Part shown: in pieces, positions 1 to 64,000 of the stretch
Layout of the letters: the number at the start of each line of letters is the position of its first letter
Numbering within the stretch: the stretch's first letter is position 1
Origin: Octopus vulgaris
Lineage: Eukaryota
DNA length: 64,000 bases
Reading direction: 5' to 3'
Assembly (NCBI GenBank): GCA_951406725.2
Contig: OX597835.1
Coordinates: forward strand, 48,546,001-48,610,000
Translations under genes and position numbers: made by a program
The notes under the pieces: generated by a model
Seen by the model: the letters and a program-made list of their open reading frames with translations, nothing else
Databases searched by the model: none
What the model was told of the DNA's origin: nothing

Positions 1-221
1 TATATTTATATATATATATGTGTGTGTATGTGTGTGTGTGTGTGTATACTAATACGTGTGTGTTTGTGATTTTGTCCGTTTTAGGCGATTCTATACGTGT
101 GTATTTGTTTACTCTTTTTTCTTAAACTGGTTCTTTATTTTGTATGTTTTTCTTTATTGCCCTCTGAGTGATTAGATGGTTAGGGTTCAGGAGAATGAAT
201 GAAAAGAAAAAAAAGAAAGTG

Positions 222-276
<55 letters not shown>

Positions 277-381
277 GGGAAGAAATGAGCGGAACGGTGG
301 AGGAATGGAAGGAAAACAAATACATACACAGACTCACACACATACATATGTATATGTATGTGTATATATATACATATATAT

Positions 382-423
<42 letters not shown>

Positions 424-800
424 GCATATATATATATATATATGTGTGTGTGTATATATATAGGCATATGTATGTCTATATGTTCATACAAAGAGAGAGA
501 TATATACACACATGTATAGCATGCATGTATATTCATGTATATGTCTGTGTGTATAAAATGATATATCAATAGAGAGTGAGAAATATACATGATATAATTT
601 ATCAATATGTCTGTTAATGTGGTTAGCGTTCTAAAAGTCGCCATTTTAGGAGAGCTGCCATTTTATAAGGTCTAGCACTTTGAGCATTATCGCTGTTGTC
701 TTTTGTTTTAGTGTTGCCATCCTTAGTCCATAAGGTTGTTGCTGTGTTCATTGTTTCTAATGCTGTTGTTGTTGTTGTTTGTTGTCGCTGCTAATGTCAT

Positions 801-1029
801 TACTCTTTACTCTTTTACTCTTTTACTTGTTTCAGTCATTTTGACTGCGGCCATGCTGGAGCACCGCCTTTAGTCGAGCAAATCGACCCCAGGACTTATT
901 CTTTGTAAGCCCAGTACTTATTCTATCGGTCTCTTTTACTGAACCGCTAAGTGACGGGGACATAAACACACCAGCATCGGTTGTCAAGCAATGCTAGGGG
1001 GACAAACACAGACACACAAACATACACAT

Positions 1030-1080
<51 letters not shown>

Positions 1081-1242
1081 TACGACAGGCTTCTTTCAGT
1101 TTCCGTCTACCAAATACACTCACAAGGCATTGGTCGGCCCGGGGCTATAGCAGAAGACACTTGCCCAAGATGCCACGCAGTGGGACTGAACCCTGAACCA
1201 TGTGGTTGGTTAGCAAACTACTTACCACACAGCCACTCCTGC
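801..1242 (-). mobile_element. tRNA-derived SINE, family A, full length, with internal (CA)n/(TA)n tract
   Basis: Minus strand starts GCAGGAGTGGCTGTGTGGTAAG (A-box-like) and has GGTTCAGTCCC (B-box-like). It ends in an (AAAGAGT)-type tail. Homologous copies at 32140, 34240, 60375 and 63368. Confidence 0.85.
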
Positions 1243-2102
1243 TGCTGTGATTTTTATAAAACTATTTCTGTTGGTGCTTCTGCCCCTTTTTTAAAAAAGT
1301 TTTCTTGATTTTGCTGTGGATGCTGTGTTTCTATTCTCTCTGTTGTCTTCGTTCTTTTAGTTATTAATCTAATAGTGCTAAGGTTGGTATTTTTGATATT
1401 TTTCACTGACATCGTCTTCGTGATCGTCGTGCTTCTGTTGTTGTTCTTAGATTCATTATTGCTGTTGATGTTTAGCCCTCGGCAACCTCTGATATAGCAT
1501 CCCAATGGATCAAATTCGTTGCATCAGTGACCATATCTACTTTCACTTTACTGACGGTACGTTGTTGTTTGAGGAAGATTTCGGTTACCATTTCTAAGAT
1601 CACAAATTCAAGTATGTTACTGTTGGTGTGATACGATTTCTTTCTCTTCCATTTAATTTTCACTTAGTTATGTGCGTTGATGTTGTTGTTGTTGCTAATG
1701 CTGCTGTTTAACCCTAGGTAATGCTTGACTAAGTAAACATAACTAAAGATATTCAGTTTTTTTAGGGCAATGTGGATCCACTTTATTCCATGAATCCTTT
1801 CCTTTTAAGACAATGTAACTTTTGATATGTACTAGGAGAATTTTGCTGTTATTTCTAGCTTGTCGAACGGCCACATAGACGATTGTTGACTCCTGTGTCT
1901 CCTTGTGTATATGTGTATGTAGCTTAGTAAATGTGTATGAATAGATGTGTACATATGTATGTGCATGTGTATTGTATGTTTGTGGACGCACGTTTGTGTA
2001 TGTATGTACATGACTAAATCCACATGTGATTATGTGTATTAGTATACATGTATGTAGGTTTATATGTGTATGACCATTCGTGTGCATGTATATACGTTTA
2101 TC

Positions 2103-2330
2103 GGCGAGCTGGTAGAATCGTTAGCACGCCGTGCGAAATGCGTAGCCGTATTTCGTCTACCGCTACGTCCTGGGTTCAAATTCCGCCGAGGTCGACTTAA
2201 CCTTTCATCCTCTCGGGGTCGATAAATTAAGTGCCAGTTGCGCATTGGGGTCGATATAATCGACTTAATCCGTTTGTCTGTCCTTGTTTGTCCCCTCTGT
2301 GTTTAGCCCCTTGTGGGTAGTAAAGAAATA
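2103..2330 (+). mobile_element. SINE family B
   Basis: GGCGAGCTGGTAGAATCGTTAGC head, GGTTCAAATTCC B-box-like motif, and body CCTTTCATCC..GGGGTCGATAAATTAAGT. Many copies in the window. Confidence 0.8.
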
Positions 2331-2375
2331 TATATACATGTGCGTGTGTTTCGTTTTCAGGAATCGATAAAATAT

Positions 2376-2589
2376 CCTTTCTACTGGAAGCACAGGGCCT
2401 TAAATTTGAGGGCAGGAATTAAGTCGATTTACATCGACCCCAGTGCGAAAACTGATACTTGTTTAATCGACCCCGAAAGGATGAAAGGCAAAATCGACCC
2501 CGGTGGTATTTGAAACTCAGAACGTAAGGACAGGGAAATACCTCTAAGCATTTCGGCAGGCGTGTTAATGATTCTGCCAGCTCGCCGCC
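2376..2589 (-). mobile_element. SINE family B, inverted relative to 2103-2330
   Basis: Reverse complement gives GGCGGCGAGCTGGCAGAATCATTAAC..CCTTTCATCCTTTCGGGGTCGATTAAAC. Confidence 0.8.
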
Positions 2590-3929
2590 GATTAAATATC
2601 AATAACCAACAGTGTCATGTTGGGTGGTCATCTTTGTCTACCGTGATTTTCAGGGGTACATAACTACTGGCTCCAAATTTTGTCACAAGGCCAAGAATTT
2701 TGGGGGAGTGGTTAAGTCGATCACATCGACACCATTGTTCAACTGGTACTTAGTTTTATCGACCCCCTAATTGGGTTTCAGGCTCAATGCAGACGACTAT
2801 ATGAAGCTGCTGGAAGCTGTGGTCAATATGTAGCTGGAGAGGTTTAGTACTGCAAGGTCCTATGTGTGGATTCGTTTCTTCGCCATATCTCCGGAGAGGG
2901 CCATAAGTCATTGTCGGAGAATGTCTTCGACGGCACCAGCCCCAATTGCTGGTCTCAAAAAATTCCACTGATTGTAATTCTATAGATTACTATGTGTAAG
3001 ACACATTTGAGAAAGACACCAAGGCTGAGCTGTTGCCCGAGATCAAAGAGATGTTCAAAGATCCTTCCGGGGACGTGGAGAGGAACCCATAGCGCAGGTT
3101 TAGAGAATTCTTGAGGATCTAGTGTAAGCTGATAGCGGCTACTTTGAGTAAGCTCTCACGATAATCTTAGTTGATATATAACTGTACACACCGAAAATTT
3201 TAAGACACCCAACACAATATTTATTACGTATCAGTTATGATCTTCAGAAACTTCTTGTATCACAAGGGCAATTATATGTTTTAACAGTTAAGAAGCGAGA
3301 AATAGTTTAACTTCGAATCCATTGAAAACTAAAATCATATCAATAGAGCAGATGGAAGTAATCTGCAGAATCGATACAACCGTAAATGCCTTTAAACAAC
3401 ATCAAACTAACATCTGCACAGCAGCAACGAACTCCTAAATAGCGCGAAACTCGCGTGTCGTTCTCTTGAGTCTCGATGTTCGCCTGTCTCCGATGTAGAT
3501 TATACTTGTAACAGAACACTCCCTCTAGAGATTCTCTCTCAGACAAAAAGCACGACATTATGATTTCAACGATGTACATACATTTGCAATGACACACAGC
3601 TGGCGATATTCTAGTTACGTTGTTTTTTACATTCTAAGTTCAAATCCCACAACGATCAACTTTTCGCTCCAGCATTCTTGGGTCATTTGATATACTAAGT
3701 ACCAGTCATATATTCGGGCCGACTAAATTGAATTTACTGCTTCCATCACCATCAAATTTAAAGCCTCGTGACTCAGTTAGACACCAATAATTTTCTTCAT
3801 TTCACTTTCGACATTTTGAGGAATCACACATCAAATTCCTTCAAAACTTTCTTTTAACAGATGTGAGCCAAACACTCACGTTTTTAGTGATTCCAGTTTT
3901 CTACTTTTTTTCTGTTGGTTTTTGTGCTT

Positions 3930-3968
3930 TACTCAGTTTCCCACAGCATGTTAGCCATAACTCATCAG
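3930..3968 (-). ncRNA. Decayed hammerhead-like motif
   Basis: Minus strand: CTGATGA g ttatggc-taacat-gctgtgg GAAA ctgag TA. Core and stem III are present and stem II is mostly G-U pairs. Stem I does not pair. Confidence 0.35.
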
Positions 3969-4184
3969 ATTTCACTAATCTTTCTTCAACAATCTGTCAC
4001 TAATCTTTTTTTTTTCTTATTATCGTTAACTTTTTATCATTATTTTTATTTTAAATAAATTTTAACACGGCATGTTAACAATTATCCAAAAACGAAGAAA
4101 GCAAATATAAACAACAAAACAATACATAAAAGGGAACAAAAAAGACATAAAAGAAATAGCATTTGTTTAAAAAACCAAAAGCAA

Positions 4185-4253
<69 letters not shown>

Positions 4254-4499
4254 GTAACAACAGTACCAAATTTTTGCACGAGGCCAGCAGTTTTGAGAGG
4301 CAAGTCGAGTACATTGCACTCAGTACTGCATTGGTACTTTATTCATCGATCCCGAAGAATGATAAACTAAGACAACTTTCGCGGGATTTGATCTCAGAAA
4401 GGAGAAAAAACCCCTGGAAGGTATGTCACGAGGAATTTTGCGCGATGCGCTAATTAGTTAACCTGTGTCCCACTTCTGCCACTGCTGCTGCTGCTGCTG

Positions 4500-4563
<64 letters not shown>

Positions 4564-4564
4564 A

Positions 4565-4650
<86 letters not shown>

Positions 4651-4665
4651 TAATAATAATAATAA

Positions 4666-4799
4666 TCCTTTCTACAAAAGGCTCAAAGCCTAAAATTTTT
4701 GGGGAGGGGATTAATCGATTACCTCGACCGCAGAACGCAACTGGTACTTAATTTATCGACCCCAGAAGGATGAAAAGCAAAGTCGAACTCCGCGGAATT

Positions 4800-4802
<3 letters not shown>
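4666..4802 (-). mobile_element. SINE family B fragment between trinucleotide microsatellites
   Basis: CTGGTACTTAATTTATCGACCCCAGAAGGATGAAAAGCAAAGTCGA matches the family B body. A more decayed copy lies at about 4270-4460. Confidence 0.7.
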
Positions 4803-4845
<43 letters not shown>

Positions 4846-5092
4846 GAGGAGGAGGAGGAGGAGGAGGAGGAGGAGAATTCAGAAGAAACTAAAAGCAGAA
4901 AACACATGATAGTAAGGGGCCACTTCCCTTCGCAGGAATCAAACCCATTTATAACCGTATCTATATATCTAGTCTATACACAACGTTACTATCATACCCG
5001 ATTGATAAAAGTCGCAAATAATATTTCCGCCCTCACAATTTTATTTGGTTCAGTTCCTTTTTTTATTTATTTGTTTTTCATTTTTACTATAT

Positions 5093-5123
<31 letters not shown>

Positions 5124-5423
5124 TCTATTTATTTCATTCTTGTTTATATTTTCTCGTTATTGTGTTTTAAGTATTTATCACTTCCGGTTGTCTAACACAA
5201 CATCCATAACATACGTTTCCGTTTATTTTCTCAGTTTTAAAACAAATTTAAAGTGAATAATTGAGGAATTTGATCGCTTCTAGCGCTAAATATACACACA
5301 CACAGAAACACACACACACACACACACACGTGAATATATATGTGTGTGTATGTATTTATGCATGTATATATTATATACCTATATATATATATATATTTAT
5401 GTATAAATAGATATCTATAGATA

Positions 5424-5465
<42 letters not shown>

Positions 5466-5492
5466 ATATATATATACAGATGTGTGTGTATG

Positions 5493-5525
<33 letters not shown>

Positions 5526-6753
5526 GTGTACATATATGTATGTATATATATATATGTGTACATATATGGATGTATATATATATTTATATATACATATATA
5601 CATATATATATATATGTATGTATATATATATGTGTGTACATATATATATATATATGTATATATATATTTATATATACATATATACATATATATATGTATA
5701 AATAAATACACACACATATATAGTCTCACACATGCACACACACAAACGTATATGCACGTATGTGTGTGCTGTGTGTTGAGTGTATATATTTATTTGTTTT
5801 TGTGATGTGATGAACGGGGCGGGAATTTTTTTATGGTTGTATCTTGCAGGGTGGGTGTATATGAAGGGAATAATGAATAATTGTCTACCAAACCGCAAAA
5901 TATAAAAAGTAAACGAAGCAAAGAAAAAAAAATGGAAATCACAGTGTTGAAATATTACCACTTGCCAAGAGTTATACATAGAATATCGTTTTGTGCGCTT
6001 TCCTAAAAATTGTAGAAGTTTTAGCTGAGGAAATTCGACAAGTTTCATTCGTAATTTAAATCTTACAGTTCGGCTGGCTGGATAAAAAACCTGGTTTCTC
6101 AACTGTGCGGTTCTGGATTGGATTCCATTAAGCAGCACGTTGGAAAACCTCATTTTTCTTTATATAGGCTCAAGAATGGATATGTTAATAGAGAAAGTTT
6201 AACTACAAACAACGTGGTTCGTGTCCAATGTCGTCGAGTGAAGACTTGAGCAAATGTCAGCCAATGCAGCTTTGAAGCTTCCGGTAACTTGGGAGAGCAA
6301 TTAATAGACAGACTCTGAGAAAGTCCGTCGCATACACGTGTATGTTGCAGTCTATCTGTCTGTCTGTCTATCAATCTATCAATCTGCATATATAGATATG
6401 TGTGTATGTGTGGGGGTGTATGTATATACACACACACACACGCACATATATATATATATATATACATATACACATATAAATAAATGTATATACATACATA
6501 AACCCAGGTCTGAAATTATTTAACTTTTTCTGGTTTTATTTCTTTGTCCTTTCGCCTTGTGCTGTATTGAATACTTGATTTGGTTTTAGAGTCAGGTTTT
6601 GACTGCTATTTCAAGCATGGTGGTATCTCTTAGATACCCTTCTTTATAATTTTAATAATTGTTATAACCTATATGGTTCTTTTCTTCCACTGCTGCCACT
6701 AGATTTGATCGCAATTTAAAATAACGATCTTATCCTTATTTATATAGAAATTT

Positions 6754-6790
<37 letters not shown>

Positions 6791-6974
6791 GTGTGTGTGT
6801 GTGTGTGTGTATCATAGAGAATCCTAGAAAATCTAAGCCCCTATTCAAACAGCACCAAGCTGAAACTTGTATGTATATATGTATGCACGCATACACACAC
6901 ACGCGCTCACACACATCCACATATGCACACACATGTGCAACCATACACGCGCAAAAACACACACACACACACAC

Positions 6975-7180
6975 AAATAAACGAATCGAAAGTTAGGAAT
7001 GGAAATAAAACAACAAAATTCAAAAGGACGTTTACATGGAACGTATGACACTGACCCGCATTAGAGGAAAGAAAGAGAGTGGGGATTATAACGTTTTGAG
7101 CAAGGGTCTTCATCAGATAGAGGAGAGGGAAAAGTTCCAGAGAGAAGGGAAAAGTCCAAGAAAAGCACAGTGACCATGTA
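6975..7180 (-). mobile_element. Short pLTR-like element with decayed hammerhead, same family as 63555-63771
   Basis: Minus strand 7087-7120: tat CTGATGA agacccttgctc AAAA CGTT ata (G12 mutated). Shares AAGGGAAAAGTCCAA with the 63555 element. Confidence 0.55.
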
Positions 7181-7298
7181 TGCTTATGTTATTCATATAC
7201 AAATATATACGTATGTATATTCACTCTTCTATACGCAGAATGCAACGGTACGTTTCAATGCTTGACGTTTGAAGTTATATCTTTGCTTGAATGTACAG

Positions 7299-7394
7299 GT
7301 TTGCATATTACTGCTTATTTATCGACCACAACGTTCCCAACATACCAGCTATACTGCCGGGACGCCTGCCTTCGCCTATTTACACGTTTTGTGT
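7299..7394 (+). CDS. Possible exon of an unidentified host gene (frame ambiguous)
   Basis: tgtacag acceptor. Open in two frames, with donors gtgtgt (after 7390) or gtacgt (after 7394), both ending in phase 0. Complex island between microsatellites. Confidence 0.2.
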
Positions 7395-7700
7395 GTACGT
7401 ATATGCATAAACATGTTTACATATGCTTGTGTGTGCGTGTGCGTGCATGTGTTTGTATGTCTATACACGTGCTAACGCGCATGTATCTACGATAACTTAC
7501 GTAATACGGGCATACGTATATGAAAACAGAGATAGTCAATTATTCAATGCCATACTCATGCATACATATATGTAGATACATATATGTATATATATATATG
7601 TATATATATATATACATATACACATTTATGTGTGTGTATCTATCTATCTGTTTATCTATGTATCTCTCTATGTATATATGTATCTGTCTATCTCTCTCTC

Positions 7701-7780
<80 letters not shown>

Positions 7781-7818
7781 CATAGTCATATGCACACATA
7801 TACCGATATGTATATGTA

Positions 7819-7870
<52 letters not shown>

Positions 7871-7936
7871 TATATATATATATATATACATACATACATA
7901 TGTATATATATATGCATATATATATACGATATATAC

Positions 7937-7983
<47 letters not shown>

Positions 7984-8709
7984 TATACATATATATAGAC
8001 ACATACATGCAAACATACACACATATATATATATATATATATAAACGTATATAAGCATATATATGTATATATACACACACAAAACAACAAAACAGAAGGA
8101 AATGAAGAGAAAGAGAGACAATGAGAGTCAATGTTTGTCGAAGAGAAAGGAAGGTGAGCGGGGGGAGCGCACGGTCTATAAACATGATTTTCTAAGCTTT
8201 TCTTTGCATGTGCACATGTATGTGTGTATGTGTGTGTATTTATATGCGGCTGCTTTTGAATCGCACACAATCCTATTTCGATGAAACCTATGATGAAATA
8301 AGCAGAAACCTGATTGAGAACAGCTGAACATTTCTGGTAGTTATTTCCCTTGGGAGTAACTCTTCATATCTCGAGAAATTATCTTTTAAAACAACTAGGA
8401 ACAATTAATATGTCCTCCCGCTTCTGAAGCCAAACACAACTACATTTCGCATCTATAACGTTGGCGGAACTCAATTTTAATGATCAACTCCCATTATTGT
8501 GGGATTGTTTTTTCTTTCTTCTTCATTTGTTGTTGTTTTTGTTTTTGATATTGTAGTTGAAGTTGTGTGTTTGTATGTGTGTGTGTGCGCGTGTGTATGC
8601 ATCTGTCTGCAGGCACACTTAATAACACACCTACACATATTCAGTATTCTCCTTATATAAACATGTGTGTATGAATACACACGTACACACAAACGGTCAC
8701 ACACAAACA

Positions 8710-8744
<35 letters not shown>

Positions 8745-8800
8745 ATATATACCAACATACATATATTCATTAGCACAAGTATATATGTATGTGTTTGTGT

Positions 8801-8844
<44 letters not shown>

Positions 8845-8893
8845 AATTGAGGGAGAGAAAGAGACAGAGAGAGTCGTAGTGAGAGAGATGGCT

Positions 8894-8928
<35 letters not shown>

Positions 8929-9322
8929 AGGAAAAAAGAGATTAGCTGCATACATATATTCATACGAACAGACATACTCAGGTATACACATGCGCATGTT
9001 TGCATGTATGCATGAATGTATGTTTATGTACGTATACACACACAAAAGAGCATGCACCCACGCACGCACATACATGCATACATATACATACATACATATG
9101 TAAGGATATGTGTAGATATTTATGCATGCATGTGTGTGGGTGGATAACTGTGAGTTTGTTAAGGGTGGCGCTGGCTGTGGTGAAGCCAGTACTGAAGGCC
9201 GAATCTTTATGTGGAATTTGATTGAAGAATTCCGAACTTATAGTGTTCAATAATTAATAATTTGGAATTGGTTACTTCAGCTTTCTTAAAATCTCTCTCT
9301 CGCTCTTTATTTCTCTCTTTTT

Positions 9323-9396
<74 letters not shown>

Positions 9397-9600
9397 GTCT
9401 GTCTCCTTCTGTGTGAGTGTGTGTGTGTGTATGTGTGTGTGCGTGCGTGTGTTTGCGTGAGTGAGTGTATCTGTACGCTTATTACTGTGTTGTGATCTTC
9501 GTTTCGTTCGTCTAAATGTCTGTATGTGCCTAAGTCTCTACATTCGTGAAAATTGGGATGTGTGTATATTTTCCAGCTGTGTTTGTGTGTGTGTGTGTGT

Positions 9601-9650
<50 letters not shown>

Positions 9651-12451
9651 CACAGAGAAAGATTTGCCTGAGATAAAAGAAAGGCTGAAGCAAGATATCC
9701 TTGCTAAAGCGCAAAGGATCCGCCGGTACTAGAAACGCCAACGCTTCTTTGAACAAAACAAAAAGTTCAACTCCAACCCCAAAAAGTTCTACCAAGAACT
9801 GGGCAAAAATAAAATAGAAGTCACTGCAGCACCAACGGCAGAAGAATTGGAAGAATTCTGGAGAGAAATATGGTCGGCGAACGAACAGCCAAAAAAAAGG
9901 AGTATCAAAATAACAAACTCGGCATCTGAACAACTTTGGACCCCCATAACAACTGAAGAGGTCACCCAGGCACTGCAAAGACTAAGCAACTGGAAGGCAC
10001 CTGGGCATGACAAGATCCCCAACTTCTGGTTGAAATATCTAACAGGAATGCACAAAAAGCTGGCTGAAAACTTTAACAACATACTAGCAGAGCCAGAGAC
10101 AATGCCTGAATGGCTCACGAAGGGGAAAACCATCTTAATTCCCAAATCAAATGAAACAGCAAAACAAGAAACCTACAGACCAATAACCTGCCCCCCTACT
10201 ATGTTCAAGGCATTTACTGCAGTGATATCGCAAAGGCTGAACAAGCACCTAGACGAAAACAAACTGTTCCCAGAAGAGCAGAAAGGATGCCGCAAAGGCT
10301 CATATGGCTGTAAAGATCAACTAATGATTAATAAAGCCATAACTGAAGACAGCCACAGAAAGAAGAAAGGCCTCAGTATGGCCCGGATTGACTACAAAAA
10401 GGCGTTTGATAGCATCCCCCACACATGGATCCTCGAAACACTAGCCATTAACAAAGTAGCACCAACAATCATAAAATTCATAGAGCACTCTATGAATAAA
10501 TGGCAAACAGTCCTACACCTCCAAACAAAAGAGGGACTCATGAAAACTAAAGCCATCCCCATTAGAAGAGGAATATTCCAGGGAGACACGCTCTCTCCAC
10601 TCCTTTTCTGCTTGGCACTGTCACCTCTATCTGATATGCTAAATAGAACTGGATGCGGATATAAATGTTACGGCAAAACGATCAGCCACCTTTAATATAT
10701 GGATGACCTAAAACTATACGCTGCAAATGACAAACAGCTGGAAACACTATTACAGACAGTTCATGGATTTACCAAAGAAATAGATATGAAATTTGGATTA
10801 GAAAAATGCGCCAAAGTAACCATGAAAAGAGGAAAACTAGTTAAGAGTAACAACATCACACTAGATAAAACCAATGAAATAAAAGAATTAGACCAAAGCC
10901 AAACTGACAAATACCTAGGAATCCATGAACTAGATAAGACACAACACACACAAATGAAAGAGAAAATAAAAAAAAATATTATAGACGAGTTAGATCAATA
11001 CTAAAAACAGAGCTCAATGCTAAAAACAAGATAATAGGTATCAACACTTTAGCTGTCCCAGTTATAAGTTACAGCTACAATATCCTTAACTGGACACGAA
11101 ATGATCTGACCAAAATAGATATGAAAACAAGAAAAATAATGACAGGATCTAGGATGCATCACCCAAAATCTGACATATAAAGACTATATATACAACGTAT
11201 AGAAGGTGGTAGAGGCCTTATACAGCTGGAAAACTACTATAAAATAACCACCATAGGACTGCAAAAATATCTACTTCAGAAGGAAGGAAAACTGATCCAG
11301 ATAGCGGCGAAACACGAGCAAAACAAAAAACTGTTCTCAGAATTTAAGGAAGCTGACAAATACAAACAAGAAATCATACCACCTAATAAACATGAGGAAG
11401 AAGAAGAAGAAGAAGAAGAAGAAGAAGAAGAAGAAGAAGAAGAAGAAGAAGAAGAAGAAGAAGCAGAAGAAGAAGAAGAAGAAGAAGAAGAAGAAGAAGA
11501 AGAAGAAGATGAAGAAACAACAAAAGCTATAAAACAAATGAAATCCAAACTAAAAATAGAACAGCAACGAACCATGATAAAACGATGGCAAGAAAAGCCC
11601 CTTCATGGTAAATACTGGACTAAACTAAACGCAAAAGAAATAGACAAAGAAAAATCCCAGCAATGGTTGAGAAGCTCAGGACTGAAAGCAGAAACAGAGG
11701 GATTTTTAATTGCAGCAGAAAACCAAAGCCTCCCCACCAGAAATTACCAAAAACATGTAATGAAAAGAAATATTACAAGTAACTGCAGAATATGTGGAGA
11801 TGGACAAGAAACAATAAATCATATTATCTCTAGTTGCCCAGTCCTGGCTAAGAAGGAATATATTCACAGACATGACAGAGTTGGAACCTACATACATTGG
11901 AAGCTATGCCAACATTATGGAATAACAACAGAAAAAAGATGGTATAGGCACACCAGAAAAGGTCACAGAAAACGAGAAAGCAACCATACTCTGGGATATG
12001 CCGATACACACAGATAGAGAAATTAAGGCCAACAGACCAGATATAGTTGTCAGAGATCATGAAGAAAAATAATGCTTTCTAATTGATGTATCAATACCGG
12101 CAGATGACAACGTGTCTCTAAAAGAAATGGAAAAACTCTCAAAATACAAAGACCTGGAAATAGAGGTAACTAGAATGTGGAATCTGAAAACAGAAACAAT
12201 TCCTATCATAGTAGGTGCATTAGGCATGATAAAAAAATATTCAGACAAATACATAACAAAAACACCAGGACTTACAAACACATATAACATACAGAAAATT
12301 GCACTACTAGGCACTGCACACATCCTACGCAGAACACTTTCCATACAATAACCATCAGAGCATCACAACAAATCACAGCACATACCCAAGGCACACAGAG
12401 CTGCGCTCGGTAGTGAAGTGAAAGCACGCTATAAAAATAAAACTACTGAAT
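9651..12451 (+). mobile_element. R4/Dong-type non-LTR retrotransposon (RT + CCHC + restriction-like endonuclease), 5'-truncated, inactivated
   Basis: RT motifs YRPITC, EEQKGCRKGSYGCKDQL, IDYKKAFDSIPH, RGIFQGDTLSPLLF, YMDDLKLY. Zinc knuckle CRICGDGQETINHIISSC. RLE motifs RHDRVG and NRPDIV..LIDVSIP..EKLSKYKDL. Stops and frameshifts are present. (TAA)n on both flanks. Confidence 0.93.
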
Positions 12452-12452
12452 G

Positions 12453-12576
<124 letters not shown>

Positions 12577-12593
12577 GGATAATAATAATAATA

Positions 12594-15500
12594 AGAGAAC
12601 ACCGGGGGACGTTTAACAGAGAGAACACCGGGGCACGTTTAACATGTAAGAGCGATAAAACAGTGCTCCGAAATCTATCCACAAACATCGGAAACAAAGA
12701 ATAGCTGACAAAGGATTGGACTATATCCGAGTAATACTCATTGAATTTTATTACTATTTTCCAAACGAAATTATGTATTTTAACTCGATATCATCTCCAC
12801 CTCTCGCACAGCACAACATGTAAACATGCTTGATACATTACGATCCATCAACACCAGACCATCTCCGGCCCCAAACACCATGTACAAAAAAACTACGAAT
12901 AAATTAAATAAAACCGGTATTATTCAACTCAGGAATAACAATCGAGAAGTGCGTACTTTAAACTTGTTACACAAAAAGTACGAAAAACTACACGTGCAAA
13001 ACAATGTGACAGCAGTATTGAACGGACTGGTTCCCTACGAAAATGACGACCGTCAAAATAAAGGGCCGGACGTTGTTCCTCATGTCCCTCAAATAAAACC
13101 CAAAAACGGCATAAATGGACACGTGAAGAATATATTTCAATCCTACACGCTTACTTTACAGCAGTGTTCTACTCAAAAAACGAAAACTCAACATATACAT
13201 ATAAAATATGGAAGAAAAATAACATAAACAAAGGCTTGGATACAGCAATGAACCCTAATAAACTAACAAACATACAAAGATATATTCTCAACGCAAAAAA
13301 ATATCAGAAATAGAAATAGAACATTTAAAAGAAAAGATACATCAGGAAAATGTAGATAGAAGCCACACAACAATGCCAAATAATATAAACACTGAGATAG
13401 TAAGACACGAAGACAAACGTAACATTTCCAGCAAAAACGAAGTAAACAAAAAACAACAAACACAGACCGTAAGGATGCATAATAATGCACGACAAGCAGC
13501 AAGCATACGACAGACAAACATACGAATGAGAAAGAAAGCGACACAAATCTAAAACCTGGAAACAACGAAGGGGAGCCTAATGATTATAATACTATAAAAA
13601 GTAGAATAATCAAAGAACTGAAAAACACAGATCTCAAGATGGACCACCGACCATACCTTCCAAAAATCAAAATAGACAAAACAACAACATCAATTATAAA
13701 CAGCATAAACCTAGCCGTCTCAGAACTAATAACCACTGAAACAAATAGCGATATCACTGAGCTAAATGACTTAGTATATGCGCAGCCACTGCCGCCACAA
13801 AAGAAGCTGGATACTCCCTCAAACCCATCCAAACAGGAGTACCACTACCCAAACAAACCCTGTGGATAAATAACATCCCCCCCCCCAAAAAAGAAAATGA
13901 GGAAAGATCTGTCGATTCTTAATGAAATCAGCAAACAATCAACGCTACTAAGCAACAAAAAGAAAACAAAAATACTGTGCAAATACAGCATCACAGAAAA
14001 AGATTTACCTGAGATAAAAGAAAAGCTAAAGCAAGATATTCATGCCAAAGCACAAAGGATCCGCCGGCATGAGAAACGCCAACGTTTCTTTGAACAAAAC
14101 AAACAGTGCAACTCCAACCCCAAAAGTTCTACCAGGAACTTGGCAAAAATAAAATAGGCATCACTGCAGCACCAACGGCAGAAGAAGTGGAAGAATTCTG
14201 GAAAGAAATATGGTCAGCGAATGAACAACCACAGAAAAGGACTGCAAAGACTAAGCAACTGGAAGGCACCTGGACATGACAAGATCTCCAACTTCTGGTT
14301 GAAATATCTGACAGGAATGCACAAAAAGCTGGCTGAAAGCTTTAACGCCATACTGGCAGAGCAAGAGATAATGCCTGAATGGCTCCCGAAAGGAAAAACC
14401 ATCTTAATTCCCAAATCCATTGAGACAGCAAAACCAGAAAACTACAGACCTATAACCTGTCTCCCTACAATGTACAAAGCTCTTACTGCAGTAATTTCGC
14501 AAAGATTGAACAAGCACCTGGACGAAAACAACCTGTTCCCAGAAGAGCAGAAGGGGTGCCGCAAAGGCTCATATGTCTGTAAATATCAACTAATGATCAA
14601 TAAAGCCATAACTGAAGACAACCACAGTAAGAAGAAAGGCTTCAGTATGGTCTGGATCGACTACCGAAAGGCGTTTGATAGCATTCCCCACACGTGGATC
14701 CTCGAAACACTAGCCATTAACAAGGTAGTACCAACAATTATAAAATACGTAAGGGACTCATGAAAACCAAAACCATCCCCATTAGAAGAGGAATATTCCA
14801 GGGAGACACGCTCTCTCCAATCCTTTTCTGCTTGGCACTGACACCTCTATCTGATATGCTAAATAGAACTGGATGCGGATACAAATGTTACGGCAAAACG
14901 ATCAGCCACCTTTTATATATGGATGACCTAAAACTATACGCTACAAATGACAAACAGCTGGAAACACTACTACAGGCAGTTCATGGATTTACCAAAGAAA
15001 TAGATATGAAATTTGGATTAGAAAAATGCGCCAAAGTAACCCTGAAAAGCGGGAAACTAGTTAAGAGTAGCAACATCACACTAAATAAAGCCAATGAAAT
15101 AAGAGAATTAGACCAAAACCAAACTTACAAATATTTAGGAATCCATGAACTAGATAAGATGCAACACACACAAATGAAAGAGAAAATAAAGAAAGAATAC
15201 TATAGACGAGTTAGATCAATACTAAAAACAGAGCTCAATGCTAAAAACAAGATAATAGGTATTAACACTTTAGCCGTCCCGTTATTAGTTACAACTACAA
15301 TATCATTAACTGGATGCTAAATGAACTGACCAAGATAGATAGGAAAACAAGAAAAATAATGACAGGATCTAGGATGCATCACCCAAAATCTGACATATAA
15401 AGGCTATATATACAACGTATAGAAGGTGGTAGAGGCCTTATACAGCTGGAAAACTACTATAAAATAACCACCATAGGACTGCAAAAATATCTACTTCAGA

Positions 15501-15979
15501 AGGAAGGAAAACTGATACAAGTAGCGGCAAAACACGAGCAAAACAAAAAACTGTTCTCAGTATTTAAGGAAGCTGACAAATACAAACAAGAAATCATACC
15601 ACCTAACAAATATGAAGTAGAAGAAGAAGAAGAAGAAGAAGAAGAAGAAGAAGAAGAAGAAGAAGAAGAAGAAGAAGAAGAAGAAGAAGAAGAAGAAGAA
15701 GAAGAAGAAGAAGAAGAAGAAGAAGAAACAAAAGCTATAAAACAAATGAAATCCAAACTAAAAATAGAACAGCAAAAACCCATGATAAAACGATGGCAAG
15801 AAAAGCCCCTCCATGGCAAGTACTGTACTAAGCTAAATGCAAAAGAAATAGACAAAGAAAAATCCCAGCAATGGTTGAGAAGCCCAGGACTCAAAGCAGA
15901 GACAGAGGGATTTTTAATTGCAGCACAAGACCAAAGCCTCCCCACCAGAAATTACCAAAAACATGTAATGAAAAGAAAT
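12594..15979 (+). mobile_element. Second copy of the same R4/Dong LINE with 5' region retained, internal deletions and missing 3' end
   Basis: High similarity to 9651-11770 from about 13990 onward. N-terminal KRHKWTREEYISILHAYF motif near 13105. RT motifs in ORFs 14221 and 14760. Starts right after (TAA)n(TGA)n. Confidence 0.88.
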
Positions 15980-16683
15980 TATTCATATCATAAGCAGTTG
16001 TCTGAAAACGTCATCACGGTATTATCTACCGACGAGGCATGACGTTGCAGCTAGGACACTCTATAATGAAATACGTCGGTAGTATAACCCCTTGGACAAA
16101 GTCATAAAAGCCAGAGTCACTCATAATAAAAAGGAATACTGGTGGAATGTACCAGTGGAGACCTCAATAAAATGTAAGAACGACATACCTGATATAATGA
16201 TTTGGGATAGAGAAGAGAAACTGTATAATTGTGGAAACTAGTTAAAGATCAGTGAAAAAGAGAATACCTACGCTCAACTATCTGCGGTTACTCTATGCAG
16301 ATTACAAGTTCAGGTTTATACTTGAAATTATTGGGGTGCTGGGATATGTAACAAACTGCTTAAATACCTATCCTGAGAAATTAGGTTTCTCAAAAACCAG
16401 GAAGGATACAGCTAATTCGATGACTACAGATCCAATCCGTCACTAGAACTGTAAAAATCTGTAAAACTTTCCAGAAGTTTACCATTCAAATATATGAGCA
16501 TGTCTAGATATACAACTATATGCGTCAGAATACATACATAAAACAAAAACTTAGACATCTGCACATATACAAAAATAGCCAGTTGTTGATGTTGAAATTC
16601 TAATGAAGGAGCCTTGGATCTAGGTTAGAAACCGGCTCTCTATCTATTGGCAAGAAATCTTGAAATGAAACTAAACAATGACA
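15980..16683 (+). mobile_element. 3' fragment of a different RLE-type LINE family, ending in (CATA)n
   Basis: Reads HIISSCLKTSSRYYLPTRHDVAARTLYNEI, EYWWNVPVETSIKCKNDIPDIMIWDREEK and IIGVLGYV. Not nucleotide-similar to the 3' end of the 9651 copy. Confidence 0.75.
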
Positions 16684-17051
16684 AACATACATACATACAT
16701 ACATACATACATACATACATACATACATACATGCATGCATGCATGCATACGTACATACATGCATGCATGCATGCATGCATACGTACATACATGCATGCAT
16801 GCATACATACACACATACATACATACATGCATACATACATACATATATACTTACATACATACATACATATATACATACATATATACTTACATACATACAC
16901 ACATACATACATACACACACACATACATACATACATACATACATACATACATACATACATACATACATACATACATACATGCATGCATGCATACATACAC
17001 ACACACATACATATATACATACACACACATACATACATACATACATACATA
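16684..17051. repeat. (CATA)n/(CATG)n compound microsatellite
   Basis: Seen directly. Confidence 0.95.
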
Positions 17052-17299
17052 TTCTATACTGAATATACACAAATTACCCATTTCGATTCGACGAGAGATT
17101 CTCAAAATTGGAACGTAAGCTAGAATATTCTCTGATTACACAGAATATTCTGAAGAACATAACAATCACTAATTGTCCATTACGAAACAATTACGGTGAA
17201 GAAACCTTACTATTTGCTACTATATTTCGGTTACCCGTTGCTAGAAAGAAGTTGCGTATAGCCTCCATGCTTTAGCGTGGTGAAAATATCAAGAAAATA

Positions 17300-18000
17300 T
17301 AGTGCACGGAAAATGCTTCCTGCAAGGAAATATAATACATACAAAGCTTATAATACGGCATAATCACAAGGTGTATGTGTGTGAAAAAAATTAGATAACG
17401 ATAAAGTGCAAGCGACCCGAGTCGTAAAAAGGGATTAGAGATGGATAAATCTCCGAAATAAGGAGATAAAAATGTTATTAATGTTACAACAAATTCATGA
17501 CAATTTATCAGTTCAGAGATATAACATTTCTGAGAAAAAACTCTCGCTGAATACATGCAAGAATTTAAAAATTCTAATTTCCTGTTCAAGCCATTTCCGT
17601 CTTGGGACAGGTTTGATATTTACTCTTTGATGAAAAACATACTTAATCAGGAAATGCGGATGTGTATTATCACACTCAGAATTATTCATTTTTTTAAACG
17701 ACTTTGTGTCCTTCAAAGACCAAATTTGCTTCAATATTCTGTATCGTGTCTTTTTGGGTTTCTCAAAAATATGCATAAGTTGACTGTATATTGTTTTGGA
17801 AGAATTATCAGTGAGCTTAGTATAAGATTTACACATACTGATTTGAATAAGACGAACCTAACTGAACAACTTGTAGGATTGTTATTTGAAGAAAAGGAGT
17901 CAAAAATATGATTGATTTTGAATGTAAGCGTGATACACAGCGAAACTACACTGTCTCCAGGTACTGCTGGATATTGTGGGGTGAAGTTATTGTTTGATTC
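17300..18000 (-). pseudogene. Possible highly decayed Penelope-like RT C-terminal relic
   Basis: Scattered minus-strand peptides LHPTI, SYTKLTD and FLSPYFGDLS resemble PLE motifs LHPNI, VYRKPT and LPYxGxxS in the expected order. Weak. Confidence 0.25.
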
Positions 18001-18063
18001 AAAATGTGAACCTAGAGAACAGAAAAATATGACGGGAACATGTGATTAGGGAGATTTTGGCTG

Positions 18064-18101
<38 letters not shown>

Positions 18102-18172
18102 TTACATTAATGTCGGATACAAAGTATTATAGTCCCTAGTAGACTGCATTAATCTAGGTTGTTTTTCCAAAG

Positions 18173-18310
18173 ATTGCACCATCACAGCCTCATCACGAAA
18201 ACTCACTGGAATACGCGATTTCGTTCCATTGGCACATGGTAGTTCAGGCCCTGAGGAATCGCAACCTTCAGGCCGAGAATGACGAATTTATTCGTATCAT
18301 TTTCAAGAAG
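18173..18310 (+). CDS. Candidate internal exon of an unidentified host gene
   Basis: gtttttccaaag acceptor, AAG|gtgact donor, 138 nt open, phase 0-0: IAPSQPHHENSLEYAISFHWHMVVQALRNRNLQAENDEFIRIIFKK. Confidence 0.4.
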
Positions 18311-19286
18311 GTGACTTGCTGAAATTAACATTTATTTTTCGTGTTGTTAAACATTAGTTCAGCCCTGAAAACCTCAATATATGATCAAACGGATTCCAAA
18401 ATTGAACTTCACGTTCATTTTCCAGGCGCTGGAAAATATATATGTGATTATTCACAAAAATGTGATTCATGCATACCCTCTATCTTCCTCTCTTTCTCAC
18501 CATCGAAAGTGCCACTCTACGCTTCTATGAATCCTGAAATAAGTTACACATAGCAGAGAAATTCTAGATATTAAAACAGCCAGCGACATCAATTCACCGA
18601 AGATCCGAGATATTATCTAACTATTGACATCAGAGAAAATTCTATTTTAACAGTTTACATACGGCTGAAGACTCACCACCATACGATTCAAAGTCCAAGA
18701 AAATATAATTAACTGTAATTAACCTGCACATTTAATGATAATCGTTTGGAAGGTGCGTGTTGTTTCCGTTGCACCATAGCAGTCTGTTAGTAATATCAGC
18801 TTACTTTTGTCACAAATAACACCACGTGATTTGTGTGGACCAATGATAATTAATCAAAGCGGTGAGTTACGGTTGCAATCACACATACGTCTTTATTCCT
18901 TCAGCAGTCAATCCAGTGTGTGCCAGCTGCGTGAAACCCTGATTGGCATTGGAGTGAATAACCATCTTGTTCGCAATATATAGATACGCACACACACGAG
19001 CAAACATACACATGCACACACACACACACACACATACACACACACACGCACACACACATATGCAGGTAAACTGTGATAAGCAAATAAATAGATACATAGA
19101 TATGCTTACACACATACATCCACACACAAGCATATACATATATACATGAATATAACACACACACAAAATATATGTAGACATATATTTTTATGAATGCACG
19201 TGATATATATAGACATATACGTGTATGTTTGCATATATATGTGTGTTTGTGTGTGTGTGTATATATATAGAAAGAGAGTGCTGTGC

Positions 19287-19329
<43 letters not shown>

Positions 19330-19940
19330 CATATCCCAGCCACCTCCCCAGTGCCAAGTGGTGCAGAACTGGTGGAGAGCTACTTAAGTAAGATAAATAT
19401 TTTTATGGTTTCTCGAATTACGGAAGATATTCTTTAATTTTTTTTTTTTTTTGTAAATTTGCCACAGAAAGAGGAATTATTCTAACAGGAAGCAGATGGC
19501 AAGTGGTTCTTTTTCGAATCACATTCTTTCTCTATTTCTAATTCACTTTCTTCCTTTCTCTCCTTCCTTTTTTCCTCTCAGTTCTTTCTTTGTCCATTTC
19601 TTCAAATATGAAAGTATTTATTAATTGGAGGTTTTGCTTCATTTTCCCCGTTTTTTTCTTCAATTTCTCTGAATATTTTCTCTCATTTTTAGTTTTTAAA
19701 GGTTCATTTTTGTTAATTTTATTATTATCATTATTACTATTATTGTTGCTGTTGTCAATGAACCAAGTGCTTGGATTTCTCGAACTATAAAGACGTGAGA
19801 ATATATGGCTCAAAATGTGTGATAGAGCTAACAAAGAGGTGGAAATATTTTCGTGGGACCTGTTGCTGTTGAATTGTTAGTTACAATGTCGAATCTCTAT
19901 ATCATTATAATGGCAGGTAAAGAAAATATTTATCATTATT

Positions 19941-20061
19941 GTCGACTTTGCCTTCCATCCTTTCGGGGTCGATGAATTAAGTACCAGTTACACACTGAGG
20001 TTGATGTAATCGACTTAACCCCTCCTACCAACTTTCAGGCATTGTGCCTTTAGTAGGAAGG

Positions 20062-20117
<56 letters not shown>

Positions 20118-20163
20118 CATTATTATTATTATTATTATTATCATCATCATCATCATCATCATC

Positions 20164-20213
<50 letters not shown>

Positions 20214-20216
20214 TAC

Positions 20217-20279
<63 letters not shown>

Positions 20280-20293
20280 TATCATCATCATCA

Positions 20294-20345
<52 letters not shown>

Positions 20346-21055
20346 GATGATTATCATCATCATCATCATCATCATCGTCATCATTATTATTATTAAGGTA
20401 GCAAGATGGCAGAATAGTTAGCACGGCTTGCGAAATGATTAGCAGCGGCATTTCATATCTCTTTATGTTCCGAGTTCAAGTCCCGCCGAGGTCAACTTTG
20501 CCTTTCATCCTTTCGAGATCGATAAAATAATTACCACTTAAACACTAGGGTTCGATGTAATCGACTTTTGGCACAAGGCCTGAAACTGATGGTTAGAGGT
20601 GTTGGACTCATGATCGTAAGCTTGTAGTTTCGATTCCGGGTCTGGATGTTGCACTGTGTTCTTGAGCAAAACACTTCATTTCCCGTTGCTCCAGTCCACT
20701 CAGCTAGCAAAAAGGAGTAATCCTGCAAGGGACCGGCATTCCATCCACGGAAGAAATCTATTAGCCATGGAAACCGGGAAAACGGCCCCTATTGGTCGGT
20801 GTAACTAGAGAAAGCAATTTTGCTTTATGGCAGAATGGTTAGGATGCCGGGCGAAATGGTTGGCGGTATTTCGTCTGTCACTTCGCTCTGAGTTCAAATT
20901 TCGCCACGGTCGACTTTGCCTTTCATTCTTCGGGGTCGATGAATTAAGTACAAGTCAAGTACTGAGGTCGATGTAATCGACTGCCCCCCCCCCCCACTAC
21001 ACACACACACATACACACAAATCCAGGCCTGGTGCCTATAGTAGAAAGGATTATA
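19941..21055 (+). mobile_element. SINE cluster: family B copies (19941-20063, 20398-20570, 20827-21055), a family C copy (about 20585-20825) and (TTA)n/(TCA)n
   Basis: Repeated GTCGACTTTGCCTTTCATCCTTTCGGGGTCGAT body. Family C has TTCGATTCC and CTTGAGCAAAACACTT. Confidence 0.8.
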
Positions 21056-22735
21056 AAAAATATCATTATTATTGAGTTGAAAGTGTTTCGTTGTGAAGTG
21101 ATATGATGTCTGGCGAGACGTCAGAATTATCACCTTTTCTTTTTTTAATTATAGCCTTACATATAATTCAGAGTTATCACTTTCAAAATAGCTCTTTCCA
21201 TTCTGTTTCTTCCAGTTTTGGGTCACGTCTTCTAAACGTATTTACAAGAAGTACCGCGCAGGTAACAATCGTCTGAAATTCTTTGACAAGAAAATGTCCG
21301 TGGGGAACAGTTCGAGAAAACAAACCAGCTACAGGATGACATTCACCACGTGCTTTACCAAAGCGTCACGTGAGCAAGTGTGTTGTGGTTGAAATCTACC
21401 TTCGCAACCACGAGGTCACGGAGTTGATCTCGCTGTCAACTTGGTCAAATGTAATTATGTATACTTTCAGCTCGAGTCGTCATTTGTGAATGAAACTGGG
21501 TAAACGAAAACTGTGTGGAAGCCTGTATTATATCTGTAATTCGAAACGTATGCCTTTGCCACAGCCGGCATCACGCTGATACTACATGGAAGTCAGATTA
21601 AGGGTACACATGACTATGACATACTCACCGCTTATAAGTTAATTCAGGAGGAGATAATACAGTCGATCAAATATCCAATTCCTCATGGACAAACGACGGA
21701 GATCCACCATGACAGCAATATTTCCTTGTAAATCCGCACACCTTTATAACCAGTCCTTACAATGTCCCTTTATTCATCGAGCACAAAAAAGTAAAAATGG
21801 TCTGGCGCCATTCAAACCGGATTCTTACGTTCTGAATCTATTTACACTACCATCGAATTTTCCTTTCATCTCTCCATGGTTGAAAACAGGTACCAGTTAA
21901 GTACGGCAGTCAATGGTTTGGACTACTTCCCAACCATTTTTTACCTATGGATCCATTTGATTACTATTTTATTCTGGTGGAACCCCATAGCAATTCTATG
22001 TTTAAAGATTCTTCTTTTTTTCCTCTCTCTCACGTTCCCTTGAGTAGATTTGCGACGACAGCCAGTGTCTGAGAGGGCCATGTTTCGGTGACCGGAAACA
22101 TGTAGAAATGTGTTAAAAGACAGAAACCGATCTGGTTCCTGCAGTACACAAATATGCCTAGCACAAAACCTTTTCATAGACCCTTAAAATATTACTGTGG
22201 ATCCCCAGTTTACTACATTGCTTGTATGGACCCCTCGCCCAGAAATCTTATACGAACCCAATTTGAGAATCATTTGTATAGACTATCTAACCCTTGCAAA
22301 TTTCAGGTCTTTTGCTTTTGTTCGATTTAAAAGTGGGGAATTGACAGAAGAATTAGAATCTCGAAAATATACGATGCTGTGTTTCTTCTTCCTCTTTGTC
22401 TTTATGTTGCTGGTTCAAAACCTGTCCCGGTCAGATCTGTCGTAAATCTTTCTAAGGTCAATGAAATAAAGTACCAGTCATATATTGGGGTTGGTTTATA
22501 CTAACCATCCCCCTCCTCTCAAAATTCCTCGTCCTGTGTTTTACTAAATTAGAAAATTAAAAACAATTATTATACTAATATTTTATTACCAGCGACAATA
22601 CATACTACAGGTATGTATACATGCTCTGTGTGTATGTGTGTGTGTGTGTGTGTGAATTTCAGTGAGTGTGTGTTTATGTATTTATACATACACATATATC
22701 CATACACACATACATACACAAACATACATGTGTGC

Positions 22736-22797
<62 letters not shown>

Positions 22798-23864
22798 GTG
22801 AGTCTCTGTGTGTGTATGTGGCAACTAACCATAAATTGCCTAAATCAGATTATAGAAAAAATACTCAAAAATGCCAAACAATAAAATAATAAAATAAAAT
22901 AACAACACATACAGGCAAATATATATATATATAAAAAGAAAACAAATTATGATATATTCTGGTTGTTTTTAATTCTTACAATGGTCTAATGCCATAATGG
23001 CATCTAATACCATGTTCTTCATATTGCATTGTCTCAGGTGTTGTAAATTCCTCGTTTAACCAGAATCTCCATGATCAACGCACATGTTATTCCTCTTCCT
23101 CCACCTCCTCCTCTTCCTTTCTGTCTCTCTCTCTCTCTGTCTCTGTATCTCTCCTTCTTTTACACGCACATATACACATATACACACATACTAAGGCTAT
23201 ACAAACTTACATACGAGTTACGTATTCCCACTGCAAACAAAACACATCAACTTTAACAAAAGATATGGTTAACATCCCCAGCATCATTACCACGACAAAC
23301 CACTGCCACCCACAACACCACCATACCACCACCACAACCACCACCACCCCTTCCATTACCACCAGCATCAAAGTCACAAACAAGAACAAAAAGAAAAACG
23401 ATCATAATAACATGGAACCGACAAGGGAGTCTTTTCTGTACGGAAATAGCTACCTAATCTCTATAGTTACGACAACACTCCACTGCTTTTCAAAAAGCAG
23501 GACACATTTGATAACATGGTTTGATATGATAGTGCATCTTAAAATTAAAACGAGATGGTCACAGACGGAACAGCTTTGATCAGAAGCGCATTCGTAACAA
23601 TTTCGGTCACACATTTTAATATAGGTTATACACCATCCAGAACATTCATGAACTAAGATTCAAGAATAGGCCCAAGAAAGAGTACGACCGTGAATACAAC
23701 CGGCAGAACTGGCGCCTCTCTGATGGGTCTCTGGGATAACGTTACTCAACTGGGGAAGGGGGCATAGCTCGTAGGTTAGGGAGTTTCTCTTGGTTGGGCC
23801 ACTACCTCTCCGCATTGATTGGTCACATCTATGGTACTACTGACTTGTGATTAGTAATAGAATG

Positions 23865-24112
23865 TAAAGTTCCCTCCTGAGTCCTGTAAACTTACAAGGG
23901 CCGGTTTCCCGGCTCCCATGGCGTATATATTCCTCACTCGGACGGGACGCCTGTCCGTAGCCGGTTTGCTCACTTTTGCCGGTTGAGTGGACGGGAGCAG
24001 CATGAAATGAAGAGCCTTGCTCAAGGACACAATGTGTCGTTCGGTACAGGAATCGAAACAGTTATCATATGACCATGAGCCCAGGACCCAAACCACTAAG
24101 CTACGCGCCTCC
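23865..24112 (-). mobile_element. SINE family C
   Basis: Minus strand GGAGGCGCGTAGCTTAGTGG..TTCGATTCC..GTGTCCTTGAGCAAGGCTCTT. Similar to 20585 and to about 46600-46700. Confidence 0.75.
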
Positions 24113-25214
24113 ACCATCAAATAACACTGTTGCGGAAAAGAAAGTTCTTATCCGCCGTCGGATTCTTTAAGCCGAGTCACCTTGTAGGAGACTTAATGGT
24201 AGACAATGAGACAGTTGGGTAATATCCAAATCTCTGATGGTAATCCTTGGGAATATGGCCGAAAAGCGCAAATGACTATTACCCCAGGAGATGGTTCCTA
24301 AATCCCTATCACCCCTAAATCCCTATTGCCCATAAAGAGGAGATGTTTGAGGAGTCGACTCGCCGCGACTCTCCTTAGTATGGATGAATGGATGGATGGT
24401 TATGTATTACAACATATGTTTTCGTCAAGCACGATTATAAGAACAACAACAACTTTAAACAATATACTGCTTCCAACCGGACGACAACCGGCATCGCGAT
24501 CGTTGCTAAAGGCAACAGCATCGACCTCAACTCGAAAAACAAAATCAAAATTTACGACTCTTACTAACACTAATATCGCATCCTCTGCCAAATAACTACA
24601 ACGATGACATAATCAACAACACTGGAGTCCGACTAGCTGAAAATAGCAACTTAATCTCCCTCTTAACATAGACGCGTGAGGTAAGACTGGCTTCCAGTCT
24701 CGGTGTAACAAGACACCATGAACATCGTCAACATCGTCATTATCATCATCGTCGTCGTCGTCGTCGTCATCATCCTACTCCACCTTCTCCTCCACTTCAA
24801 CATCATCATCATTATATCCACCCTCCTCAAACTTCTCATTCTCTTCCTCGCTGTCATCATCATCACTATCATCATCGTCATCATCATTATCATCATCATC
24901 ATCAACTCACCTCAAACATAAACTCACCATCATCGAGGCCGCCGAAGATATCATCATCATCATCATCATCCTCATCATCATCATCCTCCTCCTCCTCCTC
25001 ATCATCATCATCATCATCATCATTGTCATTGTCTTCACCACTACCACCACCCTCGCATCCCACCTCACAACCAACAATAAAAGCATAAAGACAAGAACAC
25101 AATGGCCGTGGCGTCCCAAGCAAACCCACAACTATTTCATTTCTTTCCATCACCTTTCATCTCTATCGGGAGTTGAACACGGCAAAGATTCGAACACCAC
25201 TCACACATACACAC

Positions 25215-25278
<64 letters not shown>

Positions 25279-25412
25279 CATATATATCCCACAAACACAT
25301 AAACTAACATATGCACATACACACAAATACATATATATATGCATATATATAAGTGTAATTATGTATAAAATATATCTGCATATATGTATCAATATGTTTA
25401 TGTATATATATG

Positions 25413-25467
<55 letters not shown>

Positions 25468-26715
25468 CTATATACATATATACATATACAAGCACAAACA
25501 CACATAGACGCGTGTTTATGGTGCGTGTATGTATACATGTGTGCATTTATGTATACACTATACATACATACATATGAATAGAGCGTGTACAGGTTTCCAG
25601 GTGTATACAGAAGCATAAACTTATATATTTATGTATATGTATGCATATATGTATATATAAATACATACATATGTGTGTGTGAGTGGGAAAATGGGAGGGA
25701 GGAAGAGAGATGGACTGAGCGATGCTTTGAGATAACGCGTATTCATACATACACGAAATGGTCGTTACAAAAGACTTTTTTTTTAAAATCTATTATCAGC
25801 GGTCTTTTGTGTATTGTTGTCATTACATGGGCTGCGGCGAATATAACGTGTGTATATGTATGTATGTACGTATGTATGTATGTATGTATGTATGTATGTA
25901 TGTTTGGATGGATGGATGGATGTATGCATGTATGTATGTATGTATGTATGTATGTATGTATTTATGTATGTATCTATGAATGTATATATGTATGTATGTA
26001 TGCATGTATGCATGTATGTATGTATGGATGGATGTATGCATGTATGTATGTATGTATGTATGTATGTATGTATGCATGTATGTATGTATGTATGGATGGA
26101 TGTATGCATGTATGTATGTATGTATGTATGTATGTATGTTTTTATTTTTATAACTCTCTGCCTATGTACAATATATATACACATCATAAATATATATATA
26201 AATATAGATATGTATATCTATATGTACACACACATATATATATACATATATATATATACTTACATACACAGACACACACACATATATATACACAACTTTT
26301 TATATGTATGTATACATACACATATATATATATATATACATAAACATACATACGTATATATTCTCGTATGTTATATAATATTCTTGCATTGGAATATTGC
26401 TGATATGCTCTATAGTGTGAGTGTGGTGTGTATCTCTATGTATATTCCGATATGCGTCTGGGAACATCTATACATGAATATACGTCTGTGTGTGTGTGTG
26501 TGTGTGTGTGCGATATTTACGTGAATGGGCTTCAACAGCTGTGCACGCGTGCGCACCTGCGTGAAGGTGTATAATGAGCAGCGATCATGTACTGGCTTCG
26601 TAACCATATACCTGCCTGTTCGTGTGCCTTCTTTCCCCCCCCCCCCCATCTCATTGTCTTGTCCCTTTCTCTTCTTTCCCCCTACGTCTATCTTTGTCAC
26701 AATCGTCTGTTTCAG

Positions 26716-26881
26716 ATTCAGCGGAGATATAAAAATACATCAAACCTCTTTCAATATGTCGTCGGCAGCTCGCAATCACGAAACACGGGAAATAATGACG
26801 CCATGTTAACTAACAAAGATTTCACAAGAATCGTAACAAAATTTTCGGTTATGTTATACGCACTGGCTTTCCCCTCCTGGG
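26716..26881 (+). CDS. Candidate internal exon of an unidentified host gene
   Basis: Pyrimidine-rich region then tttcag acceptor and G|gtaaat donor. Phase 0-1: IQRRYKNTSNLFQYVVGSSQSRNTGNNDAMLTNKDFTRIVTKFSVMLYALAFPSW. Confidence 0.4.
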
Positions 26882-27129
26882 GTAAATAAAACCAGTTGTT
26901 GACATGAAATTAACAACGGCAGCTATGTGAATGTGTTTACGCATGTGTGAGTGTGTGTGAGCGTGCGTATATGTGCGTGTGTGTGTGAGCGTGCGTATAT
27001 GTGCGTGTGTGTGTATGGGTGTGTGTATGGGTGTGTGTATGGGTGATTGATCATATAAATTCGCACTTCTCTCGCAGGAGTTTATTCCCAGAACATTGAT
27101 TACAGAAGATGAGTTATGTTAAGTATATA

Positions 27130-27227
<98 letters not shown>

Positions 27228-27487
27228 GACACAAATATCTATATCTATACACACACACATATATTCATATATATATATATATAAATACTCATATATGCAT
27301 ATATATATATATATGTATATATATACATATATACCTACGTATATAAGTATAAATATATATGGGTATATATATATATATAAGTATATAATGATATACGCAA
27401 CACATAAATACATATAAGAAAATACATACAAACACACTCACATACACACATATGTAATAGAGGAAGTGATATATATGTATATATATG

Positions 27488-27539
<52 letters not shown>

Positions 27540-28239
27540 TTATATGTATGTATGTATCTTTGTATGTATGTATGTATGTATGTATGTATGTATGTATGTA
27601 TGTATGTATGTATATAAGTATGTATGCATATATAATAAACGGAGTTGCAAAATTTCTTCGACAAGATTATTAGTAGACCATAGATGTCCTTATAGTTGTT
27701 GATTTTTTGGTGTTTTAGTGGTGCTTTGGTGTTGGTGTTGTTGTTGGTGGTGGTGGTGGAGGTGTAGGTTGTGATATGGCAACAATGGAGGTGGCAGCGG
27801 TGATGGTGGTGGTTGTGGTATGTGTGAATGTTTGCATATATGTTGGTATATTTATATCTACACACACACACACACACATACAAACACACACATATATATA
27901 TAGACATATATATATATATACGCATATATATACATATATTTACACACACACACACACGCATATATATATAAACACATATGTATATATACATACATAAATA
28001 CATATATATATATATGCATGTATGTATGTATATATACATAAATACATATATATATGTATGTATACATGCATACATGTATATATATATATGTATACACACA
28101 CACGTATATATATACATGCATATGCATATATGCATACACATATATCCCTCCATATTCACATGGAGGGTAACATATATGAAGGCAATAACAGAAGTTACAA
28201 CAAAAATATAAAGGCAAATCATGCGTAGAAATCAGCAGT

Positions 28240-28317
<78 letters not shown>

Positions 28318-28614
28318 TGTAGTAGTAGTAGCAGCAGCAGAAGCAGCATCGGCAATATATTCTCTATCTTCAATATCTTCATCATCATAGCTTCTGATGT
28401 TAGCACCACCATCATCATCATCACCACCACCATCATCATCATCACCACCACCATCATCATCATCACCACTATCATCATCATCATTACTATCGTTCGTATG
28501 GCGGCCGTAATTTACCTGAAGCTGTGCGTAGTTTTGACTATCGGATCGTTTGTTGTGCATGAAGCTGACAACGATGATGGCGATGATGATGATGATGATG
28601 GTGATGATGGTGAC

Positions 28615-28680
<66 letters not shown>

Positions 28681-28740
28681 AATGATGTTGATGATGATGA
28701 CGACGATGATGATGTTGATGATGATGATGATGGAAGGGAC

Positions 28741-28810
<70 letters not shown>

Positions 28811-28870
28811 GTGACGATGATGATGATGATGATGATGATGATGACGACGATGATGATGATGACGACGAGA
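28240..28870. repeat. Long (GTA)n, (CAT)n and (GAT)n trinucleotide arrays
   Basis: Seen directly. Source of the poly-D/H/S/M pseudo-ORFs. Confidence 0.95.
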
Positions 28871-29143
28871 ATGAGTAGAGAGCAAGATAGATAATGACGC
28901 GAATAGATGCGGCTACCAACACAGTCAACAACAATAATAACAATAATAACAGCAACAACAACAACAACAAATACACACACTGAACACAACTACAACAACA
29001 ACACCAACAATTACTTCCAGAATAGATGGAAAGAAAATATACGAGATTTACAACCAAAGATACGTTCTTGTGATAACGGATCGCACATGCGCACACACTA
29101 GGAATTGTCCATATATTTCTATATATATATAGATATTTATATG

Positions 29144-29205
<62 letters not shown>

Positions 29206-29218
29206 CAGGCATACATAT

Positions 29219-29260
<42 letters not shown>

Positions 29261-30200
29261 ATACATATACCTATACACACGCTCACGCACTCATATATAT
29301 ATGTATGTATATATATGTATATATATAGAGAGAGAGAGAGGGAGAGGGAGAGGGAGAGAAAGAAAGATTGAAAGACAGACCTAGGAAAGGAGAGAGAGAG
29401 AGAGAGAGGAAGAGGTAGAGAGATGAAGAAAAAAGCAGATAGGAATAGAAATATGGGGAAAAAAATTCATATCGTATTAAAAAGTATCCAAAAATCACAA
29501 AAAAGTAAATTCCCAAAAAATGAAGGCAAAACTAATAAAAAAAAAAGATGAGGAGAAAAAGCGTATGCAATGATGTTATGTATGTAATGAAGAGTAAGGA
29601 GAAGATATTAGGAGAGCATGATGGGTAATATTATAAGAATAGCGAGGACGGCTAGTCCTGGCAAACACCTGTATGTCTATATCGGTATACGTTGGAGAGT
29701 TGAAGTGGTGACTTGGGAGTCGATCGCCGAGTGAAATGATGGAAGGATAATAATTTGTGGTGAGGTAGTGTGTGTGGGGGGGGGTTTGGTGGTGGTGGTG
29801 GTTGTGAATGGACGAAATGAAAGGAAGGAGGTAGTGTGTAAGGGAAGGGGAGGGAATTATGATATACGTGTGTGGTTTTGCGATATAATGTGTGTGTGTA
29901 GTGTGTGTATAGTGTGATAGCGACATGAAAAGTGAAATATTGTATGTGTGTATATATATAAATATTCAGAGAGAGAGAGAGAGAGAAAGAGAGAGTGATA
30001 CACACATATATATATATATTTTAATATATATATATACATATATATATGCGTGTGTATGTATATATACACAATTATATACATATACATACACACACACATA
30101 TATGTATATATATGAATGATATATCTATGCGTATGAATATATAGCTACCTATATGTACACTATTTTTTTTCTTATTAAATTCGAAAAAATCTCCACACAC

Positions 30201-30235
30201 AGGCACTGAGTTTCAAGCAAACCTTCATCAGGCAA
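30201..30235 (-). ncRNA. Hammerhead relic
   Basis: Minus strand: ttgc CTGATGA agg-tttg-ctt GAAA ctcag T gcct. Canonical core and 3-bp stem II. Cleavage triplet and stem I are damaged. Confidence 0.4.
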
Positions 30236-30316
30236 TTCTGATAATACAGACTAGGTTGTGAAGATTTTTTCGGCTTTATACACTCACACGCACACACACA
30301 CACACATACACACACT

Positions 30317-30353
<37 letters not shown>

Positions 30354-30814
30354 GTATGTATGCATGTATGAATGTATGTATGTATGTATGTATGTATGTA
30401 TATATGTATGTATGTATGTGTATGTATGTATGTACGTATGTATATATATATATGTATATACACATATGTATGTATGTGTATGTTTATATATATGTATATA
30501 CATGTGGGTGTGTGTGTGTGTGGCCTAATGATTGGTGCTTTCGTTTCATTGTCCGTAATATTATGCGTATAATTTCCCCTGACGTGGTAAACGCGTTTGT
30601 CCTTGCGTAAGGCATTTGCTTTCTCTTTCTCGAAATGCGTGAAAAGCGTGAACATGTCTCTGTTCGTGATTGCTTCACCTTCGGCATATACCTCTGAGTC
30701 AAATATGGAGGAGTAGTGATGAGTGTTTGTCTGCTCGTCACTCATGTCGGCACCTAACATATCAAGCGAATGCACAGTATATACGTTACCCATTACGTCC
30801 ATACTCGTTTGCAG

Positions 30815-30870
30815 GTCTAAGAATTGAAATCACGACATTATGTTCGTGTGCCGATCACCTGAACCAGTAG
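30815..30870 (+). CDS. Candidate terminal coding exon
   Basis: tttgcag acceptor. The phase-1 start completes the Gly from exon 26716-26881 and reads (G)[17 protein letters not shown]. Confidence 0.25.
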
Positions 30871-30926
30871 CCCACGCATCAGCACCTCTTAATCTCTTTC
30901 TTTCTCTCTCTCTCTCTCTTTCTTTC

Positions 30927-30990
<64 letters not shown>

Positions 30991-30992
30991 TT

Positions 30993-31287
<295 letters not shown>

Positions 31288-31331
31288 CACATATATATAT
31301 ATGAGAAAGATATTAACAGTAGCCGCACGAC

Positions 31332-31539
31332 ATCGTGAAGTGTATTTGCCACCTAAATGTGGCTAACTCTTAAGGGTCGATGCTACTGTAGATTGTAGCC
31401 CCATGAAGACATCTCCGCCAGCTAGCTATTGACACATTATCTGTGCTAGATGGAGGAAATGTCTTCCTGAGGCTACACACTACAGTAGCATCGACTCTTA
31501 AGGGTAAGCCATATTTAGGTGACAACTATATTTCACGAT
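31332..31539. mobile_element. Fold-back / MITE-like palindromic element
   Basis: About 95-bp imperfect inverted arms 31332-31426 and 31445-31539 (ATCGTGAA..GTCGATGCTACTGTAG / CTACAGTAGCATCGAC..TTCACGAT). Confidence 0.85.
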
Positions 31540-31768
31540 ATATATATATATGAATTATATATATATATGCATATATGCATACGTATAAGTACATGCATCT
31601 ATACCTATATATATGCATATGTGGGCAGAGGACTTCACAAAACGTGTACAACAAATATGTACGAAGCACGAGTACATGGTACATGAATTATTCTTTCGAA
31701 CAACGAAAGACACAAATGGAAAACGAAACAAACAACATAAAGAACGACCCTTCATCAGTTGCTGGATG

Positions 31769-31769
<1 letters not shown>

Positions 31770-31836
<67 letters not shown>

Positions 31837-31841
31837 CAGAC

Positions 31842-31940
<99 letters not shown>

Positions 31941-31966
31941 AAGATAGATAGATAGATAGATAGATA
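31770..31966. repeat. (GATA)n microsatellite
   Basis: Seen directly. Confidence 0.95.
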
Positions 31967-32139
31967 CCTATCTATGTATCTATCTATTTCACTATTAGCG
32001 TCCATTGTAAGTCACTGGGTCATAATTATAGATATTATAGATATTAATTGCGAATGCCAAAATAAATTTAAGATTGCCAAAGAACGGGGAGAGGGAGAAG
32101 GGTGATTAAAGATTGACGTAGCTCTTAACTTTTTTTCTT

Positions 32140-32480
32140 TTATCATTATTTCAGTCATAAACCTGCGGCCAGGCTGGAGCACCGCCTTGAACAGTTTACT
32201 CTAGTCTTATTTTTTTCTGAAGGCCTGGTATTTATTCTGTCGCCCTCTTTTTGCTGAACCGCTATATTACGCGGACGTAAATGCACCAACGCCGACTGTG
32301 AAATAGTAGTGGGCGTGAAATGCACACATAACACGGGCCTGTACGTCTACGAAATCCACTCACAAGATATTATCAAAACCCGAGGCTATAGAAGTAAACA
32401 CTTGCCCAACAAGGTGCAACGTAGTGAAACTGAACCCTGAACCATGTGGCTGGGAAGGAGACTTCTTACCACACAGCCGC
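32140..32480 (-). mobile_element. SINE family A, diverged
   Basis: GCTGGAGCACCGCCTT..GAACCATGTGG..CTTACCACACAGCC, as in 801-1242. Confidence 0.8.
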
Positions 32481-32598
32481 TGACACTCGTCTCCTTTCTA
32501 TAATAACCAGGTCAGTATTCCGTCCTCTGCCCTCATCTGTCCATATTTCCTTTCAGATATCAATCCGACAGTCCCTACCTTTTCCCTATATTCCATCT

Positions 32599-32645
<47 letters not shown>

Positions 32646-33187
32646 TGTGTGTGTGCATGTTTCAGTGTACGTATATGTTTCTACGCTCGTGCGTGTGTGT
32701 GTGTGTGGCAATGTAGGTTGAAACCACCAGCAGTCAGTGGTCCAATATGTGCGGTTTTGTTACCGATATCTGTTTTAAACAAACAGAATCTAAAGTTTCT
32801 TTTAATATGAATGTTATCGACTTCCTCAAAATTTCTTTTTTTATGCTTTATTATTTTTACTTATAAAAAGAATAGGATCACTATCAATACAAATAGAAAT
32901 GATACGTGTGTGTGTGTGTGTGCATGAATATGTGTATGTATGCTTCTCTGTCTGTCTGTGTTTGTACATATACACACACACATATACATATGTAAACACA
33001 CACATGCATATTTTTGTGTATAAGTATGTGTGTACCTATGTAAGTAGTTCTGTGTGTATGCATGCGTGTATCTATGTAAGTATGTATTTATATACATGTT
33101 TTTTATATTAAAGCTGGAAAAATACCACAAAAATCTGGGGCACAGAATTTCACATTCGCCAAGTAATTGCGATCAAGTCTTGATCAC

Positions 33188-33230
33188 AAATGTCCGACGA
33201 ACGGGAACGTGAAACTCTAAGTAACAGTTT
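33188..33230 (+). ncRNA. Type I hammerhead ribozyme candidate with U4C core, in a short element ending at (TA)n near 33332
   Basis: aaatgt CCGACGA acg-ggaa-cgt GAAA ct-cta-ag TA aca(g)ttt. Stems I, II (GNRA loop) and III all pair. GUA triplet. Confidence 0.7.
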
Positions 33231-33330
33231 TTCGTAAGGTTTTCGCAGCCAAAATAGAAAACCATATTGCTCTAGCCTCGGTATTCGAGTACTAATTTTT
33301 CTACCTTGCTTTGCATTTATATACTAACTC

Positions 33331-33381
<51 letters not shown>

Positions 33382-33410
33382 GTGGAACTATGAATGTGTT
33401 ATTCTCTCTC

Positions 33411-33447
33411 TTTTCTGTTAAAGAACGTAGGTTCGAAATATCGAAGA
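33411..33447 (+). ncRNA. Hammerhead relic in a 90-bp insertion between (TA)n tracts
   Basis: tttt CTGTTAA a gaac-gtag-gttc GAAA TATC gaag. Same layout as the 63655 motif with a degenerate core. Confidence 0.45.
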
Positions 33448-33470
33448 TTTTTCCATTTTTCATTTTAACC

Positions 33471-33515
<45 letters not shown>

Positions 33516-33992
33516 CATGGGTTGCTTGTTTAAGAAATTTTCTTTTAAACTACTTGGTGTGGCGTTTTGTCTCAACTATTCGACACAATTTTCAAGTGTT
33601 TTCTACTACAGTCTCGGGGGAACCAATGCATTGTTGGTGAATTGAGAGATGGTAACTGTGTGTAAATTTACTATGTATGTGTGTGTGTGTTTGCCCGTGT
33701 TTGTATGTGTGTGTGTGTGCGTGCTTGTGTGTGTGTTTGTGTGTGTGTTTATCAAACTGCATATCATAAATATAGTTTCTTTATATCACCGTATTTTAGT
33801 GGCTTGACAAAACGTGCCCGATTGAATATGTACGATGCTTAAAATAAATACTTGGGCGGATTTGACTGGCAAAAGCTTTCTTAAGGCGGTGCCCCATCTT
33901 ATCTGTTTGTAATCCAGTAATCAAAATTAGTAAAAAAAAAAAAAGGTATATGTACCAACACACAGTTTCCAATTTCTATTAGTTACGACATT

Positions 33993-34695
33993 TGGCACAA
34001 GCACAGCAATTTCTGGGACGGGGTTGAGTCGATCACACCGAACCCCAGTGCTCAACTGGTTATTTTCTACCTCAGCATAATTCGAAATGAGAATGCCAAG
34101 ACGGCCGAAATGCGGCTGAGCACTTTGCGCTCCGTGCTAACCTTTCTCCCTTCTCGACGCCTTTAGCTTCTAATATATATTACATTCATTTATTTATCAA
34201 ACCATAAATTTTAGCAATGAGATACCAATATACATAAGCACAGGGATAACTCTGTGGTAATATGTTTGCTTACCGACCCCATGGTTCTGGGTTCAGACTC
34301 TCTACGTGACATCTTGGGCAAGTTTTTCTGCTATAGGTTCAGGCGGACCAAAACCATTTGAGTAGATTTGGCCGAAGGAAAATGAAAGAAGCACATCGTA
34401 TATGTGTGTGTGTTTGTGAGAATGTGTGCATATCTGTGTGTGTGTGACTGTGTGTGTGTGTATGTATGTCTGTTTAAGTCTGTATTTGTGTGTGTGTTCC
34501 CCGACACCGCTTGACAACCGATGTTGGTGTGTTTAAGTCCTCGTAACTTAGCAGTTTGTCAAAGTAGACCGATAGAATAAGTAACAGGCTTTAAAATAAG
34601 AAAATAAATTGTAGGGACGATTCATTCGACTAAAATGTTTCACGGTGGCACCCCAGCATGGCCGCAATTCAATGAGTGAAACAATTAAAAGGGAT
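33993..34695. mobile_element. SINE family B (minus, about 33993-34163) followed by SINE family A (plus, about 34240-34695)
   Basis: Similarity to 2376-2589 and to the reverse complement of 801-1242. Confidence 0.75.
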
Positions 34696-34819
34696 TCTGT
34701 CACTGTAGAATTAGGTTGTAGCCCCAGTAATACGCAATCGATCATTGAGAATTTTTAGAGAATATCATTTCGTTCAGATTAGATGTATTTCGATGAGTTC
34801 TGGGAGATTTTTTCGACGC

Positions 34820-34928
<109 letters not shown>

Positions 34929-36866
34929 TCTTTGGGCCCTAAACAGCGCGTAGTTCTCGTAAGATACTTTTAAATCTCACAGTGTCCATGTTTTTACCAG
35001 CTTCGAAGACAGCCATAAATGAGCAGAGAGGAAGACATGTTTGAAAAAGAGAGAGTGAGTGATTGAGAGAAAGGGAGCGGTGGTAGGAGGACAACAAAAT
35101 ACCACTGGATCTCGTTCTTGGATTGGTAGATCACATGAGATTCCGAAAGGAAGTTAAGATATAATTGGTCTACGAAGGGATTGAACACAAATCGCAGAGA
35201 GCTGGAATGGATATGCAGGTTGTGCTACCTTGCTCTCATGCAAATCTACCGACGAATATTTATAGACAGACATGAATACACAAATCATATTTTCTATGAC
35301 TTGCATTTGTCCTTCGAGATAGGTAATTAGTTGATGTATTCACGTGCCCCAGAGTACTAATTATTGTTGTTGATATTTCTAAAATACATCAATAAAACTC
35401 GAAAATGGTGAAAGAACACTGCGTGTATTACATGCTAAGGTTACCGTGTTCGCCGGAAAAATTTGACAAATGAAATCCACATAGATCTACAAATTTCTAG
35501 ACACGCTATTTGGTGCAGCTGTCTGAATAATAACTGCGATATAAACTAATGCACTCAACAGAGGTTAATGAAATGATATCATAGAAGTATAACATGTAAT
35601 ATTGCTAATTAATAACATTCATTTCTGCCTAATCGATCGTAATGAACTAGGAATATCTAATGTAAGCACAATTTGATTGAGTTTTGCTCGTTTAAGATGA
35701 AGATCAATGGATGCATTTACAGCATGTCGTTGCGTTTGGCGTCATCGAAGCAAATAAACAGAGAAGATCAATCAATTTTGATTTGCTGATTGAGTCATAT
35801 AGTGGTCAAGAAGTTTAAATCCTGAAGCCACCTGGTGGTGGGTTCAACCGCTTCCAAGTTGTACTTTGAGTAAGTGTCATGTAGTATAGCTTCCCGTTCA
35901 TTAGCGGCATTTGAGTAATAACTAATTGGAAAGCCTGCGGGGACGGGATGGGGGTTACGGTTTAACCCTGGAAGGGTCAGTGCTATTTGGGCAAGAACAA
36001 CTTGGATATTTGGGGCTTGATCAACCTGGCAGGGGTTACTTGTCACATTGTCACATTGTTGGAAGATATGAAACGCTCAGCGATGCCTGGAAACGTCGTT
36101 GATTTTGTGTCCTGAGGGATGACAGGATGACGTTTGATAAAGCTACACACACACACATACACACACAGTTATGTATATATGTGTCTGTGTGTGTGTATTT
36201 GTATAGATATGTATATACTGCAAATATATGATACTATATACAAACAAAATATATAAACAAATATACGTACACATACAGCGGGAGAGATAGATATAGACAT
36301 GCGTTTATGACTATGTTTAAGTTTGATGGATGGATGGATGGATGGATGGAAATACATGGGTTAGTGTCCAGGCACGCAGTTGGCCCACTAGGAGTGGGAG
36401 GCCCCTCTCTTGTTGTCATAACACTTCTCTAGGAGAGGGAAATTATGAGAGAAAACCTGCGACACTCACAATATTCGGTGATGTAGACATTTTCGAGTTT
36501 ATATTTTCCATGTTCAGAGAATGGGATTGGATTTGTGCAAATCTCCCCCACCCCCACCGCACCACCCTAAAATATCATTATACACAGGTTCCTTTTGAAA
36601 AAGAAGGTAAGAGCTATCACAAAAACGGCTGGTCACAGCCTTCGCATATCTGGGACTTAAGATCAGGCTGAAGGTGGCTTTATTGAAAAACATTATAGAA
36701 AAGGTTTATTTTTATCCTCATAGCATTTTTTGATAAATAAAGTTATTATCTGTTATTATATATCTGTTTCTTTTTTATAAACATCTCTCCTCAAATATCT
36801 TTCGGACCCTGAATATATAGATATATATGAATGAATGTATGTATTTATGTATGTATGGTTGGCTGA

Positions 36867-36906
<40 letters not shown>

Positions 36907-36911
36907 ATCTA

Positions 36912-36955
<44 letters not shown>

Positions 36956-37834
36956 TGTATACATATACATATAGGTAAGCGTGTGTGTGTGTGAGAGAGA
37001 GAGAGTGTGTGTGTTTGTGAACGTCTGTGTGTCTGTGTGTGAACGTCTGTGTGTCTGTGTGTGTACACGTATTATATATTTATACATATTACCGTAGATG
37101 TGCGTATATAGTTCTGATACACTAGCATGAGATATATATTTTCACTTGGATATTATATTCGTCACGATATCCACATATATACACAATACAAATATGAACG
37201 CCATGTGCAAGTCTTCAATACATACTTACGCACTTACGCGCATACACATACACATGCGTATATACATAAGTGCATGCAAATATCTACATACATATGTGTA
37301 TGTGTGTTTACGTGTATACACACACACATACTCATATAATCACAAATACATAAATGTGCTTCTTACAGAGAGGTCTGTTATAATTTCATGGTTATGCTTG
37401 AGACAAACTGAGATACCACCGAAGGACCACCCTGTTTGATGGAGGTCTGGCGCCCTGGAATACCTTCTTTGAGTCTGTTCTCTATTCAGTTGGGTTTTCT
37501 TGTATTTGGCTCGCTCTCAAGAATTCGCTTCTATTCTTCGCCTTGAAGTGTTTGGCGCTATAAAAAAAATTAAATAACCATATGACGGACGATATGAAGT
37601 CAATAGACGGATTATGTCAAGGACATGTGGCAAAACGGAGTTTGGAAGGGAGCGGGGAAGGGGCTTTTGTTTTTTATATTCTCTATGGTGGTTTTTATAT
37701 TTTGTTTCTATATATTTTAGCTTTTCTGTTTTGTTATTCTTTTTTTCTTTTTATTTTTTAGGGTTGGGTTATGATTAGAACTGGCATATGATATAAAGTA
37801 TACCGAGAGCAAATATACTTACGGAGAATATATG

Positions 37835-37925
<91 letters not shown>

Positions 37926-38065
37926 ATGTATGTATGTATGTATGTATATATGTATATATATATACATGTATATATATACACATAAAAGCTTTTATACATA
38001 TATATTATATATATGTATATATTGCGTATATGTATATATATACATATATACATACATGTATATGT

Positions 38066-38102
<37 letters not shown>

Positions 38103-38238
38103 CTCACGCGCATAAAATTGCATATCTATTACCTATAAATTAATTTGTGTATGTATATAAATATAGAAAAAGTATACGTATGTGTGTATATAGATAGATA
38201 GATTGATAACAAATAGATAGATATATAAATAGATAGAC

Positions 38239-38298
<60 letters not shown>

Positions 38299-38339
38299 TA
38301 GATTGATAACTAAATAGATAGATATATAAATAGATAGAC

Positions 38340-38395
<56 letters not shown>

Positions 38396-38421
38396 TGATA
38401 ACTAAATAGATAGATATATAA

Positions 38422-38491
<70 letters not shown>

Positions 38492-38657
38492 TAGAAAGCT
38501 ATATAGATAGACAGACAGACAGACAGATAAATAGAAAGACAGAATTACACATTGGTGTATACATATACATGTATGATTAACATATGTGTAGATATGTTTT
38601 TGTAATTGAATGTATATTCATATACAAGCATATACAGCTACACAGCTATACAAACAT

Positions 38658-38702
<45 letters not shown>

Positions 38703-38705
38703 CAT

Positions 38706-38796
<91 letters not shown>

Positions 38797-38797
<1 letters not shown>

Positions 38798-38985
38798 CAA
38801 ATAGGACAAGAACACAAACATCCAGACAGTTAGGTGATACAAAAAAGGGACAACAAATCATCCAGATACACGATACAAAAAAAAGCAAGGACGGGTCATT
38901 CGAAGTTTTCTTGCCTCCATTGAGTTCCAGATTATCTTTGCAAATTCGGCTGGTTATACTTGAGATTTCTCCAATCTGGTCAAAA
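38797..38985 (-). mobile_element. Short TA-anchored interspersed repeat, second copy at 40931-41050
   Basis: Both copies begin right after (TA)n and share GGGACAACAAA..ATCCAGATACA..AAGGACGGGTCATTCG..GAGTTCCAG..TTCGGCTGGTTATACT. Confidence 0.7.
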
Positions 38986-39409
38986 AGGCGAATATTACAC
39001 AAATACAAATAACAGGACATAACAACAGGTGTCTATAGAGTAAGGACGAACTGTAAGGCCTTACAGCAGATATACAAGATTTCACAGGTACAGGGAGGAA
39101 TATAGATTTTGCACGGACGACGGCCTAACCAAGAAAGAAAGGTCAGGTTTGGCCGAACAACAGTCACATGGGGAGAGAAGAGAAAGAGAGGTAGAGGCAG
39201 AGGGACAGAAGAAATAAGGATGGGTGAGAAAAGATGACAGGGATATATTGAAGTAAAAGGAGGAGGAAAAGTGTGCATGAAGAGAAGGCAAGGAAATGTG
39301 AGAGAGGGGGAACGAAAGAATGAAAGAATAAAAGAATAGTGTCGTACAAGATTCAGACAAATATATATTTACATATAAGAGAGCAAAGTGTACGTACGCC
39401 GCTGTACAT

Positions 39410-39524
<115 letters not shown>

Positions 39525-39536
39525 TACAGATGAGGA

Positions 39537-40222
39537 GTGAAATATAATTAATTTAATAAAATTAATAAATTTCACCTAGTAGTTTTTTCGGTATGGAAAT
39601 GACCATATTCGGTAAGGATCATATATAATTATAATAAAGGGTTAATTGCAACAAGTTGCTTAAACCACATACCGAAAATATTAGAAATAGCAGCCAAATA
39701 GGTTACCATTACTACTACTAGAAAAATAAGTCTCCCCAAACAAACAGAATTTGTAACCCGTATGTGGTAAAGAGAAAGAAGACAACGTAATCACAGCCTA
39801 CTTGGATCAATTATGGACGAATTCGTTTCTGGATTAGAATCGAAAATTCATTTCCTTATCAACATAATATTTCCTATAAATCTAGAAATGCTAGGAAAAA
39901 ACTCACCCATGACATCAACCCGACCAGGCGACATCGAACGATATAACAGTTTACTAGCATCTCCACCTTTATATAGACAGGCGAATTCGTATCTACCTCC
40001 AATATTTCACCATGTGAGTTACAAAAACAGTACCACCGAAACGAAGTTTCGCAGATTCATTGTATGGGAGTACAATGTATTCGATACACATAAGGGGTGA
40101 AATATAATTAATTTAATAAAATTAATAAATTTCACCTAGTAGTTTTTTCGGTATGGAAATGACCGTATTCGGTAAGGATTATATATAATTATAATAAAAG
40201 GTTAATTGCAACAAGTTCCTTA
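39537..40222. mobile_element. Non-coding partial-tandem element: 560-bp unit with about 126-bp direct terminal repeats
   Basis: 39537-39662 is repeated at 40097-40222 with about 4 substitutions. Flanked by (TA)n and (CA)n. No meaningful ORF. Confidence 0.8.
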
Positions 40223-40733
40223 TACACACACACACAAACACACACACACATATATTTATATATATATATGTATGTATGTACATGTATGTATGTATGTACA
40301 GTGGCGTACGTACACTTTGGTCTCTTAGATGTAAGTATATATTTGTCTGTACGACACTATTCTTTTATTCTTTCCTTCTTTCTGTCAGCCCTTTCACGCT
40401 TACTTCGTTCTTTACTTTACTCGTAAGTATGTATGTGTGTGTGTGTGTGTGAGCGTCTGTGTGTCTGTGTGTGTACGCGTATTATATATTTATACATATT
40501 ACCGTAGATGTGCCTATATAGTTGTGATACACTAGCATAAGATATATATTTATTCGTATAACTTTTATTTCTGTAACTTATCTGTATTTGAATTTTTATC
40601 TGAATTATGGCTTGTACTGTAGAGTCCAGCGAAACTAAACATACCTAATTTAAACAAACTTATTTTGCAAATATTTATGGGATTTCAAAATTAAAATATA
40701 GTTTATGGTATTGAACGTTGATAAAGTTATAAG

Positions 40734-40828
40734 GGCCTGATGATTGGGGTGGCATCTTGAGAGGGGTTCCAGGGAAACACGGAGCGGCTTAGGAACCCAA
40801 GGATGTACCTCATGAAACACGTGTAGCC
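40734..40828 (+). ncRNA. Type I hammerhead ribozyme, canonical core, long stem II
   Basis: ggc CTGATGA [t tggggt g gcatctt gagag gggttcc ... ggaaccc a aggatgt acctca t] GAAA cacgtg TA gcc. Palindromic stem III ACACGTGT. Predicted cleavage after 40825. Confidence 0.85.
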
Positions 40829-41093
40829 AAGGAATAAAACAGTAGGTATTTAAAATTAAAATAAAAAATTATTTTTATTTGCTGAGAAGTTGGGGTATAC
40901 TATCTCTATATTAATATATATATATATATAAATTCAAAATGGGACAACAAAACATCCAGATACAAAGAAAACAAGGACGGGTCATTCGGAATTTTCTTTC
41001 CTCAGTCGAGTTCCAGTTTATCTTTGTAATTTCGGCTGGTTATACTCGAGAAACCTACCACATCCAACTAAGTTTCCCGTATGTTAACTATGC

Positions 41094-41173
<80 letters not shown>

Positions 41174-41229
41174 ACATTATTGGTGAATTGAAGAAATGGA
41201 GCTGAACGCAGATTGAACAGAAATCGTTT

Positions 41230-41323
41230 TATTTCATTCTACACGTGTTTCGAAAGGCACAAATTACCAAAATCCGATGGAATAATGGGACCATATTGTG
41301 TCTTTCTCTTCAGGAAGAAAATA
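41230..41323 (-). ncRNA. Type I hammerhead ribozyme, canonical core, inside a 265-bp insertion (41174-41440) in (TA)n
   Basis: Minus strand: tattttcttc CTGAAGA gaaagacacaa ... ttgtgcctttc GAAA cacgtg TA gaatgaaata. 10 of 11 bp in stem II and palindromic stem III. Predicted cleavage between 41240 and 41239. Confidence 0.88.
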
Positions 41324-41438
41324 GGAAATCCGTTGGAAAAACAAAAACAGAAACAGAAACTGCTGTGATTTTTGCTACTAAGGTATCGGTTAAACTTTTG
41401 ATTAATCTACTACAAGATTATTCATCTTTCTATTTCAC

Positions 41439-41482
<44 letters not shown>

Positions 41483-42104
41483 CGTTAACATACGGTAAAT
41501 TAAGTTGGGCGTGCTAGGTTTCTGTAGGAAGCCTAGGAAACTTGAAGTCATTTGGAGACTGATCAAACTGTAGTTTATCTTCTTTTTCTTCTTCACTATC
41601 ACCACCTTCTTTTTCTTCCCTTTCTTCCCTTTCTCCCTCTCTCTCTCTTTCTCTGTCCCCTTTCTGTGTTCCCTTGTCGTTTTCTTATTAAAACTGAATT
41701 TGGCGATCAATTATATATATGCATGCACGTTTGGAATATATATATATATATATATATATATGCGTGTGTATGTGTGTATACAATGGCAGAAAAATAAGTA
41801 AGAGAAATACATTCTAAGTAGTAAAATATATCTTCTTTCATTCGCTAGAGAAATCTTTTCATAACGAAGACGGATTTAATTGAAGAAAATTTATTTGAAA
41901 GATTAATCAATTATCAGACACTTCAGAAGAATCAAAATGCATGCGTGCGTATGGAGGTGCGTAAGTGCGTAGATACGTACAGGCGTACAGGCTTCGTGAG
42001 CAGGGGAGGCCCCAGAAAATGAATGCATTGTGACCAGCCATGTATAAGAGAATCAGATTGTCTGTTGAATATAATGAGATATGTGCGTGTGTGAGTGTGT
42101 GTTT

Positions 42105-42170
<66 letters not shown>

Positions 42171-42412
42171 ATGTCATTGTGTCTATATTTTCCCCCAGCA
42201 CCGCTTGACAACCAGTGTTAGTCTGTTTAGGTCCGCGTATATTAGCAGTTCGGCAAAAGTAAACGCGAGAATATGCTTTATAGAAAAAAAATGTACTGGG
42301 ATCGATTCATTTGACTAAAAGTTCTTTAAGGAAGTGCTCCAGCATGGCCACAGGCTAATGATTGACAAAAATAAAAATAAAAATATAAAAAGACACACAT
42401 GCATATGTGTAT

Positions 42413-42451
<39 letters not shown>

Positions 42452-42599
42452 CACATACATATACACATATCTAAATGTGTATGCATGCATTTGCATATAT
42501 GCGCATGCGTTTGTGCTTGAGTGACTTTGTGTCTTTTTGTCTTAACATCACACGATAGACGTAATTATGTATCACCTTCATAGAAGAATTGTTCGTGTT

Positions 42600-43985
42600 T
42601 CCAGTCTTACGTGCGAGCGAGGTAGTTCCATGTGGAATATGGCCTGGAATATGACCTTGCTTTCAAAATGTTGAGTGATATATCCCCGATATTATTTTTA
42701 AAAGATACATGTTCATCACGGACTTCCATTAACGAATGTCCAGGACGGTGCCGGGTTTTGAACGCTTTATCCCGGCCGGTTTCTGGACAGTTTATATGCA
42801 CATGCAGCAATATAAATAGCCTCTCATTTGAATTTCTACTTGGCGATTATTTCTGCAAGTTCGTTTGTTATTTGTGTGCGATATAAACCATTCAAAAATT
42901 TCCATTGCCTATTTCTTGCCCATTTATCATCATTAATAGTTTGTGTTTTCTTCCTGCTTCTTTAATACGAATAATATTTTGCTTCAAACCGGTTTCAGTT
43001 GCTGGCAACCTTTTTGTGTTGAAAGCTTTTCTGTAGTTGGATTCACTCTTATTATTACAGTTCTTGTTTCGTTGTCCTTTTTTCAGTTAATATGCTTCAC
43101 TATCGTTTCTTTAATATTACATGCACGTTCTGTTGAAAATTGCTTCGCAATATTTCATTTTAAAGCAGTTTGCTTTGAGTTTTACAGTTTTAACTGTCAC
43201 ATGCTTCGTTAACATTCTACTCATAATTAATATTTCATTGCTTTAACAAACGTTATAGTTTTAGTTATTTTTTTCTTTTCAACATAACAAAAGCTAAGAT
43301 TATATTGCTATTAGATATGTCGGTTTGCTTCGCTTCATTCTCCTTTTCTTTATAATAATATTTGATTGTGCAACTCCATGTTATATATAAATAAACAACA
43401 CACTTCTTTCGTTCGGTTCGCATCAAAAGTGTGACAACGAGATGGGCTTAAGTTTTCACTACACATAAACGTAAATAGGATAACGCTATTTACGATGATG
43501 TTGTGCTTAGTAACAAATACTATATGTATAAAAAATGCATCAGAGTTTGTGTATATATATCAAAATTTATCGGTAGTATTTTGGTGGTATTGTTTCATTG
43601 CTTTATCGTGCTTTTAACATGTATCTTCTGTCCATTTTATATGAAAGCCATATATTTAGACTAAATTTCCTGCCTGAACATGATCAAGTTTCCTCGAGTA
43701 TATGTTATCTGTTTATTGCAAACATACGCCGCGATATCAATATTGCTTCCATCATCAAACCTCTTTTTCTGATGAATACTGCAAAGTATGGAAGTAATTA
43801 TTGTTAAGGTCTTTCTATTTAGCATTGCATTATGCCTATTGAAATAGCTTTTTGCTTTAAGTCAAGTTGAATTTACGACAAAGTTGTATTTCTTTGCCCA
43901 CTATAACAGTTGCAATTGAGAAATTTAAACTTCAATAGTCAAATTCGCTTAGAAGGATTTATGAATTTTACATATTTATTTAGGC
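42600..43985 (-). pseudogene. Old, scrambled relic of a Penelope-like element related to the one at 54571
   Basis: Ordered minus-strand peptides VKFINPSK (cf. CRLINPAK), NRKTL (ARKTL), AIFNR..NIKETIVKH (KLFNR..NFKNIINH), AFKTRH (NFKTRF) and NILKARSY (KILARCKPY). Many stops. Confidence 0.45.
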
Positions 43986-44252
43986 ACCGCCGGTATTTGA
44001 ACACTGTGTAGTCGGTATGCTTTCCGTTGCATTAACAGGAATTTCGGTATCGGCTTAATGTATCTCTGAATAATTTTCAGTTCTTCGCAAATCTAGAAAT
44101 ACAGCACAGGACTATATACAGCTATTGGGCGTGTTTATATGTAAGTGTTAGTATGTGTGTGAGTGTGTGTGTGTCCGCGCGCGCGTGCGTGTGCCTATGG
44201 GTAGGGGTGCTTATTCATGTGCATGTCTCTCTCTCTCTATCTCTATATATAT

Positions 44253-44297
<45 letters not shown>

Positions 44298-44420
44298 CAT
44301 ATCTGGCGCTGGTACATGTATATATCCAAATAAATATATACATATATGTCTCACACACATACACTCACACACACACGCATACATACGTACATACATACAT
44401 GCTTACATACATGTATAAAA

Positions 44421-44514
<94 letters not shown>

Positions 44515-44669
44515 GTATTATTGTTATAAACGTGTGAAAGAAGAATAAACAAAAGACGTAAAATAATTTTTATTTATTAGGAAACACCTCGTTATTCCTT
44601 CCCTTGCTACTCAGAGTATCGTGTCACGTATAAAGTTTCCGGAAACACTGAGTTGTCATATATGTGTAT

Positions 44670-44700
<31 letters not shown>

Positions 44701-44797
44701 TATATACATACATACATATATATATATACACATATATGATTATTTATACATACCTATATACGCGGGTTTGTAAGGTTTATGTAAACTTTTAATATGA

Positions 44798-44883
<86 letters not shown>

Positions 44884-45621
44884 ATATATATGATATATAT
44901 ATATATTTATAAGTATATATATATATATATATATATATAAATACACGTATATAACTTGATATACGTTTCTATACATAAATATAAATATGTTAAAATACTT
45001 ATATGTATATACATAAGCACACACGTACACACACACATTCACACATATATATGCGGAAATAGAATATAACATATAGTGCATAGCGTGTAGCATGTATACA
45101 ACACATAAAACTATTTCATACAACTTCTCCCTTGAGTCTGTCGTATAGCGGTTTCGTTTCGTCCTTTATATCAAAAACCAAAATGGCGGACACACGGGAA
45201 TACATCCTCCATGTTTACCACTGGTAGTTGACAGTCCGATTGAAAACAACACGAAAATTGCACAGAAACACACACAAAAAAAAAAGTAAACATAAAAAAA
45301 AAGAACTACGAGAAACACCGGCATAAAATATAGAAAACAACAGCAACAAGAACAACAACAAAAGAAATAATGTATTATTATTTAGGAAACGGCAATATAT
45401 AAAGCCGTATGTGAACAGCACCAACAATATTAACACTAACAGAAGGACAATAAAAACGATAAACTATTAAAAGACATTGAAAAAGTTTATTTAAAATCAT
45501 ACATATTTGCTGTATGTATGTGTGTATATATACACATACATTTATACACACGCACACACACACACACACACATACACACAGACACACACACATATATGTA
45601 TATATATAGAGAGAGATATGC

Positions 45622-45662
<41 letters not shown>

Positions 45663-45765
45663 AAATTATGTGTGTTTCTTATGTGTGTGTATATATATAT
45701 ATGAATATAAAATAGATGTATATATGCATATATGTAAGTATATATGTATATATGCTTGTTAATGC

Positions 45766-45813
<48 letters not shown>

Positions 45814-46124
45814 TATTTTTGTTTACTGTTGGTACTTTTTTCCATTTTGTACTATTATTGTGTATTATTGTTGTCTGTGAATTGTGTATGGTCCGACATA
45901 CTCACAAACATTTTCAGTCATAGACGCATGTGGAACGCAAAAACAGGGACATTCACTTAAACACATGCACACAAATGTATAGTCACGCGCACACATTCAC
46001 GCGCGCACACACATATGTAAACATGTATATAAATGCATATATTCGTATGCATAATGTATTTGTATACGTAGTCATACATGTATATATGTGTGTGGGTGGG
46101 TGTGTATGTACATATATGTATATG

Positions 46125-46233
<109 letters not shown>

Positions 46234-48840
46234 TATTCCCGTGTACAAACACGCTGAAATATGTAACGAGAAAAACCATACACATACAAGTAAGTATATT
46301 CCTCACCACTTTTGACTACTACATTCCATGTGTGTTATATTTTTCTCATGTCAACGTAAGCATACCAGAAGCATAGTTCTGATCGTTCGTAAATGATTAT
46401 TGCACAAAATTATTACCGAGAATCCTTAAATTGGTGAACAAATTTTCTTTGGTCACTTCACTCTTGTGTTTTGAGGATGCGCGTCAGTTTGCTCCGTTTT
46501 TAATTGAAAACTTTTGCAATGTTCTCACGATTTTATGTAAATCTGTTGTAACATAGCGCAGTACCACTATGATAATAGATACAGATAACAATTTATTACG
46601 TAGATGCAAGATTTCGATTCCCAGACCGAGCTATGTAAGGTGTTCTTGAACAAGACACTGTATATCACGTTGCTCCAGTTCACTCAGTTGTAGAAATGAG
46701 ATGCAACATCACTTTTTCTTTCTATTGGATAACATAAGTGGTGTGGAGAGCGGAGACAGGTAGGAATGGGTGTCTGCTGATCTTCCATAAACAACCTTAC
46801 TTGGACTGGTGCCTCGGAGGGGTACTTTTTATGTGCAATGGCAGGGTCATTCATGACTAAAGGCTGTCTTTGCCCTTTATGTACAAGAGTTAGAAATTGT
46901 ACATTAATTCACCAAATATATTGTTTCCCCACTTTTCTTCTTTATTTATGCAGAGAATTTAACGTTTAGAAGATCACATGGCTTTTGTTGCCTGTTTCAT
47001 CTGGTATTTTGTGTTAGCAATGGATTGCTGTTTTTATTGGAAAGCCACAATATATTCCATATTTTCAAAGACTTGAGTTCATTCTTTAATACATCCCTAT
47101 CAACAGCTATGTATATTTTAATTGCATACAACCATGATATACTATCAAAGTAGGCTTTAAATTAAATACTGTGTCTCACCTGTGACAGCACTTATTAAAG
47201 GAATTCTCTTTGTAAAATTATCTCTACAGATATTCAATAGAAATTAGAGCCAGCACTGATTTGTTATGGCGTTTCGTATATGAATACCTCGATGTAAGCA
47301 ATGCGATCGGAGATAGAAGAATAGGGAATGTGTGTATATGCATATTTCAGGAGTTCTTGCTCCCTTTTCAGCGTCACATTTACCCCATTAACCACACACG
47401 AATTCATTGCTTAAATAGTCACCATGTATAGCAGTGTTACATTATTAGATCTGCCAATTCGCCAATTTGCTACCCGGGGCCCCTTACTGTACTATTATTG
47501 TTTAGTTGAGTAATACAACAGTTTCTGCTTCACTCGCTCTCAGCCTCACGCGGATCCTCGCTGTGTCTCACTGCTGATGAGGGACTTACATACTGGTGCT
47601 TCTCAATGCCTTCCTATTCTTCTATGATTTCAAGTGAACCGTCTAGTATCCCTTCAAAACTAATCATATTAAATGGTCATTGTGTAAATCTCAACTGAAG
47701 TAGACCATTGTTACTCGAGCATTGTTCGCTGCACCATTACAGACAACATCCTCATCAATTACGAAATTCTTGTGGCATTCTTTCTCGGTTCTAAACCATT
47801 CTTTGGAGACTGTGCATTGATATCCACAACTTACGTTCTGTCAATCTTCCTTCAATTGACAAACAAATATGAACACTTAATCGAACCAACTTCCATTCCT
47901 ATGTCTACCATTTATTTGGTTATCACCCTCTTTCTCATTAAGTTACTTCCCTTCGCTGATGCAAAAGGTACCATCATTAATAGCTGGTCCCGTGCCTTCA
48001 AAAATTGTAGTATTTTATATATGAATAAGGTACAAAACCAAGTTTTTAGTTTAATAATTCATTTATTACTAAATTTTTTGTAAAAAAATCTATCCGCAAT
48101 TAACATCCCTTGACTGCTTGTTTCCTCCAAAAGAATGTTAAGTTTTCCTTCCTTCTTGTACGATTTGGGCCTACACAAAGCTGGCCATGACTAAATACAG
48201 GAACTGGTAAGTAAATATCAAGCTTTTCGAAGCGACATTTCAGTTGTGCCCTCCATTACTCAAACCAATCTAAACTCCTACGACTTAAAGCCACAAAAAT
48301 CAGTCTGTGACTTACAGTTGTAAAAAAATCCTATTAAAAATTTATTACATAAATTTCTTAATATAAACAAATTAGGCGCATGTATGAACTGTTAAATGTG
48401 TATCTATAAAATGCTTTTCAACTGCAGTCGTTTTCTCTATTGAGTTTGTATATGTTTGTGTAGATGTGCTTGATTGTAATAATTATTTTTAACAAAACAG
48501 AATATGGATGGTAATTCAAATTAAAACACTTGTCAATGTTATCCAGTGGTTGTCTTTTGGGATGTGACATCGATCATCATTTGTTACTGAAAGAACGCTG
48601 GTACTCACGCATACACACATATACTCACACATAGTTGAAACGCTGTTTGATTTTTCTTTTCAGTGTTAAATGTTTACCATCCCACTTCCATTGCACACAC
48701 ATATACTCACACAGTTGAAACGTTGATTTTTTTCACCCCTTGCTTCCTTATTCATCTATCACCCCTTCCTTTCTCATTCATGTGTTGTGACGGAGAAAAT
48801 CACAAGAGTATCATTATAGTAGATTATTATAATTGCCTTT

Positions 48841-48943
48841 GCACAGCTTCTAACGCTGGAGATGTACTACAGTGTCAGCTGTTCCCTACTAGTGAACTAA
48901 CATAACACCTCTATTATTATTATTATTGTTGTTATTATTATTA

Positions 48944-48999
<56 letters not shown>

Positions 49000-49423
49000 A
49001 GTAGTAGTAGTAGTATTAGTATTAGTATTATCGCACAGATTCTAACGCTGGAGATGTACTACAGTGTCAGTTGTTCACTACCAATGAACTAAGGTAACAC
49101 CTCTTACTTTTCGAGCACCTTCCATAGTATTCGAGCTGTTCCAAGCAGTGCTGTTTTCTGCAAGTGCTCCACCCTTATTGCAGCCCGTATTTGTTCCACG
49201 TATTTATCGAGATTTTTGCTCACAGTTCTCGGGGCTCCGACAATTATTGGTACTACTGCTACCTTTTTCATCGACCACAACTGCTTAACTTCCCAAGCTA
49301 ACCTGTCATATCTTTCAACTTTTCTTTCTTCTTTATCGCATACATTGTTGTTAGCTGGGCATGCTATATCTATGATACAGCATAGTTTGTTTGCTTTCTC
49401 AATTAAGACTATGTCTGGCATTC

Positions 49424-49424
<1 letters not shown>
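48841..49424 (-). mobile_element. Two head-to-tail 3' fragments of a third RLE LINE family in (TTA)n: 49031-49424 (RLE + 3'UTR) and 48841-48911 (3'UTR only)
   Basis: RMPDIVLIEK..IIDIACP..RKVERYDRL..VPIIVGA..LQKTALLGTARIL*. The 70-bp UTR (TCTAACGCTGGAGATGTACTACAGTGTCAG) occurs twice. Confidence 0.88.
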
Positions 49425-49495
<71 letters not shown>

Positions 49496-50527
49496 AAAAT
49501 TGGCGTAACTCTTCACGAAAGTAAACAGGCAATAAGAAAAGCGCGATACGTTTTGTAATAAATTGTTTATTTAACCGTTATCTCAACAATATCTCAACAA
49601 ATCGTCTGTCTTCAGATTCAAAATGTAAAATGAAAACAGCCGCAGATACTCAGAAATTCAAAAGATATCCGAGGAATTCGTGCATTCCCATTTTAGTCCT
49701 TCATCATCAGTTTTCAATTTTCTAACTCGAAAAAGGGAACAGAAAAAAACAAGAAAAAGAAAAAAAAAAGAAAAAAGAATATTTAATCGAACAATTTTTG
49801 TAAATGCGATGAGATTCACCTGCCATTTTACTCATTTCTCCAGGGCGTGCAGTAAGTAATTCACAAATATATTTTATCCTCATGCATTTTGAGGAGCGAA
49901 AGTGTAGCAGATTCAGAACATTTTCTGGGAATATGCAGTATCCGTTGTTCCTCAAAATTGCAGCCGTTTGATGTAAAATATTCAGCAAGTTTTGTCGAAC
50001 TACTGCTATTGTGCCCATACTTGAGCCCATTGAATCTTTTGTTTTATTGTTCTGTTGTACAAATAGCTTAAGTTCTGCTGTGTACACCAAATGGGAATCT
50101 TTACACGTCCTTCTTTCCGTGTAGATCATAACATTTCTGTTATGATTCCTAATGGAATTGACTTGATTCATGTTGTTGCACAACGAACCAGCTCCATGAT
50201 GCATCCTGGTCTTTTAAATTGTTAGATTCACAGTGGAACTGACCATATGATTCCATGCGGAGTAGTGATTCTTATTGGCTATTCGTGATCGGAATTCATT
50301 AGCACTCTTAATTCCATTTTGTATAAATCGTTTTGCATTAGCAGCATACTGTAGAAGATCTTTGCTGTTTACCAAATGCTCTGTCATATTTCTTCTTTCG
50401 TTCCTGCAATTTAAGGGAGATTTGACCGGTATATCAAACGAATCAAAGACCATGTAGGAAGGATCTTCATTGGTTCTTCACATTGAAGTAGTGCTATATG
50501 TGTGTCTAGTGTCTGTGTAAACACATG

Positions 50528-50558
<31 letters not shown>

Positions 50559-51302
50559 AGAGACAGACAGACAGACAGATAGAAAGAGAGAGAAAGAGAG
50601 AGACAGACAGACAGTCAAACATAAAGTTAGATATTGATATGGATGTGGATGTACATATACGTATATATGAATGTGAATATATATATATGTACATGTGTAT
50701 ATATGTGTGCGTAAGTTTGTTTGACGATGTATTTTTTTTTCTTTTTCCAAGTTGTGAAATGCAGTTTCCTTCCTTCAACAAAATAAATTGGCTTCCTTCA
50801 CACGTCAGGTATTTATATTTTCTTTATCTTCCATGGTACCACTGACCTGATTAACTGACAGACAGCTATCACCGAACTTTTAGCCTGGTTAGCTGAGTCC
50901 CTGGAACATCTTCGATTTCGTCAGATGAAGTCAGACCTCAACAATGAAATTGTTTCATTCAACGAGACTAATGTTGAAACATGCTGCAACGGAAATGGGA
51001 GATGATGCAGTGCATTTTTAGCTATGTATATATGTGTGTGTGTGCGCGTGAGAGAGAGAGAGAGTGTGTGTGTGTGTGTGTATGTGTGTGGGTGTGTATA
51101 CTCATTGTTTCTGTTTTTCAATTTTTTTGCTGCTTTCCTAAATTTGTTCTGTTGCTTTGTTTATTTTCTTGATAAAAAGGAATTTTATTTGAATGTTTTA
51201 ATTCGCTGAGAAATTTTTTTGCTTTCTTGATTGTTGTCTTTATATTCTTTTGTTTGTATATATATATGTACGTATGTATATATGTATATATGTGTATGTA
51301 TA

Positions 51303-51361
<59 letters not shown>

Positions 51362-51390
51362 ATACAATATGTTACATTACTCGGTAGTCA

Positions 51391-51453
51391 AGATAAAACT
51401 CTGAGTTTCAGATGCCGAAGTGGAAATCCACAACACCATCTCTTCGGTTATCT
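51391..51453 (-). ncRNA. Variant hammerhead in the inverted pLTR
   Basis: Reverse complement of 54303-54365. Confidence 0.65.
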
Positions 51454-51648
51454 GGCTATTTGAAAACGTTATGAAAAAATACCGTTAAAAATGAAGGGAA
51501 ATTACTCTGTTATAACTCTGCTTTGCCTGCGTACTTATACATCGCTCGCATTTTTCGTCATAAAAATTATATAAAAATACATAAAAAATATATAAAAATA
51601 TATAAAAATATATAAAATCTTCTTGGGACATAACACAGAAAGCATGTT

Positions 51649-52309
51649 CTATCCGTTTTCTTTAGGGGACCAAAAACGTAACAGAAATTTAGTCACATGT
51701 GGGCATGATCCGAAAAGTTCTGTCCTTGTATTTAGACATGTGGTAGGGTCTAAGCTGCTTTTCCAGATAAGCCATCTCTCCATGTCGCATAAACCGCACC
51801 TTCCGCTGCCGTTAGTATAGGGCTTACATCTGGCCAAAATCTTCCATTGTATGTTATAATCGACACCTTTATCTCTTAAAGACCAAATATGATTGGATAA
51901 TTGTGTCGCTTTTCTTTTGTTCCAGTGCCTAAAGCTCAAAGTGTGGTTATTGAACCTGGTCTTGAAATTACCCTCTGTCAGGCCCACGTATTTCTTCGTC
52001 AAAACGGTGTCTTTAGTGGTTATAGAGTTTACGGTAGCCTCATATATGATGGTCTTGGACATGCAAGCTCCATTTAGCGGGCACAATTCTTTATTCCTGC
52101 ATGAACAGCTGTTTTCTTCTTGTGTTTTTTGTATGTTATGATTGATTATGTTTTTAAAATTGGTAGTTGAACTAAAACTAATTTTTAAATTGTGTCTATT
52201 GAAGAGTTTCCTATAAGCATGGTTAACTGGAAAATGTCTATCTATCAGTGCTAGGAAATATTTACCTATATTGAAGGCCACCTCGGGTGAGTAAGGGGGC
52301 GTAAACCAG
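51649..52309 (-). pseudogene. Inverted partial PLE ORF (Cys linker + GIY-YIG)
   Basis: Translation matches the C-terminal part of the 708-aa ORF. Confidence 0.9.
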
Positions 52310-54107
52310 CACTTTTTTCGGATAAAACCAAGAACTTATACCTGGTAGATAACAGCAAATACACACAACTCTTACACAACAGCATCATTAATAATTATAC
52401 TAAAGCTAGGGCACAGACATATAACGAAATTAATAAAGAAGCTAGCGTCATCGCCGCTAAACTTAAATTAGATAAAAAAATAGAAACCCTCCCCAAAAAG
52501 AGGCCTTTATTACTATTAAAGACCACAAAGAAAACTTCCTTTCCAATCCTAAATGTAGGCTTATCAACCCAGCCAAATCAGAACTAGGGATTATTAGCAA
52601 AGAAATTTTAGATAAAATAAATACGAAAATTAAGAGCGATACTAGGCTAGTGCAATGGTCCAATAGTATAGAAGTCGTAGACTGGTTTAAAGCTATTAAG
52701 AATAAGAAAAAAGCGAGGTTTACACAATTCGATATTGTTGATTTTTATGCCTCTATCTCTAAAGAACTGCTAGATAAAGCCCTAATCTTCGCTAGTGACT
52801 TCATAGAAATTAGTACCAATGATAAGGATATAATCTTCCATGCTAGAAAGACATTACTTTTCAGTGAGAATGCAAAGTGGGTAAAAAACACCGACACGGA
52901 GGGCGCTTTCGATGTGAGCATGGGTTCATATGATGGGGCAGGCATCTGTGATCTAATTGGACTCTTTCTCCTAGATACCTTCAGTAAGACATTCCCTAAC
53001 GTACATTTCGCCATCTACAAAGATGATGCCCTCGCCTTAACAGCTAATACAAATGGACCAGCACAAGATCGTTTTAGGAAGGATATTATCCAGTTAATGA
53101 AACACTTCGGACTTAGTATAACTATAGACACTAACCTGACGGTTGTCAATTTCTTAGACGTTTCCTTAGATCTTAATAATAATATTTATAAGCCTTATAG
53201 GAAGCCCAATGATAGACTAAGTTATATTAATGTAGGTTCATGCCATCCCCCTATAGTATTCAAAAATTTAGTTAAAAATATTAGTAAGAGGATTTCTAGC
53301 CTCTCATCTAATGAGGACATCTTCAATAGCGTTGCCCCAGTTTATAATAAAGCTTTAAAAGATAGTGGTTTTAGCGAAAAAATAAAATATACACCTATCA
53401 CCAGCCCAACAATAAGGAAAAGGAATAATAGAAATAGGAAGGTCATCTGGTTTACGCCCCCTTACTCACCCGAGGTGGCCTTCAATATAGGTAAATATTT
53501 CCTAGCACTGATAGATAGACATTTTCCAGTTAACCATGCTTATAGGAAACTCTTCAATAGACACAATTTAAAAATTAGTTTTAGTTCAACTACCAATTTT
53601 AAAAACATAATCAATCATAACATACAAAAAACACAAGAAGAAAACAGCTGTTCATGCAGGAATAAAGAATTGTGCCCGCTAAATGGAGCTTGCATGTCCA
53701 AGACCATCATATATGAGGCTACCGTAAACTCTATAACCACTAAAGACACCGTTTTGACGAAGAAATACGTGGGCCTGACAGAGGGTAATTTCAAGACCAG
53801 GTTCAATAACCACACTTTGAGCTTTAGGCACTGGAACAAAAGAAAAGCGACACAATTATCCAATCATATTTGGTCTTTAAGAGATAAAGGTGTCGATTAT
53901 AACATACAATGGAAGATTTTGGCCAGATGTAAGCCCTATACTAACGGCAGCGGAAGGTGCGGTTTATGCGACATGGAGAGATGGCTTATCTGGAAAAGCA
54001 GCTTAGACCCTACCACATGTCTAAATACAAGGACAGAACCTTTCGGATCATGCCCACATGTGACTAAATTTCTGTTACGTTTTTGGTCCCCTAAAGAAAA
54101 CGGATAG
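52308..54107 (+). pseudogene. 5'-truncated PLE ORF copy
   Basis: Near-identical to 54897-56697, with a 1-nt C deletion near 52490 and two substitutions I could see (SEK/SEN, TEP/TEL). Confidence 0.92.
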
Positions 54108-54302
54108 AACATGCTTTCTGTGTTATGTCCCAAGAAGATTTTATATATTTTTATATATTTTTATATATTTTTTATGTATTTTTATATAATTTTTATGACG
54201 AAAAATGCGAGCGATGTATAAGTACGCAGGCAAAGCAGAGTTATAACAGAGTAATTTCCCTTCATTTTTAACGGTATTTTTTCATAACGTTTTCAAATAG
54301 CC

Positions 54303-54365
54303 AGATAACCGAAGAGATGGTGTTGTGGATTTCCACTTCGGCATCTGAAACTCAGAGTTTTATCT
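54303..54365 (+). ncRNA. Variant type I hammerhead in the PLE terminal repeat
   Basis: agataa CCGAAGA gatg..(gtgg-attt-ccac)..catc t GAAA ctc-a-gag T T ttatct. 6-bp stem I, near-palindromic stem III, GUU triplet, U4C core and an extra U before GAAA. Confidence 0.65.
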
Positions 54366-54570
54366 TGACTACCGAGTAATGTAACATATTGTATAGATAA
54401 ATTTCCTCTATTTACATAATATTGAGGTCTCTTTCTTTCTTTTGTTATCTTACCGTTTTATCAATAAATCACCTCCCGGACGACGTTATTCTCAACTAAG
54501 AGCTAATACGACCTTTTTGGGATTATCGCCTAACATCGGTTGAGGACTCTCACAAACAAAAGAATCTAAT

Positions 54571-56697
54571 ATGGACGCATATCACATAGATTATTCTATG
54601 AAAAATATACCGATCCCATCAAAGGATTTTTACTCTAAGAAACTTCTGCAAAAAATTACTGATGTAATTAAGCGTATGAGATGGAAGGCTTTCTTTTTTG
54701 ACACAGAAGCGAACACCAAGGAAAACATTTGCTATCGGATAAAATCCAAAAAATTCCCTCCTAGGATTAAAGGCTTAGAAGATTTCGAAGCGGACCTGCT
54801 GAAGATCATGAGCAAAATAAAGTTTCGTAAGTCTTTTAACAATTTCCAACATAAATTGAAGAAAGATATTGATCATATAAAAAGCTCCAAGAAAAAAGCA
54901 CTTTTTTCGGATAAAACCAAGAACTTATACCTGGTAGATAACAGCAAATACACACAACTCTTACACAACAGCATCATTAATAATTATACTAAAGCTAGGG
55001 CACAGACATATAACGAAATTAATAAAGAAGCTAGCGTCATCGCCGCTAAACTTAAATTAGATAAAAAAATAGAAACCCTCCCCCAAAAAGAGGCCTTTAT
55101 TACTATTAAAGACCACAAAGAAAACTTCCTTTCCAATCCTAAATGTAGGCTTATCAACCCAGCCAAATCAGAACTAGGGATTATTAGCAAAGAAATTTTA
55201 GATAAAATAAATACGAAAATTAAGAGCGATACTAGGCTAGTGCAATGGTCCAATAGTATAGAAGTCGTAGACTGGTTTAAAGCTATTAAGAATAAGAAAA
55301 AAGCGAGGTTTACACAATTCGATATTGTTGATTTTTATGCCTCTATCTCTAAAGAACTGCTAGATAAAGCCCTAATCTTCGCTAGTGACTTCATAGAAAT
55401 TAGTACCAATGATAAGGATATAATCTTCCATGCTAGAAAGACATTACTTTTCAGTGAGAATGCAAAGTGGGTAAAAAACACCGACACGGAGGGCGCTTTC
55501 GATGTGAGCATGGGTTCATATGATGGGGCAGGCATCTGTGATCTAATTGGACTCTTTCTCCTAGATACCTTCAGTAAGACATTCCCTAACGTACATTTCG
55601 CCATCTACAAAGATGATGCCCTCGCCTTAACAGCTAATACAAATGGACCAGCACAAGATCGTTTTAGGAAGGATATTATCCAGTTAATGAAACACTTCGG
55701 ACTTAGTATAACTATAGACACTAACCTGACGGTTGTCAATTTCTTAGACGTTTCCTTAGATCTTAATAATAATATTTATAAGCCTTATAGGAAGCCCAAT
55801 GATAGACTAAGTTATATTAATGTAGGTTCATGCCATCCCCCTATAGTATTCAAAAATTTAGTTAAAAATATTAGTAAGAGGATTTCTAGCCTCTCATCTA
55901 ATGAGGACATCTTCAATAGCGTTGCCCCAGTTTATAATAAAGCTTTAAAAGATAGTGGTTTTAGCGAAAATATAAAATATACACCTATCACCAGCCCAAC
56001 AATAAGGAAAAGGAATAATAGAAATAGGAAGGTCATCTGGTTTACGCCCCCTTACTCACCCGAGGTGGCCTTCAATATAGGTAAATATTTCCTAGCACTG
56101 ATAGATAGACATTTTCCAGTTAACCATGCTTATAGGAAACTCTTCAATAGACACAATTTAAAAATTAGTTTTAGTTCAACTACCAATTTTAAAAACATAA
56201 TCAATCATAACATACAAAAAACACAAGAAGAAAACAGCTGTTCATGCAGGAATAAAGAATTGTGCCCGCTAAATGGAGCTTGCATGTCCAAGACCATCAT
56301 ATATGAGGCTACCGTAAACTCTATAACCACTAAAGACACCGTTTTGACGAAGAAATACGTGGGCCTGACAGAGGGTAATTTCAAGACCAGGTTCAATAAC
56401 CACACTTTGAGCTTTAGGCACTGGAACAAAAGAAAAGCGACACAATTATCCAATCATATTTGGTCTTTAAGAGATAAAGGTGTCGATTATAACATACAAT
56501 GGAAGATTTTGGCCAGATGTAAGCCCTATACTAACGGCAGCGGAAGGTGCGGTTTATGCGACATGGAGAGATGGCTTATCTGGAAAAGCAGCTTAGACCC
56601 TACCACATGTCTAAATACAAGGACAGAACTTTTCGGATCATGCCCACATGTGACTAAATTTCTGTTACGTTTTTGGTCCCCTAAAGAAAACGGATAG
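54571..56697 (+). CDS. Penelope-like reverse transcriptase + GIY-YIG endonuclease, intact 708 aa
   Basis: SDKT, CRLINPAKSELG, QFDIVDFYASIS, SMGSYDGA, IYKDDAL, VNFLDVSLDL, YRKP. Linker CSCRNKELCPLNGAC. Endonuclease IIYEA..YVGLTEGNFKTRFNNH..CGLC..E..LNTRTE..CPH. Confidence 0.96.
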   Translation: MDAYHIDYSMKNIPIPSKDFYSKKLLQKITDVIKRMRWKAFFFDTEANTKENICYRIKSKKFPPRIKGLEDFEADLLKIMSKIKFRKSFNNFQHKLKKDIDHIKSSKKKALFSDKTKNLYLVDNSKYTQLLHNSIINNYTKARAQTYNEINKEASVIAAKLKLDKKIETLPQKEAFITIKDHKENFLSNPKCRLINPAKSELGIISKEILDKINTKIKSDTRLVQWSNSIEVVDWFKAIKNKKKARFTQFDIVDFYASISKELLDKALIFASDFIEISTNDKDIIFHARKTLLFSENAKWVKNTDTEGAFDVSMGSYDGAGICDLIGLFLLDTFSKTFPNVHFAIYKDDALALTANTNGPAQDRFRKDIIQLMKHFGLSITIDTNLTVVNFLDVSLDLNNNIYKPYRKPNDRLSYINVGSCHPPIVFKNLVKNISKRISSLSSNEDIFNSVAPVYNKALKDSGFSENIKYTPITSPTIRKRNNRNRKVIWFTPPYSPEVAFNIGKYFLALIDRHFPVNHAYRKLFNRHNLKISFSSTTNFKNIINHNIQKTQEENSCSCRNKELCPLNGACMSKTIIYEATVNSITTKDTVLTKKYVGLTEGNFKTRFNNHTLSFRHWNKRKATQLSNHIWSLRDKGVDYNIQWKILARCKPYTNGSGRCGLCDMERWLIWKSSLDPTTCLNTRTELFGSCPHVTKFLLRFWSPKENG

Positions 56698-56892
56698 AAC
56701 ATGCTTTCTGTGTTATGTCCCAAGAAGATTTTATATATTTTTATATATTTTTATATATTTTTTATGTATTTTTATATAATTTTTATGACGAAAAATGCGA
56801 GCGATGTATAAGTACGCAGGCAAAGCAGAGTTATAACAGAGTAATTTCCCTTCATTTTTAACGGTATTTTTTCATAACGTTTTCAAATAGCC

Positions 56893-56955
56893 AGATAACC
56901 GAAGAGATGGTGTTGTGGATTTCCACTTCGGCATCTGAAACTCAGAGTTTTATCT
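56893..56955 (+). ncRNA. Variant hammerhead in the 3' pLTR
   Basis: Identical to 54303-54365, 2590 nt downstream. Confidence 0.65.
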
Positions 56956-57053
56956 TGACTACCGAGTAATGTAACATATTGTATAGATAAATTTCCTCTA
57001 TTTACATAATATTGAGGTCTCTTTCTTTCTTTTGTTATCTTACCGTTTTATCA

Positions 57054-57086
<33 letters not shown>

Positions 57087-57275
57087 TATATAATATATAT
57101 ACGTACATGTATATATATGTATATATATATATATATATACATATATATTTATATATACGAACATATGCATGTCTGCGCGCACGACTATACGTGTGTATAC
57201 ACTTATACGTACATCGATAAAGAATATTTTTATAGTTCATTAAACAGTTCAGAAAAATCTACGCTACTTACATGA

Positions 57276-57330
<55 letters not shown>

Positions 57331-57347
57331 TATACACATATACATAA

Positions 57348-57388
<41 letters not shown>

Positions 57389-57883
57389 ATATATATGTAT
57401 ATATATGTATATGTATATATGAATGCACATTATGTATATACATTCATATATAACCACCCATACGCACACGTCCACATACACACACATAAACACACATATA
57501 CCCACACATCAAGAAAAAGAAACTCGCATGTAGATATAAAACGGGAGATGCATATTCTTGGTCGAATGTCGTCGTTTAACTTTCAGCAAAGTAGATTTGT
57601 CTAATCCCGAATGACCTATGTGTACCTATATGGAGTGGAAATGGTAAGAGGGTTGCGGCCCCAGGGGAGCTGTGAGCAGAAGTATGCACTCACCCATTTT
57701 GAAGAGAAGCGACTCGTAGCAGATATGACTCAGGAAAACATACCTTGATTCTCTAGAGAGAAGCAAAAGCAAGCGAGTTACGTCGGACCATCACTAGACT
57801 CCATGAAAATAAACGCGCACATCCATATTTGCATACTTACATACATGCCAACATATAGACACATATATACACATATATATATG

Positions 57884-57943
<60 letters not shown>

Positions 57944-58031
57944 ATATATGTATAGTTATACAGCTATATACATAAATATATGTACCAACATATATGCGAA
58001 CATATTTCTGTAGATGCTGTATATAGGTATG

Positions 58032-58072
<41 letters not shown>

Positions 58073-58651
58073 ATATATATATATATATATATACATATAC
58101 ACACATATGTGTGTGTGTATGTATATTTGTTATATATATACGTATGTATATATGTGTGTGTGCGTGTGTATGTTTGTATGTTTGTATGTTTGACTGCTTA
58201 TATAATTTTAGAAATATAAGCAATATATGTAAAGATAATTCTTATAATCTACATATATATATATAAGTATATATAATGTATTTATGTATGTATATATATA
58301 TGCATATATATGTGTGTGTACATGTGTGTATATGTATATATATATGTGTACTATGTATATAGTAATAAACATATGTGCATACGTATGTAAATACAAATAT
58401 ATACATTTGTATGTACATACAAATATATATACATACAAACTTTTGTAATACCATATATATATATATACTTGAATGTGCATATCTGTATACGTCTGTATGT
58501 GTGCGTGTGCCTACTTGGGTACGCAAGTAAGTATGCCGGTGTGTACGGGTATATATATTCATACATATATGCATATGTATCTATATATATATACCTATAT
58601 GTTATGTACGTATGTATATATATATATATACATATATATACATATATATAC

Positions 58652-58785
<134 letters not shown>

Positions 58786-59026
58786 CTTCTGTATGCATAT
58801 AATTGCATGTATATAAATGGTAGAGCATTCGCGTTGTTTGTGCAAGTGAGTATGATGTGACAGGGAGAGACAGTCTCGTTCGTGTCTGCGAGGCATCCAT
58901 TTGACTAATAAACGTTTGAAATTTAAAACAGTTCAAAACTCACAAACACATAAATTACACATATTTACCTATACATACAAAGGAATATGTACATACACGC
59001 ACACACACACACACACACACATGTAT

Positions 59027-59063
<37 letters not shown>

Positions 59064-59067
59064 CATA

Positions 59068-59118
<51 letters not shown>

Positions 59119-59385
59119 GTATATATATGTATATATATAGGCGGCATTAAAAACTTTTTTTTTTTTCTTGTGTGTATACGCAAATATATGCTCGCTATTT
59201 ATTGTTTCATGTTTTCTTCCATATTTAGGAATTGGAATTGCTTTAAGTAAACATTTATTATGTATTTAAAATATATTTTAAAATGGTTTCCGCATGACAT
59301 GTATGAAAATATGCATTTACTGTATACTAATGCACAGACATGCCACCACTTATATTTCTATACAGCCACACATGCATACACACAC

Positions 59386-59508
<123 letters not shown>

Positions 59509-59521
59509 GATATACATATAT

Positions 59522-59609
<88 letters not shown>

Positions 59610-59916
59610 ACGTATATAGAGAGATGGATACCTATGTGCGTGTGTGGACAGGATCTCGCGTAAGTATGTATTTATATATGTATGTTTTTATGAGGGTGTA
59701 TACACCCGCTGACACACTCTCTCACTCACTCACTCACACACGCACACTCAGACACACATATTTATATTCACACATGTATACACATACGTACAAAGTTTTG
59801 CATGTGTCTATTTCTGTGTATATGTGAATTTACAGACACACACACAGGCGCGCAAACATGTATTAATCTCTATTTATTCATACATGTATATATATATGTA
59901 TGTATATATATATATG

Positions 59917-59968
<52 letters not shown>

Positions 59969-60374
59969 TATATTTGCTTCTTTGATCCTGTGTATGCGTG
60001 TATATGTCTGTACTGTATGTGTGCATTCGTGTATATGTCTGACGTCATTCTCTGTACTTCTCCGTACAATCATAGAATTTCGGACTACATGGCTCTTTCG
60101 ACACTGTGCCCATACCCAAGACAATTAACTCTCGCTGGCCCAATGCAGTTTCCTGTGAATAAGTTCCATGGGGAGCTCTGCAAATATAACAGGTGTTTTC
60201 TCATCTTTTACTTCTTCACATCTTCCTCTGAGCTTACAGAAAAATAACTAGACATTGCCTACCCTCTATGCCATTTTTTAAATGTTTCTTTTTTGTGTTG
60301 CTTTGGGAATTTTACGGATATTCTTATTGGCATTCAGGTTGATCATACATATCTTCGGTCTAAATTAACAAACT

Positions 60375-60960
60375 TCGTTGTGTGTTAAAAACTTTGCTTC
60401 CCAACCTAATGGTCCCGGTGTCAGTCCCACTGCGTGGCACCTTGGGCAAATGTCTTTTACTATAGCACCAGACCGTACAAAGCCTTGGGAGTAGATTTGG
60501 TAGACGGGAACTGAAAGAAGTATATATATATGATAAACAAATAACAACAGAAAATCACTTGGAACCAGCAACTCCCTTGGATCTGGACTCTATTGAGCAT
60601 AGTACATTTGGTGCAGTGTTTGTGCATATATGCAACCTTGGGACTGGTCGTATATTCACTCGGTCGTTTCTGATTCTACTCACTACCGAAGTATGTACGT
60701 ATTTGTTCTTCAAATATTGCTTGTACGCGATAGCGGTTTCACTGGCCGATCTTGATGCTTTACTATCTAAGGACCTGATTTGCTTCATCCCAAAATTAAT
60801 GTGTGTGCGTGTGTGTGTGTGTGTGTGTTTGTCTTCCAAGAGCGCCGAACCAACGGTGCATTTAGTTTACGTCCTCCAAAGCAACCATTCGGCAATGAAG
60901 GCGATAGAATAAGTGCCAGGCGCAATAACTAAGTCCTTGGGCAGATTAGCTCAACTAAAT
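60375..60960 (+). mobile_element. SINE family A split at its internal microsatellite by about 270 bp of unrelated sequence
   Basis: Head CAGTCCCACTGCGTGGCACCTTGGGCAA..GAACTGAAAGAAG to 60520. Decayed tail (GCGATAGAATAAGTGCCAGGC) at about 60830-60960. Confidence 0.65.
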
Positions 60961-61399
60961 TTTTCCCAAGTATTTACTTACATAAACTGATGCATATTGG
61001 CATGTCCTTAGAGGTCAATTCCCACCTGGTTCCTTCCTTTCGGTTTCAAATAAAGACAATAACAATCTCCCTTTCCAACAGTGAAATACGAATGTTCTGC
61101 TCAATCAAGGGTAACAGATCGAGAAGTTTTGAACCCTGAAATTCCAAACGTTCGTAACATCAGTATTCTAAGCAACTTCTAGGTTATGCTTCCATTGATT
61201 CCCTTTTTGAGGGAAGTTGCATGTGCAGCATTTGACAAATGTATGGACTAAGATACCCTGTCATATCATTGCAAGGAGCCTGTTGGTGTTATTCGGCCAC
61301 ATCCAGAGATAACGTCGTCGAGTGCCGTCGAATAAGCTCTGGATAGCCGAAAGGGTGGCTGCTTTCATTTCTTCAGAACATTACACTTGTAATTCGTTT

Positions 61400-62900
<1,501 letters not shown>

Positions 62901-63333
62901 TGTTTCTCTAGGATCTGTTTTCAGCACCCGTTCACGGAATAAATCAAAGTGCACAATGTGAAAGCACATCTTTAATACAATGCTGAAAAAGTGCTGCTTC
63001 TGGTTTATGAAATAAAAAAATTTTCACTTGGATCTCTTGCGGGAACTGGCGCTGAAAATAGTGTTGGAAAGAATGTAACTGGTCACGAAAGATTTGATAA
63101 GACCTTTCCTTTTCTCTTTATTTGGATTACATTTTATTCTTCGATAAACCCACACAATAGTTTTATTGTTGTGGCACATCGATTTTAAACATGTGAAGAA
63201 TTTCGATTTTTACTTTAGACGACAATTCATTTGCGTAGAAAGCCTTAAGCTCAGATTGAGTACTGCATTGTGAATACACCACCTTCCCACACTTACACGT
63301 CCTCATATATATATATATTTATATATTTATGTA

Positions 63334-63367
<34 letters not shown>

Positions 63368-63369
<2 letters not shown>

Positions 63370-63530
63370 CGCAGGAGTGACTGTGTGGTAAGTAGCTTGT
63401 TTACCAGCCACATGGTTCCAGGTTCAGTCCCACTGCGTGGCACCTTGGGTAAGTGTCTTCTACTATAGCCTCGGGCCGACCAAAGCCTTGTGAGTGGATT
63501 TGGTAGACGGAAACTGAAAGAAGCCCGTCG
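63368..63530 (+). mobile_element. SINE family A, 5' half
   Basis: GGCGCAGGAGTGACTGTGTGGTAAG..GGTTCAGTCCCACTGCGTGGCACC..GAAGCCCGTCG followed by (TA)n. Confidence 0.88.
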
Positions 63531-63654
63531 TATATATGTATATATATATATATAGTCAATTCAAATAAACTAATAACATTAACAATAATAATAGACAACA
63601 AGAGGACTTGCACAAGGAATGTATTAGTTTTACGCTCAGTAAAAACAGAGAGTG

Positions 63655-63690
63655 TTTTGACGTTTCGAGCACAGCTCTTCGTCGGAAAGG
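63655..63690 (-). ncRNA. Minimal hammerhead (U4C core) in a pLTR-like element 63555-63771 inserted in (TA)n
   Basis: Minus strand: ttt CCGACGA a gagc-tgt-gctc GAAA CG TC aaa. Palindromic ACGT stem III and GUC triplet. Confidence 0.75.
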
Positions 63691-63768
63691 AGAAAGGGAA
63701 AAGTCCAAAGAATGAAAGGAAATCGCCAACAGCATGAGTGTAGTTATATTGCTGCATATAATACATGC

Positions 63769-63838
<70 letters not shown>

Positions 63839-64000
63839 TGTGTCTGTGTGCGTATATATTTGATAGATAGATAGATAGGTAGATGGATAGATAGATAGAG
63901 GAAGAGAGAGAGATGAAAGGCTCTGAAGTGTGTATGTGAAGAATTTACAAAGTTTCGTACAAAATCCTTCTTCATGAAGCAAAAGTGCTTTAGGCCTCAT

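Follow-up and report, generated by a model that had tools for sequence, protein, structure and literature searches.

Introduction

Hammerhead ribozymes are found in Penelope-like retrotransposons (PLEs) and in non-LTR retrozymes, which are non-autonomous, tandemly arranged, form circular RNAs and derive from the pLTRs of PLEs. Dimeric cleavage of hammerheads is covered in a review (PMC6765202), and where stem III consists of one pair closed by a palindromic tetraloop, cleavage depends on the dimer (PMC7229834). Two departures from the usual sequence are on record: U-U in place of G10.1-C11.1 is a tolerated natural variant, and U4C is reported to lower in vitro activity yet permit viroid infectivity (PMC3088659). 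Pairs of hammerheads on opposite strands, 100-700 bp apart, have already been described (PMC4209133), and in one lizard PLE the element's protein was needed for cleavage, which insertion in vitro did not require (PMC11167929). Hydra elements favour (TA)n targets.

Here we describe two hammerhead motifs, HH1 and HH2, that lie tail-to-tail in a 64-kb stretch of DNA, which we call the window. Their central arm, stem II, has two to three times the length that it has in the related elements used for comparison. Whereas the ribozyme class, the palindrome, the dimer model and opposite-strand pairs are known, the long stem II, conserved within the family in the case of HH1, is the feature for which we found no earlier account in animal PLEs.

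Results

Two hammerhead folds in the window

A descriptor scan of the 64 kb for type I hammerhead folds with CTGANGA...GAAA...GTA found two and no more, HH1 on the plus strand and HH2 on the minus strand (Table 1), with cleavage sites 415 nt apart. An earlier note, made from this DNA, had reported two hammerheads with full cores and GUA triplets about 400 bp apart that share a palindromic stem III; the scan found both, and ACACGTGT stands in each. Both have CUGANGA, GAAA and NUH in type I order. The core is closed by a stem I of 3 bp (plus 6), a stem II base of 7 bp (HH1) or 5 bp (HH2), and a stem III of either 1 bp with a tetraloop or a dimer duplex. Within the window, GAAACACGTGTA is present at HH1 and HH2 only. 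One hundred block-wise dinucleotide shuffles of the window gave a mean of 0.01 type I folds, with a maximum of 1. Core-pattern scans of viral and metagenome contigs returned 11 and 10 chance matches, respectively; none of these 21 loci had at least 3 bp in both stem I and stem II, as both window motifs have, and the flank pattern gave 0 matches. By sequence and fold, HH1 and HH2 are real type I hammerhead motifs, with self-cleavage predicted mainly for dimers within one family. A third CTGAGGA, at 41005 on the minus strand within the repeat between the two motifs, was considered as a hammerhead and rejected, because the paralog of that repeat at 38842-38965 lacks the core.

Neither motif matched Rfam at the gathering score, and no hammerhead family was among the 23 matches in the window at E <= 5, which are microsatellite-driven miRNA and snoRNA matches. 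Rfam likely misses HH1 and HH2 because their stem II is long. The two motifs had also been called unrelated, which is an overstatement: from GAAAC through AATAAAAC, 23 of 27 letters agree (85%), and both have a two-part stem I of the same design, in which a small internal loop separates 3 bp from 6 bp.

Table 1. Features of the HH1-HH2 locus (window positions)
Feature	Position	Strand	Details
HH1 repeat copy, likely 5'-truncated PLE 3' end	40540..40912	+	contig coverage; ends at (TA)n
HH1 type I hammerhead	40727..40837	+	descriptor scan and pairing; core 40737-43 and 40814-16; predicted cleavage after A40825 (A17)
HH1 stem I	outer 40727-32/40832-37, inner 40734-36/40826-28	+	pairing
HH1 stem II	40744..40813	+	70 nt; U-U base, helices of 7, 6 and 7 bp, then distal helix
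HH1 palindromic stem III, ACACGTGT	40817..40824	+	monomer: A-U, C-G, tetraloop ACGU; dimer: 8-nt duplex
(TA)n run at HH1 3' end, likely target	40914..40929	.	sequence
Very-high-copy repeat between HH1 and HH2	40930..41097	.	unrelated to both, no hammerhead; second copy 38842-38965, 82%
(CA)n(TA)n run at HH2 3' end	41097..41172	.	sequence
HH2 repeat copy, likely the 3' end of a PLE	41173..41441	-	microsatellites both sides; boundaries by sequence inspection
AATAAAACGAT 11-mer	41223..41233	-	6 nt past HH2 cleavage site; sole occurrence in window, either strand
HH2 type I hammerhead	41230..41323	-	descriptor scan; core 41313-07; predicted cleavage after A41240 (A17)
HH2 stem I	within 41230..41323	-	3 bp, C/U mismatch, 6 bp
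HH2 stem II	41306-41252	-	55 nt; G10.1-C11.1 present
HH2 stem III, ACACGTGT	41248-41241	-	descriptor scan

Stem II of HH1 is maintained in its repeat family

Stem II of HH1 folds at -26.1 kcal/mol (z -2.76), and 4 of 200 shuffles were as good. Its base is U10.1-U11.1, not the canonical G-C, and its three proximal helices are fully paired (20/20). The distal helix has 4 of 6 pairs in the window copy and 6 of 6 with the majority letters of the family, and the same counts apply to the outer part of stem I (majority letters at 40832-33). With the majority letters the stem II energy gains little (-27.1 kcal/mol), and a bulge-shifted subfamily stands at -24.4 kcal/mol.

The family was followed in contigs from four runs (three organisms), of which 2820 (X1), 3210 (X4), 1926 (X5) and 170 (X14) aligned on 40500-41095. 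Family contigs cover about 40540-40899, with almost none upstream (one contig, from X4) and loose ends before 40549, which describes a dispersed unit of about 360 nt with a variable 5' end. Upstream of 40549, just before the point where the window copy starts, the loose ends carry a T-rich run ending in TTTAG that resembles a 3' splice site; introns can occur in the pLTRs of PLEs. Summed contig depth on the HH1 core and 3' flank reached 27,000-44,000 in X1 and 19,000-30,000 in X4, against 33-75 per listed contig, and is not a copy number. Depth there is about 2-14 times higher than on stem II, which suggests further subfamilies that share the palindrome.

Among 40 of the 76 variant rows, none fell in the HH1 core or in stem III and 16 fell in stem II; the variants are unphased, and alignment at 80% likeness biases toward conservation. 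Of the eight common stem II variants, three lie at unpaired positions (40759, 40763, 40799) and one preserves a wobble (40756); those at 40751-52 form an A-U pair as a bulge moves, and those at 40785 and 40788 bring back pairs that are lost in the window copy. In one contig (X14 record 10, assigned by depth), 40756T occurs with 40802A, a change from C-G to U-A. Rare variants break terminal pairs of stem II (40798, 40800, and 40802 when alone). The earlier note would be refuted by a stem II pairing that family copies do not conserve; for HH1 the common variants spare or restore that pairing. Since these variants keep or improve the pairing of stems I and II, the long stem II of HH1 is a family trait, of which the window copy is a slightly decayed example. 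One contig of X14, which may be an RNA run, spans the HH1 cut site but is uninformative on strand or cleavage.

For HH2 the case is different. Stem II had been put at about 70 nt for HH1, which stands, and at 54 nt for HH2, where we measure 55 nt; the several sub-helices attributed to both are present in HH1, whereas in HH2 only the proximal 5+5 bp are convincing (-10.1 kcal/mol, z -0.74, 40 of 200 shuffles as good).

Long stem II among related elements

That both arms far exceed those of minimal PLE hammerheads is confirmed, as 70 and 55 nt stand against a helix II of 4-8 bp (PMC4209133). In all 23 comparison-locus hammerheads stem II measures 11-31 nt. In host-contaminated assemblies, a pattern with a 10-nt stem III gave 0 matches for gaps of 35-65 nt versus 31 for gaps of 8-34 nt; a looser pattern with gaps of 30-60 gave 23 matches, which is the control level. 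Our literature search turned up no account of hammerheads with such a long arm in PLEs of animals or of cephalopods, though Lunse et al. 2017 may bear on the matter.

The palindromic stem III and its partners

As a hairpin within one RNA, ACACGTGT would form A15.1-U16.1, one C-G pair and the tetraloop ACGU, at a computed +2.4 kcal/mol, versus -10.3 kcal/mol for the 8-nt duplex between two RNAs. The proposal that a self-complementary stem III leads to dimeric cleavage agrees with the published model (PMC4209133, PMC7229834, Fig. S8 legend of PMC3088659). From topology, GAAA of one RNA in a double hammerhead would pair with GUH (here GUA) of the other, with the 3' strands swapped; the two RNAs then have to build stem I, or failing that stem II, between them. 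Between HH1 and HH2, stem I provides 1 contiguous core pair in either direction versus 3 per cognate pair, and a swapped stem II 0-1 bp at its base versus 5-7 bp. On these counts the heterodimers between families that the common palindrome had been expected to allow are not supported and are predicted not to form. The shared palindrome would thus be necessary but insufficient, and stem I would set the family specificity. Our search of the literature on hammerhead heterodimers and on the stem I geometry of double hammerheads found nothing relevant.

Shared palindromes are in fact ordinary. Canonical retrozyme-like hammerheads, too, typically have a palindromic stem III of 8 nt, and 11 of 15 matches in one assembly (G003) read ACAGCTGT. 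As for the view that any transcript through the locus meets one of the motifs, HH1 and HH2 do lie on opposite strands, but they are very unlikely to work together as one unit that cuts whatever is transcribed here; no single transcript carries both. With opposite strands and a single copy per strand, HH1 and HH2 are probably inert at this locus.

An intact PLE and other elements in the window

The window is animal DNA, rich in AT and in microsatellites, and contains remnants of LINEs and PLEs. At 51354-57055 it holds a young, intact Hydra-type PLE whose 717-codon open frame (54544-56697) carries the Hydra-clade set of motifs RWK, DKT, CxCX5C, CxxC and CxH. This element is accompanied by two further copies, one partial and in tandem, the other inverted and 5'-truncated; the repeats are 99.7-100% identical, and the element's hammerhead lies 102 nt before (TA)n. 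The protein is 52% identical to its closest database relative, and by eye it resembles Hydra-1_Obim, which suggests that the DNA is from an octopod. Hammerhead-like motifs with CCGA for CUGA (U4C) occur at 56899 (+), 54309 (+), 51447 (-), 63685 (-) and 33194 (+); they span three separate elements, including all three copies of the young PLE (stem II 31 nt, -13.7 kcal/mol). Two broken non-LTR (RT) elements stand in tandem at 9733-12362 and 13486-16042; at 49104-49577 a similar element is represented by a C-terminal fragment.

Relation to Hydra-type PLEs

With the protein family of the window PLE, 15 Hydra-like loci were found, apparently host DNA inside prokaryote assemblies. In seven of them a hammerhead follows 92-203 nt past the ORF match, and its stem III is a palindrome or close to one. 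Hydra-type PLEs and dozens of hammerheads occur in several GTDB assemblies of bacteria that live with animals (L022-L036, G003), again apparently host DNA. A covariance model built from nine Hydra-locus hammerheads scored HH2 at 26.1 bits (E 3e-4) and HH1 at 20.6 bits (E 0.014), the top two of 3 matches in 64 kb, while missing the window's own PLE hammerhead with its CCGA core. A model from seven retrozyme-like hammerheads, which is narrow (one assembly, effective 2.8 sequences), matched neither. This comparison leans, and does no more than lean, toward the Hydra type. AATAAAACGAT, which follows HH2, also follows 3 of 23 distinct comparison hammerheads in Hydra-type loci, a post hoc observation in which all three belong to one assembly.

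No Hydra ORF fragment was found by tblastn with 120 proteins within 10 kb of HH1 or HH2, as expected for truncated copies, and no contig linking the HH1 family to an ORF was seen in the four runs. A Hydra protein had no match in viral contigs. An origin from Naiad was considered and set aside, as the motif gave 0 matches in the supplement of Naiad, Chlamys and Hydra consensus sequences, where line wraps may hide one. No head-to-tail tandem units were found: the window has one motif per strand, and no back-joint of HH1 appeared in the four runs.

Surroundings of the pair

A (TA)n run begins 88 nt past the cleavage site of HH1 and 66 nt past that of HH2. Both motifs thus have (TA)n within 110 nt downstream, as have 15% of the positions in the window. 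With 53 (TA)n clusters in the window, target choice alone does not explain the 415-nt proximity, which has a chance of 1.6% for two uniform points. One comparison locus (L024) has the same layout as HH1 and HH2, with the ends of two different families tail-to-tail at a distance of about 240 nt and (TA)n between them; the comparison loci were selected by the presence of a Hydra ORF, which favours clusters. The repeat in the middle reaches a summed contig depth of up to 0.67-1.1 million (X1/X4), 15-35 times that of the HH1 core. This repeat is short and has an A-rich edge, and a 45-nt piece of it is inverted at 41479-41523, so that HH2 lies within an 84% inverted pair. With (TA)n past their ends, their rank in the Hydra-locus model and this unrelated high-copy repeat between them, HH1 and HH2 are likely independent 3'-end remnants, and their proximity likely reflects independent insertions beside (TA)n.

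Discussion

We consider it probable that HH1 and HH2 are hammerheads from the 3' ends (pLTRs) of two Hydra-type PLE families that are related yet distinct, present here as truncated insertions, and that their RNAs would act mainly as dimers within a family. The Hydra-clade origin is likely from the anatomy of the motifs, their flanks and the covariance model. The genomic copies themselves are probably inert remnants, and HH1 is visibly decayed.

The main rival to an origin from Hydra-type PLE ends, in our judgement an unlikely one, is that the motifs are solo monomers of non-LTR retrozymes whose dimeric cleavage takes place in arrays elsewhere. The unit of about 360 nt falls within the 170-400 nt range of retrozyme monomers, solo retrozymes have been defined in a 2026 preprint, neither motif has an ORF nearby, and axolotl retrozymes combine a one-pair stem III and palindromic tetraloop with a U-U base of stem II (PMC7229834). 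However, the four runs, whose contigs are short and filtered, show no joint between the end and the start of the HH1 unit, and the loose ends upstream of HH1 are unlike the end of the unit. The (TA)n tail, the AATAAAACGAT flank and the model scores also lean to Hydra PLE ends. The long arm itself might be a neutral by-product, in which sequence gained in loop II folded back on itself and left the motifs vestigial. Loop II is free in length for catalysis once the core forms, the distal part of HH2 folds no better than chance, and PLE hammerhead mutants were without effect on insertion in vitro (PMC11167929). Yet all 20 pairs of the proximal HH1 helices are formed and are spared by common variants, and the extension occurs in both of two diverged families. 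We consider this neutral reading highly improbable.

We give scarcely any credence to a reading of the shared palindrome as a pairing code, by which HH1 and HH2 would be active as heterodimers and the pair would be a unit that cuts any transcript of the locus. The identical 8 nt, with a duplex at -10.3 kcal/mol, the distance of 415 nt and the large excess of contigs over the HH1 core and 3' flank relative to its stem II, which points to the palindrome in further subfamilies, would suit such a code. Against it, stem I between HH1 and HH2 has 1 bp each way and the swapped stem II 0-1 bp; the two lie on opposite strands with an unrelated repeat and two microsatellites between them; the HH1 copy has pair-breaking changes; and the sharing of palindromes within one genome is ordinary.

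If HH1 and HH2 are indeed Hydra-type PLE ends, a head-to-tail PLE transcript would bring together two copies of the same family, which would pair their palindromes, swap 3' strands and be cut after GUA, releasing unit-length RNA. As the monomer stem III, with one C-G pair and a palindromic tetraloop, is predicted to be unstable, cleavage would occur mainly in such tandem dimers, and the sequence of stem I would make it specific to the family. The element's protein may assist in cutting the precursor to unit length. The long stem II would be an extension outside the core that is either tolerated or selected; we propose that it most likely serves as a surface for RT-EN binding or folding, or as a docking site for the internal loop of stem I.

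A wider scheme, tentative and on balance doubtful, would have the Hydra-type PLEs of this lineage carry a subclass of long-arm hammerheads that is invisible to Rfam and to short-loop descriptors. In it, the conserved multi-helix stem II of 55-70 nt and the two-part stem I would form a protein-gated switch bound by RT-EN; through the palindrome, common to many subfamilies, unrelated copies would kiss but not cleave and would thereby damp one another, stem I serving as the password of the family. If the long arm is general, such genomes hold more hammerheads than have been counted, and some PLEs scored as having no hammerhead may have one. It would also give a handle on the role of PLE hammerheads and on protein-assisted cleavage (PMC11167929).

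Among described systems, the hammerheads of Hydra-clade PLEs (Craig et al. 2021, PMC8557442) are like HH1 and HH2 in being type I, in having a U...U or G...C base of stem II, and in placing a palindromic or near-palindromic stem III of the ACAC..GTGT kind just before a (TA)n end. File S2 of that paper contains 'ctgatgat ... tgaa' (U...U base) with a stem III 'acac a gtgt' and a base 'tgaggta/tacctta' close to HH1. They differ in stem II, which across the 26 Hydra rows counted by eye reaches about 26 nt at the longest, compared with 70 and 55 nt here; in HH1 and HH2, moreover, stem III has no unpaired centre, and no ORF is attached. The minimal and variant PLE hammerheads of Cervera & de la Pena 2014 (PMC4209133) share the palindromic helix III, the dimer model and AU-rich flanks, and like HH1 and HH2 they are mostly solo copies from truncated PLEs and form opposite-strand pairs 100-700 bp apart. 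However, their helix II has 4-8 bp and a short loop, and helix I of HH1 and HH2 adds a second segment of 6 bp.

The newt and axolotl retrozyme hammerheads (PMC7229834) share the one-pair stem III with a palindromic tetraloop and are weak as monomers and better as dimers, and Amex2 has U-U at the base of stem II, as does HH1. In contrast to the HH1-HH2 locus, which has no array, these amphibian retrozymes form tandem arrays of 330-350 bp, with a short stem II and canonical contacts between loops 1 and 2. A precedent for a long arm in PLEs comes from PLE-X1_sMoe of a spike moss (File S2 of PMC8557442), whose stem II region of about 54 nt is flagged as non-canonical; this PLE-X is a plant element, EN-minus and rDNA-targeting, with stems unlike those of HH1 and HH2.

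Follow-up and report, generated by a model that had tools for sequence, protein, structure and literature searches.

The 64,000-nt stretch of Octopus vulgaris DNA analysed here (contig OX597835.1; hereafter the window) carries an insertion at 51354–57056 which, judged from its sequence, is almost certainly a Penelope-like retrotransposon (PLE) of the Hydra clade inserted into a (TA)n microsatellite. It is a near-intact copy and an additional member of an already known clade. Its features are listed below in window coordinates.

51354–57056: whole insertion, composed of an inverted 5′-truncated copy and 1.83 forward units, with (TA)n on either flank
51354–52309, minus strand: inverted 5′-truncated copy of 956 nt, matching 53447–54402
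51391–51453, minus strand: third copy of the hammerhead-like motif, with the same sequence as copies 1 and 2 and a core that starts at 51447
52308–54466, plus strand: upstream 5′-truncated copy, equivalent to a pseudo-LTR
54303–54365, plus strand: type I hammerhead-like motif, copy 1, with stems I–III and a predicted cut after 54359
54336–54341, plus strand: hexamer CTTCGG ("anti-core"), complement of the core at 54309–54314, polymorphic at 54337
54439–54457, plus strand: tail segment that in silico pairs with 54270–54276, the 5′ strand of stem I and a portion of the core
54360–56949, plus strand: putative unit-length RNA of 2590 nt between the two predicted cuts
54571–56697, plus strand: intact 708-aa ORF with TERT-like reverse transcriptase (RT), linker and C-terminal GIY-YIG endonuclease (EN)
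56893–56955, plus strand: hammerhead-like motif, copy 2, with a predicted cut after 56949
56950–57056, plus strand: tail, extending ~107 nt beyond the predicted cut and stopping at (TA)n

The unit is 2590 nt long, below 3 kb, and contains a single ORF with an RT. In the encoded protein the RT motif YKDD is located at residue 346, RWK at residue 37 and DKT, replacing DKG, at residue 114. The CxCx5C linker lies at residue 557, with cysteines conserved in all members of a 41-protein alignment. Motif inspection places GIY-YIG at residues 576–598, and the EN domain carries CxxC at 660 and CxH at 691. GxKF/Y was looked for in the protein and is absent, as in the Hydra clade. All Hydra-clade motifs tested are thus present, the clade being defined in the accessible text of Craig et al. 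2021 (PMC8557442) by RWK, DKT, no GxKF/Y, CxCX5C and CxxC/CxH. The Pfam search of the 708-aa protein returned no RT match and a weak, sub-threshold GIY-YIG match (E 0.013; 16.2 bits against a cut-off of 22.6), and no match was obtained in a PDB sequence search. The predicted structure has a pLDDT of 90 and its top structural match is telomerase RT (E 2e-9). Scoring of 7999 candidates yielded 1015 homologues, the best 120 of which are 41–52% identical; a search of viral contigs for relatives returned none (0 of 124 stretches). A non-LTR retrozyme, i.e. a small non-coding tandem unit, was also considered and is ruled out by the 2590-nt unit with its intact RT-EN ORF.

The forward tandem (52308–57056) measures 4749 nt, or 1.83 units, in agreement with the 1.8-unit tandem proposed by an earlier sequence-only reading of this DNA. 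Over ~2160 overlapping nt the forward units show 3 differences (99.9% identity), and the upstream copy carries a 1-nt frameshift near 52490. That reading also held that two copies of the hammerhead bracket one unit. The motif indeed recurs unchanged 2590 nt further on (core at 56899), but the third, inverted copy had been overlooked. The inverted and forward copies are joined via a 2-nt overlap (52308–52309), and the 3′ end of the inverted copy lies ~40–43 nt beyond the predicted cut. Differences between the three copies fit a circular and a multimeric template alike and do not discriminate between them. In four public sequencing runs many copies terminate near the place equivalent to +107, before (TA)n (loose ends at 54459 and 54466). 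The account of PLEs in Craig et al. 2021 (PMC8557442) likewise includes partial tandems as well as an inverted 5′ copy, a tail and (TA)n targets. The octopus element shares with the C-terminal EN+ PLEs of the Hydra clade, as presented there, the unit of less than 3 kb, the single ORF, the protein motifs, the (TA)n target, the partial tandem with inverted 5′ copy, and a post-ORF hammerhead with a 4-bp palindromic stem III.

Copy 1 of the motif has a 6-bp stem I (54303–54308/54360–54365), a C3–A9 core at 54309–54315 and a 4-bp stem II (54316–54319/54342–54345; predicted P ~0.97) whose arm contains an inner hairpin (54325–54336). A single extra pyrimidine, U54346, stands 3′ of stem II before G12. 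It is followed by GAAA (54347–54350), the palindromic stem III (54350–54358) and a GUU site whose last base is 54359. All elements of the hammerhead core (C3–A9, G12–A15.1 and U16.1–H17) are present except for C at position 4 (U4C, at 54310). For comparison, 93 related loci and the octopus window gave 99 descriptor matches, from which removal of duplicates and of motifs whose core or stem III ends were atypical left 67 unique motifs. Position 4 is U in 64 of these 67 motifs and C in three; the window holds an extra U4C motif at 33194. The Hydra-clade motif table in the accessible part of PMC8557442 gives a CTGA core in all 26 rows, unlike the U4C core of the octopus, which differs from that table also by its 31-nt stem II arm with inner hairpin and by the extra pyrimidine. 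By-eye comparison with the accessible record of Hydra-1_Obim shows a different motif and ORF, and we regard it as a separate family. The copy 2 core starts 202 nt past the stop codon, the core-to-stop distance having a median of 147 nt (range 86–525) in 33 hand-picked family loci. The stem III sequence is identical to that of several family members, and an intermolecular stem III duplex is predicted at −7.4 kcal/mol. Together with the unvarying core and stems, these features count in favour of activity.

The Rfam search returned no hammerhead match to the motif, and a family covariance model gave no meaningful score for it. The model covers stem II only and was built from 50 of 53 candidate motifs, all U4; one U4C motif and two near-duplicates were left out. 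As neither the curated nor the family model matches it, the motif is here named hammerhead-like, and since it is atypical (U4C, extra pyrimidine, missed by the family model) its cleavage counts as predicted. Rfam also returned a miRNA match on the minus strand, mirroring the alternative hairpin described below; at 22 bits against a threshold of 93 it is sub-threshold and was treated as chance. In the accessible account of Perreault 2011, U4C considerably lowers activity in vitro while still allowing viroid infectivity. Cleavage is predicted to be weak and confined to the dimer, and the maintenance of hammerheads at the same place across the family argues for some cleavage role. Dimeric PLE hammerheads are treated by Lunse et al., as cited in a review, and U4C variants may already be listed in that work or in the supplements of the 2014 paper discussed below.

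The sequence-only reading proposed that the hexamer CTTCGG in stem II pairs with the core to form an inactive fold, and that this hints at a conformational switch. The hexamer (54336–54341) and the core CCGAAG (54309–54314) are exact reverse complements, as claimed. The hexamer does lie in the long stem II arm, but it overlaps the inner hairpin and the internal loop. The alternative pairing exists as well and is longer than stated: it adds 54302–54306/54343–54347 and three inner pairs, giving a hairpin of ~14 pairs in all. Its dependence on U4C was borne out, the anti-core fold being predicted 7.6 kcal/mol above the ensemble with U4, compared to 2.7 kcal/mol with C4. Shuffling the 31-nt stem II region 20,000 times produced the exact hexamer in 1.3% of cases and some match of at least 6 nt in 1.9–2.3%; the region itself was picked post hoc.

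With six Watson-Crick pairs between stem II and core, the octopus motif is the sole such case among the 67; eleven have four pairs and the rest fewer. The conservation expected among related PLEs did not appear, as none of the 66 other unique hammerheads exceeds four pairs and the three other U4C cores have 3 and 4 (related loci) and 3 (the second window motif, at 33194). These loci are only 35–48% identical in protein, too distant to bear on a young lineage-specific switch. A 6-nt core complement is found within 100 nt of the core in 4 of the 66 other hammerheads. The identical hexamer occurs in loop II of three of the 66, all with U4, and thus cannot act as an anti-core there. Stem II covariation in the family amounts to 63 double changes and is partly circular, because the descriptor selected for pairing. 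On sequence grounds the hexamer match is uncommon yet not beyond chance; it is neither conserved nor tied to U4C.

Folding energies, which are blind to tertiary contacts and protein, give the core/anti-core pairing in segment 54298–54372 a probability of 0.013 (37°C) or 0.001 (20°C); the value is 0.024 for 54280–54400 and 0.0001 in an 800-nt context. Stem II is predicted at 0.9 or above across these three contexts. The anti-core fold of the full motif lies 2.3–3.9 kcal/mol above the ensemble and comes closer only in the 5′ cleavage product. In this product (54298–54359) the alternative hairpin reaches 0.18–0.25, but addition of 38 more upstream bases lowers it to 0.016. When the core and the pairing pattern were preserved and the sequence randomised, core-to-stem II pairing was equalled or beaten in 20.8% of 2000 trials for the full motif and in 10.2% of 2000 for the 5′ product. 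Within the family, the octopus motif ranks 18th of 67 (full motif) and 9th of 67 (5′ product) for such pairing. In the predictions, the anti-core fold is heavily outweighed by other off-folds. A9 pairs with U54346 at a predicted 0.92, and the tail segment 54439–54457 is predicted to capture stem I and the core at ~1.0, blocking the hammerhead fold. This capture is not significant against shuffles (p = 0.06–0.08), and the family shows no enrichment for a tail blocker (0 of 56 and 1 of 56 motifs at p ≤0.05). Stem I is lost in the wider predicted context in 20 of 56 family motifs, and a search past the cut for a distal blocker shared by the family gave none among the 56.

Natural variation was examined by mapping contigs from 4 of 24 public runs on 54050–54700. 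Contig depth is not copy number, and contigs cannot reveal RNA ends, strand or circles, a ligated junction reading like tandem DNA. T54337C was found in all four runs (X1: 101 contigs, 19% of depth; the other runs: 23%, 31% and 15%), T54346C at 34% in X1 and A54368G at 26%. In X11 and X13 the changes at 54337, 54346 and 54368 occur at a common contig depth. These linked variants indicate a sister subfamily. Position 54337 falls in the internal loop of the native arm and in the middle of the anti-core helix. The T54337C contigs begin at 54325, without the core, so that an unchanged core is deduced from the absence of listed variants. In the four runs no variant at 3% or more was seen at 54303–54331 or 54338–54345, and none of the variants at this level was a 16-nt deletion of 54320–54335. 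The three linked variants together lower the anti-core pairing to 0.0001 in the full motif; the broader core-to-stem II measure on the 5′ product drops from 0.25 to 0.13, about twofold. Each of the three variants yields a cleaner predicted fold. Within the element's own copies, conservation of the match also fails, as it is broken by the common T54337C and no partner change was seen.

The proposed conformational switch is therefore not upheld: the pairing is predicted at ~1–2% in the motif and ~0 in context, the null reaches it in 10–21% of trials, it is unconserved and T54337C breaks the match. The anti-core is very probably not a selected switch, and the six-base match is likely a coincidence. 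It is highly unlikely that selection shaped the U4C core and the hexamer into an alternative hairpin silencing the ribozyme, e.g. in the monomer or circle, even though the exact 6-nt match is unique among the 67 motifs (shuffle P 0.013–0.023), the hairpin extends over ~14 pairs in a C4-dependent manner with 0.18–0.25 in the 5′ product, and the linked variants cut the 5′-product pairing only about twofold. By analogy, plant retrozyme and viroid circles are described, in the accessible literature, as blocking their own hammerheads by pairing. The low occupancy of the intact motif and near-zero pairing in wider context speak against such selection, as do the null, the lack of conservation or of any tie to U4C, and the common natural variant. 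A broader form of the idea would have U4C, the ~14-pair hairpin and the tail pairing jointly hold the ribozyme off in the ORF-intact subfamily, RT initiation being coupled to an uncut or circular 2.6-kb template and the sister subfamily being uninhibited; taken as a whole, this is very unlikely. Searches of open-licence papers and bioRxiv found no earlier description of an anti-core for a PLE motif, nor one of an off-state built into a retrotransposon ribozyme.

Other origins for the same features can be envisaged. The hexamer reads as a cUUCGg tetraloop sequence. It could be a relic of a loop that originally closed a short stem II, prior to the insertion of 54320–54335; its match to the core would then follow simply from the core sequence CCGAAG. 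The hexamer adjoins the stem II 3′ strand, removal of 54320–54335 leaves a perfect 5-bp hairpin as read from the sequence, and the identical hexamer caps stem II in L044, L048 and Penelope-6_HM. Against this, the 16-nt deletion is missing among variants at 3% or more and the sister form carries T54337C, so that we consider such an origin doubtful. Equally doubtful is the view that the family's motif has lost cleavage and persists as a structural or inert leftover. The octopus motif lacks the U4 present in 64 of 67 family motifs, has an extra pyrimidine before G12 and obtains no meaningful score from the family model. However, core, GAAA and stems are free of variants at 3% or more while loop positions vary, a pattern that a young family would show as well, and U4C keeps function in vivo in a viroid (Perreault 2011, accessible part). 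It is quite unlikely that the ribozyme of the dominant subfamily is tuned down, with U4C, the A9–U54346 mispair, a stem I mismatch and the tail pairing keeping the template uncut until protein binds. The predicted A9:U54346 pair, the tail capture and the cleaner folds of all three linked variants would fit this, and in the accessible text of PMC11167929 the Poseidon hammerhead cut only with protein, which offers an analogy. The tail pairing is nevertheless not significant and is not enriched in the family, where wider context already costs 20 of 56 motifs their stem I, and three changes in the same direction are not significant.

With some confidence, we consider that the best explanation is a Hydra-clade PLE in (TA)n that carries a motif predicted to cut weakly, in the dimer only, and an anti-core match that is likely due to chance. 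This leaves the nature of its template to be weighed. Cuts after 54359 and 56949 would enclose 2590 nt with the whole ORF, and the arithmetic of the sequence-only reading is correct on this point. The insertion 3′ ends lie ~107 and ~40–43 nt past the predicted cut. RT would thus have copied through the ribozyme on a template RNA that was continuous there. A linear cleaved monomer could not template such ends, which points to a circle or an uncut multimer. In the mechanism we propose, the element's endonuclease would nick AT-rich DNA, and RT would start inside the RNA at two tail positions and then copy through the ribozyme; priming off both nicked strands would generate the inverted copy.

On balance, the template was more probably an uncut tandem or read-through RNA. 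Alternatively, the motifs could cleave as a dimer and the 2590-nt monomer be ligated, after which RT would make more than one turn of the circle and so produce the 1.83-unit tandem. Such a route, which could operate with or without a switch, is possible but less probable. It is consistent with cDNA having crossed the junction, with the 99.9% identity of the units, with the ability of the stem III palindrome to pair between copies, and with the presence of two motifs one unit apart (2387–2496 nt) in at least 5 of the 93 related loci, an arrangement that is thus usual in the family. As a source of tandems, circularisation is an already published idea. Cervera and de la Pena 2014 (PMC4209133) proposed that the tandems of PLEs arise when a cleaved RNA is ligated into a circle and then reverse-transcribed over more than one unit length, a proposal repeated in a review, and circles have been demonstrated for animal retrozymes (PMC7229834, accessible part), which would be analogous. 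A 2026 preprint, as far as accessible, ties animal retrozymes to PLEs. However, the same DNA is expected from an uncut tandem RNA, and the inverted third copy is not explained by a circle alone and needs a further step. Cleavage was dispensable in vitro for the Poseidon element: in the accessible text of Frangieh 2024 (PMC11167929), hammerhead mutants left insertion unaffected and there were no reads at the cut. Moreover, Naiads form tandems without canonical hammerheads (PMC8557442, accessible text), and the U4C of the octopus motif is reported as considerably less active in vitro (Perreault 2011, accessible part). The probability remaining beyond the uncut template and the circle falls to template jumping.

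The octopus motifs resemble the PLE pseudo-LTR hammerheads of PMC4209133, where the same type I motif is found in both repeats with a dimer-forming palindromic stem III and a long helix II. The extra nucleotide is 5′ of stem II in those motifs but 3′ in the octopus motif, and the accessible sections of that paper describe no anti-core or U4C variant. In Poseidon of Anolis (PMC11167929) a tail is defined by two internal RT start sites downstream of the hammerhead, to which the two 3′ ends of the octopus element would correspond, and both elements have an AT-rich target. The clades differ, the octopus ends are ~64 nt apart, unlike those of Poseidon, and the Poseidon ORF starts inside the hammerhead whereas the octopus ATG is 211 nt past the cut. 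Animal non-LTR retrozymes (PMC7229834, accessible text) have the same tandem type I hammerheads, from which the unit RNA is released and circularised. Those units are non-coding and ~170–400 nt long, with circles demonstrated, whereas the octopus unit is coding, 2590 nt long, and its RNA is predicted only.

Published work thus already covers the anatomy, the pair of motifs and the idea of a circle; the new part, the anti-core switch, failed the checks. For the role of hammerheads in Penelope-like elements, this near-intact copy, with its rare U4C core and a pair of natural motif alleles, constitutes usable test material. If the switch were true, it would represent a built-in off-state in a retrotransposon ribozyme. 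If the self-inhibition of the ORF-intact subfamily were true, the natural allele pair would directly test the purpose of the Penelope hammerhead.

Beyond the Hydra-clade Penelope-like element (PLE) under study, the window contains two further hammerhead-like motifs, scored with the covariance model built from 50 related hammerheads, and one short ORF-like stretch.

Other features in the window
33185-33232, + strand: solo hammerhead-like motif with the U4C core (family covariance model, E 0.076)
40728-40835, + strand: hammerhead-like motif with a canonical core (family covariance model, E 0.32)
49104-49532, - strand: short ORF-like stretch

Both motifs are followed downstream by (TA)n, at 33334 and 40915 respectively. 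The solo motif probably represents the 3′ terminus of a PLE that is truncated and belongs to a family other than that of the studied element. In the second motif, stem III is perfectly palindromic and the stem II arm is about 70 nt long. The ORF-like stretch resembles the end of a non-LTR retrotransposon that encodes the restriction-like endonuclease.

Within the studied element, a start codon with a stop directly after it (54379-54384) precedes the main ATG, 20 nt beyond the predicted cut. Further along the tail, segment 54439-54457, placed between both 3′ end positions of the insertion, is predicted to sequester stem I and the core (P ~1). This pairing was not significant compared with shuffled sequences, and pairing of this type was not enriched across related family motifs. 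In public runs X1 and X18, contigs covering the motif and tail (54290-54466) reach tens of times the depth seen at the ORF start, which hints weakly at numerous short fragments from the 3′ end or at a non-autonomous derivative; contig depth does not equal copy number.

Among family motifs, two (L054:1938 and L075:2400) carry a compensated U3-A8 core pair, a variant described earlier in Schistosoma PLEs by Cervera and de la Pena (2014, PMC4209133). Hydra-type PLEs with hammerheads also occur in contigs of bacterial genome assemblies (loci L079-L093), L087 sitting within a 491-kb contig; these are probably animal host DNA that was mistakenly binned.

Finally, runs X11 and X13, whose species labels (organisms B and C) differ from organism A, each yielded one 2255-nt contig across the ORF, with 0 differences from the window in 316 bases compared. 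Such identity may reflect a very young family, closely related species, mislabelling or transfer.
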